From Chara braunii (lineage: Eukaryota > Plantae > Charophyceae): a stretch of DNA of 64,000 bases. Made by a program: the position numbers and the translations under genes. How positions within the stretch are numbered: position 1 is the stretch's first letter; each line of letters begins with the position of its first letter. Positions 1 to 64,000 of the stretch are shown in pieces. The stretch covers positions 3,071,036 to 3,135,035 of the forward strand of contig BFEA01000025.1 of assembly GCA_003427395.1 (NCBI GenBank). The letters run 5' to 3'. Under the pieces are notes generated by a model that ran no database searches, had not been told where the DNA came from, and saw only the letters and a list, made by a program, of their open reading frames with translations.

Positions 1-967
1 AATTCAGCAGCAGCCGTCGTATGAACCAGGCCGGAGTGCCTGGATCATACGATATTTGGCTGCCTTTAAAAATAATAATAATAATAATTATAAAAAAAAA
101 AATGTTGTTTAGTTTATTTTTCTTCATAACATTTTTTTTTTTCGGATTTTTTTGAAAACTCTTTTGTTTTTTTTTGTTTTGTTTTTTTTTGGTCCACGTT
201 CGGCCCGAACGGCCGAACGCATTCCGAAGGGGTCCCGTACGTTCGGGCGTTCGGGTTCGGGCATTCGGCCCGTCTGGAACACCGGCAACCCTGCCAACAA
301 CAACAAAAAAAAACTAAAAATGAAAATAAAAATTAAAAACACCCTGCCAGGTTCTGTCTAAACAGTACAAGAGTATGCTGCGAGTCAGATATCAACCCCC
401 CCAAAAAAAAAAAAAAAAAAAAAAAAAACACTGTTCTCCTGCGGTAGACCATCAAAGGAACAGGTGTCAACGAACAAACAAAAAAAAAAAAACTGAAAAT
501 GAAAATAAAAATTAAAAACACTCTTCTCCTGCCACTTTCTCGTTAGCCCGAATGGTGCGACCGTAAAAAAACATGTATAAGTCAAGTAGGACTCTTGATA
601 GACAGATTCTGAGTTCAAGTCTCGACGGATACACAATAACATTATAGATGAGATTAGGAGCTAACCCTCGCCCACTCTTCTCAAAGCAACGAAAAGAAAA
701 GAAAAGAGAAGAAAAAGAAAAGAAATTAACGACAAGAAAACTCCTCAACACGAAAGTGGAATTGCTGAACGTACTACAACAACATTCCCTCTCCTCTCGA
801 CAACAACTGATCGGGATCGCATGCCTTGTCCCGCTCCTCTCGACAGCAACTGATCGGGATCGCGATCAGTGGTTGTCGGGGGATAAGGCAGAAGGGATGG
901 TGATGCAGAAATTGACGGATCCGATGCCTTGTCAATCTAGAGTGCATTTTCCTCTATGAGTGACAAG

Positions 968-1432
968 CCAAGGAGGAGGAGGAGGAGAGGAGGAGAGGAG
1001 GAGAGGAGAGAGAGAGAGGAGGAGGGGAGGAGGGGAGGAGAGGAGGAGGAGCGAGAGAGGAGAGGAGGAGAGGAGACAGGAGGAGCAGAGGAGGACAGGA
1101 GGAGAGGGAGAGGGAGAGGAGGGAGAGGACGAGGTGAGGACGGGAAAAAGAGGCAGAAGCCGAGGAGGAGAGGAGGGGGGAGAGGAGGGAGAGGAGGGAG
1201 AGTAGGGGGAGGAGGGAGAGAAGGAGAGGAGGAGAGGATTTGAGGAGGAAGGAGAGGACGAAGGAGAGGACGAAGGAGAGGAGGAGAGGAGAAAGGAGAG
1301 GAGGAGGGAGAGGAGGAGGGAGAGGAGAAAAGGAGGAGAGAGGAGGAGGAAATGAGGAGGGAGAATAGGGAAAGTAGGGAGAGGAGCAGGGAGAGGATGG
1401 AGAGGAGGCAGGAGAAGAGGGAGGAGGAGGTG
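968..1432. repeat. purine-rich (GGA/GAG) low-complexity tract
   Basis: Seen directly in the sequence. Confidence 0.85.
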
Positions 1433-1588
1433 GCCAGGAATCAAAATATTTTGATTCTCGGCCCTGATTGACAACCCCTTTATGTTATAAATATGCCTGG
1501 CCCTGATAACATTCTTATAACATAAAGGGGTCGCTGGTCGAGTACCTGGCCCTGATTGGCGACCAGTACTCTGTGTGACTCTTGACTA

Positions 1589-1693
1589 CCGTCATCCCCC
1601 GAACACAACGCACCCTCATTTTGACTGTATCGGGCTGGAAACATACCTTGAATACGTTCATTTTCAGGGTGCGCTGTGTTCGAGGGAAGCCGG
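1589..1693. mobile_element. 105-bp TA-flanked MITE, same family
   Basis: TA|CCGTCATCCCCCGAACACAACGCACCC...|TA; further decayed copies near 21525, 31740, 37026 and 42232. Confidence 0.78.
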
Positions 1694-1842
1694 TAGAGAG
1701 AAATGAGCAAGACAAATGAAAGAATTCGTCATTATCTGTGGGTGGATTATTAGTAGATAAAAGCATTTAATGCCATTTATATATTGGCACCCATTTATCT
1801 GTGGGCTTGGTATGCAACGCATTCCTAGTCATCATAATCGTC

Positions 1843-1873
<31 letters not shown>

Positions 1874-2491
1874 TCAACATCATCATCAACATCATCATCA
1901 ACAACAATCTTGATCGCGAGGAGGAGGAGGAGGAGAGGAGGAGGAGGAGGAGGAGCAGGACTTCGGGAAAAGAAAGAAAAGGAGAAGGGGGGGAGGACGA
2001 GGAGGGCGGAGGATGGGATTGTTGACAACGAAGCGGAGGAGGAGAAGGAAAGAGTAGATGACAGGAGACAAAGGGGAAGGAGGAGGGGNNNNNNNNNNNN
2101 NNNNNNNNNNNNNNNNNNNNNNNNNNNNNNNNNNNNNNNNNNNNNNNNNNNNNNNNNNNNNNNNNNNNNNNNNNNNNNNNNNNNNNNNNNNNNNNNNNNN
2201 NNNNNNNNNNNNNNNNNNNNNNNNNNNNNNNNNNAAGAGGAAGAAAAAGGAGGACGACAGGGAGAAGAGGGTGGACGAGGAGGAGGAGAAGGAGGACAAG
2301 AAGGAGAAGGAGGAGAAGAAGGAGAAGGAAGAGAAGGAGGAGAAGGAGGGGGAAGAGGAGAAGTCTTGGGATTTGAAAAGAGGGAACGGTGGGGCGGGTA
2401 GAGGTTGGGATTGCCGACACTTGACTGATTAGGAAAACTCCGAAAAAGAGTGGATTATCAACCGGATTTTTTTTTATTTATTTATTTTTTT

Positions 2492-2524
<33 letters not shown>

Positions 2525-2713
2525 AGGGGGGAATTACTTATAAACCGGATTGAATGTCAGACCGACTTTTTGAATAATTTATCGATCAACAGCTCTCTTA
2601 GTGCGTGATTGCTTTTTTCTATTTCTTTTGCACTTTTCCGACACCAAAAAAAAAGGGGGAAGGGGGGGGGGGTAAAGAAAAAAAGAAGAAGAAAAAAAAA
2701 AAAGAGAAAAGAA

Positions 2714-3136
2714 CTACCTGTCCTGGTGACTCATCAAGCAATAATTAAGATCATTTTTTGCAAGCTGGCACCTCCGCACTTTAGCAGCAGTCCCACTTGT
2801 TCCACACGCCGTCTGGACGCGGTCCAGCTCGGGACCGCAGATAGAGGAAATCAAACACAGGGCAGCAGATCGCTCCACGTGGCGGCAGATGAGGCTGCGA
2901 TCAGACGATGGAGCGCGCCGATGCTTATAGCGGCAGTCTTCCAGGCTGCGCAGCAAACGATCGCAGCGCGGAGTCGTCGAACTATCACCTCCTCCTCCTC
3001 CTCCTCCTCCTCCCTTGTTCCCCTCATCTGACGAGGCACCTCGTCGGGATACCGTTGATTGGGCCACGTGACCCGCCGCTGGCTTTTGATCTTCTTCTCC
3101 TGCCGAGTTCGCCTGCTGCACCGTTTGCTGCGACAT
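2714..3136 (-). CDS. CHCH / twin-CX9C (COX19-like) small protein, 140 aa
   Basis: ORF has four spaced Cys pairs: CDRLLRSLEDC (CX9C), CRHVERSAALC (CX9C), CGPELDRVQTAC (CX10C) and CQLAKNDLNYC (CX9C). The 'CG.SGTA.K...C......L..CL.SHQ' ending resembles a plant COX19-like CHCH family. The stop TAG overlaps a possible AG|GTAG donor, so a further exon cannot be excluded. Confidence 0.8.
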   Translation of the reverse strand: MSQQTVQQANSAGEEDQKPAAGHVAQSTVSRRGASSDEGNKGGGGGGGGGDSSTTPRCDRLLRSLEDCRYKHRRAPSSDRSLICRHVERSAALCLISSICGPELDRVQTACGTSGTAAKVRRCQLAKNDLNYCLMSHQDR

Positions 3137-3244
3137 CTAATTAATTGATTGATCGACTAATTAATGATTAATTAGTCATTTCGTTACGTTTAATCATATG
3201 ATCATTTTACCTAAATTTAATTTAATTAATTAATCACTTAATTA

Positions 3245-3415
3245 CCCCTTTGGGCATTTAACTTTGATGTTCCTGGACGCTATTTCGACGTGTTCTGAAC
3301 CGAAATCGTCTGGCTTACCGTTTCCCCCCCCCCCCCCAGTAGGACCTGACGATTTCGGTTTTGGAAAAACGCCGAAATTGCGTCCAGGAACGTCAAAGTT
3401 AAATGCCTAAAGGGG
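3245..3415. mobile_element. MITE with ~65-bp TIRs, TA-flanked
   Basis: CCCCTTTGGGCATTTAACTTTGA..CCGAAATCGTC / GACGATTTCGG..TCAAAGTTAAATGCCTAAAGGGG. Confidence 0.75.
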
Positions 3416-3946
3416 TAATTAACAAGCCAACACGAGGCAGCCCGAGGAGGGCCGGAGGCGGGGAAGGCGGGAGAACACGTGGCAGCACAAGAGGGGGAGG
3501 GGAAGGAGGAGGAGGCGGAGGAGGAGGAGGAGAGAGGAGGAGCAAGGGCAAGAGGAGAAGGACGTGGCGGCGGCAGAGGAGAATCACAGCGTATTTCACT
3601 GCTTCGGTACACATCTGAAAAGAGTTGACGTCAACAGTATTATCTGTCAGAGATTCAATGTGAGCACGGTTACCGAATCTCACGGCAATTACGGCAACTG
3701 TTCATTCATCTCAAAAACGTTGACGACAACGGTTTTCATTCTCTGGCAAAACTTCAAATGTGAGCAGGGTATCCAATCTGACAGGGGAACAACGACGAAG
3801 ATCGACGGCCAGTATTACCTCTTTTTCTTTCTTTTCCTTTTTTTTTTTTTCTTCTTTTCTCTTCGCTCTTTTTTTCCGATTTTTTTTTTCCGATTTTTTT
3901 TTNNNNNNNNNNNNNNNNNNNNNNNNNNNNNNNNNNNNNNNNNNNN

Positions 3947-3986
<40 letters not shown>

Positions 3987-4019
3987 AGAAAAACATTATT
4001 TTATGAGGAAGAAGAAAGA

Positions 4020-4077
<58 letters not shown>

Positions 4078-4957
4078 GGCAAATGGGCAAGGTCACCTTG
4101 CTTGCACGGATTGAGAAATCTTGACTTTGGATAGGGAAGAAGATCAACGGCCAATATTAGCTCTTTATTTCTTCTTTCTTTCTTGAAGTTTCTTTTTTCC
4201 TTTTTTTGTTCCGAATCCAAAGATATGTTCCATGATGACATGGCAGAAATCCAGTTAAAATATATGAGAGAAAATAAATATAGCTGTCCCCTGACGAGGA
4301 GAAGACAACTTAAAAAAAAGAAAAAGAAAAAAGAAAAAAAAAAAACTCTTAATCCGTGCAAGTAGTATACTTCTTTTTTTTTTTTTTTTTTTTGGTTGCA
4401 GGGTGGCGCAGATGGGGGAATATAAGCACTCTGGAGCATGTACCTATACTACTTCTGTCTGTCTGCTTTGTTTTTTTTTGGCAGTGGCCATGCTAATCTT
4501 CTTTCTCCATATCGTGCCATTTTTCTACCGGCATAAAGAAAAAGAAAAAGAAAAAAAAAAAAAACATTTTTTTTTCTTTATGCCGCATTCAAATAAACGG
4601 GGCACGGAAACACAATGCCTCGCCGGAAAAGGAAAAAAAAAAAAACTGTGTGTGTAAAATAGTAAAACAAACGTAACGAAAATTTGTAATTTTCTGATCC
4701 GTCAAAAAAGAAAAAAAAAAAAAAAAAAAAGTCATGTACCTCTGGACACAGATAGAATCATCAAACCCTTCCTATTAGATTTCACATACGATGCACACGC
4801 TCGCATTGTAGTTTTGCCTGTGCATGTACCCGTAATTGCAGGCAGGTGAATTGATGCTTCTACCCCCAAGACTAGGACATAACTCAGCTGAGCGGCGTTC
4901 TTAATATTCCCAAACTCCCCATCTCCCAATTTTTCTCTCTCCGAGCAAAAGGAGGCG

Positions 4958-5010
<53 letters not shown>

Positions 5011-5176
5011 ACACACACACACACCACACACGTGCACACACACACACACACGCACACAAGCACACACACAGGTACAGACAGAGAGAGAGAGAGAGGAGGC
5101 GAAGACACACACACACACACGCACACACACGCACACACACGCACACACACGCACACACACGCACACACACGTACAG

Positions 5177-5247
<71 letters not shown>

Positions 5248-6261
5248 GCATGGGTGAAATATAGAGTGGACATACTGCGGCGAGCTGAGGGCTTGAAAAG
5301 AGACAAATGACAGCCGAGAGCACACTCGCACTCGGACTTTTCAGACTGAGCTCTGGACTTACTTCTGATCAGATACATCAGGCGCAGCTGTATTTCTGGT
5401 CAGGTACATCCAAGGAAAGCCCTTCTAGTGTGAGGATACCCTGAGTTTGCTACTTCACTCCCGGTTGCTTCATACGTACCCATCAGGGCCATCACATTGA
5501 TTTGATTTAAGACATTATTATTCATGTACTGTATTAAATATTACAGGGATAAACCCAAAGAGCAATAAAACTTAAGCAGGTTTTTATTTCCTTTTTCCCT
5601 TTTTGTTGCTCCCATGGACCACGGATGACGTCAACCCATCATTGCGTGGAATATCTGTGTGTACCCCTACCGGTAGCCAACTGCAACTGGTGGAAATCAA
5701 CAAGAAAAGGACACGTGTCATCCGATGCTTTGTCGGGACTGAGGACAAGGTGGGCTTGCTGGGAATCGTTGACCTCCTCAACGCATTACCTGGACAACGT
5801 GAAGACGACACGTGTCCCGGCATGCGGGCGACCTCGTCGATTTTTTTCAAATTTTTTTTTTGTTGAAGACCCATTCTCGCTCTGCTAAAGGGAGTGATCG
5901 TGTAGCCAGTGAACCAACAAAAACAAAAATGGAAAAAAATGAAGTTCCCAGAGCAAATTGGTGCAATTGAGCAAAGCAGAGGGCACGTTTCGGTCGGGAC
6001 TGAGGACACGCTGGACTTGCTGGGAACTGTTGGACACATCGGACCCACCTCGGGACGGCTGGGAGTAGCCAACACTACCGACCACCGATAAGGGGTCTGA
6101 GTGTCCAAGTCGGACCCACAGCAAGGCAGTACACAGACTGCTCCCCGAGAGACGCAGAAGGGCCAAAATCAGTACAGTAATAAGGGGCTCGTTCCACACC
6201 ACTTGAGTTTCAAGCGTGCACCGTTCCACCGCTCCCGTTTTCACATTTTCAGTTTGGGCTG

Positions 6262-6442
6262 GCCCTTGAAACTCAAGGAAGGGCGGTCAGGGGCAAAACT
6301 GTCCGCCCTTGAGGGGCAAAACTGACCCCCCTTGAAACTCAAGGGAGGGCGGTCAGGGGCAAAAACTGACTGCCCTTGAAACTCAAGGAAGGGCAGTCAG
6401 GGGCAAAAGTGACCGCCCTTGACCACCCTCGAACTCAAGGAA
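6262..6442. repeat. ~43-bp imperfect tandem repeats
   Basis: CCCTTGAAACTCAAGGAAGGGCGGTCAGGGGCAAAA units. Confidence 0.8.
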
Positions 6443-6796
6443 GCTCCGAGAGGTGACTTGAGTTTCACGGGACCACAGAGGCCCGCCACCCAAACTGACA
6501 GGGGCTGGCCACTCAGAGAAATACCAGGGCCTATTTTGCTGGACTGGATATCCATCCAGGCAAAATGGGTCGGGCAATGCATGTGACCCGGCGGCCAAAT
6601 CCAGTCGGCCTCCCAAAATGAGGGAATTATGGGCCTATGATTAGTATCACAGCCCAATTTTAACTTCTTTTTTGTCTGGCGAAGAATGGAAAAACAGGGA
6701 GTCGAAAGCCAACCCCATTTTCTGTTCTCACGACCATAGACCTACTATTATGTCAAATACCATTCTAATATATTTTAATTTTGGAGCTACCTTTGT

Positions 6797-7836
6797 TGTG
6801 ATGCCCAACCTCACGCCCAGCGCGACTTCCTGATCAGAGTGGGATGGGGACCCGGAAGTGCAAAAAGGGGTGTGCCAAGGATTTGAGGAAAGTGGGGGTG
6901 GAGTCCCAGGTCGGAACTGAGATCTCCTGTGGCAAGTTCCAGGGGTACAGGTGCAAAAGGGGGTATACTCAGAGGGGAGGTAGCTGATGTCGCGCGGCAT
7001 AAGGCAGATGGCCTGCGCAGTGTATCTCAGGCTAAAAATCCGGGGCACTTTCTTGCTATCGCCGTACCGACAGATTTCACCATCGCCTCCGATTTCGTAT
7101 TCAGGGTCGGTCGCGCGGTTCGGCCGGTTGTCGGCGCCGCTCGTAGCAGGCCTCGGATTCCGCCGAGGCGGGCCGTACGCGGAGGCTGTGCAATCGCTGT
7201 TCAGCTTCGGTTCGGGCCTGTCAGGTAGTTTCCGAAGCTCGGTGCGCCCAGTACCGACAACCCTCGCACGGCAGGTTGGGCCAGTAGCGAGCTATGAAAT
7301 TCCACGGTACCACTGTGACTTGGTGATATGGGAGGAGGAGATGGAAGGGAGGGAAGCTGGTAGTAATAACGACGAAGCCGGGGGATATGAAATATTGCGT
7401 GTTATAAGTTTCCACGTAGTCAGGGCACCTGGGGTCGCTAGTTATGGCACAGTGAAAATCCCTGGCGCATAATCGATCGTTTTCTGTTAGGCAAGGGAAT
7501 TCTGGATTTCTTAAATTTCCCCGCCGTCTGAGTTGTTCGCCTTTCCAATACTCAATCAGGCCTGATCGCATAGCTCATGCAGGCGAACACTGGTAAGAGA
7601 CAACACAGGCATCGTTTAACAGATCGAAAAAATCGCTAAAAAAAAAACATACATTCATTCCATGCATACATACCGAGCCAAACAACAAGGAAAACCTGAG
7701 ACAATATACAAGAGAGGTTCAAAAGAGAAGGGTCGTGATAAAGAGATCGACCATATCAGAATCCAAAATTATATAGATGAACAGAGGAAAATGAAAGGAA
7801 CAACAAAAAGAAGCCTTATCCCACACCCACTCCACT

Positions 7837-7894
<58 letters not shown>

Positions 7895-8939
7895 GTGGCG
7901 GGCAGTCTGTCGCCTCGCATCAACACCCACGATACCGGCAGTCCGTCGCCGCGTATCCACACAGAGTTGTCACCCCGCTTGGTTCAAGCATGCAAGCTAG
8001 GTTCGCCCGTGCGCCACAGTCCGTCGCGACCCCGCACATCAACCCCACAAACCCGACACCAGCTCGTCGGATCGCCAAACTCTCACACTCACTCACCTTC
8101 CAAACTTGCTTGTTAGCCGACCCTCACTGATCGCGCTAACCTCGAAATTCTTAGAGAGCAAACTAATCGCGCTTGCGAAATTTATAGCATGCATGCTTGC
8201 GCAAAAGGTACAGAATTAAGCCCAAATGGACAAAAAGAGAAGAGAGGAAGTGTCTACATCTGCATGGGCAGGCCGCGGCGTGGGGGTCGTAGCCACTCTC
8301 CACGCATTGATCCGGTCATGCAGGCGCTTCGGCCAGTTAGAACAGAGTATGCGAGACGAGAAAGAAGAAGAAGAAGGCGGGCAACATAGGAGAACCAATA
8401 AAGAAGAAGGATTACAGTTACGATCGCGCCCGCCAAAAACAACAGTTGCACAACTTGAAGATTAAAGGCGCGATCCAGTCAGAACCCAGTTCCCCTCGCC
8501 ACAAGATGCGTGCGAACGCTATAGGACAAAATTAAGAGTACCTAAATTCCTAGTCTAAGTCCTAATTACAAAAGGAAATTCAGAAAAGAGAAACAATTCC
8601 GAGAGCCCGCGGGGGCTCGACATTAGTAAAAAAAAAATCAAAAATAAAAATTCATGCGCGCTAATCACGCCAAAATTCCTAATGCTCACAGCAGAACAAG
8701 AAAGAAGCTTTGGTACAGTTATTTCTTGCGCCGTCATGGCGCAGCCATCCAATCGTCGGCGCGGGGCTTTCCTAGCGCCGGCCCAACGAATTCCAACAAA
8801 AACGAAAAAAAAAGCGAGGGTATCTATGCAATTTGCCCAACCGAACCCCGCTTACGCCCGTCACCCATCAAAAGCCCTCCCGTTTTCCACATCGGCCTCG
8901 CGCAGGAAGTCGCGCGATTGCAGAAGATAGTTCGTCACA
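6797..8939. mobile_element. 2.1-kb TG...CA element (solo LTR or imperfect-TIR element)
   Basis: Ends TGTGA...TCACA, flanked by TTGT on both sides; 13-bp subterminal inverted match GCGCGACTTCCTG (6820-6832 / 8903-8915). Confidence 0.55.
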
Positions 8940-10498
8940 TTGTGAAGTCATTTTGACCTTACTTTTGTTACCACTACCACATGATCTATACCGTGTGCAC
9001 GGGGCTCCACGCAAGCGACTATGTTGGAGATCATAGAAATAAAAATGAACGATGAAAAAAAACATAGAAGTCCTTGATTTTATTGTTTTTCGTCTTTGTG
9101 CCCGGATGGTGTTTTCGTTCCAATCCGCCCTTATAGGGACCTATGTGACCTCATTTTGTACGCGAGCCAACCCCGGGTTGTGTTATGTGGAGTACATCGA
9201 GTGGAGCATGTGCGAAGGTTTATTCTTGGGTTCTTTGCTTGGGACGACAACACTTGACTTCCACAATATGACTCCAACATCCTATGGGTGGGTTAATCGA
9301 AGAGTATCGGGGGCTTACTTCTATTTTCAGCGGCCTCCCCTTACAACATACATATTTATTCAGATCATCTTTCTTGAGATGTTGACTTTCCGACCACTGC
9401 GGCACATGAGTGGTATGAGCAGTTTTGTTTTTTCTCATTCAAAGCAACCATGGCATCATGTGTCACAAGAGGGTAAAGCGCTGCACTTCTTGCCACGAAA
9501 AAGAACCCGACAACTAACAGCGTAACTGAGCTTGACCAACGGGCTGCTGAACCAGCGATTGAACGGCCGGGTACCGTGCTAGTAATACTTGACCCAAGCC
9601 CTGGTACTGATGCAGCTAGACCTCCGCTCAGACCTAGAACTGAAGGCCGACATCAGAAAAATCTCAGACTCAGTGACCAGTACCAAGCCGTTCGAGACGT
9701 CGAGGGCTAATCCAGAAATGCGACCGGATATGAGGGATGTTCACAGGTCCAGATCTGGGTAGACCATGATGTAGGAACCAGGGTGAGTGTTATAACCCAC
9801 ATGCGTTTGGGCAGATATTCGAGCCACATACATAGACCAACGTACTACTTGTCACCACGTGTGAAACCCTGGTTGCGACCTCGTGCGAACAATGCAACGA
9901 ACAAAAGTGCAACCGGGCGTGAGGGTCTGCACGAAAGGGATGAGAGGCGAAAGACTATAAATAAAAGGGGGATTCATTCGGGGAACGGAGGAACAGGAGG
10001 AGCCCCGCGCGCGTGGCGACCGACGGGAACCAAGTGAGCTTCATGTTAGCGGTAACCGCTCAGTCAAATCAGGTACATTGCACGCGAGTGGTTGAGAGTT
10101 CCGGCCGAGCCTGGGCATCTTGAGTTGTACAAGGTCGTCGTATGTCACACAGCGGTGAGTCACTGCCCTCGAACAAGGGTGGTCTGAGACCAAGCAGAAC
10201 GTGTTGTGACAGATGAGCTTACCTAAATAGATCGCGGTTAACGAGTCGAAGACAGCGAGTGACATGAGTAAGTAGTCATAGGAGGAACATGAAAGTGAAA
10301 GGTGGACTAGAGAAGCGTAGCATGAGCGATTGCGGGGATCGTGCAAGGAAGCTCAGTCACCGGAACACGGGCGCGTCACTCCTGATCGACATACGAAGGA
10401 TTACGACGGCATGCGGCTCAAACTCCATGCAGACTGATGAGGTGACAAAGGAGATCGCAACTTAGAGTCCTTAAGGGGGGTGAGAGAGAGAGAGAGAG

Positions 10499-11607
10499 TG
10501 TTGCACATTTGAGAGTGGGCGCAGCTGATCGTTAGTGCTAGCAGGTACGTTTTGCGGTAACTCAGCAAATACGTGGGGTGATTCGAAGCGCACTAATTAG
10601 AGATGGCATTCATTCTTGGAAGGGAAAAATGAAAGGGAGAGTGACCAGTACTAAGTAGAAATAACGGTCAGAAATTATCGAATCAATGTAAGCATAGAGG
10701 AGGAATAAATTGTATAGCTGCGAGTGTGTGAGAGATGCGGAGAGAGAGTTAAGGGAGAGCATCTTTGGTGTGACCGCTATCGGAAGTATTTAAGACCCAA
10801 GCGACTGCATTCGAACTCCTCCGACATTTCTGCAAGTACATGGATAGAGAGGCGTCGGGGACTAATCGGCAAAGCAGTTGGTTGCATTAGAGGAAGAGTT
10901 GGGGGGGGCGCGTACGCCAAAGAGGTTTCGCAAGAGCGAACGAGCGGGAAGTACTAGAGTGAGAAAGAAAACAAGATTCGAAAGGAGGACCGTGAAAGTT
11001 TCGAACTCGTCACTCGTGAGGTGTTTGTGGTAAGCAAGACATGGGGGAAGAAAAAGTAGCATGGCAAAGGTGAGTTAAGAAACTGTCGTCCATGTTGAAA
11101 CTGATATTGAGCGGCAAAAGAAAGTGGGTAGTAGTTAGGTTGTACTTTGACGCATGAGCGGTTAGGATCAAGCAAAAACTTTCGAGTAACTGCTGGAACG
11201 ATTGACCAATGGTACAGACTAACTGCAGCTCTGTGGTCCAACTCGATGTATGAGATCGTTGGCTACCAAGGAAGAGTTGAAGAGGCAGAAGAGACGAGGA
11301 GAGAGAGAAACACGGTACTCTAAAAATGAGTTTGAAAGGGGCAAGAAAACGACACGACTTGTACAAGGTAAAGTGAGAGGACGATGAGGGGAATGATTGA
11401 AGCATCATGACCAAGTGTAAAGAATAAAAGTTAGCAGTTAACTGACGCAAATGAGTGAAGGTGAAAGGGGAAAAGTGAAGTGAACGAGGGGAGGACTCCA
11501 AAAAAAGGGATCGAGCTACCACAATGAGACGAGAAGCTATCGGATCCGCAGACGCTCAAGAGTTAAACTTGGGGCTTATCTGTTTGTTATATGATTACGT
11601 CTCAACA
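10499..11607 (+). mobile_element. putative 3' LTR preceded by a polypurine tract
   Basis: AAGGGGGGTGAGAGAG.. immediately precedes TGTTG; the segment ends in CAACA; no partner LTR seen. Confidence 0.45.
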
Positions 11608-12349
11608 GTAAGTTGCACCGTTGTGATATCATAAAATTCTGATGTCGATGACCAGTCATGACGGTCTAGCATATGCCCACGACATTGCAAGTCCCCCTTT
11701 AAATGTTCTGGTTCTTTTGATTGTCAAGGTGACAAAGTTCGCGGCCATTTGATACGTCTTCATTTTTTAATCTGGACCCCCCCACCTCCCCCCACCCCTG
11801 TTGAAGTGACAGAGCATGACGATGAGGTGTTAGGGGACTAACGAGTAAAATTTTGCATCCTTTGAGCAGATGTAAGTGAGGAAAGAAAGAGGATGTTTGC
11901 TGATTGAATCGCTTATTTTCTAGCTGTATGTTGAGGTATGAAAGCATGTTGGGTTCCGCTTGTTCCACAGATCACCTAACGTTGTACTAGGTTTAAGTGT
12001 TTTTTTTTTTTTTTTTTTAGGGGCCCAATGCCCAAGGCTGATATTGTTTTTAAAAAAAACTAAGGCCAGGGTCCTCACAGTCTTCTCAGAGTAGCCCAAC
12101 AAAATCTATATCATCCCTTTTCACCCTTAATAAGATGCCAAAAAATTATCTCATCCTAACATTTGTATCCTCAAATACTTACATTGAGTCACCACCAAGA
12201 GAAACCTTATCAAACTCATAATTTGTCTCATTCATACCCATATCATGACATGAGAATCATACAACGATTCAACAGGGGGAAAAAATCCGAGAATTTTGCA
12301 AGTGGACGAAGTGAGATTGTAGAGTCAACTTCAAACCAATCATTGAAAG

Positions 12350-13900
12350 ATAGGCGATAGTTCATTTGAAATTTATCCTCGTCTCTTACTTGTTCTCCCT
12401 CCCACTTCACCTGACCCATTTTCCCTCCCTAATCCCCCCCAAGCCAGCAACGATTAAACGATCGTATGTGATACCAATTTTTTTTCTTGGATGTGATATA
12501 TTGTATTTTTTCTTTAACTTTCTCCCATCTAGCTAACATATCGATTTGAATTTGTTGTTTAATAGTTTCCATGAACTCAGACCCATCCAATTGTACCCTT
12601 TTCATTTCTTACGTACATCTTCTCATCCATATTGCCCACAATATAACCCTTTTACCAATAGTTAATAAATTTCATGTGAAATCATCTATCTGTTATGGGT
12701 TCCATGACTCAAGGAGCAACGCTTTCCACTTCCATGCCTAGGTATGAGAAGTACCCAATTGTTGTTAGATTTTATCCCACCAACGCCATAACCATATTGC
12801 TCCTGGACATTAGAGGAAGATATGTTCAATGGTTTATGTAATGAGCATCTTTGGAAAGACCGACTTGTATAACTTACACCAAGGAAGAGCAATTTTTTTT
12901 TGTTATAGAGAGGTTCTGTCAATAATTCAATTGTTGGTTGGGAGGCATTTGTGAACAATCTTCCATTGTAAGAAAGTCACTTTTGCAGGTTTCAAATTAC
13001 TATTATTAAACGATGTGATGATTGATCTTAACTCATCTCTATTTACATTTAAATGTTTCATTCACCTATCTTCAATCTTTCTCTTAGTATTGATTTTTTG
13101 TCTCAGCATCCTATAAGTTGATTTGACTTTTAATGTGTGCAGCTCTATGGAGTAGGATTTACCTTTCCCCATTTAGCTAGTCCATCTCCAAATGGCTGGG
13201 TCTGTAGGTGAGGAAGATATAGGGATATCTGGTTTGAAAGTTAGTCATTTCTCCTTTACATCTAAGACCCGGGTTCTGAATACTTGGGTCTCTTGCATCC
13301 ATCTTGTGCTTTTCTTTTGAGAAACTATCACAAAACCATATATTCCTATCTCATAAATTTCCAACAGAATTAACTCAGCATCAAAATATTCAATAACATT
13401 CCCCACCACACTGGTCTGACCCTTCATAGCTACCCAATCTGAAGCACATAACTTAAGTCCCTTCCTAAGAATACGAACCCAATCTAGAGGAATTATATCA
13501 ATTATTTGTTTTAGAGCCCAGTCCAAATGATGACAATAACAAAAATGAATATGTAAGTTTGAAAGAGAGATCCACTCCCTTTCTTCTTTATCCCAAATAT
13601 CTTTAATCCTTATTACTTCATTCTAAACTCACCCTTTCCAGTGGGAATCCGTAGAATGTAAGATATATACTTGAGGATCCCTTAAAAAAACATTATTAAA
13701 TAGGGGTTGTTGACACACTTCCTCCCATCTTTGAGAAGGTATTCTGTCAGAAGGTGATAATTTTCTCCATATTTTAATTATATCAATCCATAATGAGTCA
13801 TTTCTTAGATCTCTTCTGGCTACTTGTCTGTCCGATTCTTCAGGTTACAGTGCTTCTTTTGACTATATTCGCTGTTCTAGTAGTCTTCCTTCAACCTTGA
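12350..13900 (-). mobile_element. old, degenerate LINE ORF2 3' fragment
   Basis: Minus strand gives TIEHIFL*CPG near 12800-12835, a W-A-I-W motif near 12630 and 'IIDIIPLDW', paralleling the other LINE copies; limits approximate. Confidence 0.65.
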
Positions 13901-14941
13901 AGCAACCACCATCTGCTCCACGTCCTTGGACAAATTCGTCAATGTTGTTCAGTCTACCTTAAAGACCGACGACTTCGTGACACATCGCTCAGTGCTACAT
14001 GCACCGAGGTATGGCGCTCAACTCCGCGCTCCTGGAAAAAAGTGTAACCGCTAATGCACACGCGTCACGAGACTTGAGCTCTACGACGCCACCTCTCGCT
14101 TGGTCCTCTCCATTAGGAAGGTTTCTATCAGTATAATCTCATTTACATTTATAGTTGCACAATTTTATTCTGATTTCTTTTTAGGATTCTTGCTTCTGGT
14201 TGTGGTACTTTAGTGGTTAGAGCTCTGGCGTTGCAACAAAGAGGTTGTGTGTTCGCTTTTGTCGGCCAAAACCTCCCCCCGTGCGCTCAGTTGATGCTAG
14301 GTTGTATCCCACGACTGTGTTCCCAAATGATGGTCCTGAGTTTTATGGTGCGTTCTATTCGAATACAACAGGTGCGCATACTATTCAAATAACCTCGATT
14401 TTCAAATATAACGCATGTGCGTTCTATTCCATTTTTTTTCAAATTTGGAAACTCGAATACAACACATATGCGTTATATTTGGGGTAAGAAGGTGGTTAAT
14501 ATAGTAGCTTAGTAGGTTGGGCGGTGCGATCGTATGTTTGAGGTCATGGGTTCAATTCTTTCTACAGGGGAGGGGCTCTGCCTGATGAAGCGGGACTGGA
14601 GGCCTTGGGCCCCCTAAATCTGCAACGCTTTTTCACCACTGGGCCCTAATAAAAGGATAGCTTTTCTTTTCTCTTCTTTTTTTTTCTTTTTTTTTCTTTT
14701 TCTTTTTTTTAAAGCCCAGGGTGTTGTAGAGGCCAAGGACCAGACCCTCGGTGATTGGTGGTAGCGGCAGCCAATGGTTGTCCTTACAGGATAGGCCACC
14801 TACCCTACCCATCCCCACTTTAATACTCCCAGAGCACCCCCTGTCCCTACTATCCTACCTCAGTGTGACCAAAACTCAGGACCATCATTTGGACCAGACA
14901 GCAGTGACCAGCACCAAGGCTGGTCCAACCTCCCAGCCCTA

Positions 14942-15046
14942 CCGTCTTCCCCCGAGCATAACGCACCCTAAAAATGAATGTATGCAAGGTATATTTCCGG
15001 CCAGATACAGCCAAAATGAGGGTGCGTTGTGTTCGGGGGAAGACTG
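14942..15046. mobile_element. 105-bp TA-flanked MITE, same family
   Basis: TA|CCGTCTTCCCCCGA...TTCGGGGGAAGACTG|TA. Confidence 0.82.
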
Positions 15047-16061
15047 TAGTGGAAGCCGAAGCGGAAGCGGACCAACCTTGTCGTAAAGGTAATGCAATCT
15101 TCTACAGGCCCAATTCAGAGAGTCTACCCAGCAGGATTACCTAAGCAAGGTAGGCCAGCGCCCGGGGACACATCCTACCGTCCTTCCCCTAGCTTACCCA
15201 AGGCTAGGCGGAACTCAGGATAGCTTTTTCTTGGCAGGTAAAAAAAAAGGTAATGCCGGCCCCACGTTCACGGCCGAGTGGAGCGAGCTCCACAGTGGGC
15301 CTCGCTGCCCTCCTCACAAAATGAGCAGAATGGGAATGAATCCTTGCCTTAGAACATGATCCGGTACACCGCCATATTTTTTCTTTGTGTCTTGGTGCAT
15401 GTGGTGAGTAATGGCCCGTGCTCCACCGTATGTGGGGCCTCGTCACACCAATTCAACACGAGAAGCCCTTATGCGCCCAACCCATGTGGCTGAATGGCAC
15501 ACACATACACTTTTTTTGTTTTTTTTACATTTATTTATTTATTTATTATTTATATTATAGTATATAGATAATAGTGACAGACATGAGGAGACGACTCGTG
15601 GGGCCATTCATCTCCAGGCAGTCGTACACAGCCCATGTGGGTGAACCTTAGACGTCCATATGTGACTGTGATCATGCGTTCCACCCCCTCCCCCTCCCCC
15701 CCGGCTCTCTACCCCTAACGCTGTAAACGCAATAAGGTTTTAAAGGTGTCCAGGCATCCTTTCTTTGGCTTTCAGATCGAATCGATTCGATTATGTGTGT
15801 GTTACGGACTACGCATTGTGTCCATAAGTCTGTAGGTGTCGTACCCAGCCCATGTGGCTGAACCTTAGACGCCCATAAGAACTGTGAAAGTAATGAACAC
15901 AGTAACGTTAGAGGTGTCTACAGTAGGCATCCCTTACATGTTGCCCCTTAGCTGCAGTGTTTTTTTTTTTTTTTTTTTTTTTTAAGCTCTAGTGGTTTAG
16001 GGTACAGGGTTGGGACAAAAACCCAAGGACCGAGGATTTGCCAGTAGCTGCGCCTCCCTTG

Positions 16062-16225
16062 GGCGTGGTCCCACTAGCAAAGAGGATGGGATCGAATGCC
16101 TGAATCTGGATGTGTTTTAGGCAGAGATGCAGAAAAGCAGTTCAATCTCGATTTCCTGCACATCTCCATAACCTCGTCCAGATTCGGGCATTCGATCCGA
16201 TCCTCTTTGATAGTGGGACCACGCC
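16062..16225. mobile_element. palindromic MITE (second copy 50860-51020; related 16369-16520 and 44631-44752)
   Basis: GGCGTGGTCCCACTAGCAAAGAGGAT.. / ..ATCCTCTTTGATAGTGGGACCACGCC. Confidence 0.78.
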
Positions 16226-16752
16226 GCTTGTCATCTTCCCTCAACCCGATCAAGTAACAGCAGTCTCTACTAAAAAAAAAAGAAAAAAGAAAAAAAAAAG
16301 AAAAAAGAAAAAAAAAAAAAAAAAGGAAAAAAAAGAAAAGAAAGAAACCCAGCAGTCTCTAGCTGGTGCCAAGTCCCACTAGCAACGTTAAGTTTCCTCA
16401 ATCTGGACGCGTTTGTGGAGATATGCGCAAAATTGCGTTGAGTTTCCTCAACCGCACATAGCTGCAAACGCGTCCAGATTCAGGCGTTGAGGAAACTTAA
16501 CGTTGCTTGTGGGAATTGAACCCGGACGCAAACATTTCATTCATTTTTTCTTGAACATTTTATTTATTTATTTATTATTATTATTATTTTTTATTTTTTT
16601 TATTTATTTATTTAGAAAAGTTATTATTATGATTTGTTAAAAAGTGTATGTTAGGCGCCAAGTCGACCCATTGGCAGGATATGTCCACTTCCTCCGATCA
16701 ACCGAAGATTGCTGGCATCCCGGAAAAAGAAAAAGAAGAAGAAGAAAAAAAG

Positions 16753-16870
16753 AGATTGCTGGCATGGGTGTGTATCTTTCCTTGTTCTAGAGTGAGATTC
16801 ATTCTCATTTCGATTGCTGGCATGGGCGTGTATCTTTCCTTGTTCTAGAGTGAGATTCATTCTCATTTCG
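16753..16870. repeat. ~59-bp tandem duplication upstream of ABCI20
   Basis: GATTGCTGGCATGGGYGTGTATCTTTCC...ATTCTCATTTC occurs twice. Confidence 0.88.
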
Positions 16871-17201
16871 CAGCACAATTGATGAGTAGTGGAGCGAGGC
16901 CCATGGTCTCTTCGGTAATAACTGTTGACGGACCAGTCGGCAAGGAGAAGGGGAGGTGTGCCTTCTACTCTCTGCTCTCTCCTGCTCTCTCCTGCTCTCT
17001 CTCTCCTTCTCTCTCTCCTCCTCTCTCTCCTTTTCTCTCTCTCTCCTCTCTCTCCTTTTCTCTCTCTCTCCTCCTTTTTTTGCCTCGCTTTCTTCTGCGG
17101 GACTTACTAGTAAGATCGGTCTTCTCTGTTCTGAAGTTGACCGCTCTGATCGAATCCCATCATCTAATTAACGTTTGGAGTCTCTGGCGGGAAAGAGAGA
17201 G

Positions 17202-17442
17202 ATGGGTGACCCACGTGGGCAAGGGACAGCGATGGTGGGAGATGAGGAGCTCAGGACGAAGACGATGACTCGATCTTCGCCGACTGCAGTGCGAGAACCG
17301 ACAGTCGCCGTGAATAATCTCAGCTTTACGTATCCAGGACTTGATGGGCAACCCCCTCCTGGAGCTCGCCCAATGATTGAAGGCTTCAATCTGACACTTC
17401 ATGCAGGAGATAGATGTCTTCTGGCGGGCGCCAATGGGGCGG
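17202..17442 (+). CDS. ABCI20: ABCI20 exon 1 (start codon uncertain among in-frame ATGs)
   Basis: ...[41 protein letters not shown](G); donor G|GTAGGT. Confidence 0.9.
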
Positions 17443-17589
17443 GTAGGTAGGGACATTCTCTCCTCCCGGGTCTCGACTGTAATTGCCACCTAGCTACCTG
17501 TCGCTCTTCTCCTCCACTCCCTCCCTCTCTTTCTCTCATCTCCTTCCCGTCCTACTCATCCTATCGATAGGCCCTTGGTCCAGTCCTCT

Positions 17590-17640
<51 letters not shown>

Positions 17641-18309
17641 NNNNNNNNNNNNNNNNNNNNNNNNNNNNNNNNNNNNNNNNNNNNNNNNNNNNNNNNNNNN
17701 NNNNNNNNNNNNNNNNNNNNNNNNNNNNNNNNNNNNNNNNNNNNNNNNNNNNNNNNNNNNNNNNNNNNNNNNNNNNNNNNNNNNNNNNNNNNNNNNNNNN
17801 NNNNNNNNNNNNNNNNNNNNNNNNNNNNNNNNNNNNNNNNNNNNNNNNNNNNNNNNNNNNNNNNNNNNNNNNNNNNNNNNNNNNNNNNNNNNNNNNNNNN
17901 NNNNNNNNNNNNNNNNNNNNNNNNNNNNNNNNNNNNNNNNNNNNNNNNNNNNNNNNNNNNNNNNNNNNNNNNNNNNNNNNNNNNNNNNNNNNNNNNNNNN
18001 NNNNNNNNNNNNNNNNNNNNNNNNNNNNNNNNNNNNNNNNNNNNNNNNNNNNNNNNNNNNNNNNNNNNNNNNNNNNNNNNNNNNNNNNNNNNNNNNNNNN
18101 NNNNNNNNNNNNNNNNNNNNNNNNNNNNNNNNNNNNNNNNNNNNNNNNNNNNNNNNNNNNNNNNNNNNNNNNNNNNNNNNNNNNNNNNNNNNNNNNNNNN
18201 NNNNNNNNNNNNNNNNNNNNNNNNNNNNNNNNNNNNNNNNNNNNNNNNNNNNNNNNNNNNNNNNNNNNNNNNNNNNNNNNNNNNNNNNNNNNNNNNNNNN
18301 NNNNNNNNN

Positions 18310-18365
<56 letters not shown>

Positions 18366-19223
18366 CAAGGGGCATTTCATCGTGATCGCAAGCTACGATT
18401 TGACTGAGTCCAAATTGTTCATCTCCTCCTCCTTCTCCCCCCCCCCCCTTCCCATCGTCCTGCTCCCCTCGTCCTTTTCGGTGGGTGTGTGGGTTGCGCG
18501 GCCATATACCCTCCCCCCCCTACATCGCTTTCCCAAATTGGAAAATACTTTCATACCCTCGCTGCTCGAAAATCGAGCCAAGGCAGCGAACAAGCTACTG
18601 AGACTGGAGCCGGTCTTTTTTTTTTTTTTCCCTTTCTTTCTTTCATTTTCTTAAGTTCTTGCTTAAAAGACTTCAGTATTTTTAAGTTAATTAATTATAA
18701 AGAAAGCTGGAGTCGTTCCCTCTGCCGCGAGTTGTTTCAAATTCGACAGGGGTAGAACAGACATAGAATGCGCGACTGGGTAGGGGGAAAAAAAAGGAAA
18801 AAAGATTTATTATTACTTATAAAATGGAATTAAAAAAGAAAGGAATGAAATCCCGATGATCCGACCACTGGGTTGATGATGATGATGATGATGATGTCAG
18901 AACGCTGACAGCAGTCACAGGTATCACACTGGGTTGACCTCCTGATCGGCAGGCAGTGGAGCAGCCATCCCCTACCGTTTGTAATTTAATTTAAAGAAGA
19001 AAAAAAAATTAAAAAAAAGAACAAAAGAAAAGGAAAAAAAAAAAGAACAAAAGAAAAGAACAAAAGAAAAGTAAAAAAAAAAAAAGAAAAAAAGAAAAGA
19101 AAAAAGAACAAGGCTGTCTTCTTTCTCGCCTTGAGCCTTTACTGAGTAAGAGTGAGGAGTTATAGTCGATCTTGCGCTTTTTTCTTTTGTTTTAATTTCT
19201 CTCTCTCCCTCTCTCCCTCTCTC

Positions 19224-19259
<36 letters not shown>

Positions 19260-20532
19260 CAACTCACACCGCCGCTCCCCGGCCCCCCCCCAAAAAAAAA
19301 AAAAACGTTTTGGTCGCACCTGATCGGTCGGCCTGTTAACGCATGCGGTCTCGATTTAAGTATTTATTCATTGCTTTTCCCGAATAGAACGCGGGGCCTT
19401 GACTGCGGATCCCGACTTGGTGTCCTCTCGGGTAGGGAGGAAGAAAGCTCAGGCACGGTTGTCGTTTACTGATGGTCTCTTGTGGATCCCGAATAGAACG
19501 CGGGGCCTTGACTGCGGATCCTGAATAGCACGCGGGGCCTTGGCTGCGGATCCCGAATAGAACGCGGGGCCTTGACTGCGGAGCCATGAGGTGCTGACAC
19601 GTTCGAGGAATCAAATAGAATACACGTCAGACTTTGTTTATTTTATGTAGATTTATTTTCACTTTCAATCACATACATATATGAAATCTATTTTATTAAA
19701 TTTATATGATATATGATTGATTCTATTGTATATGATTTTCAAATATTTTATTTATTAGATTCAATTTTAAAGTAATATATAATTTATAAATAATATTTGA
19801 GCCGTATGAATTCAAAGACTTATGTACGGATCTAAGAAAGGGAGAATTTCGATCAACCTTCCTATTTAGGAAGAGGACAAGTAGTCTACAGGTGTGTAAA
19901 AAATAAAATAAAAATGGAGAAGTACAAGCACAGAGAATAGCGTCAAGTACATGCTCAAAAGATGACAAGATTAATTCATAATTTAATAAGTAATCAAATG
20001 AAGCAAGTCAGGTGCGACGTCCCCACGGCGACGATGTAGGTGTACTCCTTTGACGCATCAAATTCATGCATTGCAAAAAATAAGTAAAATTAAAGAATTT
20101 AAAAATCATCGAATTCAGTTCGCGAAACTGGATCGGTTGTCGTAGACACGTGTGTTTGGAAATAAAAAAATTCTTATATTATATTTATTAAGGGGGAAAA
20201 AAAAGCTGCTTGGTCCATTAATCTGCGGTGATCGTCGTTCCCAAATTATTTTTTTATTATGAAATTGAATTATTGATGAAATTTTCACGTAGTGAGGTTT
20301 ATAAGTGTTATGTATTACTTGTTGTGTTTATCGAAGGACGCGATTGCCCACTGATGGCATCCGCAAGAGAATGAACCTGGACACCCTGCTTACCTCAATA
20401 CAGATCATGCAACTGGCGGGCTCTATGTAGGAACGGCAGGCATTTAGGGGCATGATGCTTACTACTCAGGACACTTATGGAGACGGAAAATTTTCTACAA
20501 ATCTGAAAGGCATAAAGAAGGGGTAAAAAAGC

Positions 20533-20577
<45 letters not shown>

Positions 20578-23500
20578 AGAAAAAGAAGGGGGAAAAAGAT
20601 ACCTTACTACTCACGACTTTTTGGACTGAAAAAGGTATGGAGAAATAAATGGGGTTGATCCTTTAAAAAAAAAAAAAGAAAAAAAGAAAGGGGGGGAAAA
20701 AAACCGTTACTAGCTAGGCTACCAGAGTGGCCCGGGACCACTTGCCTGGCCGGGCCAAAGAAAAAGTAAAAAAAAGTAAAAAAAAGTAAAAAAAAAAAAA
20801 TGTAATGATTTTTTATTTTGAATTTGGTAAAGAGTTTTGATGTGACCCTGAGGCAAAAGTTGTTCAGTTTATTTTTCTGCATAACATTGCTTGTTTTCGG
20901 ATTTTTTGGACTTTTTTTTTTTTTTTTTTNNNNNNNNNNNNNNNNNNNNNNNNNNNNNNNNNNNNNNNNNNNNNNNNNNNNNNNNNNNNNNNNNNNNNNN
21001 NNNNNNNNNNNNNNNNNNNNNNNNNNNNNNNNNNNNNNNNNNNNNNNNNNNNNNNNNNNNNNNNNNNNNNNNNNNNNNNNNNNNNNNNNNNNNNNNNNNN
21101 NNNNNNNNNNNNNNNNNNNNNNNNNNNNNNNNNNNNNNNGGACTGAAAAAGGAATGGGGATATAAATAGGATTGATCTTTAAAAAAAAAAGAAAAAAAAA
21201 AAGAAGAAAAAAAAAAAAAGGGAAACCCCCTTACTACTCAGGACTTTTCGGACTGAAAAAGGATGGGGATATAAATAGGATTGATCCTGAAGAAATCATC
21301 AAGCACTATCTGTTAGTATTTTCCCCCGAACACAACGCACCCTGGTTGCTGGAAATGCCGAAGAAAGATTTGGAGTGGAAGATAGGTGATTGATTAGGCC
21401 TAATAGGTGATTGATTAGGCACTAATAGGTGATTGATTAGGCCTTATAGGTGATTGATTAGGCCTAATAGGTGGAAGATAGGTGATTGATTAGAACACAC
21501 ATGAGAGCACTCAGAGAGCGGAGTACCCTTTGCCCCGAACACAGCGCACCCTCATTAGGAATGTATACAAGCCAGATGTCTGGTCCGGTGCAGTCATGAT
21601 GAGGTGGGGGGTTGTTCAGGGGAAAGGCGGTAGCTTTTTTTGACTAGGATATGAGGATGATAGGAGGAGGAGGAGGAGGAGGAGGAGGAAACGGATCTGG
21701 ATCTCGGCTGGTGAAAATCTTACCCATTGCCCTCTTTAAGACCGGGATCATGATTGGAGGGAATGGATCAGGAACTTTCGCGGAAGCTTCAACGAATCTT
21801 CAGCGAATTTCGATACGCAACCTTATCCATCTGACATTCCTTCCCTTCCCTCCCTTCCCTCCCTTCCCTCTCCCTTCCCTCTCCCTTCCCTCTCCCTTCC
21901 CTCTGTTCCCTTTTTTCCCGTTTGTTCCCGCCAAATAATAATTTCAACAGGTAAATGTTCCCGCCAAATAATAATTTCAACAGGCAAATGTTCCCGCCAA
22001 ATAATAATTTCAACAGGTAAATGTTCCCCCCAAATAATAATTTCAACAGGTAAATGTTCTTGCCAAATAATAATTTCAACAGGTAAATGTTCCCGCCAAA
22101 TAATAATTTGAACAGGTAAAAAAGGATAGGGAAATGGATCAGGTTCACGTGATGCTGCTATGGCTGCTGCTGTGTGATGCAAATTGCCAAACTTTAAAGA
22201 AATTCAGCTGCTGCTGCTTTTTTTTTTTTTTTTTTGAAGGACGACGATGCCGTGAGATATCATCATGCCATTGAGGGACGCCAGGTAATTCAGAATGATT
22301 TTATTTTCATTCTGGTCATCTGATCGTATATCTGGATTCGAACTTGGGTCTGTATTTCGAGTTTCAACAGTTGGTGGCTGTACCAGCTGAGTTAGATTGG
22401 TTGGTAAGCTTTTGTTTTTGTCCTTTCTTTTTTTTCCAGACAAATTTCAGCAGTGATGCATCAATCATCCTTATCGTTTGAAGTTAATCGGGAGGGCAAA
22501 AATAAATAAATAATAATAATAAATAATAATAAATAATAATAAATAATAATAAATAATAAATAATAATAATAAATAAATAATAAATCGTGAGACCAAATTG
22601 ATGGTTTTACTGACCACATCACCACTTTCGGGCCTTTTTTTGATTCACCTGCGTCAGTACTCTGGATCTTGCTTTGCTTAGATTTCCATTACAGTGTTTT
22701 TTTTTTTTTTTCCGGGAATCCATTACAGTTTTTATCTTGTCTTTTACATTTAGTTTCTTTTTAGATTCAGCCTTAAAAAAAAAAAAAAAAAAAGTTGGAC
22801 ACGTCAGTATTGGNNNNNNNNNNNNNNNNNNNNNNNNNNNNNNNNNNNNNNNNNNNNNNNNNNNNNNNNNNNNNNNNNNNNNNNNNNNNNNNNNNNNNNN
22901 NNNNNNNNNNNNNNNNTTTTTTAATAAGAAAAACAGGTCCTTATGGGCCTGGCTCCATATCCGTTCTGGGCAGCATCAGTCCGATTCTTATTCCACTGGC
23001 AAGTCAGAAATTACAATATGAGACACCCTCACGCTTCCTTCCGTCTGGCCGAAGGACCCCTGAACAGCATTGATTGCTCCAGCGTTGCGGAGGATTGACT
23101 GTCAGCTTGCCATACATCTACCTTTCCTCTCAGGTCCAGAGTTATCTAAACCTGTCTTATTTATCGTGAGAGCAAGAAAGGGCTAGACGATGGAGGCAGC
23201 CGCAATTACAGCACCTGAGTATACCGCGCCTTTGCCACAGGATTCACGTAACCTGTTCTGACCCTTGTCCACCTGTAGGCTGGGACCTCCTTCAACTGGC
23301 TTCTGAATTGTGCCAGTCCTTCCATCGTAACATGAGAGGCCTGTATGTCTGCTAACTTGCCCCCTACCCGCCACCCCGTCGTAAATTTCTTTTTAATTCT
23401 CTGTTGCTGGTCCACATCATCCGGCAGGGAGTGTCTTATCTTCTGCCATTTGCAAAGAATCTCTGCCTGTATCAATGCTCTTGTCTCCGACCATACCTTC

Positions 23501-26500
23501 TTTCTTCAAGTTGACGTTGAGAGGCCTTCAATGGTTCTGCTGCACCTTTCTTTCCATAGAGCCCAGAGTGTAACCTTTCTGATCATGCCGAAGCCCCCAT
23601 TATATCTTCTCCGTCTTGCAGAAATGAGCCGGGATGTTAGTCCAAAGGAGGAGTTGGATGGGGTGTCCAGGGAGGGGGGTTGGGAAGGGGAAGTCCCATA
23701 GGTCCGAAGCCCTAGCCCAGTATTCAGTCGCTTCCCTACACCGTATTAAGCAGTGTATCATATCTTCTGGCTCATTATCCGAACGAATCACGGATAGCTC
23801 CGAGCTGTTTGGGTCATTCCTACGTCTCCTGATGTGCAACCATTGGTTGAGCGGTAGCGCCACGTATGAGATGAGCCATTGAAGGCTTCTGATTTTGACT
23901 GGAGGAATTGATTGGAACTTTTTGCACGGTATTTGAGGAGAGACGGTTAACGGAGACCTCAATTTTCAGACCACTTGTCAGGCCATTTATAACAAAACCC
24001 AAGGGTCATTTTAACCAAACTTGCCACCAATTCATAGAGTGGAGATCATACTAACTACTTACAAAAAACAAAATGAAAAAAGAACTTTAAAAACCTATAA
24101 AACATCAAGGCAAAAGTGTGTTTTCATGCAAAATTCACTCATTTCAGTGTTCAGGATTTTCAGGATTTTTTAGGGCTAGCCAAAACAGTCAACTCCAAGA
24201 CCCCAACAAACACCAAACTTGGCACACACAGACCTTGACCAAAAATAAAACAGGGCAAAAGAAAAAAAAACAGAAAAAACAAAAAAAAATGATCTCCAGG
24301 CGGTTGTACCCTAGTTTGACAGTATAATCGTGGATGTTGACATTTGTTTTCAGATTCTTACTCCTGTCGGGTGTCCAGGCCCATTCTGCTGGGTCAAATT
24401 CCAGGTCTTGAATTGCTGTGTCCATCCGGAAGATCGTTTTTGGCCATAAATGGACTTAGAACTGTTCTTTCCACCTCTTTGTTAAGAATGGATGAGAAGC
24501 CTTGTGTTGACGAGGTAATTGGGAACGAGGTGCATACTGCCAGGGTATCCGGTTCTCGCTGTTTGTGGGAGAATTGATAATCCCTAGAGGGGGTTCGTTC
24601 TTGTATCATCACCCCCCATTCCCCCGGTTTCCAAATCTGGTCTTCGCACAGCAGTTCCTTTCAGTCATCTGGGATGCATTTGATGATGGATTGCAGATTT
24701 TCATCTCGTTCGTGACAACCCTTTCGCTGAGGGGCCAGTTCCTGTTCTGTCAACGAATCCTTTTTCTCCTCGTCCCATAGATGGCTCACTTTCCAGACTC
24801 CATGCTTAATCCAAGATAGCCATCTCTGCCCTCTAGGCTTGAAGGACAGTGGGTGGTCGCTTCCATCTCTCACCCAAGGATTATCAAATAAAAGCTGCCT
24901 CAGGACCTCCTCTTTGGACTTTGGTCTGCCCACCTTCTTTGGCACGATTTCCCACCATATCCGTAGCAGTGCAGTCCAGTAAGGTGTGGGGGGGCTGGCT
25001 TCGTTAGGACCAGGTCCTCTCCATTGGTTTCTGCGGCCTGTATTTGGACTCCATTCCTTGTTCATCTCACCCAAAACGGACCGGACATGTTCATTGGTGT
25101 GGTTGTTGGGGCTAGGCTCCTGATACTGTCCAGGGCTAGTTTGTTCGACGCAAGACCCGGTCTGGTAAGGAGTTTGACAATCCATTTAACTTGTAGAGCT
25201 TTTGTTTCTTGTTTGGAGTCAATGATGCCAAGTCCTCCTCTGGCTGGTTTCCTTGTGATGTAGTGCCAGGCTATCTTTGGTATACAGTTCTCCTTGTTTG
25301 GGTCACCCGACCACAAGTATGCTCTTGCTTTGCGGTCGAGGTCCTTGATTGTGTGATCTGGCACCGTCCAGATTGAAGTTATGTACCATATCATTGAGAA
25401 AACCGGTGTATTGATAGCCCGGCCTAACAGGGATGTGAAAGTGTTCCCCCACCTGCCCAGTTTGTTGATTTGACTAGCGAGTATGTTTTGGGCCATTTGG
25501 GAGGTGAAGCCGTCTTTCGTCATCAGGATGCCTAGATATCTTGTAGGTGTTTCTGGTTTCTCCCATGTCATAGCCGCCTCCGGGCCCTGATGTTGGGGAA
25601 CTTCCTCTTCAGTCAACCTCCATCCAATCGTTTTCTTCCAGTTGATTTTCATTTATGAAGCCAATCTGAAGGCCTCCATGGCTCGTGCCAGTGCACTACA
25701 AGATGAATCCGAGGCTCGGACGAGGACAGTCAGGTCATCAGCAAACATGATCACTGTAGGGAAGTGAAGGTGGTGGGGTGTGCCTACATTTACTTCTGGT
25801 AGCCTGTGGAGGGACGGGTCCTTGCGCAGGAAAGATGCTATAGCCTCCATTACGAAGAGGAAGATTGGTGGTGCGAGCGGATCGCCTTGGTGGACTGACC
25901 ATGATATTGGATAACAGTCAGATATCAGGCCGTTGATTTGGACACAGCCTATAGCGTCATTGTATAAAATACGAACCCACTTCCTAAAATTTGGAGTCTT
26001 GGACCTACTCCCATCTTTCCCATGCTTGCATGAGGAACGCCCAGTTGACCTGATCATAAGCCTTTCGAAATAAAAAAAAAGGATTGCAGGGCTCCGTCTG
26101 GCGCCTGTCTGAGTAGGCTGGAGACTTTTGACGCCTGCCCCTGAATTTGGAACTTAGTGCAGCTTCGTATTTTGCCTTGGGCACTGGGCCCATAATAAAA
26201 AGGTATTAAAAAAATAAAGTAAAAAACAAAAAGTTAATTGGGAGCAACACAGCATATGCATGCTTGATAGCAAACTTCCACACACATACCGGCCCTAGCG
26301 CAGTTGGTACACCCAATGAACTCTGTTGAAATACAGACCCAAGTTCGAATCCAGGTGAACCGTCGGGGCTGTAATAGTTTTTGCAGGTTTTGGCGTGTAC
26401 ATCAATAGTCGCCCAAGTACACCGTGATGACAAAGTCAATGATAATATTTCTTTAAAATTAGGCTTTTTTATTGATCCACTTTCTTCACTTGTTCGGGTG

Positions 26501-28887
26501 GAAGACAGTAGTAAGTACAACCTGCTACTTTTGTCTAAGGATTCTATGGCCTCTTGGGCATCTGCTGTCAACCAACAACAGTGTCTATAGACTCTATACT
26601 ATTACTAGTTTTTGCAGGTTCTGCAGTGCTATACGTAGTCTAGTCTGGAAGAGTGTACACAAGTTTATAGTCTGGAAGAGTGTACACAAGTCTATAGTCT
26701 GGAAGAGTGTACACAAGTCTGTAGTCTGGAAGAGTGTACACAAGTCTGTAGTCTGGAAGAGTGTACACAAGTCTATGTATAGCACTGGAGGTCTGTAGGC
26801 GTTCAAGGCCCTGGGCGTCTACAGTCAGCTGATAAAGTCTCCACTGTCAGGTCCTTGGTTCGAATCTGCTCATCTTTGCAATCCGCAGAAAATAAACACC
26901 AACCGGCCTAGGTAGCTCAATTGGTACACCCTTCACCTCTTGAAATACAGACCCGAGTTCGAATCCAGTAGAACAAGGCAAAGAAAGAAAGAAAGAAACA
27001 AACCAAAAAAAACAAAAACAGAAGCAGGCCAAACTGACCTCCTGCTTGGGACAGGGTTCGGGACCTTCGGGTTCAAATCCTGCCTGGGCCCAAAGCTACG
27101 GCTGTGCTGACGCGGCTGGACGCTGCTATGGGTGATGCTGTCGCGGCTATTGCTGTCCTGCTATGGCTGCTGATGTCTCCGCAAAGGCGAATGCCGCTTC
27201 TATGGCGGAGCTGCTGTGGCTGATGCTCCTGCGGATGACGCTGCCATGGATATGGCTGTGCTGCTGACTTTGCTGACTCGCGATGGCTGTGCTGTGATGG
27301 CTATGGCCCCTATGGTCCCTATGGCTGATGCTGTCGCTGCTATGTGCTGTGCTGCTGTGGCTGATGCTGCTATTGCTGCTGTGGCTGTCGCTGCTATGTG
27401 CTGTGCTGCTGTGGCTGATGCTGCTATTGCTGCTGTGGCTGTCGCTGCTATGGCTGCTATGGCTGATGCTGTCGCTGCTATGTGCTGTGCTGCTGTTGCT
27501 AATGCTGCTATTGCTGCTGTGGCTGATGCCGCTATGGCTCCTGTGGCTGTCGCTGCTATGGCTCTGCTTCTGTGGCTGATACTGCCATGGCGATGGCACT
27601 GCTGCTGACCTGGCGGACTCGCGATGGCTGATGCTGCTATGGCTGCTGTGGCTGCTCTGGCTGATGCTGCTCTGGCTATGGCTCCTATGTCTTGTATGGC
27701 TGATGCTGGTGCTGCTATGGCTGTGCTGCCATGGCTGTGCTGATGTGGCTTTCGATGCTATGGCTGTGCCCCCCCGCTATGGCTGATGCTGCTATGGATG
27801 ATGTTGCTGCAGGTAAGACGACTCTCCTGAAGGTCCTTGGAGGGAAGCATCTGGTTGACCCCACTGTTGTGCGTGTCCTTGGGCGATCAGCATTCCATGA
27901 CACCACATTGGTGGCCACTGGTGAACTATCATACCTGGGAGGAGAGGTGGGTATTAATTGCCCTTCGTTTGCTCCTTCGTCCTCAATCGAAAATCCTATC
28001 TTCACCTTTCTGCACCTTGTCGTTGATCTGGAGTCTGAATGTTTGGGAAACTGTGATGAATTTCACGGTATTTAAGACTTGTTTCTCCCTTATTGTAAGA
28101 TAATGCCTCCTATGTAGTTCTGTCTCCACCTTTTGAACCCCCTTCTCTTCGCTTTGTCCCTCTCCTACCCTCTCAATTGTATTCCCGACCTATGAATGGT
28201 GCCGTCTGTCCTGCACCTACACTCTCTCTCTCTCTCTCTCNNNNNNNNNNNNNNNNNNNNNNNNNNNNNNNNNNNNNNNNNNNNNNNNNNNNNNNNNNNN
28301 NNNNNNNNNNNNNNNNNNNNNNNNNNNNNNNNNNNNNNNNNNNNNNNNNNNNNNNNNNNNNNNNNNNNNNNNNNNNNNNNNNNNNNNNNNNNNNNNNNNN
28401 NNNNNNNNNNNNNNNNNNNNNNNNNNNNNNNNNNNNNNNNNNNNNNNNNNNNNNNNNNNNNNNNNNNNNNNNNNNNNNNNNNNNNNNNNNNNNNNNNNNN
28501 NNNNNNNNNNNNNNNCTTTTCTTTTTCTCTTTAGCCAGCCACAGTGCTGAAGATTGGTCTGCCATTGTTTAATAGCAAGAGATTCGTTGGGACAGAAGCT
28601 TGGTGGAGTCTAACGAGCACTCCTCAATTGTCTTCTTGTGCTTTTCTGCGTGTTCATCCATGATGCCATCGAGCAGTGGCGGAGAGATGTTGCATTCTAT
28701 GGCTTCGATGTCCCTCTCTTGGCAGATGTGTCTGCTGAAAAGATGATCTTCGGAGTTCAAGGAATTGATCCCGAAAGGAGACGCCGTCTTATACAGGCAA
28801 GACACTTTTTCATTTTGCGGTGTCCATTTTCCTTCTTTTTTGTTCATCCGCTCCCTCTTCACACTTTCCCCCCACTTATGCCCGCGC

Positions 28888-28918
<31 letters not shown>

Positions 28919-31900
28919 ACAATACCACCGAATGCATTTGGGTTCAATTTCTGAATCCCTCAATTATGGCTACCCATGGTTGTTTTTTTGCTACCTATGC
29001 CACTCACGTACTAGGTGCCCCAAGCTGGCCCCATGTCTTTTCCCCTGTGTGCTTTTACTAGTACCGTCTTCAATCGAATAGAACGCCCGGTCAATACCGC
29101 CGTATTGGGTGCAACTTTCTGTCCAGATACGACAATAATTACCGGCTTTCTATTCGGGTGAAGACGGTAGTTAGTAACTTTCTCTACCTCCACGTCCCAC
29201 CCTTCACCACCTCCACTTCCCACCCTTTACCACCTCCACCTCCTACCTTTCACCTCCTCTCCTTCACTACAATTTTTTACAATCACCAATTTGTCCACAA
29301 TGTTTAGCTTTGCAACCTCTCCTTGTGCCTTTTTGTAACCTCCAATGGCTGCTACATCTTTTTTGTTCAAATTTCAAAACCTTTTAAGAAAAGAGTTAAA
29401 AAAGGCGGTCTTGTTCCTCCGGGCTCACGCGATCAGCTATCTATACGTCTCAGAGCTCATCACGCGATCAGCTATCTATAGTTGTGGGAGCTCACGAGAT
29501 CAGCTATATATAGGTCATGGAATGTGAAGGATGGCATATTTGTTTGGCAGTAGAGAAGCAACTGGATAACGACGGAAACCACGCTTGAGGCTTGATGGGG
29601 TTGTTTGGCCTAAAAGCACCCCTTTCGCAGTCTCATTGTTGTTGGGAGGGGCGGTGTGGGGGTGGGGTTTGGGCGGGGTGGGGGGGGAGGTGCAGGGGAG
29701 CTGTGGTGAGTCCAAGCAGAGAACATAAGCTACCAGCATTCCCATAGGATTGCTCTCCCCCCCCACCTTTTGTTTGTGTTTAAGAGGGGTGTGTTTTGTT
29801 AGTCAAAGTGTCGGGTCAGGTGGAGNNNNNNNNNNNNNNNNNNNNNNNNNNNNNNNNNNNNNNNNAACGCCATGCAAACAAAACACGGTATTGCTTATAT
29901 TCAATCAACTTTAAGTAACACTATAATTACCATAACAGATTCTTTTGGAGATACCAAATCTTGGTCCTCTTCTGGTTCAGTGGGATTTAAAGGATCTCGT
30001 CGTTCAACCAATTATGCTGCTCAAGCTACTGCTGAGAATGTAGCGCGTGCTGCTATTCCATTAGGAATTAAGTCAGTTGAAGTGAGAATCAAAGGTTTAG
30101 GTTATGGAAAGCCTTCGGCCTTACGTGGTTTACAATTAGGAGGTCTTATTATAACCAAGATTAGCGATGTAACTCCAACGCCACTAACAACCACTTGTGT
30201 TTCAATTTCTTCAGGTCTGNGTTTCATAGCTTTTTATGAGGTTGCACTGGGAGCCAGTGCTTGTTATATCAAATTCGCACCATGGATTTTGTCAGAAATG
30301 TTTGATGCTTCTTGGGGTTTTCTGTTTGATACTCTGACTGTGGTTATCAAATTCGCAGCATGGATTTTGTCAGAAATGTTTGATGCTTCTTGGGGTTTTC
30401 TGTTTGATACTCTGACTGTGTATATAACGTGCGTGTTTTTGGTAATCTAAGAGCTCGTGTCTTTCTCTGAATTTCAAAAGATTTGATAACGATCGCTAAT
30501 TTTTCAGTCATTTGTTCAAGTGTGTTTTTGATCGAGAGCTTATCTGTTCTGCCGAACGAAGAAAAACGCCTTAGAGTTGGAAGTTCCAAATTCATTGGTC
30601 AATCAGCAGGCTCGCCATAGTTTGATCGAAGACGAAACTTCGTAGTAATAAAATAAATACGCGCAGCTAACTAAATGCCATAAAGGCTGCGCGTACCAAG
30701 TTCACCCAGGCCAATTTGGCATGTGGTTTACCCGCTTGATCACAAAATCCAGATCTACTCAGGTTTTTTATTATATCAGAGATAGGTGCTTCCATTGTAA
30801 TATTGGTTTTCGTTCGGTCAGGAAAGAGACAGCGTTTTCCTATGTATTGCGTTGAATAAGAGCACACATACCAGGGCTCGAAGAGCGGGAACCAGGCCAC
30901 GAAGTGGCAACAGCACCTGAAGTGCAATCTGCATTCTCGTCCAACCTGACAGTTGGAATCCCATTTCGGGATGAGAGCATTTGGTGGAACCGGTGAACCA
31001 TTCAGGTCGAATGGGACAGAGGGCTCGTAGTACAATCTCGATTGAAAAGCAAGTTGTTGTTATTTATGCGGCTGTCAAAGGTTATTTAGATCAAATTCAG
31101 ATTTCTCAATTTCTTAAATATGAACAAGAGTTGTTGAAATCAATTGATCCAAGTTTGCTTTCTGCTATTGCACAACAAAAAATAATCACTGAACAAATCG
31201 ATAGTCAACTGGCTAACTTTTGTCAAAAATTTACTCAGAGTTTCTTAGCAACTCACTCGGGTTAATTCACCATTTTTCTATATCTTTGTGACTGTTTTGG
31301 GTGGGGTAATTGAGAAGCTGGCTCACTATGAAGAAAGGGCTATCATTAGTTTGTTAGGTGCTGACCTCTGTGTGTGTGTGTGTGTGTGATCATACGGCGT
31401 GTAGGTGCTGGATGTAGATCTGAATTGGCGGATGCATAAAGTGTCAGATGGGCAGCGGAGGCGTGTGCAGATTTGTATGGGCTTGCTCAGACCCTTCAAG
31501 GTGAGGAAGTGAAGCGCCACCCACAATTGGCATGGGCAAATTCTGTGTGACTTGTGTTCCCACTGGCAGTAACATCTTCCATCGAATGTATCCTGACTGC
31601 AAGACCATATGCGTGCAACCAGTTTGCATATACATTTGTCTAGTGTCGCATGCACCGTATTTGGTACTTGTAAAGATTCTACTTGCACAATTGAAGAGCT
31701 ACTTGCCTTCCGGCGTAGAGAACAACAATCCGCGTTCTACTGTCTTCCCCTGAGTACAACGCTCGGTCGTTATAGCCGTATTTGTGTCAGCTTTCAGTCT
31801 ACATACAGCTGTGATGACCGGGGGATTCTGTTCGGGGACATACATGTTGGTTGTATATTGCCCTCTCAAGCGCTGATAAATTTGCCCTTTCTTTCTTCCT

Positions 31901-32465
31901 TTCTTTCGTTCTTTCCTTTTTTATATTTGCCCTTTCGACCTTTGGCTCGCTGAGTCAGTGTGTTGGGACATAGATGTTGGTTGTATGTTGCCCTCTCCAG
32001 GGCTGATAAATTTTCCCTTTCTTTCTTTCTTTCGACCTTTCTTTCAACCTTTCTTTCTTTCGACCTTTCTTTCTTTCGACCTTTCTTTCTTTCTTTCGAC
32101 CTTTCTTTCTTTCGACCTTTCTTTCTTTCTTTCGACCTTTCTTTCTTTCTTTCTTTCGACCTTTCTTTCTTTCTTTCTTTCGAACTTTCTTTCTTTCTTT
32201 CTTTCGACCTTTCTTTCTTTCTTTCTTTCGACCTTTCGACCTTTCTTTCGACCTTTCGACCTTTCTTTCGACCTTTCGACCTTTCTTTCTTTCGACCTTT
32301 CAACCTTTCTTTCTTTCAACCTTTCTTTCTTTTGACCTTTCTTTCTTTCAACCTTTCTTTCGACCTTTCTTTCGACCTTTCTTTCGACCTTTCGACCTTT
32401 CGACCTTTCTTTCTTTCTTTCTTTTTTTCTTTCTTTTTTTCTTTTTTTCTTTCTTTTTTTTCTTT

Positions 32466-32517
<52 letters not shown>

Positions 32518-32590
32518 TCCTTCTTTCTTTCTTTCGACCTTTCGACCTTTCTTTCGACCCTTCTTTCGACCTTTCGACCTTCCTTCCTTC

Positions 32591-32625
<35 letters not shown>

Positions 32626-34253
32626 TCGACCTTTGGCTCGCAGAGCAGTTCTCTGTGACAAAAAATATACACGACTTCATTAGCTCCCTGCAGTCGTGCA
32701 GCCGGCAGGTTTCGTGTGGCAGTGGTCAGGGCCGTCACTATATGGCCATGCTGTGCCTTCAGTGCCAGTGGAGGCTCTGGAGTGTGTTTTCTGGCTGTAG
32801 CAGACCGTTCTTTGTTTTCTGGGGGCTTTGCTGGAATTTTGATGGGGTGCGAGTATAGTCTGTCGAGTCTTCCGCCTGCTGTGAGTGGGTTATAGTCTGC
32901 TTTGATTTGTTGTCATTCATACCCTTAACGGCAGGGATTGGTGGACCACCTGAGAACTGGGGTTAGATCACCAGTACGTGTTCCAGCTATTTTGTTACAA
33001 AGCGGTCGTTAACCCGCCATATATGAGGGGGCTCAGTCTACCGGACAAGAAGGGCCGGTGTCGCCAGGCAAATCGTGCATCACGCCGGTTCGGCGGGAAT
33101 TGGGGCGCAACAAATATCCTTGTCCGGGAAAAGAGGCTCGGACGGACTGTTGGTCTGTTGGTTTAAAACCGCCAGTACACGGCCCCAACCTTGCTGAAAA
33201 GAAAACTCGTCATCACCCATCCAAAAAAATCGGCGCCGGCGCGCCGTCGATAACAGAAACCGGCGGCCGGCGTCGCGTTTCGTCCCTCTGACACGGCCTC
33301 GCGGCCAATGTGAGGCATGTACCGGTGGTTTAATCTGGTTTAATCTGGATGATCGCGTACGGTATCATCCGACGAAACAGTCTGTGACAGCCCGCCGTAT
33401 CTTGTCCTTGACTCACTTTCTGGCCGATGCATGGTTCACTGATGAAACCGTTACGTGTCGGGTGTCGGTCTGCTGCGATCTGACGCTCTTGTCATAGGCA
33501 TGTAGGCACAGCCTGCTGTGTATGGCTCTAGTTTGGTTGGCAGGGTTGCAGGGTACAAGCTAAGGCAGTCAACATGTGATTGAAAGCTATACACCTGGTC
33601 CGTGTAATCTGTTCCATGGATTGGCGTCACGTCCAAATGTTCATGATGGCTGAGAAGCTGGCTTTGCTGGTGCTGTATGTGGACATCGGCCGCAGCACAG
33701 ACCTAAGAGCCTGAGGACCTCGAACTGTGCATTTGGTAACTTAACTTTTTAAAGGTTTTTAAAACTTTGAACTTTTTTTTTTTTTTTTGGCTTATTCTTT
33801 TTGGCCCCTTCTTCTTAAAGGGTGACGGCCTTGAGATATCATCGTCGAACTGATCCACCCTAGGTAATTCAGAATTGTAGTGTAGTTCACTCATCTGCTT
33901 CCAGTGGAGTTCGAACTCAGCACCTGGTCTGTATTTGAAATTGAACAGTACAGGGGGTGTACCAAATCTGGCCGGAAATATAGTTTGTATACATTCATTT
34001 TTAGGGTGCGTTATGTTCGGGGGAAGATGGCAGTTGGCATGTGCTTCTGGTAACTTACATAAAAAAAAAAAAGTTAAAAAAACCTTTAAAAAGTTAAGTT
34101 TCCAAATGCACAGTTCGAGGTCCGCAGGCTCTTAGGTCTGTGCTGCGGCAGAGTGAGAGGTTGGCTGTGAGATAGAACTCCTTGAGATNNNNNNNNNNNN
34201 NNNNNNNNNNNNNNNNNNNNNNNNNNNNNNNNNNNNNNNNNNNNNNNNNNNNN

Positions 34254-34324
<71 letters not shown>

Positions 34325-37298
34325 AGCGCATGCGGCTGAATGGTACACCCAGGAACTGGTGATAAACAGAGCCGAGTTCGAATGCTGATGGAATGAGAAG
34401 AGTAGTGGTGGTCCCCACTGTCCTTGTTTGTTTGAAGTAATGTAACTCAGTGGGGGCGATCGGTTGTACACGATGCTTGGTCAAGGCTGTTGCCTCTCTT
34501 TGAAAGAAGAAGAGAGTGGTGTGGTGTGGACAGACCCTAACTTAACAGGGTTATATGTAACTCCTTGAACTCTCTCTTTGAGTGGTGGTCCCCACTGTCC
34601 TTCTGCCCCGCTGGTCCAGGACCAAAGGATGGAACCAGAGGAGCAAACTCTCTTTGAGTGGTGGTCCCCACTGTCCTTCCATCCATTCTTTGAGGTTTGC
34701 TTTGCTGCACAGCGGACGAAACCTTGCTGAGCTTGGTGGCGGTGACAGCTGCCTGCTTTTTTTTTTTTTTTTTTTTTCTGATCATTGATCTAGAAAGCTG
34801 TTTGAAATCCTGCTGTCACTTGTCAGTAGGTTTGACGTCTGCACCTGTCATCGGTATTTTACTATTTTGACTTCTATTACAGCTGACCAGCTAAGGCAAC
34901 ATGCCGCAGGTGATAGGATTTGATTGCTATCTTGTGCAGGTCCTCTGCTTAATCAAATCACCGTTGATCAAGACATCTGTTTGAGATTCTATCATCAGGA
35001 ATTCTAGTTGTACGGTTGCCTGTCGGTTTGTATGGTTGCCCTTCGGTTTGTGTGGTTGCCCTGCGGTTTGCACGGTTGCCCTTCTACTGGTACGGTTGCC
35101 CTTCGACTTGCACACCTGCCCTTTGGTTTGTACGTTTTCCTTTTGGTTTGTGCCGTTGCCCTTTTGCACTTGGACTTGTATGCCTGCCCTTCAACTTGCA
35201 GGGTTGCCCTTTGATTTGTACAGCTGCCCTTTGATTTGTATGGCTGGCCGTCAAATTGTACTGTCGCTCTTCCACTCGTATGATTGCCTTTCAACTTGTA
35301 CAGTTGCCCTTCGACTTGTACAGTTGCCCTTCGACTTGTACAGTTGCCCTTCGACTTGTACGGCCGCCCTTCAACTCGTACAATTACCCTTCAACTTGTA
35401 CGGTTACCCTTCGGTTTGTATGGTTGCCCTTCCACTTGCACAGATGCCCTTCGACTTGTATTCGGTTTGTACTGTTGCCCTTGCACAGATGCCTTCAACT
35501 TGTATGGCTGGCGCTGAACTTGTACGGTTGCCCTTCTTCTTGCATGGTTGCCCTTCTACTTGTACGGTTGCCCTTCGACTTGTGCGGCTGCCCTTCAACT
35601 TGTACGATTACCCTTCAACTTGTACGGTTACCCCTCGGTTTGTATGGTTGCCCTTCCACTTGCACAGATGCCCTTCGACTTGTATTCGGTTTGTACGGTT
35701 GCCCTTCCACTTGCACAGATGCCCTTCAACTTGTATGGCTGGCGTTCAACTTGTACGGTTGCCCTTGTACTTGCGTGTTGCCCTTCTACTTGTACGGTTG
35801 CCCTTCGATTCGCGCGGTTGCTCTTCAACTTGTATGGTTGCCCTTTGACTTGCATGTTTGCCCAGCGGATGTAGGGTGATACCGACAGCAGGATTTGCTC
35901 TATGTCTTGTGCAGGTCCTGTAGGGTGATACTGACAGCAGGATTTGCTCTGTGTCTTGCGCAGGTCCTGCTACTTGACGAGATCACCGTTGATCTAGATG
36001 TGCTTGGACGTGCCGACCTGATGCAATTTCTTAAGTCCGAGTGCGAGGAGCGCGGTGCAACGATCATATATGCTACACATATATTCGATGGGCTGGAGAA
36101 CTGGTTCTCTCATATTGTGCGTAGAATCCTCTTCCCCTCCCCGTGTCTTTCTGCTCGCTCCTCCCCCCTTTCCCCTGTGTGCATCCGTCCCCTCCGGGCC
36201 TCCGTCCTTCAACCCTCTGTTGCCTGAGGACCACTGCAAAGAGTTACGACGGCTCTCCCGTTCAGCAACTTGTACTCCGCCGGAACTTGGCAAAGAACGA
36301 AAAAAGTGTCCACTTATTGCGAGTATATCATGCTTCCACGACAAGACAGGATCGTACACGACGTTCTTAGAATGATCTTCTTAGAATGTTCTTAGAATGA
36401 TCTTACACGACGCATTCATATGAACCCCGCTTTTCCACTTATTAACATGGCTTCAGACCGGGACGTAGTGCTCACACAACCCTTAATAATGTTATAAAGG
36501 AGAAGGATGCAAGGAAAAAAAAAAAGTGATAAAAAAGAGAGTAATAGCCAGCAATAAAGTTTTTTCACGATCCTTTGTTAGAACCTTGCATGGCGGGTAG
36601 TTTATCTGGGGCGGATGCCTTGTCTGGGGCGCTTACATAGTAATAATGTCAAAGGCAAAAAATCTGGCTATATGCAGAAACCTCCGCCAAGTATCCAATA
36701 ATGAATGCGTCGGTACGGACACTCAGCAGGGAAGGAAGTCTAAGACCGTACGGCTGCGACGACGGCGCGCTAGACTTTCAGGCCTCTCTCCTTCTCTTCC
36801 CCCCCCCTTTTTTTTTTTTTTCCCTTACTTTCTGTTTGTGTGTTTGTCAGACAACGGATGTCTTTCTGAATGGATTTGTCGGACAGCACATCTACCCTAT
36901 TGAGCTGCTCAGCTCCCTGCTGGTGGTCCCCACCAAGGCAACCGTTCCTGATAAGGGAAAGTTTCTTTTCGGATTGCAGTGTCGCGTCAACCACGGGCGT
37001 TAAGAAGAGAGGGGTGTTGTAGAACTGCCGTCTTCCCCTAAACACAACGCGCCCTCATTATGGCCGAATCCAACCAGAAAGATGGCTTGTATAAGTTCAG
37101 AATCAGGGTGCGGTAGTTGAATGAAGTTTAAAAACTTAAAATCGATTGCATCAGTTTGATGAACTTTGATCACAAATAATGACAATTCAAATTTCAAAAT
37201 GATGAAATTTGAAATTTCAAATTTGTTTCCACTTCCAACTCTGAACACTGAGATAAGTTCAGGGTAGAGGGGCGGACAAGGAAAAGTAGAAGTTGTCG

Positions 37299-37353
<55 letters not shown>

Positions 37354-40300
37354 CGAGAGTCGAGATTATCATGCACTGACGCCGCCGCAGCATTACAGAG
37401 TGCCAACATAGCAGCAGGAGCCTGGTAGCACTGCAATGAGGGAATGCGATTCCACGGCTGCACAACCTTTGAGCGACTGCACATGAAGAGCAGCTACGCG
37501 CTAAATGGATGCTGCCATTGCGAAAGTCTAGCTGTCCCTTTCCCCCACTGCACTCCAAACAGGCGCTCACAGCCACTAGTGTCTCGAGATCGGGTGGAGC
37601 TGTGTTGTCTTTGCTACCATCCCTTTTCTGTTGAAGTCTTAAAAATCCTTTTGATGCTTGCCAGTGAAAAGCTACCGAAATTCTTCTCTTCCCCCCCCCN
37701 CCCCCCTCCCCCCCCCCTCCTCCCCCCGAATGGATGGGGCATCAGCTAAGTCACTTAAGTGTTGTGTCAAAAAAGTAAAACAGGATAAGTTTAGGGTGTG
37801 GTTGGTTGAAGCATCTGTCGAGGATATGGGGGAGTCGGCATAATGAGAATTTGAAAGTGAGCTCAGAAAAAATCGGGGGATTTTTGGGAACAAACCTGGT
37901 TGGGTGAAGCAAATCTGGAGTCTCTAGAGTCTACACTTTGTTTATCTAGATTCGAGAATCTATCTAGATTCGTTTTTTTCAAAGGAAAAAAAAAAGAAAG
38001 AAAGAAAAAAAAAGAGAGGGAGAGGGACCGACTATAGCAGTCGTAATGGCATGACGATGACTAATTGATGTTTTCTTGTGGCTGTGGAACCTGCATCTCC
38101 CTGAGCACCGTCTTTCAGGCTTACGTTGCAGATGGCAGGCTGAAGCTGGCAAAGCCCAGGTCAGAAATAGCAGAACTGAAGCATATGTCTCTGATGGTAA
38201 GCAAGCACATTCCTTCTCATTCCTGTCTGTACATTGATGGTAGTATGGACTCTGTGCACTTTCTGCTCGATATATAGGTACATCATATATCGTCAATTAG
38301 ATATATATTATATATATAGGGTTCAGCCTCCTGATGAGTCGGTGAAACTCCGACGAAACAGTTTGTCACAGCCCCTCCTTTGTTGTCCTCTTCTCCCTCC
38401 CTCCCTCTCTGCCTAAGGTTTACCGGGCAGCTCTGTGTTATGAACCTGGTTGCTTGTTGTCAGAAGACTAACACTCACTCACATAGACTTCCATGCATGC
38501 CCATACATACACAGAAGGAAGGTGAGATGATAGGAGTATCACACCACACAGAGAGAATGAAACACAGCAGAAGCCATGTCCCGCCGATATGATATGACAG
38601 AATACCCTGAAAGTGCAATTCGCTCCACGGAGTCCCCACAACCAGTCACAAAGGAAAGTAGAGTAGATCACATCCAGGAAACAATGACGCAAAGATCGTC
38701 AACACACAGTATTGCATGGGTCCTGGGGACCATCTCACGCAAGTGTGTACATGCCATGCATCGTACTCCCACACACAATGAACAGTAGTCTGACAATAGA
38801 CAAANNNNNNNNNNNNNNNNNNNNNNNNNNNNNNNNNNNNNNNNNNNNNNNNNNNNNNNNNNNNNNNNNNNNNNNNNNNNNNNNNNNNNNNNNNNNNNNN
38901 NNNNNNNNNNNNNNNNNNNNNNNNNNNNNNNNNNNNNNNNNNNNNNNNNNNNNNNNNNNNNNNNNNNNNNNNNNNNNNNNNNNNNNNNNNNNNNNNNNNN
39001 NNNNNNNNNNNNNNNNNNNNNNNNNNNNNNNNNNNNNNNNNNNNNNNNNNNNNNNNNNNNNNNNNNNNNNNNNNNNNNNNNNNNNNNNNNNNNNNNNNNN
39101 NNNNNNNNNNNNNNNNNNNNNNNNNNNNNNNNNNNNNNNNNNNNNNNNNNNNNNNNNNNNNNNNNNNNNNNNNNNNNNNNNNNNNNNNNNNNNNTCAGCG
39201 CACAAGTGCACCAGCACTTCCACGCATTGCAGCCAGTGGAGATCTGGCGAGGAATGAGGCAGGCAGCTCTTTTAATAGTGCTGGCCACTCCTCGCTGGGT
39301 CTGCATTGGCTCAATTCAGCCTCTCCCTTTGTCCCAGACCCTGCATTGCATGTGTCCCGGTACAGTCCCAATGAGATTCAACTGCTGCTGAGGCACTTCG
39401 GCCTGGATTTGGACTTGAAAGTCTGGATCTGGACTGACCACTTGACTTAGACCAGAACTGGGACTGTACACAGACACACCCTTACTCGAACAGACATGAC
39501 ATACACATCTCCTGGTGAACAGGTAAGTCTTTTGACAATGCCCTTTGCCTTAGATTTAGATGTGCCTGTTGATAGAGAGCTTGACTTTTGACCTGTTTTC
39601 ACGTTTCTGAGCCCTGGCAAGATACCTTTTCACAATGCTTTACTTGTACAAGGCCCGTGCTGCTCTATTTTTACAAGGCCTGAGGCCTATATCGGGTAAA
39701 GGCCCTTTTAGTATCAACACTGTGTATTACACTCAGAGAGTCGTTTTGCCCGAATAGTCTCAGAACCATGGTGCGTTGCTCAGGAGTGAGCAGCGCTTCT
39801 TCCCAACCCCGAGTAACGGCTATCTGCCACTCCAGAACCCCTGAAACAACCAGCGGCGCCACCCAGATACTGCCTCCAGAGGGGAGCGCCACCCTGAAAC
39901 AGGCCCCTGAGGCCAAGCGCCTCTCAGAAGATGAAGAAGAAGACCAGCGCCAAAGTCTCTGATGAAAATGAAGTGCCAGAGGACTTCACTAGGGAAGATC
40001 TGCAGCAGCACCACCGTTCCTTTTTTTTTTTTTTTTTTTCCTTTCCTGACAAAGGAAATCTCTGAGGATGTAAGCTGCAGCTATGGCTGGCGCGCCACTA
40101 CCCTGAACCCTACTCCTGAGGAGGGTTCGACAGGGCACCAACTTCTGCCACTTCCAGCAGACGTCAGATAGCCCAGACCTCTGAGCAGCCCCACTTACTG
40201 CCAGAGAACAGCGAAGGACCCAGCTATGGACGACGCTTCGAGGGTCTGGCTATGTCTGTCTCTTTCTTCAACGCTGAAGCTGTCACCACTCCAGTTCACG

Positions 40301-42823
40301 CGTTGCGCCGCCGCGATCTGCAAAATGCCAATCGTCAAAAAGCCCTGAACAGACTTCCTCATTCTATTAATAGATCCACTCTAGCCTACACTCGACCAAC
40401 ACCGGACCTACTGGACCGACCGGTACCGTTTCTGTTTCGGCCTCTAGGGCCTCTCCTTACCCGGCTATAGGCTATAGGTCCAAGGTTGATGAGAAGTGTT
40501 CCACCAATTTACAGAGAATTTCATTATTGGTATATTTATTTATGAGACCTATACAAACAAAAAGAGAAGCTACGTCTGCAGAAAAGAATAGAAAACGTAG
40601 TGGACCTAAATGTAGGAAGTCTGGTTTTTACTCTTATATCAAGTTATATCATTATATGTGGTATTCATTCTTGTTTGACTCTTGGATTGAGATCTACAGA
40701 GTCTCAGCATAGGCCCTTAGGCCTGTCTGTCCACGTGGTAGCCCGGGCCTGCTATTCGCAGTTAGGGGGGACTAGAGGGAAATAGGATTAGTGGGGGTCG
40801 GTTGGTCTCTACGACTTTGCAGATATGTCCCTCACGTATTTCCCGACAGGCTGGTTTCCCGGTTAGTACACAGCAGAAACAAAATTACGAATCTGTCCTA
40901 CTATGTTACAGCCTCGCCTCGGTTCGACGGGGTGCAGGCTGCAGAATCAGCAAGTCATTGCATCTGTTTGACTATGTATAGGGTTGAGCCTCCAGATGAG
41001 TCGGCGAAACTCCCACGAAACAGTTTGGCACAGCCCCTCGTTTCTTGTCCTCTTCTCCCTCTCTGCCTACGGTTTACCGTCGGCAGCTCTGTTTGACGAT
41101 ATATACGACTACTTCGCTAACACACTGCTACGGTTTTCTCCGGTCAGGTCGAGCGGCCGTGGTCGGGGCCGTCACTACGCGGCCTTGCTGTGCCTCGAGT
41201 GCCAGCGGCGTGTCTAGAGTGTATTTTTTGGCTGTGACAGACCTTTCTTTGTTTCGTGGGTGTTTTGCTTGCTTGTGGCTTGGGATGGGGTGTGAACCGA
41301 CAGTCTGTAGAGTTTTCCATCAGGTGTGGGTGAGTGATAGTCTGCTTTGATTTTCGTCACGGGTACCTTGAGGGGCAGTGGTTGGTGGTCCCCACCACCA
41401 CCTCAGAGGGGTATTAGTTGTCGGGCAGTCGTTGATGCTTAACCACAACCGGGGTTCAGGCGGATTATCACTTACAGTGTAATCAGTCAGTTAAGGGATT
41501 CTGCAGACTGTTGAGGGTTCAGCCTCCTCCTGACGAGTGAGTCGGTGAAACTCCGATGAAACAGTTTGTCCTCTTCTTTGAAAATACTAAAATAGGAATG
41601 AAAGGTTTTCACGAGCGTTTCTTTCCTTTTTTTATCATTTGTTATGATTTTACAATCTTGAAATTTGAATACGTCAACTAAACGGCCTCGGCCCTCCGGT
41701 GAGACCAGACCCCTAAAAATGACGATGTTACATCACGCAAATTCCATACCGGTCTGCAGTTTGAAATCATGATCTTTTTTCTGACACAGTGACATGTGTG
41801 TGCCATACACACTGAGGCACATGGGCTGGGTGCAGTCTCGTTGTTGTTGTTGTTGTTTTTTTTTTTTTTTTTTTNTTTTTTTTTTTTTTTTTTCCCCAAC
41901 GAAATGCAGGAGATAGTCCGAGATACATATTGAATATAGCTGGAAACTCTGGAAACTGAGGATAGAGAGTCCCACAGTCCCTCTATCCTCCTCTTTTTTT
42001 TTTTGCGTCTGTCTCGCTTTTTTCTTTTCCCCCCTAACTTCCCTAAGTCCCTTTATTTATTTATATAGGGCCCAGTCTCCAAGGCAAAAATACAAGTGAG
42101 AGTTATGGTTGGCGTCGGCTGCAATTTCAGGGGCCTCTAGGCCTCCAGCCTCACTTCGGCAGGCAGAGACTGTCCCCCCCCTCGCTATTCTGAAGTGCAT
42201 TCTTTTTCAGTCCTGTCTGACTAGTGACTACCCTATTTACCCGAATAGAATGGAAGGTGATTGTCTCCGTATGGAGGCTGGAAGTTGCCCCAAATACGCA
42301 GCTATAATTAATTTACAACGTACGTTCTATTCGGGGGAAGGAGGTAGAAGCTCTTGCCTTATACATGAAGTGTTTTGTGCACTGTCCCCATCCTTTGTTG
42401 CAAGGTCTTGTCGGTCTGACGTCAGTGATGGTCTTGTGGTGGCAGGGTGCCCAGGGCAAGCTCTCTCCCCCCCCCCCCCCAATGATCAGGTCAAGCATTT
42501 TGCTGCTTTGTATCATTCTTTCTGAAAAACTTTGCCGCAGAATGTTTTCGTAACGTTCGATGCATGTGTGCTTGTTTTATCTTTTCTTTTCTTTTCTTTT
42601 CTTTTCTTTTCTTTTCTTTTCTTTTCTTTTGTTTGGGCAGAGAACCATAGAGTTATGGCTGCGCGCAGATGTTGAGCAGCAGCGAAAGGCCAGGAAGGAG
42701 CGGCGAGCGAGAGGCGAAAAGGGAAACCCGTTCGAGTCGGTCGTCGTTCAGAACAATGGGTGGGCGGCAGGCCGCATGTCGTCAACATTGAAAGGCAGTA
42801 GTAATTCCGTCCTGAGGCTCTGA
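17202..42823 (+). CDS. ABCI20: ABC transporter I family member 20-like soluble ABC ATPase (CAF16-like), 7 exons, ~334 aa
   Basis: Exons 17202-17442, 27813-27946, 28677-28796, 31405-31500, 35964-36116, 38119-38196 and 42641-42823 join in frame (1005 nt). They give Walker A GANGAGKTT, signature VSDGQRRRV, Walker B LLLDE, H-loop YATH and C-terminal NNGWAAGR, colinear with Arabidopsis ABCI20 as I recall it. Confidence 0.95.
19379..19581. repeat. ~32-bp repeats (one dispersed plus three tandem)
   Basis: CCGAATAGAACGCGGGGCCTTGACTGCGGATC. Confidence 0.82.
21383..21493. repeat. 21-bp minisatellite
   Basis: TAGGTGATTGATTAGGCCTAA. Confidence 0.85.
21926..22118. repeat. 33-bp minisatellite, about 6 copies
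   Basis: TTCCCGCCAAATAATAATTTCAACAGGTAAATG in tandem. Confidence 0.92.
23000..26068 (-). mobile_element. 5'-truncated, degenerate L1/Tx1-type LINE ORF2 (reverse transcriptase) in ABCI20 intron 1
   Basis: [31 protein letters not shown] and GGLGI motifs across frameshifted ORFs; AT-rich insert at about 23990-24290; 3' limit approximate. Confidence 0.88.
26641..26775. repeat. 27-bp minisatellite, 5 copies
   Basis: TAGTCTGGAAGAGTGTACACAAGTCTR. Confidence 0.92.
26903..26975 (+). mobile_element. tRNA-derived SINE-like head (copies at about 26288 +, 34333 +, 22332 -, 33898 -)
   Basis: A box TAGCTCAATTGGTA and B box GAGTTCGAATCC with a shared GAAATACAGACCC linker; no full cloverleaf. Confidence 0.65.
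27100..27810. repeat. degenerate GCT/ATG-rich repeat directly upstream of ABCI20 exon 2
   Basis: GCTATGGCTG / GCTGATGCTG units. Confidence 0.85.
27813..27946 (+). CDS. ABCI20: ABCI20 exon 2
   Basis: tgcAG|(G)[16 protein letters not shown]...YLGGE|GTGGGT; the phase matches exon 1. Confidence 0.93.
28677..28796 (+). CDS. ABCI20: ABCI20 exon 3 (GC donor)
   Basis: gcAG|[13 protein letters not shown]...RRRRLIQ|GCAAGA. Confidence 0.92.
29872..30183 (+). pseudogene. rps11: mitochondrial ribosomal protein S11 fragment (NUMT), lacks the C-terminal HNGCRP.. tail
   Basis: [23 protein letters not shown]...[14 protein letters not shown]...KGLGYGK...DVTPTP. Confidence 0.9.
30184..30420 (+). pseudogene. 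nad5: mitochondrial nad5 N-terminal fragment with a 78-bp tandem duplication (NUMT)
   Basis: [46 protein letters not shown]; the last 26 codons are repeated. Confidence 0.9.
30419..30511 (-). pseudogene. rps10: mitochondrial rps10 5' fragment (NUMT)
   Basis: [13 protein letters not shown]...[10 protein letters not shown] resembles the plant mitochondrial S10 N-terminus (..IVIKSF..LP....LYTVLRSPH). Confidence 0.75.
30690..30815 (-). pseudogene. group II intron maturase (domain X) fragment (NUMT)
   Basis: [35 protein letters not shown] resembles the domain X 'API..I...L...GFC...G.P' motif. Confidence 0.65.
30816..31033 (+). other. probable organellar group II intron fragment
   Basis: Non-coding GC-richer segment (..GAGAGCATTTGGTGGAACCGGTGAACC..) resembling plant mitochondrial intron sequence; lies between two NUMT pieces. 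Confidence 0.4.
31035..31265 (+). pseudogene. atp1: mitochondrial atp1 3' end fragment (NUMT)
   Basis: [19 protein letters not shown]...[13 protein letters not shown]-stop matches the ATP synthase alpha C-terminus. Confidence 0.9.
31405..31500 (+). CDS. ABCI20: ABCI20 exon 4
   Basis: gtAG|[32 protein letters not shown]|GTGAGG (not in the ORF track; translated by hand). Confidence 0.95.
32017..32633. repeat. compound (TTTC)n / TTTCGACC microsatellite
   Basis: Seen directly in the sequence. Confidence 0.9.
32640..33420 (+). mobile_element. diverged subfamily copy of the hammerhead element, interrupted
   Basis: 32640-32960 aligns with 41085-41410 (e.g. GGGCCGTCACTA..GCTGTGCCT, ATAGTCTGCTTTGATTT); 33368-33420 is CCGACGAAACAGTCTGTGACAGCCC.. 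Confidence 0.6.
35007..35856. repeat. 21-bp minisatellite array
   Basis: TTGTACGGTTGCCCTTCRACT units, degenerate. Confidence 0.9.
35964..36116 (+). CDS. ABCI20: ABCI20 exon 5
   Basis: gcAG|[12 protein letters not shown]...[16 protein letters not shown]|GTGCGT. Confidence 0.95.
38119..38196 (+). CDS. ABCI20: ABCI20 exon 6
   Basis: ttcAG|[26 protein letters not shown]|GTAAGC. Confidence 0.92.
38318..38437 (+). ncRNA. hammerhead repeat fragment equivalent to the 3' cleavage product (intact CTGATGA / stem II / GAAA core)
   Basis: (TA)n-AGGGTTCAGCCTC-CTGATGA-GTCGG-TGAAACT-CCGAC-GAAA-CAGTTTGT; the upstream stem III strand is missing. Confidence 0.75.
40980..41570 (+). mobile_element. hammerhead-bounded non-coding repeat (retrozyme-like monomer of ~534 nt plus the start of the next unit)
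   Basis: The same ribozyme motif occurs at both ends (40980-41030 and 41503-41570); internal sequence is shared with 44129-44496 and 32640-32960. Confidence 0.75.
41503..41569 (+). ncRNA. type III hammerhead ribozyme, degenerate copy
   Basis: GCAGACTG-TT-GAGG-loop-CCTC-CTGACGA-(GTGA insert)-GTCGG-TGAAACT-CCGAT-GAAA-CAGTTTGT. Confidence 0.7.
42641..42823 (+). CDS. ABCI20: ABCI20 exon 7 (terminal)
   Basis: (CTTTT)n tract...gcAG|RTIELWLR...[26 protein letters not shown]. Confidence 0.92.
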   Translation, partial: RTIELWLRADVEQQRKARKERRARGEKGNPFESVVVQNNGWAAGRMSSTLKGSSNSVLRL

Positions 42824-43682
42824 CCAAAAATACAGCAAGTTCTCTGCAAACAAAAAGGTAAAAAAACAGATGGTTAAAACGAGAAAGTAAAGTGAACAAA
42901 AAAAAGAGCACCTGCTGTGCAGCCGTGCGCATGCAACAAAAATAAAATATAAGGAAAAAAAAAAAAAAAGATAGATTATTTTTTTTCGTAGGCTAATGCA
43001 ACAAAAATGCTAAGAATGAAAAAATAATGACCTATTTCAACATACATGTCCTTCGTCGGATCTGTGGGCGCCTGCTGTGCAGCCGTGCGCATGACATCGA
43101 AAAGGGTTTGTTTGGACTTCGAAGTTTGAACTTGAAGCTTGTTGAGGGTTCGTAAAAGTAAATGGAGACTTTTCTGTCTCTTTTTTTTTTATTTGTGAGA
43201 GGGGTAGGGGGAAGGAGGAGAGGAGGGGGACGAATAGTGTGTGGGCTGCCAAAAATCTTGTCGAGAATCAATAAAGCATTACGGGGTTGAAGTCGGTGAG
43301 TCAATGGAGACTTTTCTGTCTATTTATGTGTGAGAGGGGTAGGGGGAAGGAGGAGGAGAGGAGGGGGACGAATAAAGGTAAAAGCCATGCGGAGTCGCGG
43401 ACAGAGCACCTGATCTGTAGGCTATTTGATCGTCGAGTCACTGGCTGTTTTTTTTTTGTTTTTGTTTTTGTTTGTTTTGTTTTGTTTTGTTTTTTGAACT
43501 TTTTTTCCCTTGCGATTGTAATGAGTGAAAAACGGTACGCCAGGGATCTTGCAGGCCGCATGAAAAATTATGCAAGGGTACATTTGTAAATCTTGCAAAT
43601 TTGGATGGCATAGCTGTGTATCACTGTATCTGCAATTTCGGGAAATGCAGTTTTGGGAAACAGAAAGGTGGACATTTGTGAT

Positions 43683-43766
43683 GTCCTCCTTCGGGACATC
43701 CGTTTAAATTGGAACGATACAGAGAAGATTGATTAGCATGGCCCCTGCGCAAGGATGACACACATA
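43683..43766 (+). pseudogene. U6: U6 snRNA copy, 5' portion (interrupted)
   Basis: GTCC..TTCGGGACATCCG..AAATTGGAACGATACAGAGAAGATT(GATT)AGCATGGCCCCTGCGCAAGGATGACACACATA; ACAGAGA box and ISL present; 4-nt GATT duplication; no clear upstream USE or TATA. Confidence 0.9.
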
Positions 43767-43987
43767 TCCTGATGAATCGGTGAAACTCCGACGAAACAGT
43801 TTGTCACAGCCCCCTTGATTGTTGTCCTCCTCTCCCTCTCTGCCTACGGTTTACCGGGCAGCTGACTATATATATATTGTCAAATAGAACTGCCCGGTAA
43901 ACCGTAGGCAGAGAGGGAGAGGAGGACAACAATCAAGGGGGCTGTGACAAACTGTTTCGGCGGAGTTTCACCGATTCATCAGGATAT
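43764..43987. repeat. 98-bp-arm fold-back inverted repeat of the hammerhead element
   Basis: 43764-43861 is the reverse complement of 43890-43987 with one mismatch; 28-nt TA-rich spacer. Confidence 0.92.
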
Positions 43988-44128
43988 ATACATGTACAAG
44001 AATATTGTGATGAAATCTTAATTACAGATGACCATACAGAAGTAGGAAACATGATTGCTAGGATTGAGCCTGCTATATACTGTTTGTGACGATATATTAT
44101 ATAAATATATATAATGTTATATATATAT

Positions 44129-44627
44129 ATGAGTCGGTGAAACTCCGACGAAACAGTTTGTCACAGCCCCTCGTTTGTTGTCCTCTTCTCTCTCTCTGCC
44201 TACGGTTTACCGGGCAGTTCTGTTTGTGACGATATATATTATAAATATATATTAGTTTTCCATCTGGTGTGGGTGAGTGATAGTCTGCTTTGATTTCCGT
44301 CACAGGTACCTTGAGGGAAGTGGTTGGTGGTCCCCACCACCTCAGAGGGGTATCAGTTGTCGGGCAGTGGTTGATGGTTAACCACAACCGGGGTTAAGGT
44401 GGATTATTACTTAGAGTGTAATCAGTATGGGATTCTGCAGACTGTTGAGGGTTCAGCCTCCTCATGGGTCGGTGAAACTCCGATGAAAAAGTTTGTTATC
44501 GGCAAACAGAACTGCCCGGTAAACTATAGGTAGAGAGGGAGAAGAGGACAAGAAACGAGGGGCTGTGACAAACTGTTTTGTCGGAGTTTCACGGACTCAT
44601 CAGGAGGCTGAACCCTGAACAGTTTGC
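44129..44627. mobile_element. internally deleted hammerhead-element monomer, next ribozyme copy (44437-44496, +) and inverted copy (44503-44627, -)
   Basis: Direct alignment to 40980-41570; cores are mutated (CTCATGG on +; GAAA to AAAA on -). Confidence 0.78.
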
Positions 44628-44768
44628 GGTGAATCTGGACGTGTTTGTGGAGACGTGCAGTTCAGGAAACTCAACACCATTTCTGCACATCTCCGCAAAA
44701 GCGTCCAGATTCAGGCGTTGAGGTAGCTCAACGCTGCTATTGGGACTTGGCCCCAGAGGGCAGTCGGT

Positions 44769-44810
44769 AAGGATGACACGCATAATTTGAGAAATGGTTC
44801 AGTTTCTTTT
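44769..44810 (+). pseudogene. U6: U6 snRNA copy, 3' portion
   Basis: AAGGATGACACGCATAATTTGAGAAATGGTTCAGTTTCTTTT matches the plant U6 3' end. Confidence 0.85.
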
Positions 44811-44919
44811 TTATTATTATTATTATTATTATTATTTTTAAGTTCAATTTTCTTTCTAGGTATAGGTAAGAAAAAACTTTGAAAAAAGAGATCATTATGA
44901 TAATATATGATTCCGTAAT

Positions 44920-44952
<33 letters not shown>

Positions 44953-45477
44953 ACTTATACAAGCCGGGAAATGGCCCCATCGTCCCCTGGCAAAATGTTA
45001 TTGTGCTCCACTATGAGGGTGTCATCACCGGCCAAGCTCAGACGGGCAGATGCATTGGCAAGAAAAATATATAACGGAAAGAAAAACAAGCTGCCTGCCA
45101 GCAAATTATGTGATCTAAGGAGCCAGTAACATCCATGGTACTACATGTATGGGGCTGGCTCCACTGCACAGCACTCTCCGTGCATCTGGCTTCTTTCTGG
45201 TACCGATACAGTCGAAATGTTGGACTTGGCCAAATGCACCTGGTCCAGAGGTGGACCAAATGCATGTAGAGCGTTGTGTAGTGGAGCGAGGGCCTATGTA
45301 AGTCTATCTGCAGTGCCTGCCTGAAATGTGGAACAACAGCTGTACACGTATCTACAGTGCCTACCTAATATATAAAACACCAGCAACCCACAAAAAGCAG
45401 CAATTCCCATACAACGAGTCAACGACATGTATGTACTATGTACATGGCTTTCAGTGAGGGAGGAGGCTACTGGGGCA

Positions 45478-45790
45478 AACACAGTAACAAAAACAGTAAC
45501 AAACACAGTAACAAGAACAGTAACAAAAACAGTAACAAAAACAGTAACAAAAACAGTAACAAAAACAGTAACAAAAACAGTAACACAGTAACAAAAACAG
45601 TAACACGGTAACAAAAACAGTAACAGAAACAGTAACAAGAATAGTAACAAAAACAGTAACAAGAACAGTAACAAAAACAGTAACACAGTAACAAGAACAG
45701 TAACAAAAACAGTAACAAGAACAGTAACAAGAACAGTAACAAAGAACAGTAACAAGAACAGTATCAAAAACAGTAACAAAAACATAACCA
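45478..45790. repeat. 12-bp minisatellite
   Basis: AACAGTAACAAR. Confidence 0.92.
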
Positions 45791-46879
45791 CTGGATCCGC
45801 CGATCGGCAGTGAGCAGAGTCTGCTGATGTGCGTAGGGGGGGGGGGGGATCACCACTGGAGGGGAGGCACAGGGGTCATTGGTCCTGTTGGCATGGTGGT
45901 CCCTGATGCTACCGGCTGTCCCCTACCTAGCCGGTATCGCCCACATACTGATGATCGGCAGTGAGCAGAGTCTGCTGTTGGGAGCAGGCCCCGCATGTTC
46001 TCTCGTGAGCACGTTTCTGTCTGCTATGGGGTTTCCCCGCATGACTATAATTAGTAGTAGTGGTAGGTAGGTACTAGGTAGTGTGAGGTGAAATTGAGAG
46101 AAGAATGTAGCTTGCGTAAAAAAAAAAAAAAAAAAGTAACAAAAGCAGTCACACACTGATACGGTGATACCCAGTACCAAAAACAGTAACAATATAGAAC
46201 AAGCCTAGAGCAGAAGGAAGAGGAGTTGGTGGATCTTTCTATATAGAAGGCTACCGGGGGAAACACAGTTACAAAAACAATATCGAAAACACAGAGCAAC
46301 AAAAGGGGTTATAAAGGGGGGTACTACAACTATACAACTATGCCAGCTGTCACCCCAGGTAAAAAGAACCTATGGAACAAGCCTAGAGCAGAAGGAAGAG
46401 GAGAACAAGCCTAGAGAGTAGAGTTGAAGGCTGAGGAAATAGGAAGGGGATATGGAGCTACAGTAGGGAAAGTAGCACACATCATCAGAGAAAAAGAGGG
46501 AAAAAAAAAAAAAAAAAAAAACCAGCTCAGGCGGTGTCTCTGTCTCTGAGTGAATCCTCACCAACTCCTGGGAAAATGTTTCCCAGTTTTGGTGGATCTT
46601 TCTGAGGGCTCTTGATGTCCATCCCCTATTCAAGACCCTTTTTTTTTTCTTTTTTTTTTTTTGGGTTCAAAACGACTGGGAACCGGGCCTTTTTGGGTCC
46701 ATTTGGGCCCTTTTTGGGTTCCCAGCACGTGCCTCTCCCCACGGAAATGTCTCCAATCTCTTCGTGCGGAGCGGCATGTGCTGGGAACCGCTGCCAACAT
46801 CCCTTTCAAGAACAACCCTATTCACGACCTTGATGCCAGTCGATGCTATGCTTTCACAGAAATTCCGATTTGTTTAAAC

Positions 46880-47198
46880 TTTAAACCACCAGTCCATCTG
46901 AAGCAAAATTGACGAACCAAATAAAAATCATTAAAATGCATTAGGGGCCAAGTCTAAAAGTGGCAGGTAACTGCCGTTGGAAAAATCAACGCGGTACCGG
47001 TACTGGTACCAGCCTCTGTATTATTGATAAGTCTGGGCCGGGCCACCACAGACATGTTGGGGCCCAAAGATACTGTTTACATATTGATTTACGGGCCCCG
47101 CCCTGCCCCGCCCCGCCCCCGAGCCCCCCGCGCTCAGGGGCGGGTACTTGTACATGACCATAGACGAACAGCGACTTCGGATGGACTGGTGGTTTAAA
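46880..47198. mobile_element. TIR-bounded non-autonomous element (related inverted pair at about 50489-50640)
   Basis: TTTAAACCACCAGTCCATCTGAAG / CTTCGGATGGACTGGTGGTTTAAA. Confidence 0.55.
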
Positions 47199-48098
47199 CT
47201 ATAAACCACCGCTACCTCCGAGCCTCTTTTTGCCGAGGTGGAAATGAACTGTGCACCAAGCTTTGCCGAAGCACCAACGGGACTTCTTTTTTTCTTTGAC
47301 TGGCGCCGCCAGGCAGTTTGGTCCGACGGCGCCCGGCCCCCGAAGAATGCGGTGTACGGAATTCTGGTGTTTTGAGTTTGCCTGCTGAAGGTACCGTTCC
47401 CATATATTGGCCGCAGGCAGTTTCGTAGGGGCCCGAAACGGAAGATGGGCCGCCGAATCGACGCCGACGAAATTTATCAATGGCGGCTCTTTCCCGTTTG
47501 GCTTCCTAGTATACCGTCGCAACTCCTATTCTCAAGCAGGGAAAGGTAGTGGTGGCGGGGAAAGGTAGTGGTGGTTCAAGTTCCAGTGGGAGAAGTTGCA
47601 GCAACAAGGAGACATGGATAAGGGCAGGACCCCACTGCTTGGCGGTGCTTGGCGGCAGGAAAACATCCGGCAACCCAAAATCGTGGCCGCCAGGAATGGG
47701 CAATGGGCAAGCGAAAAGGGACTCCACTGGCACAAGCAATTCTTGGCACTTCCCCAGGTTTCTGTCACCCGATTAGGAAGACTGGCCTTTTCAGGCAAGT
47801 TTGCCTCCGCTTTTTCAGCACACCACCCAATCCCCGTGCCTCCTTTCCGCACAGGATGGTTGGTACGTTTGCCTACCTCCAGCAGAGTCCAGAGGCAGCG
47901 AGCGTACCAGCCATCCCGTGCAGAAAGGAGGCATGCCGGCACGGGGAGTGCCAGTGGTCTCTGTTCTGAAAAGCTGGAGCAGTGGAGTCTAAAAAATGTC
48001 TTCCAAAGGCTTGGCGCCAGCCAGTGGGGTCCAAGCCTAAGACTCCCAACCAAGGACAACCGTGGAGGGAGGGGGGGGGGGAGGAAGGCGTAACTACG

Positions 48099-48288
48099 AG
48101 GGAGTCATAAAAACAGTTCGAAATACAGTTCGGGCCAAAACGAGTTTCAAAAAAAAAAAAGCAAAAAAAAAAAGCACTTCGGGCACTGTACGTGACTGGA
48201 AGCTGGCCGGGCTTGTATACGGTGCCCAAAGTGCAATTTGAAACTCGTTTTGGCCCGAACTGTAATTTCGAACTGTTTTTGTGACCCC
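48099..48288. mobile_element. MITE with ~50-bp TIRs
   Basis: AAAAACAGTTCGAAATACAGTTCGGGCCAAAACGAGTTTCAAA and its reverse complement. Confidence 0.7.
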
Positions 48289-48433
48289 TGCGTTGTTTCC
48301 CCAAAAAGGAAAGAAGAAGAACTTCAACCAAGGACAACGATAGAATTTCAACGAGACCAATGGCGCATTTCTGAAAAGAGGGACATGCATACAGGGGCAT
48401 CGAAAACTAACGAGATTTTCAGAACTTCGCCTA

Positions 48434-48538
48434 CAGTCTTCCCCCGAATACAACGCACGGTCATTATCGCCGAATTTGGTCTATCTTTCAGTCTAAATTC
48501 AGCTATAATGACCGTACGTTGTATTCGGGGGAAGACTG
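48434..48538. mobile_element. 105-bp TA-flanked MITE (Tc1/mariner-type)
   Basis: TA|CAGTCTTCCCCCGAATACAACG...CGTTGTATTCGGGGGAAGACTG|TA. Confidence 0.85.
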
Positions 48539-49049
48539 TAGGTTTTGGATGCCAGGGTGAGTTGGTCTGGGGGCCTGCAGTCTGCCAGACAAGCAAAAGA
48601 AAGGGCCAGCCGGAGGAAGGTGCAATTTCTCTGTGGTTTCCACTTAGGCTGGCTAGGCCTGCTGGTTCTTCATGGAAGACCGACCACGTGCACCTGCCTG
48701 TTTGTGCGACCAGGTTGATGGTTGTGAAGTGCAGGTGCTTGTTTGCTTGTGCAACCGGGTTCATGGTTTCCAAGTGCAAACTCGTCTGCCTCGATCAATT
48801 GGCCGAAAAGCCGCTGTGGGGGTTCACCGTTCGTTGTCAGTGGGCACAGCTGCGAGGAACACGTTCTCATGGTTTTTTTTTTTTTTTTAANTTTTTTTTT
48901 TTTTTTTTTTTTTTTACTCAGAACAGCCCGAGCGGGTGCTAGGGGTGCTGGTAAGAGCAGATACCGCTAGCACTTCTTTTAGTTGGGAAACCTCTCCTCT
49001 ATCGGACTCTACACAGACGCACACACACACACACATGCAGAGAGAGAGA

Positions 49050-49569
49050 GGGTCTCGCTCCATTACTCTGGACTCTCGAGGATTTTCGAGAGTCCATCTA
49101 GAGCTGTCGGAGCCAAAAAAACTCGTGAAATCCCTTTTTTTTCAAGGGATTTTCAAGAGAAGATGGGACTGTTTTTTTTTTTTTTTTTGGTGAGCACTAG
49201 CTGACATCCCTACGGGACAACCGAACTGCTGGTTTGTCCACTGGGATTCCAGGCCCACTCTTGAAAAAACGAGGCCCCACCTAGGAGGGTCCTTGCGACC
49301 ACCCTAGAAAATCCTGCCTTGGCAGGCAGGCACTCTATATAGTTCTAGAGTGCACGTCAGGAGCCCAGTCTGACAGCTCTTGAAAGGTGTTTTCAAGAGC
49401 CACTTTATGGAGTTCGTAGATAGACACCCACGCTTGACGGTTTCAAGAGTGTTTTTTTTTTTTTTTTTTCCTGAGAACTCTAGAATGGGTTTTCCATAGG
49501 CCAAATCTAGAGCAAGTGGAGTCATGCTGGACTCTCAAACTTCAAGAGTCCAGACTAGTGGAGCGAGAC

Positions 49570-49571
<2 letters not shown>
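49050..49571. mobile_element. non-autonomous TIR element in (GA)n, Harbinger-like
   Basis: AGA|GGGTCTCGCTCCATTACTCTGGACTCT...AGAGTCCAGACTAGTGGAGCGAGACCC|AGA. Confidence 0.65.
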
Positions 49572-49632
<61 letters not shown>

Positions 49633-50236
49633 GGGGGGGGGAAGGAAAATCGTTGACACTGAGGGCAACGAGAGGAAGGTGAGAGTTGGAGCGGGAAGGG
49701 AGAAATGCTGAAGAGGGCACCAGATCTGGACACAGCTCGATTGAATCTGAGCTCCGGAATGATCTACCGGGTGTTTATAAAAGCCATGAAGTACGTCCCG
49801 AAGTTCCTTCGTGGAGCATCATACTATAGAAGCCCGAAACATCACACAGAAGGTTCTCTGCAGGACTATTCTGTTCTTTCCCCTTGTGAAAATGTATACT
49901 GCCACCGAACCTTAATGACTGGTGGCTCCAGAGAGGGGGGGGGGGGGGGGGGAGGAACATGCACCCATGCTAGTTTGTTTTTGGGTTGGTTCAAAGTTAC
50001 GAACGGCAAATCCGCGTCGGCAAAAGAGGCTTGGGAGGTATTGGTGGTTTAAGGAGAAAGTATGGAGGTGCCGTGACATCCCAGGTGCTGTCTGTACATG
50101 AACTTTGGCATTGCTGCGGCTTTCTTTCTTTTATTTTCTTTATTTTCCTTTTTTTTTTTAATTCTCAAGTATGTAATGCAATTTTTTTTTATTTTTTATT
50201 TTTTATTTTTTTTAGTGTGGTCCAATGGACCACGGA

Positions 50237-50263
50237 TCGGCCTTTTGGCTAAGATCAAGTGTA
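50237..50263 (+). pseudogene. U2: U2 snRNA 5' fragment (about nt 10-36)
   Basis: TCGGCCTTTTGGCTAAGATCAAGTGTA is identical to the conserved U2 5' region. Confidence 0.8.
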
Positions 50264-51878
50264 ATGCAATTTTTTTAGTTGCCTGAAAGGAGTACAAGCA
50301 TGTCTATCAATTCTATCATATCCTTATGGGTACTCATGGATTCAAACCTGCGACGATCAGGTAGGTTAAAACTTAAAAGTTTAAAACCTCAGTGCTCTAC
50401 CAACCAAGCTGTACACCCAGTGCGCAGGTAGACTTAGCTGTATTTAGCCAGTCCTTGGAAGATCTCCGACCGTGTCTCCGAGATGCAGTTGAACCACCAG
50501 TACTGGGGCGACGCCTTAGCGTTAACGGTACGCGATTTCCGCGGCCGGCGGGCCGTCGATAAATCGAATCAACAGCCCGCGCTGCTTCGAGATTTGGGCG
50601 GCCGGCGCGGCGCGCAGTGCCCAAGTACTGGTGGTTTGAACGGGGAGTTCGTGAACGCGAGGTGTAGGTGGGATACCAGACCAGGCGTGGCAAGGCACGA
50701 AGCAACGTCTAGACTTAGCTGTATTTGAAGGCCGGCGGCCACTGAAATCAACACAAGGTTGTAACTTAGCCGTAACAACTGCAATGATTGATGTACCATC
50801 TTGGCACGCAGGACCCGGTTTCCCCCAGTTGCTGCTCCCCACCCGTAGACCGGAGCGGAGGTCCGACTAGCAAAGGGATCGCGGATCGAATGCCTGAATC
50901 TGGATGTGTTTTAGGCACAGATGCAGAAAAGCAGTTCAATCTCGATTTCCTGCTCCTCTCTACAAACACGTCCAGATGCAGGCATTCGATCCGATCCTTT
51001 TTGCTAGTGGGACCACGCCCCGGAGCAATCAGAGACGGGCTTACTAGCGGATGATGTTCATACCATTTCCGCTAGTAGCAGACCACAGCCGCTTTTTGTG
51101 AAAAAAAAAAAAAAAAAGGAATAACGGCGAACGGGGCATGTTTTGAAACCCTAAAGGCAAAAAAAACTCGCGCCGGCAAAGAAACCACACGCCAACTCCA
51201 AATGAGCGGTTTCGGTCCAAAAGTATCCGTTGGGCTTCTTTTTTATTTTTTGGGTTTTCCCCTCAGACACCACGGGCGACCCCTGTAAATATGACACCCG
51301 GTCTGCCACCACCACCGCCGTCAGTACTTCCGTTGCCTCTTCAAACTCTATGCGGTTTTCTTTGCCGACGCATGTTAACTTCTTTTTTGCCCATTTGATA
51401 CTCAAAGGTGACATAAACGTACTTACCCCCCCCCAAAAAAAAACGCTAAGAAGCCTACAAGGCTACAAAACACCATTATTAGCGCCCGTTTGAGCGCGCA
51501 TGTGTGTGTTGTCATGGTCCCCATAGATTTCTCCACCAAAAAAGTAGGACTCTCTGCCAAACTGTTTCGTAAGTCATTTCTGTGTGTGTCTGCATGTGTG
51601 TGTGTGTGTGTGGGTGGGTGGGTGAGTGGGTGGGTGTTTTGTGTGTGTGTGTGTGTGTTGGGGTTGGGGGTGGAGGGGGGAAGCGAGGGGGGGAGGGGGA
51701 AGCAGGGGTTTGTTTGCTCCAATAAAAACTGGGGCATGCCTGTGCCAGATTGTTTCGTTGGACTGTGTGTGTATGTCTGTGTCTCTGTGTGCATGTGGGG
51801 GCAGAACAGGTGTTTGCTGCAAACAAGGGGCTAGCGGGGGTCAGGCAGGGGGTGTGCGGGCCTAACTTTTGCTTTTTA

Positions 51879-51919
<41 letters not shown>

Positions 51920-52728
51920 GTTATAAAAAGCCGAGGATGTTGAACTTTTGCTAACTTTTGCGAAGGGGCATGATGGACCACACAACAGGGAAAAACATTT
52001 GCTGGGCATGTGCATCACGGACAAAAAAAGACAGCGCAGGGTGTTCTTATCACCTCCGATAATAGGCTTCTCCCAACTGTTTGGGAAGAAAGAGAAAAAA
52101 AAGAACGAAAGAAGACAGCAGGCGAAAGAAGACAGCAGGTTTGTATTGGGAAGAGGACAAGCGTGTTGTGCATGCGTCACCAGCACAAGTAAGCGTGTAC
52201 TCACGCTGCCTCTATCTTTTTTTTTTTTTTTTTTCACCAAAAAAACCCTTCTAGTGCTAGTGGTGCTGGTAAGAGCAGACACCACTAGCACCTTGAGGAG
52301 AGACTCCATCCATTGGTGGGGAGCATCACCTGCTGGAAAATGGGTCCAGCGTCCCTGTTACAGAATGAAACAAAATGAATAAAAAAAAACTGAAGACTTG
52401 GCTGAATATCTGAGAAAAGCCTGCCAGCATTGATTACTCTGGATTGCGGAGAATTAACTGAGCAGGGTGCTGAGGGGCGTTGCTGATGACAATCCTCTCC
52501 TCTTTAGATGTGAAGATTTCCAGCCGGTTCCTGCCTCCTTGGCGAGGAGACACCATGGGGCCACTGGGGGGCACCAGCGGGACCACGCGTCTCCCCGCAC
52601 CTCTCTAGGCCGGCCAGTGGGGCATCCCCTCAGCGAATAGAAATTATGTAAAATTAATGAAAAAAAAAAAGGTGAGAAATGAGAAAACCATCCAAGAATC
52701 CATGTCCCACATCTGTCTCTCTTCTTTA

Positions 52729-52771
<43 letters not shown>

Positions 52772-54199
52772 AAGGGCCCTTATACAAGACCTCTATCCTG
52801 GTGGTGGTAAGAGAACCACCGGGATTGAGGCTTTGCCTAGCGGGCCGCTCCGTCTATTAAAGAGAGGGACGCAGGTGTAGCTCTCTTCTTTACCTCTGAT
52901 AAAGTCTCTCTTTTCTTTCAATGAGAAGGACGCCTGCCAGCATTGATTACTCTGTCTCCAGGGGATTGATTGTGCAGGTTGTGGGGACAAAGGGAATAAA
53001 ACTCTTCGCCCTGTACCAGGCGCCAAATTCCTACTGCTAAGAGACTAGTGCCTTCCTCTCCCAACTACCTTTTACCCAAAAAAGCTTTACCTTCTCATCC
53101 CGCACTATCATTCCCTCTGTTCCACTCGATGTCCCTGGGAAACCGGAGGGAATCACCACTGGGCGCACTCATCCCACCCTCCTTGTCTGAACCAGGCTTC
53201 CATGATCCATCCGTATGAGGTCATGTTTTTTTTTTTTTTTAAGGAAGATTGCAATCATCAAACTACAAGCCATCAACCCTCTTTACCTCCCGTATGAGGT
53301 CAGCGTTCCTCCTGACAGCGAAAGAAAAATGTGGTTATGAAAAAGACAAAAGCACGAGTAAAGCATAAGAAACCACTGGATAAACCACAGTTCACCTGAA
53401 CCTCTCCTCCAGAGCCAGCGGGTGCGGCGGAAAGGGATTTGAGAATTCCTCTGCGGGTTGTGGGGGGGGGGGGGGAACAAAAGCTCCAATCTATTCGTGG
53501 GGAGCATCAGCGTGCTGAGAACCGGGCTCAGCGTCCCTTTGAAATACAACTGAGAAGATGTAACATGAAAATTTAAGATACCGGGGCCATTACCCGGCTT
53601 TGGGATAAGAAAAATTTGAGTTACCTAACAGGTTACTACGTCAGACTTCAGCAAATTTCAGGAAACCGACTCAAACCCCACCCATCAATCCTCTTTACCA
53701 CCCTCACGCAAGACTTACTGCAGCCGAGCCACCATCTCTGCTACTGCTGTGCCCTATTTCCGTCCTACGAGCTAGCCCCTTTACTAGTAGGACGCTTGTT
53801 ATCCTACCATCTACTTGTCCCCCTCACCTTTATGAGAGAATGTGCATGATTCAGGAAAAAACTCAGACACCCCCAGTCCTTCCCCTATCCCCACTCCGGC
53901 AAGACTTACTACAGCAGAGTCACCATGTCCGCTGCTGCTGTACCCTATTCCCATACTACCAGCAAGACCTCTCACTAGTAGGACGCATAATATCCCACCA
54001 TCTCCTCCACCCACTCATCCCAATCTCATGAAAATTTGAAATACCGGGGCCATTACCCGGCTTGACGAAAATTACTACGACAAAACTTCTGAGAAACGGT
54101 CTGTTATGACAAAACACGCCACCACTAAGGTGCTATGAATCTTCAAAATTCTATGAATCCCTAACAACCCATCTAAAACTTTCCAACGCTATCATACTC

Positions 54200-55245
54200 C
54201 TTGCTGAGCTCTTCCAGGTCTCACACCCCCACCCTGCTGGGTTAGGTTGTAGGGGGATACTGGGGTCCACTTCTATCCAGTCTTTGAAGACGAGGCGATA
54301 ATCTCGGGGGACTTCGATTCGTGTGCCCGTCTCTCTCTCTCTTGGCTTTCCCCACTCTCTTCTCCTGACCAGTATACCCTTCCTACCCATTCGTCCCTCC
54401 TCCCCCCTAGCCAGTCCTCGGCAAACTGAGTAATCTCGTCCGATATGTCCTTGCCTGTGTAAAGAGTGTCTAGTGTTCTTTTGGTGTACTGCCACCTCTG
54501 TGCAAGTTCCAGTTGAAAATGGGTTTTGAACAGATCCCTCCTTTGCTCTCCCTCCACCCTGTTTCCTTCTAGTGTCAGCGCACATCGTTGCCACCACAAG
54601 GTCCACAAGACCGTCTTCCTCCTCAGAGAGAACATATTCCTCTCGAAAGTACCTTGCTGTAAAGTCGGATAATATCGTAACAGAATTGCTCTCCAGTCCC
54701 AGGGCCATGACTGACTTGGGATCATCTGTCTCCAAATCCTGTCCCACCATCTCCACGTTAAGATGGCATTTGGGCACTGCAGAAAGATGTGTTCGATTGT
54801 TTTCATCTTTCTCCTAGCTGGAAATCCCTGCAGGCAGCGTGTGCACCATGGTAGGGCCCTGCCCTGTTGTTCCAACTGCGTATGGTCAATTAGCCAGTTG
54901 TTCATGTGGAGACAGCGGCGAGCAATTTGCCATTGAAGGGAGGTGATTTTTGCCGGCCTGCGCTTCCAATCCTGGAACCACCGTATCGGTGTAAGAAGGT
55001 GTCTGTCTACATTGAGGTGCTTCTGCCACCTGTCAATTATCACATCTCTCAGGTCTTGGTGGCCTCTGAGCATCCTATAGGTGCCTTTCACCGTGAGGCT
55101 GGATAGTGTACGGGGTCTCCTAGAGCAGGTTTTGGCCCTCACCGGGGAGGCCCATTGCCACTCCAGGGGATCCAGTGCAAGTTTGAAAAGCTGGGTTTCG
55201 GGCATAAATGCTCGCTGATCCTCCCCTTCCCTAAATGTGCGAATC
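54200..55245 (-). mobile_element. LINE ORF2 3' fragment (zf-RVT CCHC region)
   Basis: WCTRC...KTIEHIFLQC, VLWTLWWQRC; Trp-rich C-terminus typical of L1-like ORF2. Confidence 0.85.
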
Positions 55246-57782
55246 CTCTATCTTAAAGGTATCCGAGTGCATTTACGACCACAAACGCATGTATATGACC
55301 GCACTTACGACCATAAATAAGTTAAAAACGTCCTTGGCTAGTGTGAGTACGCCCTAACAGGGTACTTGCACCCTGCCAAGAAAATGAAGGGGTGCGTGAA
55401 ACATCGCCAAGAAAATGAACAGGGCGTTATGGAGTGGAAAAGGCAAAGGTTGCACATTGGAGAAAAACGAACGCCGACTTGTTTCAGGGTAATCAATGCT
55501 GACAGGATGTCAGTGTGTTCAGATGTTGAATCATTCGCAGGGACGCTGGACCCATTTTCCAGCAGGTGTTGCTCCCCACCAATAGATTGGAACAACCAGC
55601 CTATTCGCCAGAAGGGTGCGCTCTTATCACCTCTGCTAGCGGAGGGACTGGGTTTCCAGAAACGATCACTACCTCTGCCACTCTTGGGAAAAATGGGAAA
55701 ACTGGCTGTTTTCCCACTTTTTCCGAACTTTTTGGGGGTCTGCGGAGGCTTGGCAGTTGGGCCTTGTGTGCCCGTTCGAAAAGCAAAAAGAAAAACAAAA
55801 GACCAAGTTCACAGCCCATAGGGGCTGCTTTTACCACCGTTGTCTGGACTACAACGGTTGTCGGGCGTCTACTGGTAGTCTAGGCGTGTGACGGTCGTTG
55901 GGAAGGTGGCGGGACTAAGAAAGAGGGGTTAAAGCCCTAAAGAAATTGTGAGGGCAGGCCACCGGAGACTGGTTGCTTGTGTGGATGGTTTTTGGACGGC
56001 TTCAAGGGTTGTCTTTTTCTTGTTGCTGTTTCGCCTGCCGTGATTCCCGTTTTCGTTTTTTCTCTTTTTTGCTGTATGCCGTTTCTTTCCTTCTTTCCGT
56101 GGAGTGTATGTAACGGTCAACTCGCTGCACTACTCACCAAATGTGTAAAATGACAAAGAATGTTTCCTAGATCCTGAGTAGATGCATCTGAGTGAAAATG
56201 TTTTCTGTTTTCCTTTTTCTTTTGTTTGTGATGCTGTGTGACGTCATCATATGCCTGAGGCCTGGTGTGGCTGACAGCCTTGCAAGTGGAAGACCATGCA
56301 TCTGAATGCAAGAATGTTTAGGAGCATTGTACTTTTTAGCGTTTTCTCGTTTGGGCCTGTGCCTTTTCTTTCTTTCTTTCTTTCTTTCTTTCGTTTTTCA
56401 AAGCCCTTATGCCAGCCCTCTATTCCGGCGGTGGTACGAGGAGCGCCAGAATTGAAGGCTTGTCTGTTGGGCTCCTCCATCTATTGGTGGCGAGCGGCAC
56501 CTGCTGGAAACCGGGTCCAGCGTTCCATTGATACATCTTGTAGCATAGCAATTGTTGGTCGTTGTTTCCTGGGACTGTGGTTATTTGTCTTGCTGGTCCG
56601 GGGCTCCATTGTCCCATGGAGCTGCTAGTAACACCCATCCCATCTTGGAGCACCCCTTATCTATTAGCCCAGCCCTGTCCGGCAGGCCCCCTGATGATTG
56701 TTTTCTTGTCTGAACCCTTTAAACCCTATACCCTCTCCAATCCCATGCATAACACATTCTCGATCCTTGAAGGCTAAACATCTGAAGATATGCAAGGAGA
56801 TCTACCAGGAGATGATTAGCAATGCAATGCAATGCAGCGCAATAGAACTCCACTCATCGAGAGAGGATTGGCTGGGGGTATTCTCAGGTACTGTGAAATC
56901 CGAACTGCATGTCTCGCTGTCGCCTTTTCAGCCACCGTGGGGGGTGGCTCCTGCTGGAGATCGGGTTTAGCGTCCCTTCCAACTTTCACCTTCCCAGCAG
57001 TCCCTCCGTCGATTTCTTCCAAGGGTGTGGCCGTTGCTGCTTCATTCTACTTGACGGCTGACCAGGCTGACCTATCATCTCCTGTGTAAGTGGAGTTGAG
57101 AGTGACTCTAAGCGGCGAGCGTCGTATTGGTGGGTGAGTGCGCTGGGGGGACATGGGGCGGTGGGGGCATATCCACTGGAGTTTTCTGTGGGGAGCACAT
57201 GGGCAGCGAGGGAGGTTGGGGGGGGGGTAGNGGGNGGGGGACCTATCGGTAGCGAGGGGAGGGGTGGAGAAGTCGGGAGTGGAGAGCCAGCCGAAAGGGG
57301 GGAGACGCTGAAGGAGGTGTCTGGGGAGGCTGGGAGGGCAGGGGTGGGGCCCCCTGTGGGTAGGGGCGGGGGTGGAGGTGAGGGTCCACAGAGGTTTGGG
57401 AGCAGTGGACAGATACTGGGTTGGCTGTTGTGATTGTCCCCGACGACAGACCCGGCAGCGGTGTGTAAAAGCAGTCTGGGTGACGGGAGGACCATTGGTC
57501 TTCCAGCGCTGCCCAGTTTTCTAGATCAGCTTTCCAGTCTCCTGGACTTCGGCCATCTTGCAGTGGGGGTCAAGCCAGCGCTCGGTAAATGCTGAGATAG
57601 CCTGTTGTTTTTCTCTCTGTCCGAACTCACTGCTACCTCTTCCAACAGTTTTCTACCAGCTTTGACCATGTTAGCCCGGATAATTTCTACGAGTTCAGCT
57701 TTGGCGTGGTGATAGCTAAACGTCATTTCTAACACTCTGCTGAGCACCTCGTCCGCCATATGGCCATGAATTCAGCCAGCCT

Positions 57783-60700
57783 CATGTGTTTGAACCATAC
57801 TTGCGGCGCACCGGCATTATGCGCAGCGCGCTGTGCGCAGACCCGAGGTGCGCACGTGCGCCGCGCGTCTGGGTGCATGGTGCGCTGCGCACATGCCTGG
57901 TGCGCTGGGGAATGCGCATCTGCAGCCCGCATATGCGCCAGGTGCGCACATCTTTTTTTGTTTTTGTTTTTGTATGTTGCATTGGAGATCACACACACAC
58001 ACACACACACTTTTTTTTTCTTTTTCTTTAATGTTGCATTGGAGAGCACACACAACACACACACACACACACTCTGGAGGATTGATGCTGCCGCTGCGCA
58101 CAACAACTTTACAGATTAACCCACAAAATGTCCTCGGGGCGGCGATTAGAACTTAGTACTTACCTTGGGGTTGGTTGAGCAATGTGCGTGTAATCAGAGA
58201 GGAAGCATGTTCGTTTTTCAAACACAAGCAGAAACAAGAAACATCACAAGATTCAAGACAAAAGAAAGTGTTAGACTCGGTATCCCGAAAGCCGTAGCTT
58301 GCGAAGTTCGTAGTCTTACAAGCACGGAAGCAAGCAAGCAAGCACACACTACCCTCAAAATACTCATTCGTGATTCTGCGAAAAGTAAGGGCTACTCGTC
58401 CTGCTCCCTCGAGTGTTCCTCCCCGTGAGACTCCGCATACGACGTGACCTTCTCCGACTCATCCCCGTTCGGCTCTCCACTATCATCCGATCTTTGGGAC
58501 AGTTCCTCCTACTCAATCTCCTGCGGCGCACTGTCGTCCGACGATGACAATGACGATGATGATGAAGAAGATTTATTTTTCCGCTTACGACACAAATTTT
58601 CTTCATTGTCTTCGATCACCTCACAGTTGTTCTCCTCCTTCGCAGGCCTTGCTGCCTTGGCTACTGCAGCTTTTGCTGCCTCTCCACGTGCTGCTAATGC
58701 AGTTGTTCTCCTCCTTCGCAGGCCTTGCTGCCTTGGCTCCTTCTTCGTCGGCGAAAGACGAGGCCGCCTTTTTTTTTTTGTTGTGGAACATCCCCCTCCC
58801 CAACATTCCTCTTTCCTTTCTCAACCTGCAGTTTTTCAACAACGTCCGCTGCTGTTGCCTTCTTTTTGCGTCGCCCGCGACCCGACACCACCTCCCTCCC
58901 CTGCACCCAATCGTCGCTTTGACGCGCCTTCAAGGCACGGGCACGACCCTCCAAGGTATACAAAAACCCGAGATCGGGTTCTTCAAGACCCAACTTCCTG
59001 CGCAACTCCTGCATTCGGTGCGTTCCAGGCTTGCGTGGTATGTTCTCTCCAGTGCACCGAGCACGACAATGTCGTCCTCATCATCAGCAAAGTTCTCCTC
59101 CTCGTTGCTCTTCAACCATGTACGCGCCAGTGGGGCATCATTGCATTCTTTGTTGCGGACCTCCGTTGCAGCAACATCACCGGCTGTCCCTTCCCTAACT
59201 TTCGCGGCCCATTGGTCGTACCACTCCTCCACTTCTGTTATCGCCAACATCATCATCCTTCTGCGGAATGTGTATGTCTTCCCCGTTCCCTTGCTCTCTT
59301 CGCGTCGACAATTGGATATTCCAATTGTTATAGCTTACTCAATCTCTCCGGTAAGAGTTTCGTGTGGCGTTGGCTGTAAATGAGGTGGTGTAAGCTCCAG
59401 TTTCGCTCATATCCAGCCGAAGAGCTCGTCTGGCCAAGAAGTTTGGTTGCCTGCAGTTGGAGGAGGTCCAGGGACCCCCCGAACGCCTCCCACCATAGCG
59501 CCAGAGTTTTCAAACTCGCCTGCTCCCTTGCATTCTGTGTCCCCAAAGTGCCCAATCCCTGCACCCACATGTCCACCTGTTTGCTGATTTCTCGCTACAA
59601 CAACTCCGGCGGCGCCCAAAAATAAAGCCAGATGTTGAACCCCTCGCAAATCTGCATGTCTCTCAACGTGTGCGTCATATACTCGGGATCAAGGAAGATG
59701 GCCACGCAATGCAGCTCTGATGTCATGAAGGCCCACCGGTCCATCAAAATCTTCTCCACGTTCGCCTTCTCAGCGTCCAACAGGCCGTCGAGGGTGCGCA
59801 TAGTAGCCACAACCGCGTCCATGCCAAAATAGACTTTGCTCATAGTTGCTCCTGGACCGTCCACCAAACGAAGGAGCTTGACAACAGGCTTCATCACCGC
59901 CAGAGTCATGTCCACATCCTTCCAGAATCCATTTGTGTCCATGATGATGTGGGTGACAACGTTGAATGGAGCCACCTGCTCCCCCCTCACCAACTTCTCT
60001 ACCCACGCCACGTTGCAGACACAATGCTCCAATAGATTCCTCCCCGTGCTAAGCGACAGAAGCATCTCAAAGTTCGTCGTGAATCTAGTGACCGTCGAGC
60101 GTTTGAGTTGCGCATCCGCGATCCTGTTGTACATAGCACGAACCTTGTCGACGTTGGTGAAAAACTTGCCAACTTTATTGTCGTTGTCGACGACCGTTTT
60201 CAAGCAATCTATGTAGGTGTACATGTCCTCCAGGGCCAAATCCAAGGCATGGGTTGTGCAACCCACACTAAAGATTCCAAGGTACTTAGCATCCGCCATC
60301 TCCCCCGCTTTAGCGCAAACCTTCGCATTGTCCATCACAACGCCGACAATGGACGCCGCACTGATCTCCTGGATCACCCCGTCCAACATCTTGAAGTACG
60401 TTGTGGAATCATTTTCCCTCCCCTCCATGCAGACAGACTTCGAAAACACTGTTCCGGCCGGGAAAGAGACCATGACATTCAGATGCGGTTTGTTCCTCCA
60501 GTCCGACCACCCGGCCATTTGGAGCATGCATCCTGTTCTCTCCCACTTCTTCACTAGTGACTGCGTGTCTTCTCCCACCAATTTAAATTGTCCGTCCAAC
60601 TGTTTGGTCCTCATCTTGTCCCTCTTGCTAGACCACCAACTAGGATGACACTTCTTCACAACATCGAGGAACTCGAGAAAGCAGAAGTTCTCCACCATGT

Positions 60701-61300
60701 TGAATGGCTGATTCGTGCAAATCAGCCACCGATCCATCTTCCGACCCGCGTGCTCGTTTCGGGTGATGATAGTGTCTGCCTCCTCGAGCAAAGTTTGCCT
60801 CACCGACCGTCCACACCACTTCCCGGGGCAGGAGCGAAGATGTTTGCAGATCTTGCAGGCGAGGTCGTCTCGCCATCACTTGGTCTGCGTGTTGGTGATG
60901 ATGGAGGCACGAAACTGTTGGAAGACGGTCCTGTGCTCCGACCACCACTTCCCCCAATTCCACCTACGAGATGAGTGGCCTGGTGCTTCCCCAGCCTGAT
61001 GCCCTTGATTCTCGTGAGCCTTTCCTCCGCGGTCAATGCCCGAGTGACAAGCTCAATATTGCACTTCGTCAAGAAGTGCCTCTTCCGTGCCGACGAACCG
61101 GGTCTCACAATAGTTGCAGAGCCAGTGCCTCAACCCCTTGCCGGGGTCCTTGCCGCGAGGACCTTCATCAGTGAAGTGCCTCACGAACGATTGTATGATT
61201 TGCTTCGCCAGTGTCGCCGACATCTTCACCTGCACACACACAATCCACAAACAGCCAAGGCGTCGACCCCTCTTCAACACTCTTCAAAGAAATAGCGTCC
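57783..61300 (-). mobile_element. hAT DNA transposon relic (BED finger, DUF659/RNase H-like DDE, hATC dimerisation), frameshifted
   Basis: WLCNYC..HFLTKC, (D>A)GWSD, MDNA, CTTHALDLALED, TRF and SSSAGYERNWS in ORF pieces 58930-61222; TGCGCA-rich subterminal region 57800-57950; the other end may lie in the N gap. Confidence 0.88.
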
Positions 61301-61451
61301 ACCCCTCAAGCCCGTCTCCCCTCCACCCACCTCCAGCTCCCCCCCCACCTGTCAAACAACTGCCTTGGATCAAAGCCCCCAATCAAAGCACTGCCTGTAA
61401 CCGCAGGCCCATCACTGAAATGGCAGAAGAATAAAAAATTCAAGCTTGTCC

Positions 61452-61525
<74 letters not shown>

Positions 61526-61969
61526 NNNNNNNNNNNNNNNNNNNNNNNNNNNNNNNNNNNNNNNNNNNNNNNNNNNNNNNNNNNNNNNNNNNNNNNNNNN
61601 NNNNNNNNNNNNNNNNNNNNNNNNNNNNNNNNNNNNNNNNNNNNNNNNNNNNNNNNNNNNNNNNNNNNNNNNNNNNNNNNNNNNNNNNNNNNNNNNNNNN
61701 NNNNNNNNNNNNNNNNNNNNNNNNNNNNNNNNNNNNNNNNNNNNNNNNNNNNNNNNNNNNNNNNNNNNNNNNNNNNNNNNNNNNNNNNNNNNNNNNNNNN
61801 NNNNNNNNNNNNNNNNNNNNNNNNNNNNNNNNNNNNNNNNNNNNNNNNNNNNNNNNNNNNNNNNNNNNNNNNNNNNNNNNNNNNNNNNNNNNNNNNNNNN
61901 NNNNNNNNNNNNNNNNNNNNNNNNNNNNNNNNNNNNNNNNNNNNNNNNNNNNNNNNNNNNNNNNNNNNN

Positions 61970-62040
<71 letters not shown>

Positions 62041-64000
62041 AGAGAGAGAGAGAGAGCAGGTCGGTCTCCAACATAGCGGCTGGCCTCCTGGTACTTCCAT
62101 CGATCGGCTGAGCAAAATCGAATGAATCTACCGCTGGAACATGGAAATATACACTGCCACATTTGTTTGTGTGTGTGTGTTTATTTTGCGTACCAAGCCT
62201 CCACGACCGTGTCGCGGCATGTTGCGTCAAAAACTCATGCGAGGAGACCGACCCCAATCAAGCGATTCCTGGATTACCCTACGAAAAAATCACCATGCTC
62301 ACCCATGATCGTAGCAGAAGAGAATGGTATACGTATGCTCCACCTGGAACACAGGTGTGTGAAGTAGCCTTACTCATAGAGCGTAACACCCAGTGACATT
62401 TCGAAAAAAAACACACAACAATACGTAATTCCTTAGGAAAGCCAGAGATCCCACTTATTGTCATACGCATGTGGAAGACAGGAACAAAAGAAAAAAGAAA
62501 AAAAGAAAAAAAGGGGGGGGGGGGGGGGGGGAGGATATGAACACAAAAGCCAAGCACAAAAGCATCATAGAAGGAGGGGTGGTACAAATTATTGATGATA
62601 CAAGCCATTTAGACAAAGTCGAACGAACAGTCGAGGCATCATTTATTCAAAGAGTACTCTCATAACCCAGCCGAAAGGCCGCTCGAAAAGGTTAAAGGAA
62701 CAACCATAGCGTCCCCGACCTCGCTACGCTAACTTCAAGCCTAACCCTCCGAATTTCCACGAGACGGTAAGTGGGGGAGAAGAGGAGAACCCAACATGAA
62801 CAAGCCCCCCTATGACAATCCATCCACTTATAAATGTGACCGTCGCGATGATGTTCGATGCAAACAAAGCAATTGCCCAGTGAAGAACGACAATATCGGG
62901 AGGGGCGGGACAAGCCAACTGTGGGTTCATAATCAAGAGAGTGACAGCATTCAAGATCCTCCATGAGAAGACAAGGGATGCTACAACTGGGCCGAAACAG
63001 CACAACCACACAGTACACATAATTGCACGGGGTCGAAAACGACCAAACGACGGACCACGGGCAAACCCTGCTCCCCTCGAAGCTCCCACCAAAATTCCAC
63101 ACAATCCCAGAGCGCAGCCATCACTATAACAAGCGTCGAAGTGCCCTCCTCTCAGAATGGAACGGAATGCCAGCAGCCAATCCCCCTTACACCAGCCCCT
63201 CCTCGCGAGTAATACCGTTGTTCAGAAGAGATACATAACATCCCGAAGCGCAGCACCCACTAACAAACTCCCAGTGCTGAAAAGCACTCCTCCCCCCAAT
63301 GGAGGAACCCGATCCCGAATGAGGCTGCTATCAGATCCTTCCCCGCTCTCCAACACACACTGCCTTCCACCACCCTCGTACCCCATACAACCATAGAGTC
63401 TCTAAATGGCATCGCCACTATGCCTTGCAGACGCGCGGGTGGGCACAAGGAGAAGACGAATTCAAAAGCAGGCTCCTGCTGATGCAGACCAGCGCCTCAC
63501 AGCTGTCCAGGAAAGCTAAGAAGGACAAAAAAGCGAAGAGGGCAATCAGGGTGACAACGATGCAGTATGCCACGCCCAGCTCGTCCATGGCGAAGAGATT
63601 CAGACATCAAACCTGCAAAACCGCATCAACCCATTCCTTTGGCAGCATCCACCAAAACGAAGCCCGCATCCCATACATACACAACGCTCGGCCATCACAA
63701 ACAAAAATAACAATAACAATAAACAGCCAAAAACGTTCGTTAAAAAACACACACAGGTCACACCAGGCGGGGGGAAGGGGGTGGGGAAGCATAGAGAACA
63801 AGAGGTGAGTATCCCAATTCGGCCAAGCGGCCCTATTATGCCGGCGCATGGAAGAAGGGTGGTGGACCGAACCCTGAAGTACTTTTCGCCTGCTTCCACC
63901 AATCCGGCTCATCAGAGAGTAAGAAACATCCTTCATAGCGCTCCGAAAGGGAACTCAGAGGAAACATCCTCAAGAGGACAGAGAACCAAGACGAGGGGGA

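Follow-up and report, generated by a model that had tools for sequence, protein, structure and literature searches.

Decayed copies of a non-coding Chara braunii retroelement with a type III hammerhead consensus and probable ties to Penelope-like elements

Introduction

Hammerhead ribozymes are already known from Chara braunii, in which Craig et al. 2021 described hammerhead-bearing Penelope-like elements (PLEs) of the Chlamys group, comprising Chlamys-2_cBra, with a canonical 3' hammerhead ribozyme (3'-HHR), and the PLE-X families (PMC8557442). Typical habits of PLEs include 5' truncation, the formation of pseudo-LTRs and inverted copies, and the use of microsatellites as targets, which are (TA)n for Naiad and Neptune and mostly (CA)n or (C)n for Chlamys (PMC8557442). 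Non-autonomous Chlamys elements that form head-to-tail copies have been reported from Chlamydomonas (PMC8557442), and putative retrozyme sequences with tandem hammerheads were noted earlier in algae and Selaginella (PMC5680766). In the papers cited here, type I hammerheads go with PLEs and non-LTR retrozymes, and type III with plant LTR retrozymes (PMC4209133, PMC7761336, bioRxiv 10.64898/2026.07.22.740005), which makes a type III hammerhead on an element of the former kind an unusual pairing.

Here we analysed a repeat family in a 64,000-nucleotide stretch of C. braunii DNA (the window). A preliminary description had read this family as a non-coding, LTR-less, tandem-type element with a type III ribozyme, and had regarded the combination as apparently undescribed. 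The last claim stands only in part: hammerhead-bearing PLEs have been published for this very species (PMC8557442), as have retrozyme sequences from algae (PMC5680766), although the association of a type III hammerhead with a non-LTR element is indeed unusual.

Results

Copies of the motif in the window

We searched the window with a 31-mer that spans stem II, GAAA and the 3' strand of stem III, allowing up to three mismatches. Eight matches were found (38336, 40998, 41539, 43774, 44131 and 44466 on the forward strand; 43947 and 44568 on the reverse strand), against 0.00 expected from shuffles. The eight copies listed in the preliminary description, together with a diverged one at 33368, are all real, and we identified one further copy, internally deleted, at 44058–44128. 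BLAST of the unit against the window confined the family to 32.7–44.6 kb. The copy cluster is surrounded by (TA)n-rich DNA, and most junctions fall within (TA)-rich runs. The features of the region are as follows.

32640–33440, forward: older related unit, matching the 5' region with 74% identity across 244 nt
38318–38436, forward: copy 1, starting at A1.2 right after a (TA)-rich run
38805–39194, no strand: assembly gap, between copies and inside none
40980–41096, forward: copy 2, starting at A1.2 after TATGTAT
41097–41575, forward: copy 3, the longest, with a 5' region of ~415 nt and a complete hammerhead at 41503–41569
43683–43766, forward: U6 snRNA sequence, about the first 84 nt (74.3 bits); context outside the element, ending where the fold-back copy starts
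43768–43863, forward: left arm of the fold-back pair, its 5' truncation point lying in stem I immediately ahead of CUGAUGA, with G10.1 changed to A
43871–43987, reverse: right arm of the fold-back pair, truncated where the left arm is and sharing its private substitutions
44058–44128, forward: internally deleted copy, the first ~14 nt from A1.2 joined to the last ~18 nt of the tail and followed by (TA)n
44131–44253, forward: 5'-truncated copy starting at core G8 directly after (TA)n
44254–44496, forward: copy with a dead but complete hammerhead (44437–44496) and the last ~185 nt of the 5' region
44497–44635, reverse: inverted copy with a complete hammerhead and tail, the best Rfam match

None of these copies is intact, as had been stated at the outset. 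Each carries its own disabling mutation or 5' truncation, and the defects are private, differing from one copy to another. Copy 1 retains CUGAUGA, stem II, GAAA and the 3' strand of stem III, which amount to the 3' two-thirds of the hammerhead, and its CT-rich tail is shortened at the 3' end. In copy 2, core U4 is changed to A (CAGAUGA), stem II has a mismatch and the final base of stem III is altered; its tail is full, ending in GACGA(TA)n, and it forms the upstream partial copy (pseudo-LTR) of a partial tandem. The hammerhead of copy 3 is disabled by a 7-nt insertion between stems I and II, and the tail of this copy is missing beyond a 20-nt deletion. The copy at 44131–44253 has an intact stem II, GAAA and 3' strand of stem III, and a full tail ending in GACGA(TA)n. 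Three changes (G5 to C, A9 to G and C15.2 to A) mark the hammerhead of the copy at 44254–44496, which ends immediately past stem III, and the inverted copy beyond it carries G1.1 to C, a stem II mismatch and G12 to A.

The two arms of the fold-back pair (43764–43987) are 98 nt long, 99% complementary and flanked by TA, and their tails face each other across (TA)5. The left arm abuts the broken end of the U6 snRNA sequence. A weak match to the 3' half of U6 is present at 44766–44808 (22.2 bits), and the copy cluster within the U6 sequence has an apparent flanking repeat of ~16 bp. Elsewhere the window holds a plastid rps11 insert that is 100% identical to Characeae; this insert supports a host within the Characeae, and so the assignment to Chara.

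The diverged copy at 33368 lies within an older relative of the whole unit, ~800 nt long (32640–33440), and is 78% identical over 55 nt that span stems II and III and extend into the tail. This older unit has ~260 extra nt in its middle and follows what is left of the tail of another copy upstream. We considered whether the 33368 copy is a second hammerhead, as a candidate 5' strand of stem III at 33143, ~215 nt upstream, pairs with its changed 3' strand. We did not count it as one, because the intervening core is non-canonical and the older unit gives no match to Rfam Hammerhead_3.

The nearest copy before the assembly gap ends at 38436 and the next starts at 40980. Because no copy touches the gap and neither of its edges resembles the unit, the finding is independent of continuity over 38805–39194, and the only value that the gap makes unreliable is the spacing from 38318 to 40980.

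The consensus folds as a type III hammerhead

All conserved core bases (CUGAUGA...GAAA) of a canonical type III hammerhead reappear in the majority consensus of the copies. The consensus contains C3, U4, G5, A6, N7, G8 and A9, G12, A13 and A14, the A15.1–U16.1 pair and H at position 17, a full set found in no single copy. The minimum-energy fold of the consensus (−22.7 kcal/mol) is a three-way junction, whose stems I, II and III measure 4, 5 and 9 bp, respectively. Both this fold and the Rfam alignments of the copies have the type III topology, in which loops cap stems I and II while stem III is open. The triplet at U17 is GUU, and stem I has a 6-nt loop. GUC and a longer stem I are the commoner forms, which counts against the assignment.

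These results bear out the type III consensus of the preliminary description, both in the completeness of its core and in the hammerhead being the predicted minimum-energy structure. The compatible variation in stem III is likewise as described, with A–U in the inverted copy (44503), G–U in the other copies and a possible G–C in the copy at 33368. Every one of these changes is one-sided and only three copies hold both strands of stem III, so two-sided covariation cannot be shown. The Infernal check against Rfam Hammerhead_3 (RF00008) that had been proposed for the copies gave a mixed outcome. Four copies aligned to the model in full (positions 1–54), at 44570–44625 on the reverse strand (32.1 bits), 41505–41567 (28.7 bits), 38316–38364 (26 bits) and 44439–44494 (18.5 bits), but none reached the gathering score of 48.5 bits. 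The best single copy had E = 2.7e-5 in a local search. The remaining 51.5 kb of the window contained no hammerhead match at E up to 1, and the Rfam scan gave no match to Hammerhead_1.

We also found that an unrelated hammerhead from phage-like metagenome contigs, which passes the Rfam threshold with 53.6 bits, has exactly the same 29-nt module of core, stem II and loop 2. A metagenome scan with this 29-nt core returned two contigs of one phage-like genome only, and no further copies of the algal element. Among the copies in the window, catalytic positions differ in 6 of 71 cases and tail positions in 41 of 433, so that the core is no better conserved than the tail. This comparison is not a valid test in either direction, because no excess of core conservation is expected in dead retrocopies. 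Given that no copy is intact, that the scores are below threshold and that the core is not better conserved, it is the consensus and the 5' ends of the copies that carry the argument for a ribozyme.

Three copies start next to the predicted cleavage site

Cleavage by the consensus hammerhead is predicted 3' of U17. Three independent copies (38318, 40980 and 44058) share the start base A1.2, one nucleotide past the predicted scissile bond, a coincidence with a simulated p of ~1e-6 to 2e-5 under uniform truncation. Longer copies continue past the predicted site into a matching 5' strand of stem III. Starts that lie one base after the predicted site point to past reverse transcription of self-cleaved RNA, and provide indirect evidence that the type III hammerhead may once have been self-cleaving. 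The shared start is A1.2 and not G1.1, which counts against this reading.

Structure of the unit

The unit is ~535 nt long, with the hammerhead ~120 nt from its 3' end. The copies have a common 3' end, in which the shared tail terminates in GACGA(TA)n. Their 5' ends vary: three copies start at A1.2, and others inside stem I, at G8, at −17 or in the 5' region. The distance from cleavage site to cleavage site between copy 2 and copy 3 is about 533 nt (40980–41512), and the predicted fold of these 533 nt is more stable than those of shuffled sequences (z = −3.3). Sequencing runs presumed to be RNA contained 25–42% of the words sampled from the DNA under study, an observation that we did not count as evidence. 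The junction between tail and 5' start at 41096/41097 recurs in the older copy near 32660. Inverted pairs are also present in the region (I1, I3 and I7), of which I1, the fold-back pair, is arranged tail to tail, not the usual form. The junctions of the copies lie in (TA)n, where target duplications cannot be read.

ORFs overlapping the unit do not exceed about 100 aa, and a spurious 101-aa ORF across it had no matches in the protein collection. Among the 30 window ORFs of at least 150 aa, we found no reverse transcriptase (RT), GIY-YIG or gag domain, the only matches being DUF659 and plastid rps11; no RT domain was found in the window. A tRNA-Met primer site was absent from 32 to 45 kb at up to two mismatches, and the five matches elsewhere in the window are at chance level. 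The copies contain no 300–400-bp direct repeats that could be LTRs, and consist instead of truncated segments and partial tandems. The element is thus non-coding and LTR-less, as first proposed. Its designation as tandem-type was correct in that partial tandems exist (40980–41575 and 44131–44496), but overstated, since these amount to fewer than two units, form no arrays and are mixed with truncated and inverted copies in (TA)n.

Comparison with described systems

The Chlamys PLEs of C. braunii (PMC8557442) share with the Chara unit the host lineage, a hammerhead near the 3' end, and the occurrence of 5'-truncated copies, partial tandems and inverted copies inserted at microsatellites; they are spread genome-wide. 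Compared by description, the Chara unit differs in being about 535 nt long and lacking an ORF, and in having (TA)n as its target where theirs is usually (CA)n or (C)n. The topology of their hammerhead is unstated in the main text of PMC8557442. Non-autonomous Chlamys elements of Chlamydomonas reinhardtii, such as MRC1 (PMC8557442), are also short and non-coding; they form pseudo-LTRs, occur as head-to-tail copies and rely on an autonomous PLE whose 3' end they share. By contrast with the Chara unit, they lack canonical hammerheads, and they inhabit another host.

Metazoan non-LTR retrozymes (Cervera and de la Pena 2020, PMC7229834; 10.64898/2026.07.22.740005) resemble the Chara unit in being non-coding and without LTR, primer site or polypurine tract; they can also be likened to it in that the hammerhead recurs in each unit and in their probable dependence on PLEs. 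They differ in their type I hammerheads, whose stem III is often weak and requires dimers, and in their units of 150–400 nt in long tandem arrays, whereas the Chara unit is of type III, with a stable 9-bp stem III, a length of about 535 nt and partial tandems only. Plant LTR retrozymes (Cervera et al. 2016, PMC4918200) have the type III topology, the non-coding character, the streptophyte host and a monomer of several hundred nucleotides between cleavage sites in common with it. Their 300–400-bp LTRs, tRNA-Met primer site, polypurine tract and mobilization by gypsy elements have no counterpart seen here, and their 4-bp target duplications would not be legible at junctions in (TA)n. Relative to Rfam RF00008 itself, the core, the three helices and the stem II/loop 2 pattern (GUC..UGAAA..GAC) are the same, whereas all window copies score below threshold, the triplet is GUU instead of GUC and stem I is short.

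Discussion

We propose, with a probability of roughly 60%, that the copies are decayed retrocopies of a ~535-nt, non-coding, non-autonomous Chara retroelement that bore a once-active type III hammerhead and was mobilized by PLEs. From the family, the consensus hammerhead, the unit structure and the junctions present in the window, we infer steps of transcription, cutting and priming. The element would have been transcribed, often from partial tandems, and its hammerhead would have cut between U17 and G1.1. A reverse transcriptase would have primed on a (TA)n nick by means of the GACGA(UA)n 3' end of the element, such that copying of uncleaved RNA would yield long copies with the whole ribozyme and copying of cleaved RNA would yield ~120-nt copies that start at the cleavage site. 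Once inserted, the copies would decay neutrally, and hence none would be active now. Release of ~533-nt monomers from tandem copies, and their circularization, could also have occurred.

The enzyme would most likely have come from a PLE of the Chlamys group, the element riding on the Penelope-like retrotransposons already reported with hammerheads in C. braunii. A shared 3' end in (TA)n, variable 5' truncation, partial tandems and inverted twins are hallmarks of target-primed insertion by PLEs. This suggested link is one of pattern, as the window holds no autonomous element with a matching tail. Three points count against the PLE form: the fold-back pair is arranged tail to tail whereas two-sided priming expects head to head, the targets published for Chlamys are mostly (CA)n or (C)n instead of (TA)n, and the PLE hammerheads described in the papers cited above are of type I. 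A stronger version, which we consider distinctly less probable and offer tentatively, is that the unit is a true streptophyte non-LTR retrozyme of type III, mobilized by Chlamys-type PLEs and able to give circular RNA.

Some of the same evidence would suit a self-standing non-LTR retrozyme or satellite with no sequence kinship to PLEs, whose tandem transcripts are cut to ~533-nt monomers, circularized and copied by a non-PLE reverse transcriptase such as that of a LINE. The ribozyme spacing of about 533 nt, the stability of that stretch (z = −3.3) and the lack of LTRs and of a primer site all agree with it, and 5' truncation with a microsatellite-like 3' end also fits LINE-type priming. We nevertheless regard it as improbable, as the tandems in the window are partial, under two units and not arrays, PLEs more typically produce inverted twins and junctions between partial tandems (PMC8557442), and a 2026 preprint argues that even animal non-LTR retrozymes are PLE derivatives (10.64898/2026.07.22.740005). 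It is less probable still that the hammerhead is a chance fold that never cleaved, with 'AGGGTTCAG' marking no more than the element's natural 5' terminus. In favour of a chance fold, no Rfam score reaches the threshold, the core is no better conserved than its flanks, and the four Rfam matches are not independent because they are all copies of one sequence. Such a fold would, however, have to account for a consensus that has every conserved position and three helices as its minimum-energy structure, for E = 2.7e-5 in the local search with the best single copy and for the identity of the 29-nt core module to a hammerhead that passes the threshold. It would also have to place the supposed natural 5' end within 1 nt of the predicted scissile bond by coincidence, while longer copies read through that point into the matching 5' strand of stem III.

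Two further explanations are contradicted by the arrangement of the copies, and we consider both very unlikely. Type III topology is a hallmark of plant retrozymes (PMC4918200) and would favour a plant-type LTR retrozyme mobilized by Ty3/gypsy elements, but the copies have no 300–400-bp direct repeats around a central region, the region lacks a tRNA-Met primer site even with 2 mismatches, and junctions in (TA)n with variable 5' ends contrast with defined LTR ends, which would carry 4-bp duplications. The TA-flanked, 99% complementary arms of 98 nt at 43764–43987 could instead suggest a fold-back DNA transposon or MITE whose inverted repeats hold the motif by chance. Those arms, however, are a 5'-truncated piece of a longer unit that is found elsewhere singly and in direct orientation, and the single copies have no terminal inverted repeats.

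Read as PLE-mobilized retrocopies, the family is a modest variant of the PLE-linked hammerheads of C. braunii and not a new system: the general phenomenon of hammerheads on PLEs in this species is already published, and every copy in the window is dead. If type III topology and PLE dependence hold genome-wide, plant-lineage type III hammerheads would first have been carried by Penelope-like, target-primed elements, which would bear on the origin of plant retrozymes and of hammerhead viroid-like RNAs. If the element is truly a non-LTR retrozyme, it would break the rule that pairs non-LTR elements and PLEs with type I and LTR elements with type III. The type III hammerheads of plant LTR retrozymes and of viroid-like RNAs could then have come from it by vertical descent within the streptophytes, whereas PMC7761336 proposes horizontal transfer. 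Copies with their 5' end at the cleavage site may constitute a fossil record of ribozyme activity in vivo, one that could be counted across the genome with no need for RNA data.

Hammerhead copies and their decay

We searched the window with a 31-mer that runs from stem II through GAAA and along the 3' strand of stem III, and also read the region directly. Eight matches with three or fewer mismatches were found, against none expected in shuffled sequence, which confirms the eight copies of the preliminary description at their positions. BLAST of the window with the composite unit (40975-41580; 43726-43767 masked) confined the hammerhead family to 32.7-44.6 kb. Alignment gave nine recent copies, including an internally deleted one at 44058, and an older relative of the unit lies at 32640-33440. 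An assembly gap (38805-39194) falls between copies, the nearest of which ends at 38436 and the next of which starts at 40980; its edges showed no resemblance to the unit by BLAST, so continuity across the gap affects one spacing value only.

At Rfam gathering thresholds, the sole call in the whole window was a U6 snRNA. With E-value reporting, the Hammerhead_3 model (RF00008) aligned over its full length to four copies, which score 32.1, 28.7, 26 and 18.5 bits; all four fall below the gathering threshold of 48.5 bits. In the other 51.5 kb of the window, Rfam found no hammerhead with E of 1 or less. As had been proposed, no single copy is intact, each carrying its own defects or a 5' truncation.

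Defects of the copies, from the alignment and consensus (hammerhead position numbering)
40980: U4 to A
41503: stems I and II separated by a 7-nt insertion
44437: G5 to C, A9 to G
44503 (-): G12 to A, G1.1 to C
43768 and 43890 (-), twins: G10.1 to A
Four copies: truncated at the 5' end

The majority consensus, scripted from the alignment of the copies, restored every conserved hammerhead base. Its minimum-energy structure (-22.7 kcal/mol) is the hammerhead junction, with, in order, a stem III of 9 bp, U17, a stem I of 4 bp with a 6-nt loop, CUGAUGA, a stem II of 5 bp with a 7-nt loop, and GAAA, in agreement with the type III fold originally suggested. Differences from the consensus were no rarer at catalytic positions (6/71) than in the tail (41/433), indicating that the copies decay neutrally, like dead retrocopies. 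Such decay is evidence neither for nor against an active master copy. The ribozyme ancestry of the family is well supported, and every copy in the window is dead.

The algal family has exactly the 29-nt core, stem II and loop 2 of an unrelated hammerhead from two phage-like metagenome contigs, a textbook type III ribozyme that scores 53.6 bits, above the Rfam threshold. We read this identity as convergence on the family consensus rather than kinship. Two small ORFs, separated by a short gap, flank the metagenome hammerhead on a phage-like contig. Searches of metagenome and protein collections yielded no additional copy of the algal element.

Metagenome hammerhead
Ga0114902_1000484, 8190-8244 (-): phage-like contig
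Ga0114903_1000585, 3440-3494 (+): phage-like contig

Anatomy of the unit and probable traces of past cleavage

The hammerhead is followed by a CT-rich tail of ~75 nt ending in GACGA(TA)n. In the copy at 41097 and the older copy at 32660, this tail is followed by the same 5' start (CGACT...), and the recurring junction defines a DNA unit of ~535 nt that consists of the 5' start, a ~415-nt 5' region, the hammerhead and the tail, with an upstream partial copy serving as a pseudo-LTR. The stretch from one predicted cleavage site to the next (40980-41512; 533 nt) folds more stably than its shuffles (z = -3.3). The unit contains no ORF above ~100 amino acids, reverse transcriptase, nuclease and gag domains were absent from all 30 larger ORFs of the window, and no tRNA-Met primer site was found in the hammerhead region. 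These results bear out the description of a non-coding element lacking LTRs.

Three copies (38318, 40980 and 44058) all start at A1.2, one base past the predicted scissile bond (U17/G1.1), and the DNA immediately 5' of each is unrelated and mostly TA-rich. Assuming uniform truncation and six independent 5' junctions, the chance that three share a position no more than 1 nt from the site is p ~1e-6 over the whole unit and p ~2e-5 when limited to its last 140 nt. Copies 41503, 44437 and 44503 (-) continue past A1.2 into a matching 5' strand of stem III, so A1.2 is not simply the start of the element. The simplest reading of the A1.2 starts is reverse transcription of self-cleaved RNA.

Junctions of the copies lie mostly within (TA)-rich runs, and copies are inverted relative to each other in two places. 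In one of these, a 99% fold-back, both arms have the same truncation point and the same private substitutions. In this fold-back (43764-43987), 98 nt are 99% complementary and the tails face each other across (TA)5; a secondary palindromic duplication about the self-complementary (TA)n seems likelier than two separate insertions.

Neighbouring sequences

The U6 snRNA sequence (43683-43766; 74.3 bits) stops after ~84 nt, and the fold-back hammerhead copy starts at precisely this point; no TATA-like box is visible upstream of the U6 sequence. A weak match to the U6 3' half lies ~1 kb downstream (44766-44808; 22.2 bits), where ~16 bp of the break region are repeated. Either the ~1-kb cluster split a U6 copy, or template switching produced a U6-retroelement chimera. 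At 4440-4541 (-), a third U6-like match is again weak (23.7 bits).

Two direct repeats of ~110 nt, 180 nt apart, lie between hammerhead copies at 43120-43370, with the layout GGAGACTTTTCTGTCT ... purine-rich GGGGTAGGGGGAAGGAGGAG ... GACGAATA, and may belong to a second short repeat family. Close upstream of the older copy of the element lie a long minisatellite with a 20-nt period (~45 copies of GTTGCCCTTC-type units) and an array of (CTTT)n/(CTTTCGAC)n (34981-35870 and 31945-32640).

An intact 192-amino-acid ORF (29872-30450, +) encodes in its N-terminal half plastid ribosomal protein S11 (rps11), 100% identical to a Characeae protein, followed by a weak match to the NADH dehydrogenase chain 5 N terminus; a 78-nt tandem duplication (30267-30422) follows the S11 half. 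This is an organelle DNA insert within nuclear DNA, and the S11 identity agrees with Chara braunii as the host. A group II intron domain match (19797-19871, +; 37.2 bits, threshold 40, E = 5e-4) may be further organelle-derived DNA. A 402-amino-acid ORF (59595-60803, -) contains a DUF659 domain (E = 6e-30), which is typical of hAT-type transposase-derived proteins.

Element class and ribozyme topology

Plant LTR retrozymes are defined by their LTRs, by a primer site and by 4-bp target duplications (PMC4918200). The window copies do not fit this class: LTRs and a tRNA-Met primer site are absent from the region, and junctions in (TA)n would mask a duplication. C. braunii carries three types of Chlamys, a group of Penelope-like elements (PLEs), of which Chlamys-2_cBra has a canonical 3' hammerhead (Craig et al. 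2021, PMC8557442), and its families of the PLE-X type also have canonical hammerheads (PMC8557442). PLEs are often 5'-truncated, form pseudo-LTRs from partial tandems, occur next to inverted copies and insert into microsatellites, and non-autonomous Chlamys elements form head-to-tail copies that have only their 3' ends in common with autonomous ones (PMC8557442). The window copies match this PLE pattern, a likeness by pattern only. The element is best classed as a non-autonomous, probably PLE-dependent hammerhead retroelement of Chara.

PLE hammerheads, including those of Selaginella, are described as type I (PMC4209133). A 2020 review (PMC7761336) and a 2026 preprint (10.64898/2026.07.22.740005) link type I to PLEs and non-LTR retrozymes, and type III to the LTR retrozymes of plants. 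Under this pairing, a target-primed element that lacks LTRs but carries a type III ribozyme whose stem III is stable is off-rule. The earlier suggestion of an undescribed combination is not supported as worded, since hammerhead PLEs of C. braunii are published (PMC8557442); what survives of it is the unusual pairing of topology and element. The off-rule combination may already be present in supplementary file S2 of Craig et al. The ribozyme topology of the Chara element is unusual.

Follow-up and report, generated by a model that had tools for sequence, protein, structure and literature searches.

A decayed partial tandem copy of an abundant non-coding type III hammerhead retroelement family in the alga Chara braunii

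Retrozymes are known in two forms: LTR elements of flowering plants, which carry type III hammerhead ribozymes and depend on Gypsy elements, and non-LTR elements of animals, which carry type I hammerheads and probably depend on Penelope-like elements. In the retroelements R2 and L1Tc it is an HDV-like ribozyme that sets the 5′ end of the reverse-transcribed RNA, and this ribozyme stays whole on the product. Plant LTR retrozymes were described by Cervera, Urbina & de la Pena (2016, PMC4918200) and metazoan non-LTR retrozymes by Cervera & de la Pena (2020, PMC7229834). The Naiad/Chlamys clade of Penelope-like elements, described by Craig et al. (2021, PMC8557442), includes Chlamys-2_cBra and the EN-less type of Chara braunii with canonical 3′ hammerheads. 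The usual targets in that clade are (CA)n and (C)n for Chlamys and (TA)n for Naiads; short non-coding derivatives of Chlamys are not described in that paper (PMC8557442).

We analysed a window of 64,000 nucleotides from a C. braunii contig (BFEA01000025.1), to which all coordinates below refer. At 40963–41575 it holds a decayed partial tandem copy of a non-coding hammerhead retroelement family that is very abundant in this alga. Sharp repeat borders lie at 40978 and 41575 and enclose a pair of type III hammerhead (HHR) modules spaced by 534 nt, which is also the period that a direct-repeat search returned for the unit at 40980–41512. The original prediction, of a unit that runs from AGGGTT at 40980 to 41512 and then begins again, was borne out (GCAGACTGTT ends at 41512 and is followed by GAGGGTTCAGCC), as was a second head-to-tail junction proposed at 44446 (GCAGACTGTT/GAGGG at 44437–44458, with GTT ending at 44446). 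A scan of the unit, including the trimerised monomer, agreed that it holds no credible ORF, PBS or PPT: no ATG ORF exceeds 73 amino acids even after trimerisation, the best match to a tRNA-Met PBS has 5/12 mismatches (the background level), and the plus strand has no polypurine tract and no purine run of at least 9. No 4-bp target site duplication was visible by eye at 40963/41575. The 9,723 DNA contigs aligned to the window reach their maximum depth at 41004–41081, and depth is 345,934 in the bin 41550–41575 versus 0–1.4 from 41576 onward. The 29-nt hammerhead core, at no more than 3 mismatches, occurs 6 times in the window against 0.00 occurrences expected by chance, and no locus there holds more than 1.1 units. 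The features of the locus are:

40963–40979, plus strand: a 17–18 nt 'tail', a fragment of the element 3′ end (TCTGTTTGAC and TATGTAT) directly 5′ of the copy (direct repeat 40963–40980 versus 41088–41105, 89% identical, spacing 125; alignment)
40980–41105, plus strand: short module S, the hammerhead from 1 nt past the cut and ~75 nt with a CT-rich tract (sequence, hammerhead alignment)
41106–41310, plus strand: the 'middle', the 5′ region of a long element, L, starting CGACTACTTCGC (repeat alignments)
41230–41312, within the middle: the 'anti-hammerhead', a degenerate hammerhead module in inverted orientation (inverted repeat 41004–41022/41250–41268, 89% complementary; reverse-complement alignment with hammerhead copies)
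41311–41502, plus strand: 'part 2', a structured non-coding segment 5′ of the hammerhead (88% identical to 44254–44446; forms its own hairpin in folds)
41503–41570, plus strand: full-length type III hammerhead with a predicted cut at U41512/G41513, its core broken by CCT and CGAG insertions (CUGA-CGAGU-GA) (Rfam RF00008)
41571–41575, plus strand: right repeat end, where the copy halts within part 1 after a 20-nt deletion (GTTTGT/CCTCTTCT) (drop in DNA depth)

The order along 40963–41575 is tail, S and a 3′-shortened L, so that the spacing of the two hammerhead modules, 534 nt, is exactly the length of one element. The S module at 40980 is without a cleavage site and without the 5′ strand of helix III, carries CAGAUGA and CCCAC, terminates at its 3′ end in CTGTTTGAC-GATATATA, and has the highest DNA and RNA depth of the unit. 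The middle adjoins both part 1 and part 2 in a diverged copy (32617–32955) and is absent from the copy at 44127–44499.

Joining position 41512 to 40980 had been expected to regenerate a complete hammerhead. It does not: G1.1 is missing (GUU-AGGG, not GUU-GAGGG), the U4 of the box has become A and helix II contains a C-C mismatch. The invariant core CUGANGA ... GAAA is absent from both hammerheads of the unit, the upstream one reading CAGAUGA at 40993 and the downstream one (box at 41529) having 5 nt in place of 1 inside CUGA-N-GA, an insertion of 4–5 nt. In a local search, Rfam Hammerhead_3 (RF00008) matched the latter at 41505–41567 with 28.7 bits (E 1.7e-4), and other sites at 38316–38364 (26.0 bits), 44439–44494 (18.5 bits) and, on the minus strand, 44570–44625 (32.1 bits), every hammerhead match in the window scoring below the gathering score of 48.5 bits. 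These sub-threshold matches are decayed or truncated copies. The minimum free energy (MFE) fold of 41503–41570 does not give a hammerhead shape, and from its sequence neither ribozyme of 40978–41575 looks active. Since there is only one cleavage site (41512/41513), and its ribozyme bears a core insertion, the copy at 40978–41575 cannot release a monomer.

DNA and RNA reads of the family have canonical bases at 40986, 40994 (giving CUGAUGA), 41005, 41014, 41028 and 41557, while at 41534 a minority of family reads omit 4 nt and are canonical there. Both the family read consensus and the copy at 38331 possess a canonical hammerhead core. When the helix III strand of A2 is combined with the intact copy at 38318, the composite adopts a canonical three-way type III hammerhead as its MFE fold, with a helix III of 8–10 bp, a helix I of 4 bp with a 6-nt loop and a helix II of 5 bp with a 7-nt loop. 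In this composite, and in the RF00008 alignments at 41505–41567, 44570–44625 (minus strand) and 44439–44494, three helices surround the core and helix III is the open one, which is the arrangement that defines type III. The family consensus is thus a canonical type III hammerhead, from which we conclude that the copy at 40978–41575 is decayed.

Poly(A)-selected (oligo-dT) reads or assembled contigs make up the RNA data. Family reads are ~4:1 sense, and their coverage is uneven, with the 125-nt module covered 10–40x more deeply than the remainder of the unit. Read ends do not pile up at 41512/41513 in the poly(A)-selected reads. Nine RNA reads and one contig connect part 2 to part 1 by way of a canonical hammerhead (joint 41528 to 40995), and the same junction is encoded in DNA. 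Of the initial interpretation, a non-coding, head-to-tail hammerhead retroelement with existing family transcripts stands; release of monomers from this locus, with its one cleavage site and core insertion, does not. Fold z-scores were -3.7 (monomer) and -3.3, and the hammerhead is paired to the middle in MFE folds; on these folds, the anti-hammerhead probably sequesters the ribozyme within full-length RNA.

The best reading of the 534-nt 'monomer' is that it is L, a linear element of ~532 nt, in circularly permuted form. L has a fixed 5′ end, CGACT(A)CTTCGC, and a fixed 3′ end, ..CTGTTTGTGAC (CTGTTTG(T)GAC) plus (TA)n, that closes a tail of ~75 nt; from 5′ to 3′ it consists of the 5′ end, the middle with its inverted hammerhead relic, part 2, the hammerhead and the tail. 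At 40978–41575 a 125-nt copy, starting 1 nt past the predicted cut, stands ahead of it in head-to-tail orientation. Part 1 is joined to the next segment by a TA-rich linker whose sequence and length vary among three copies (GATATATA, AAAAAATATACA and GATATATATTATAAATATATATTA), a pattern that fits a joint of two linear copies and not the invariant interior of a circle. Most family members end at 41105, where the alignments of 504 RNA reads, and of 16 and 24 contigs, break off from the reference and continue as heterogeneous TA-rich sequence; depth dips at 41108–41133 in all runs. In the consensus of 14 DNA contigs 5′ of 41125, the end of part 1, an A/T linker and the middle follow one another in the same order.

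The copies at 38318 and 40980 start at the same base, 1 nt past the predicted cut, which indirectly favours self-cleavage there; a 14-nt piece at 44061 (AGGATTGAGCC), matching at 12/14 positions, is a possible third copy of this kind. Because the AGGG starts are without G1.1 and lie within TA repeats, the boundary is ambiguous by 1–2 nt. Copies at 43767 and 44131 have their 5′ ends inside the hammerhead, and some such ends could reflect stalling of reverse transcriptase (RT) at a long hairpin instead of cleavage. The copies that start at the cut fit run-off on a cleaved linear template. The remaining copies in the window, and the gene that several of them interrupt, are:

32640–33445, plus strand: old longer relative, 74% identical over 41149–41391 (alignments)
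38318–38443, plus strand: separate S copy lying within (TA)n, its hammerhead core intact, starting AGGG, 1 nt past the predicted cut (core search, 0 mismatches)
43683–43766, plus strand: 5′ portion of a U6 snRNA gene that a ~1 kb hammerhead cluster interrupts (RF00026, 74.3 bits)
43767–43984, both strands: tail-to-tail fold-back pair of S copies (43767–43874 on plus, 43984–43870 on minus), both 5′-truncated at CCTGATGA, the central (TA)n common to both (alignments)
44061–44499, plus strand: head-to-tail stack of three fragments with TA-rich linkers between them (alignments)
44061–44125, plus strand: stack fragment 1, a mini copy starting AGGATTGAGCC
44127–44239, plus strand: stack fragment 2, S truncated at GAGTCGG
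44254–44499, plus strand: stack fragment 3, 5′-truncated L with hammerhead, junction 44446/44447, core CUCAUGG/GAAAA
44495–44627, minus strand: inverted S-type copy with a full hammerhead (G12 to A; mismatches in helices I and II) and a different sequence 5′ of it (RF00008, 32.1 bits)

The last two copies meet tail-to-tail at 44496/44497. The relative at 32640–33445 reads, in order, the last ~15–18 nt of part 1, an A/T linker, the middle, part 2, a degenerate hammerhead and part 1. The 3′ part of the U6 gene was recovered at 44766–44808 (22.2-bit match), and a target duplication of 16–17 bp, AAGGATGACAC(A/G)CATA(A)T, lies on both sides of the hammerhead cluster. A 335-nt period at 44131/44466 is the product of a 5′-truncated copy and not a second unit size. 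No RT, endonuclease or gag remnant lies beside any of the eight copies in the window, and none of the 20 ORFs scanned against Pfam revealed an RT or an autonomous Penelope-like element there.

We consider it probable that the locus derives from a linear, non-autonomous type III hammerhead element of ~532 nt that spreads by Penelope-like (Chlamys-type) retrotransposition, and that it is a decayed partial tandem of that element. The family is a non-LTR, type III-HHR cousin of retrozymes. In the mechanism that we propose, a sense RNA is made (as seen at the family level) and its hammerhead would cut at GUU/G. An RT of a Penelope-like (Chlamys-type) element, the presumed mobilising partner, would then use nicked (TA)n or A/T-rich DNA to prime at the UAUAUA end of the element and run to the 5′ end of the template. 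Cleaved RNA would give rise to the very abundant 125-nt S copies that start at the cut, and uncleaved RNA to L copies; end-to-end template jumps, or repeated insertion into the TA tail of a prior copy, might create the head-to-tail stacks, the short 'tails' and the inverted 5′-truncated partners. The variable TA linkers, the inverted 5′-truncated partners and the 16–17 bp duplication in U6 together fit Penelope-like (Chlamys) retrotransposition of a self-cleaved linear RNA. The insertion anatomy described for Penelope-like elements (PMC8557442) recurs here as the partial tandem, the terminal tail, the inverted 5′-truncated copy (43767–43984), the tail-to-tail copies at 44496/44497, the (TA)n target, the duplication in U6 and 5′ truncation. 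Counting against the proposal, both long copies stop before the canonical 3′ end (at 41575 and 44499), which a simple 3′-anchored model does not predict, and part 1 is followed by the middle in two diverged copies and in the DNA-contig consensus, an order that a circle or a true tandem would also give.

A true retrozyme, in which two-hammerhead transcripts are cut into 534-nt monomers, ligated into circular RNA and then turned by rolling reverse transcription into DNA copies that are permuted or exceed one unit, would account for two directly oriented hammerhead modules one period apart, for copies that vary in permutation and length (1.11 units at 40980–41575; ~1.0 unit at 32640–33445, with another start in the cycle) and for the strong structure of the monomer (z -3.7), and plant and animal retrozymes do operate in this manner (PMC4918200, PMC7229834). 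The nine RNA reads and one contig that span part 2, the canonical hammerhead and part 1 also suit it, but the DNA-encoded junctions explain these equally well. We nevertheless regard it as unlikely: the TA linker between part 1 and the middle differs in sequence and length, 41105 is the end of most copies, several copies have starts at the cut that copying from a circle would not predict, the middle and part 2 have 10–40x less RNA depth than the 125-nt module, read ends do not accumulate at the cut in the poly(A)-selected reads, the 335-nt period stems from a 5′-truncated copy, and at this locus both hammerhead cores are defective and a single cleavage site is present. It is quite unlikely that the family makes unit-length circular RNAs (534 nt and shorter variants) by way of a type III hammerhead in a charophyte alga, copied by a Penelope-like RT, with the anti-hammerhead hairpin a built-in off-switch for the ribozyme in full-length RNA. 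If that were true, the family would represent a type III retrozyme without LTRs that forms a bridge between the LTR retrozymes of plants, viroid-like RNAs and the retrozymes of animals.

The locus might instead hold no unit at all, a short S copy having by chance inserted into TA repeats at the 5′ end of an L that is older and unrelated. S is the most abundant form and targets (TA)n, the 18-nt fragment at 40963–40980 and TATATA at 41099–41105 resemble a split target around S, and independent fragments are stacked at 44061–44499; yet the end of part 1 (15–18 nt), an A/T linker and the middle stand in the same order in the diverged copy from 32640 on and in the consensus of 14 DNA contigs 5′ of 41125. 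A short 3′-end piece ahead of L is therefore the rule, as in the 'tails' and pseudo-LTRs of Penelope-like elements (PMC8557442), and we judge such a composite, which differs from the preferred linear-element explanation solely in the number of events, to be very unlikely. More improbable still, in our estimate, is that the hammerhead module belongs to an autonomous Penelope-like element of the Chlamys-2_cBra type, as its terminal repeat or 3′ UTR, with the stretch a deletion derivative of that element and not a separate non-autonomous family. C. braunii does have Chlamys families with a canonical 3′ hammerhead and pseudo-LTRs (PMC8557442), and the hammerhead and part 1 lie behind two different upstream sequences (part 2 at 41311–41512; an unrelated one at 44628–44765 on the minus strand), as expected of a shared 3′ module. 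Against this, the eight copies in the window have no RT, endonuclease or gag remnant beside them, the non-coding 5′ end of L is recurrent, and the middle and part 2 are themselves abundant repeats (DNA depth 0.2–0.98 million), an indication that they belong to an independent family.

By itself the locus at 40978–41575, a dead copy, adds little. Like plant LTR retrozymes, the family has a type III hammerhead, no coding capacity, two hammerheads in direct repeats a few hundred nucleotides apart, highly structured RNA and a host of the green lineage. Those elements have LTRs of 300–400 bp that each contain a hammerhead, a tRNA-Met PBS and a PPT, and a 4-bp target site duplication, whereas the Chara unit has a redundancy of 60–125 nt (125 left, ~60 right), is without PBS and PPT, and shows a duplication of 16–17 bp at the U6 site; (TA)n insertion, tails and inverted partners further set it apart. 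With metazoan non-LTR retrozymes it shares a non-autonomous, non-LTR nature, the absence of PBS and PPT, head-to-tail arrangement, long target site duplications and Penelope-like elements as the proposed mobilising partner; in contrast, these have type I hammerheads, lengths of 170–400 nt, long tandem arrays and abundant circular RNAs, and the Chara element has a type III hammerhead, 532 nt, dispersed partial tandems and defined linear ends.

The Chara copies resemble Naiad/Chlamys elements (PMC8557442) in that they form pseudo-LTR partial tandems, adjoin an inverted 5′-truncated copy, have a short terminal 'tail', insert at microsatellites, are often 5′-truncated and carry the hammerhead near the 3′ end; the host is also the same. 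Unlike those elements, the Chara copies have no ORF (RT, GIY-YIG or gag) in or beside them. As with the HDV-like ribozymes of R2 and L1Tc, a self-cleaving ribozyme would set the 5′ end of the reverse-transcribed RNA, but a type III hammerhead loses the 5′ strand of helix III on cleavage, so that copies made from cleaved RNA cannot cut again. The family also offers a natural test of the role of a ribozyme in a retroelement: here the ribozyme seems to decide between a 532-nt and a 125-nt copy. An abundant non-coding element of a streptophyte alga that joins a plant-style type III ribozyme to Penelope-style insertion would stand between the two forms of retrozyme, and would support the descent of retrozymes from Penelope-like elements.

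The repeat at 40978–41575 carries two type III hammerhead modules with a spacing of 534 nt, the left one running from 40980 (AGGGTTGAGCCTCCAGATGAGTCGGCGAAACTCCCACGAAACAGTTTGG) and the right one from 41503 (GCAGACTGTT/GAGGGTTCAGCC..GAAACAGTTTGT, where the slash marks the predicted cleavage position between U41512 and G41513). When the window was searched against Rfam at the gathering threshold, a U6 snRNA was the sole match. All four alignments to the type III model (41505–41567, 28.7 bits; 44570–44625 on the minus strand, 32.1 bits; 38316–38364, 26.0 bits; and 44439–44494, 18.5 bits) lie below the gathering score of 48.5 for the hammerhead model. A 29-nt hammerhead core was found in six places in the window with three or fewer mismatches, versus 0.00 expected. 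A composite of the helix III 5' strand of 41503–41513 and the only copy with an intact core (38318–38371) yielded, as its MFE structure, a textbook type III hammerhead with CUGAUGA and GAAA unpaired, a helix III of 8–10 bp, a helix I of GAGG/CCUC with a 6-nt loop, and a helix II of GUCGG/CCGAC with a 7-nt loop. A type I reading, as in Penelope-like elements, was rejected on inspection, because it leaves helix I unpaired; the 8-bp helix III and the Rfam model both fit type III instead. The paired modules of the original prediction are real.

Sensitive self-comparison and alignments divided the unit into three segments:

40980–41105, part 1, equivalent to the short 125-nt form (S): what follows the cut in the hammerhead, with ~75 nt more; its last bases are CTGTTTG(T)GAC, followed by (TA)n
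41106–41310, middle: starts with CGACTACTTCGC
41311–41512, part 2: leads into the hammerhead

Most family members diverge at 41105 into heterogeneous TA-rich sequence (504 RNA reads, and 16 + 24 contigs), and the depth of placed reads dips at 41108–41133. The linker that follows part 1 differs in every copy, reading GATATATA at the unit, AAAAAATATACA at 32660 in an old, 74%-diverged relative, and GATATATATTATAAATATATATTA at 44232, where it precedes part 2 rather than the middle. In addition, an 18-nt piece of the element's 3' end (TCTGTTTGAC-TATGTAT) is found immediately 5' of 40980. These three observations argue that the boundary between part 1 and the middle is a joint of two linear copies, and not the interior of a circle. 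The order of the locus is tail, then S, then L (a linear element of ~532 nt), with L ending early at 41575; given that order, the 534-nt spacing of the hammerheads corresponds to the length of the element across a head-to-tail joint. The diverged copy (from 32640) and a consensus built from 14 DNA contigs likewise have a short 3'-end piece ahead of L, indicating that the head-to-tail order is a habit of the family and not a single event. Nine RNA reads and one contig connect part 2, by way of a hammerhead, to part 1; this junction is also encoded in the DNA, and the libraries consist of poly(A)-selected reads or contigs. Directly 5' of the diverged copy, positions 31880–32630 are occupied by (CTTT)n/(CGACCTTT)n microsatellite sequence (~750 nt).

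Elsewhere in the window, a second head-to-tail junction had been placed at 44446. The sequence around it consists of three stacked fragments that differ in where they are 5'-truncated, which makes its 335-nt period incidental:

From 44061: mini copy
From 44131, at GAGTCGG: S
From 44254: L

The 5' starts at 38318 and 40980 fall on the same base, 1 nt past the predicted cut and with G1.1 missing (a boundary that is uncertain by 1–2 nt), and the 14-nt piece at 44061 (12 of 14 positions matching) may start there as well. Other copies start inside the hammerhead (43767 and 44131), and one at 44627 retains 10 nt upstream of the cut. Copies 43767–43874 and 43984–43870 form a tail-to-tail fold-back pair with identical truncation points, 44254–44499, whose right end is also early, adjoins an inverted copy in the same tail-to-tail arrangement, and the insertions are located in (TA)n. 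Upstream of the inverted hammerhead copy, positions 44628–44765 hold a segment of ~138 nt that differs from part 2 and contains an inverted repeat (GAATCTGGACG..CGTCCAGATTC) within itself; the module of hammerhead and part 1 is therefore common to at least two element types.

This hammerhead-element cluster of ~1 kb splits a U6 snRNA gene into two parts (43683–43766 and 44766–44808), and AAGGATGACAC(A/G)CATA(A)T is present in U6 on both sides of the cluster as a target duplication of 16–17 bp. U6 was considered as a pol III promoter of the element and rejected, because the gene is interrupted by an insertion with a target duplication. The character of the window is eukaryotic, with the U6 gene, long microsatellites and few long ORFs. 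The sequencing runs in which the stretch is present, DNA (from 2018) and RNA alike, are all labelled with one and the same species. One ORF (29872–30450, plus strand) encodes a full Ribosomal_S11 domain (E 3.6e-32), then continues as the N-terminal part of NADH dehydrogenase chain 5, and resembles a fragment of organelle DNA within nuclear-type sequence. Another, of 402 aa (59595–60803, minus strand), contains DUF659 (E 5.8e-30), a domain associated with hAT-type transposases, and is probably the remnant of a DNA transposon.

Judged by its sequence, the copy at 40978–41575 is dead. Its left module had been described as part of a complete hammerhead, which is not borne out: it begins 1 nt past the cut, without the cleavage site, the helix III 5' strand or G1.1, and it has CAGAUGA in the core box and CCCAC, a C-C mismatch, in helix II. 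The right module has 5 nt inside CUGA-N-GA where the model permits one, and its MFE structure does not have the shape of a hammerhead. Further full hammerheads in the window are also damaged in their cores (CUCAUGG and GAAAA at 44439–44494; G12 to A at 44570–44625). Family reads placed on the stretch at 86% identity or more show that, in DNA as in RNA, almost every family member carries the canonical base at positions where this copy deviates, including 40994 A>T (532 of 535 RNA reads), 40986 G>C, 41005 C>T, 41014 C>G, 41028 G>T and 41557 T>C. Along the unit there are dozens more near-fixed differences, most commonly C>T, which fits an old copy.

The family is both abundant and transcribed. 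Depth in one DNA run reaches 10^5 to 10^6 within 40978–41575 and is 0–1.4 to the right of 41575; a total of 9,723 DNA contigs and 5,492 RNA reads (the latter from ~6% of one run) were placed on the stretch. Depth peaks at 41004–41081 in every run, and the RNA/DNA ratio there is 10–40 times that over 41108–41500. Approximately four-fifths of the RNA reads are oriented as sense RNA would be in a stranded library. An accumulation of RNA reads ending at GUU/GAGG, suggested originally as a check, was not seen, with no excess of molecule ends at any position, the cut included, in these poly(A)-selected reads or contigs. One contig of a run designated 'RNA?' is identical to 40900–41031, so there may be weak read-through of this very locus. 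The left flank (40900–40977) is moderately repeated in DNA, with a summed depth of ~190–1,760 versus 0–1.4 on the right flank.

A mechanism can be proposed that begins with sense transcription (as observed for the family), followed by putative hammerhead cleavage, after which a Penelope-like enzyme, the presumed partner, would start target-primed reverse transcription at the UAUAUA end. Cleaved RNA would give rise to the dominant 125-nt S copies, which would be unable to cut again because they are without the helix III strand, and uncleaved RNA would give rise to L. The head-to-tail and inverted stacks could then arise through jumps between templates or by renewed insertion into TA tails. The middle segment includes an inverted, degenerate hammerhead module (41230–41312, an 'anti-hammerhead') that has lost CUGAUGA, is kept in the 74%-diverged relative (32800–32890), and in MFE structures forms a long imperfect hairpin with the hammerhead (z −3.7 and −3.3). 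The folds suggest that it may act as an attenuator, keeping the ribozyme switched off as long as the RNA is full-length; such a shut-off, if true, would explain the persistence of L copies with intact hammerheads.

Searches of the unit for an ORF, a primer binding site (PBS) or a polypurine tract (PPT) were all negative, in agreement with the original prediction, and a Pfam scan of 20 window ORFs returned no reverse transcriptase or endonuclease. Metagenome scans with 35-nt and 29-nt cores found no relatives of the element. The longer core gave no matches, and the shorter gave two JGI contigs (L001:8195–8223, minus strand, and L002:3461–3489, plus strand), each with an intergenic type III hammerhead just 5' of an ORF. 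These are identical to the family over the 29 nt (core, helix II and loop 2) and unrelated in the remainder, a likeness that is probably due to convergence on a common helix II. Calling the element retrozyme-like is fair by analogy, but on the features tested it belongs to neither of the described classes: unlike plant retrozymes (PMC4918200), the unit is without PBS, PPT, long LTRs and a 4-bp target site duplication, and animal retrozymes (PMC7229834), with which it has a non-LTR style in common, possess type I hammerheads and tandem monomers of 170–400 nt. Published accounts characterize Penelope-like elements by partial tandems, partners that are inverted and 5'-truncated, short tails at the termini, insertion into microsatellites and a high frequency of 5' truncation, and Chlamys-type elements with canonical 3' hammerheads have been reported from C. 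braunii (PMC8557442). The element described here resembles the Penelope-like group in its partial tandems, inverted 5'-truncated copies, tail, (TA)n sites and 5' truncation.
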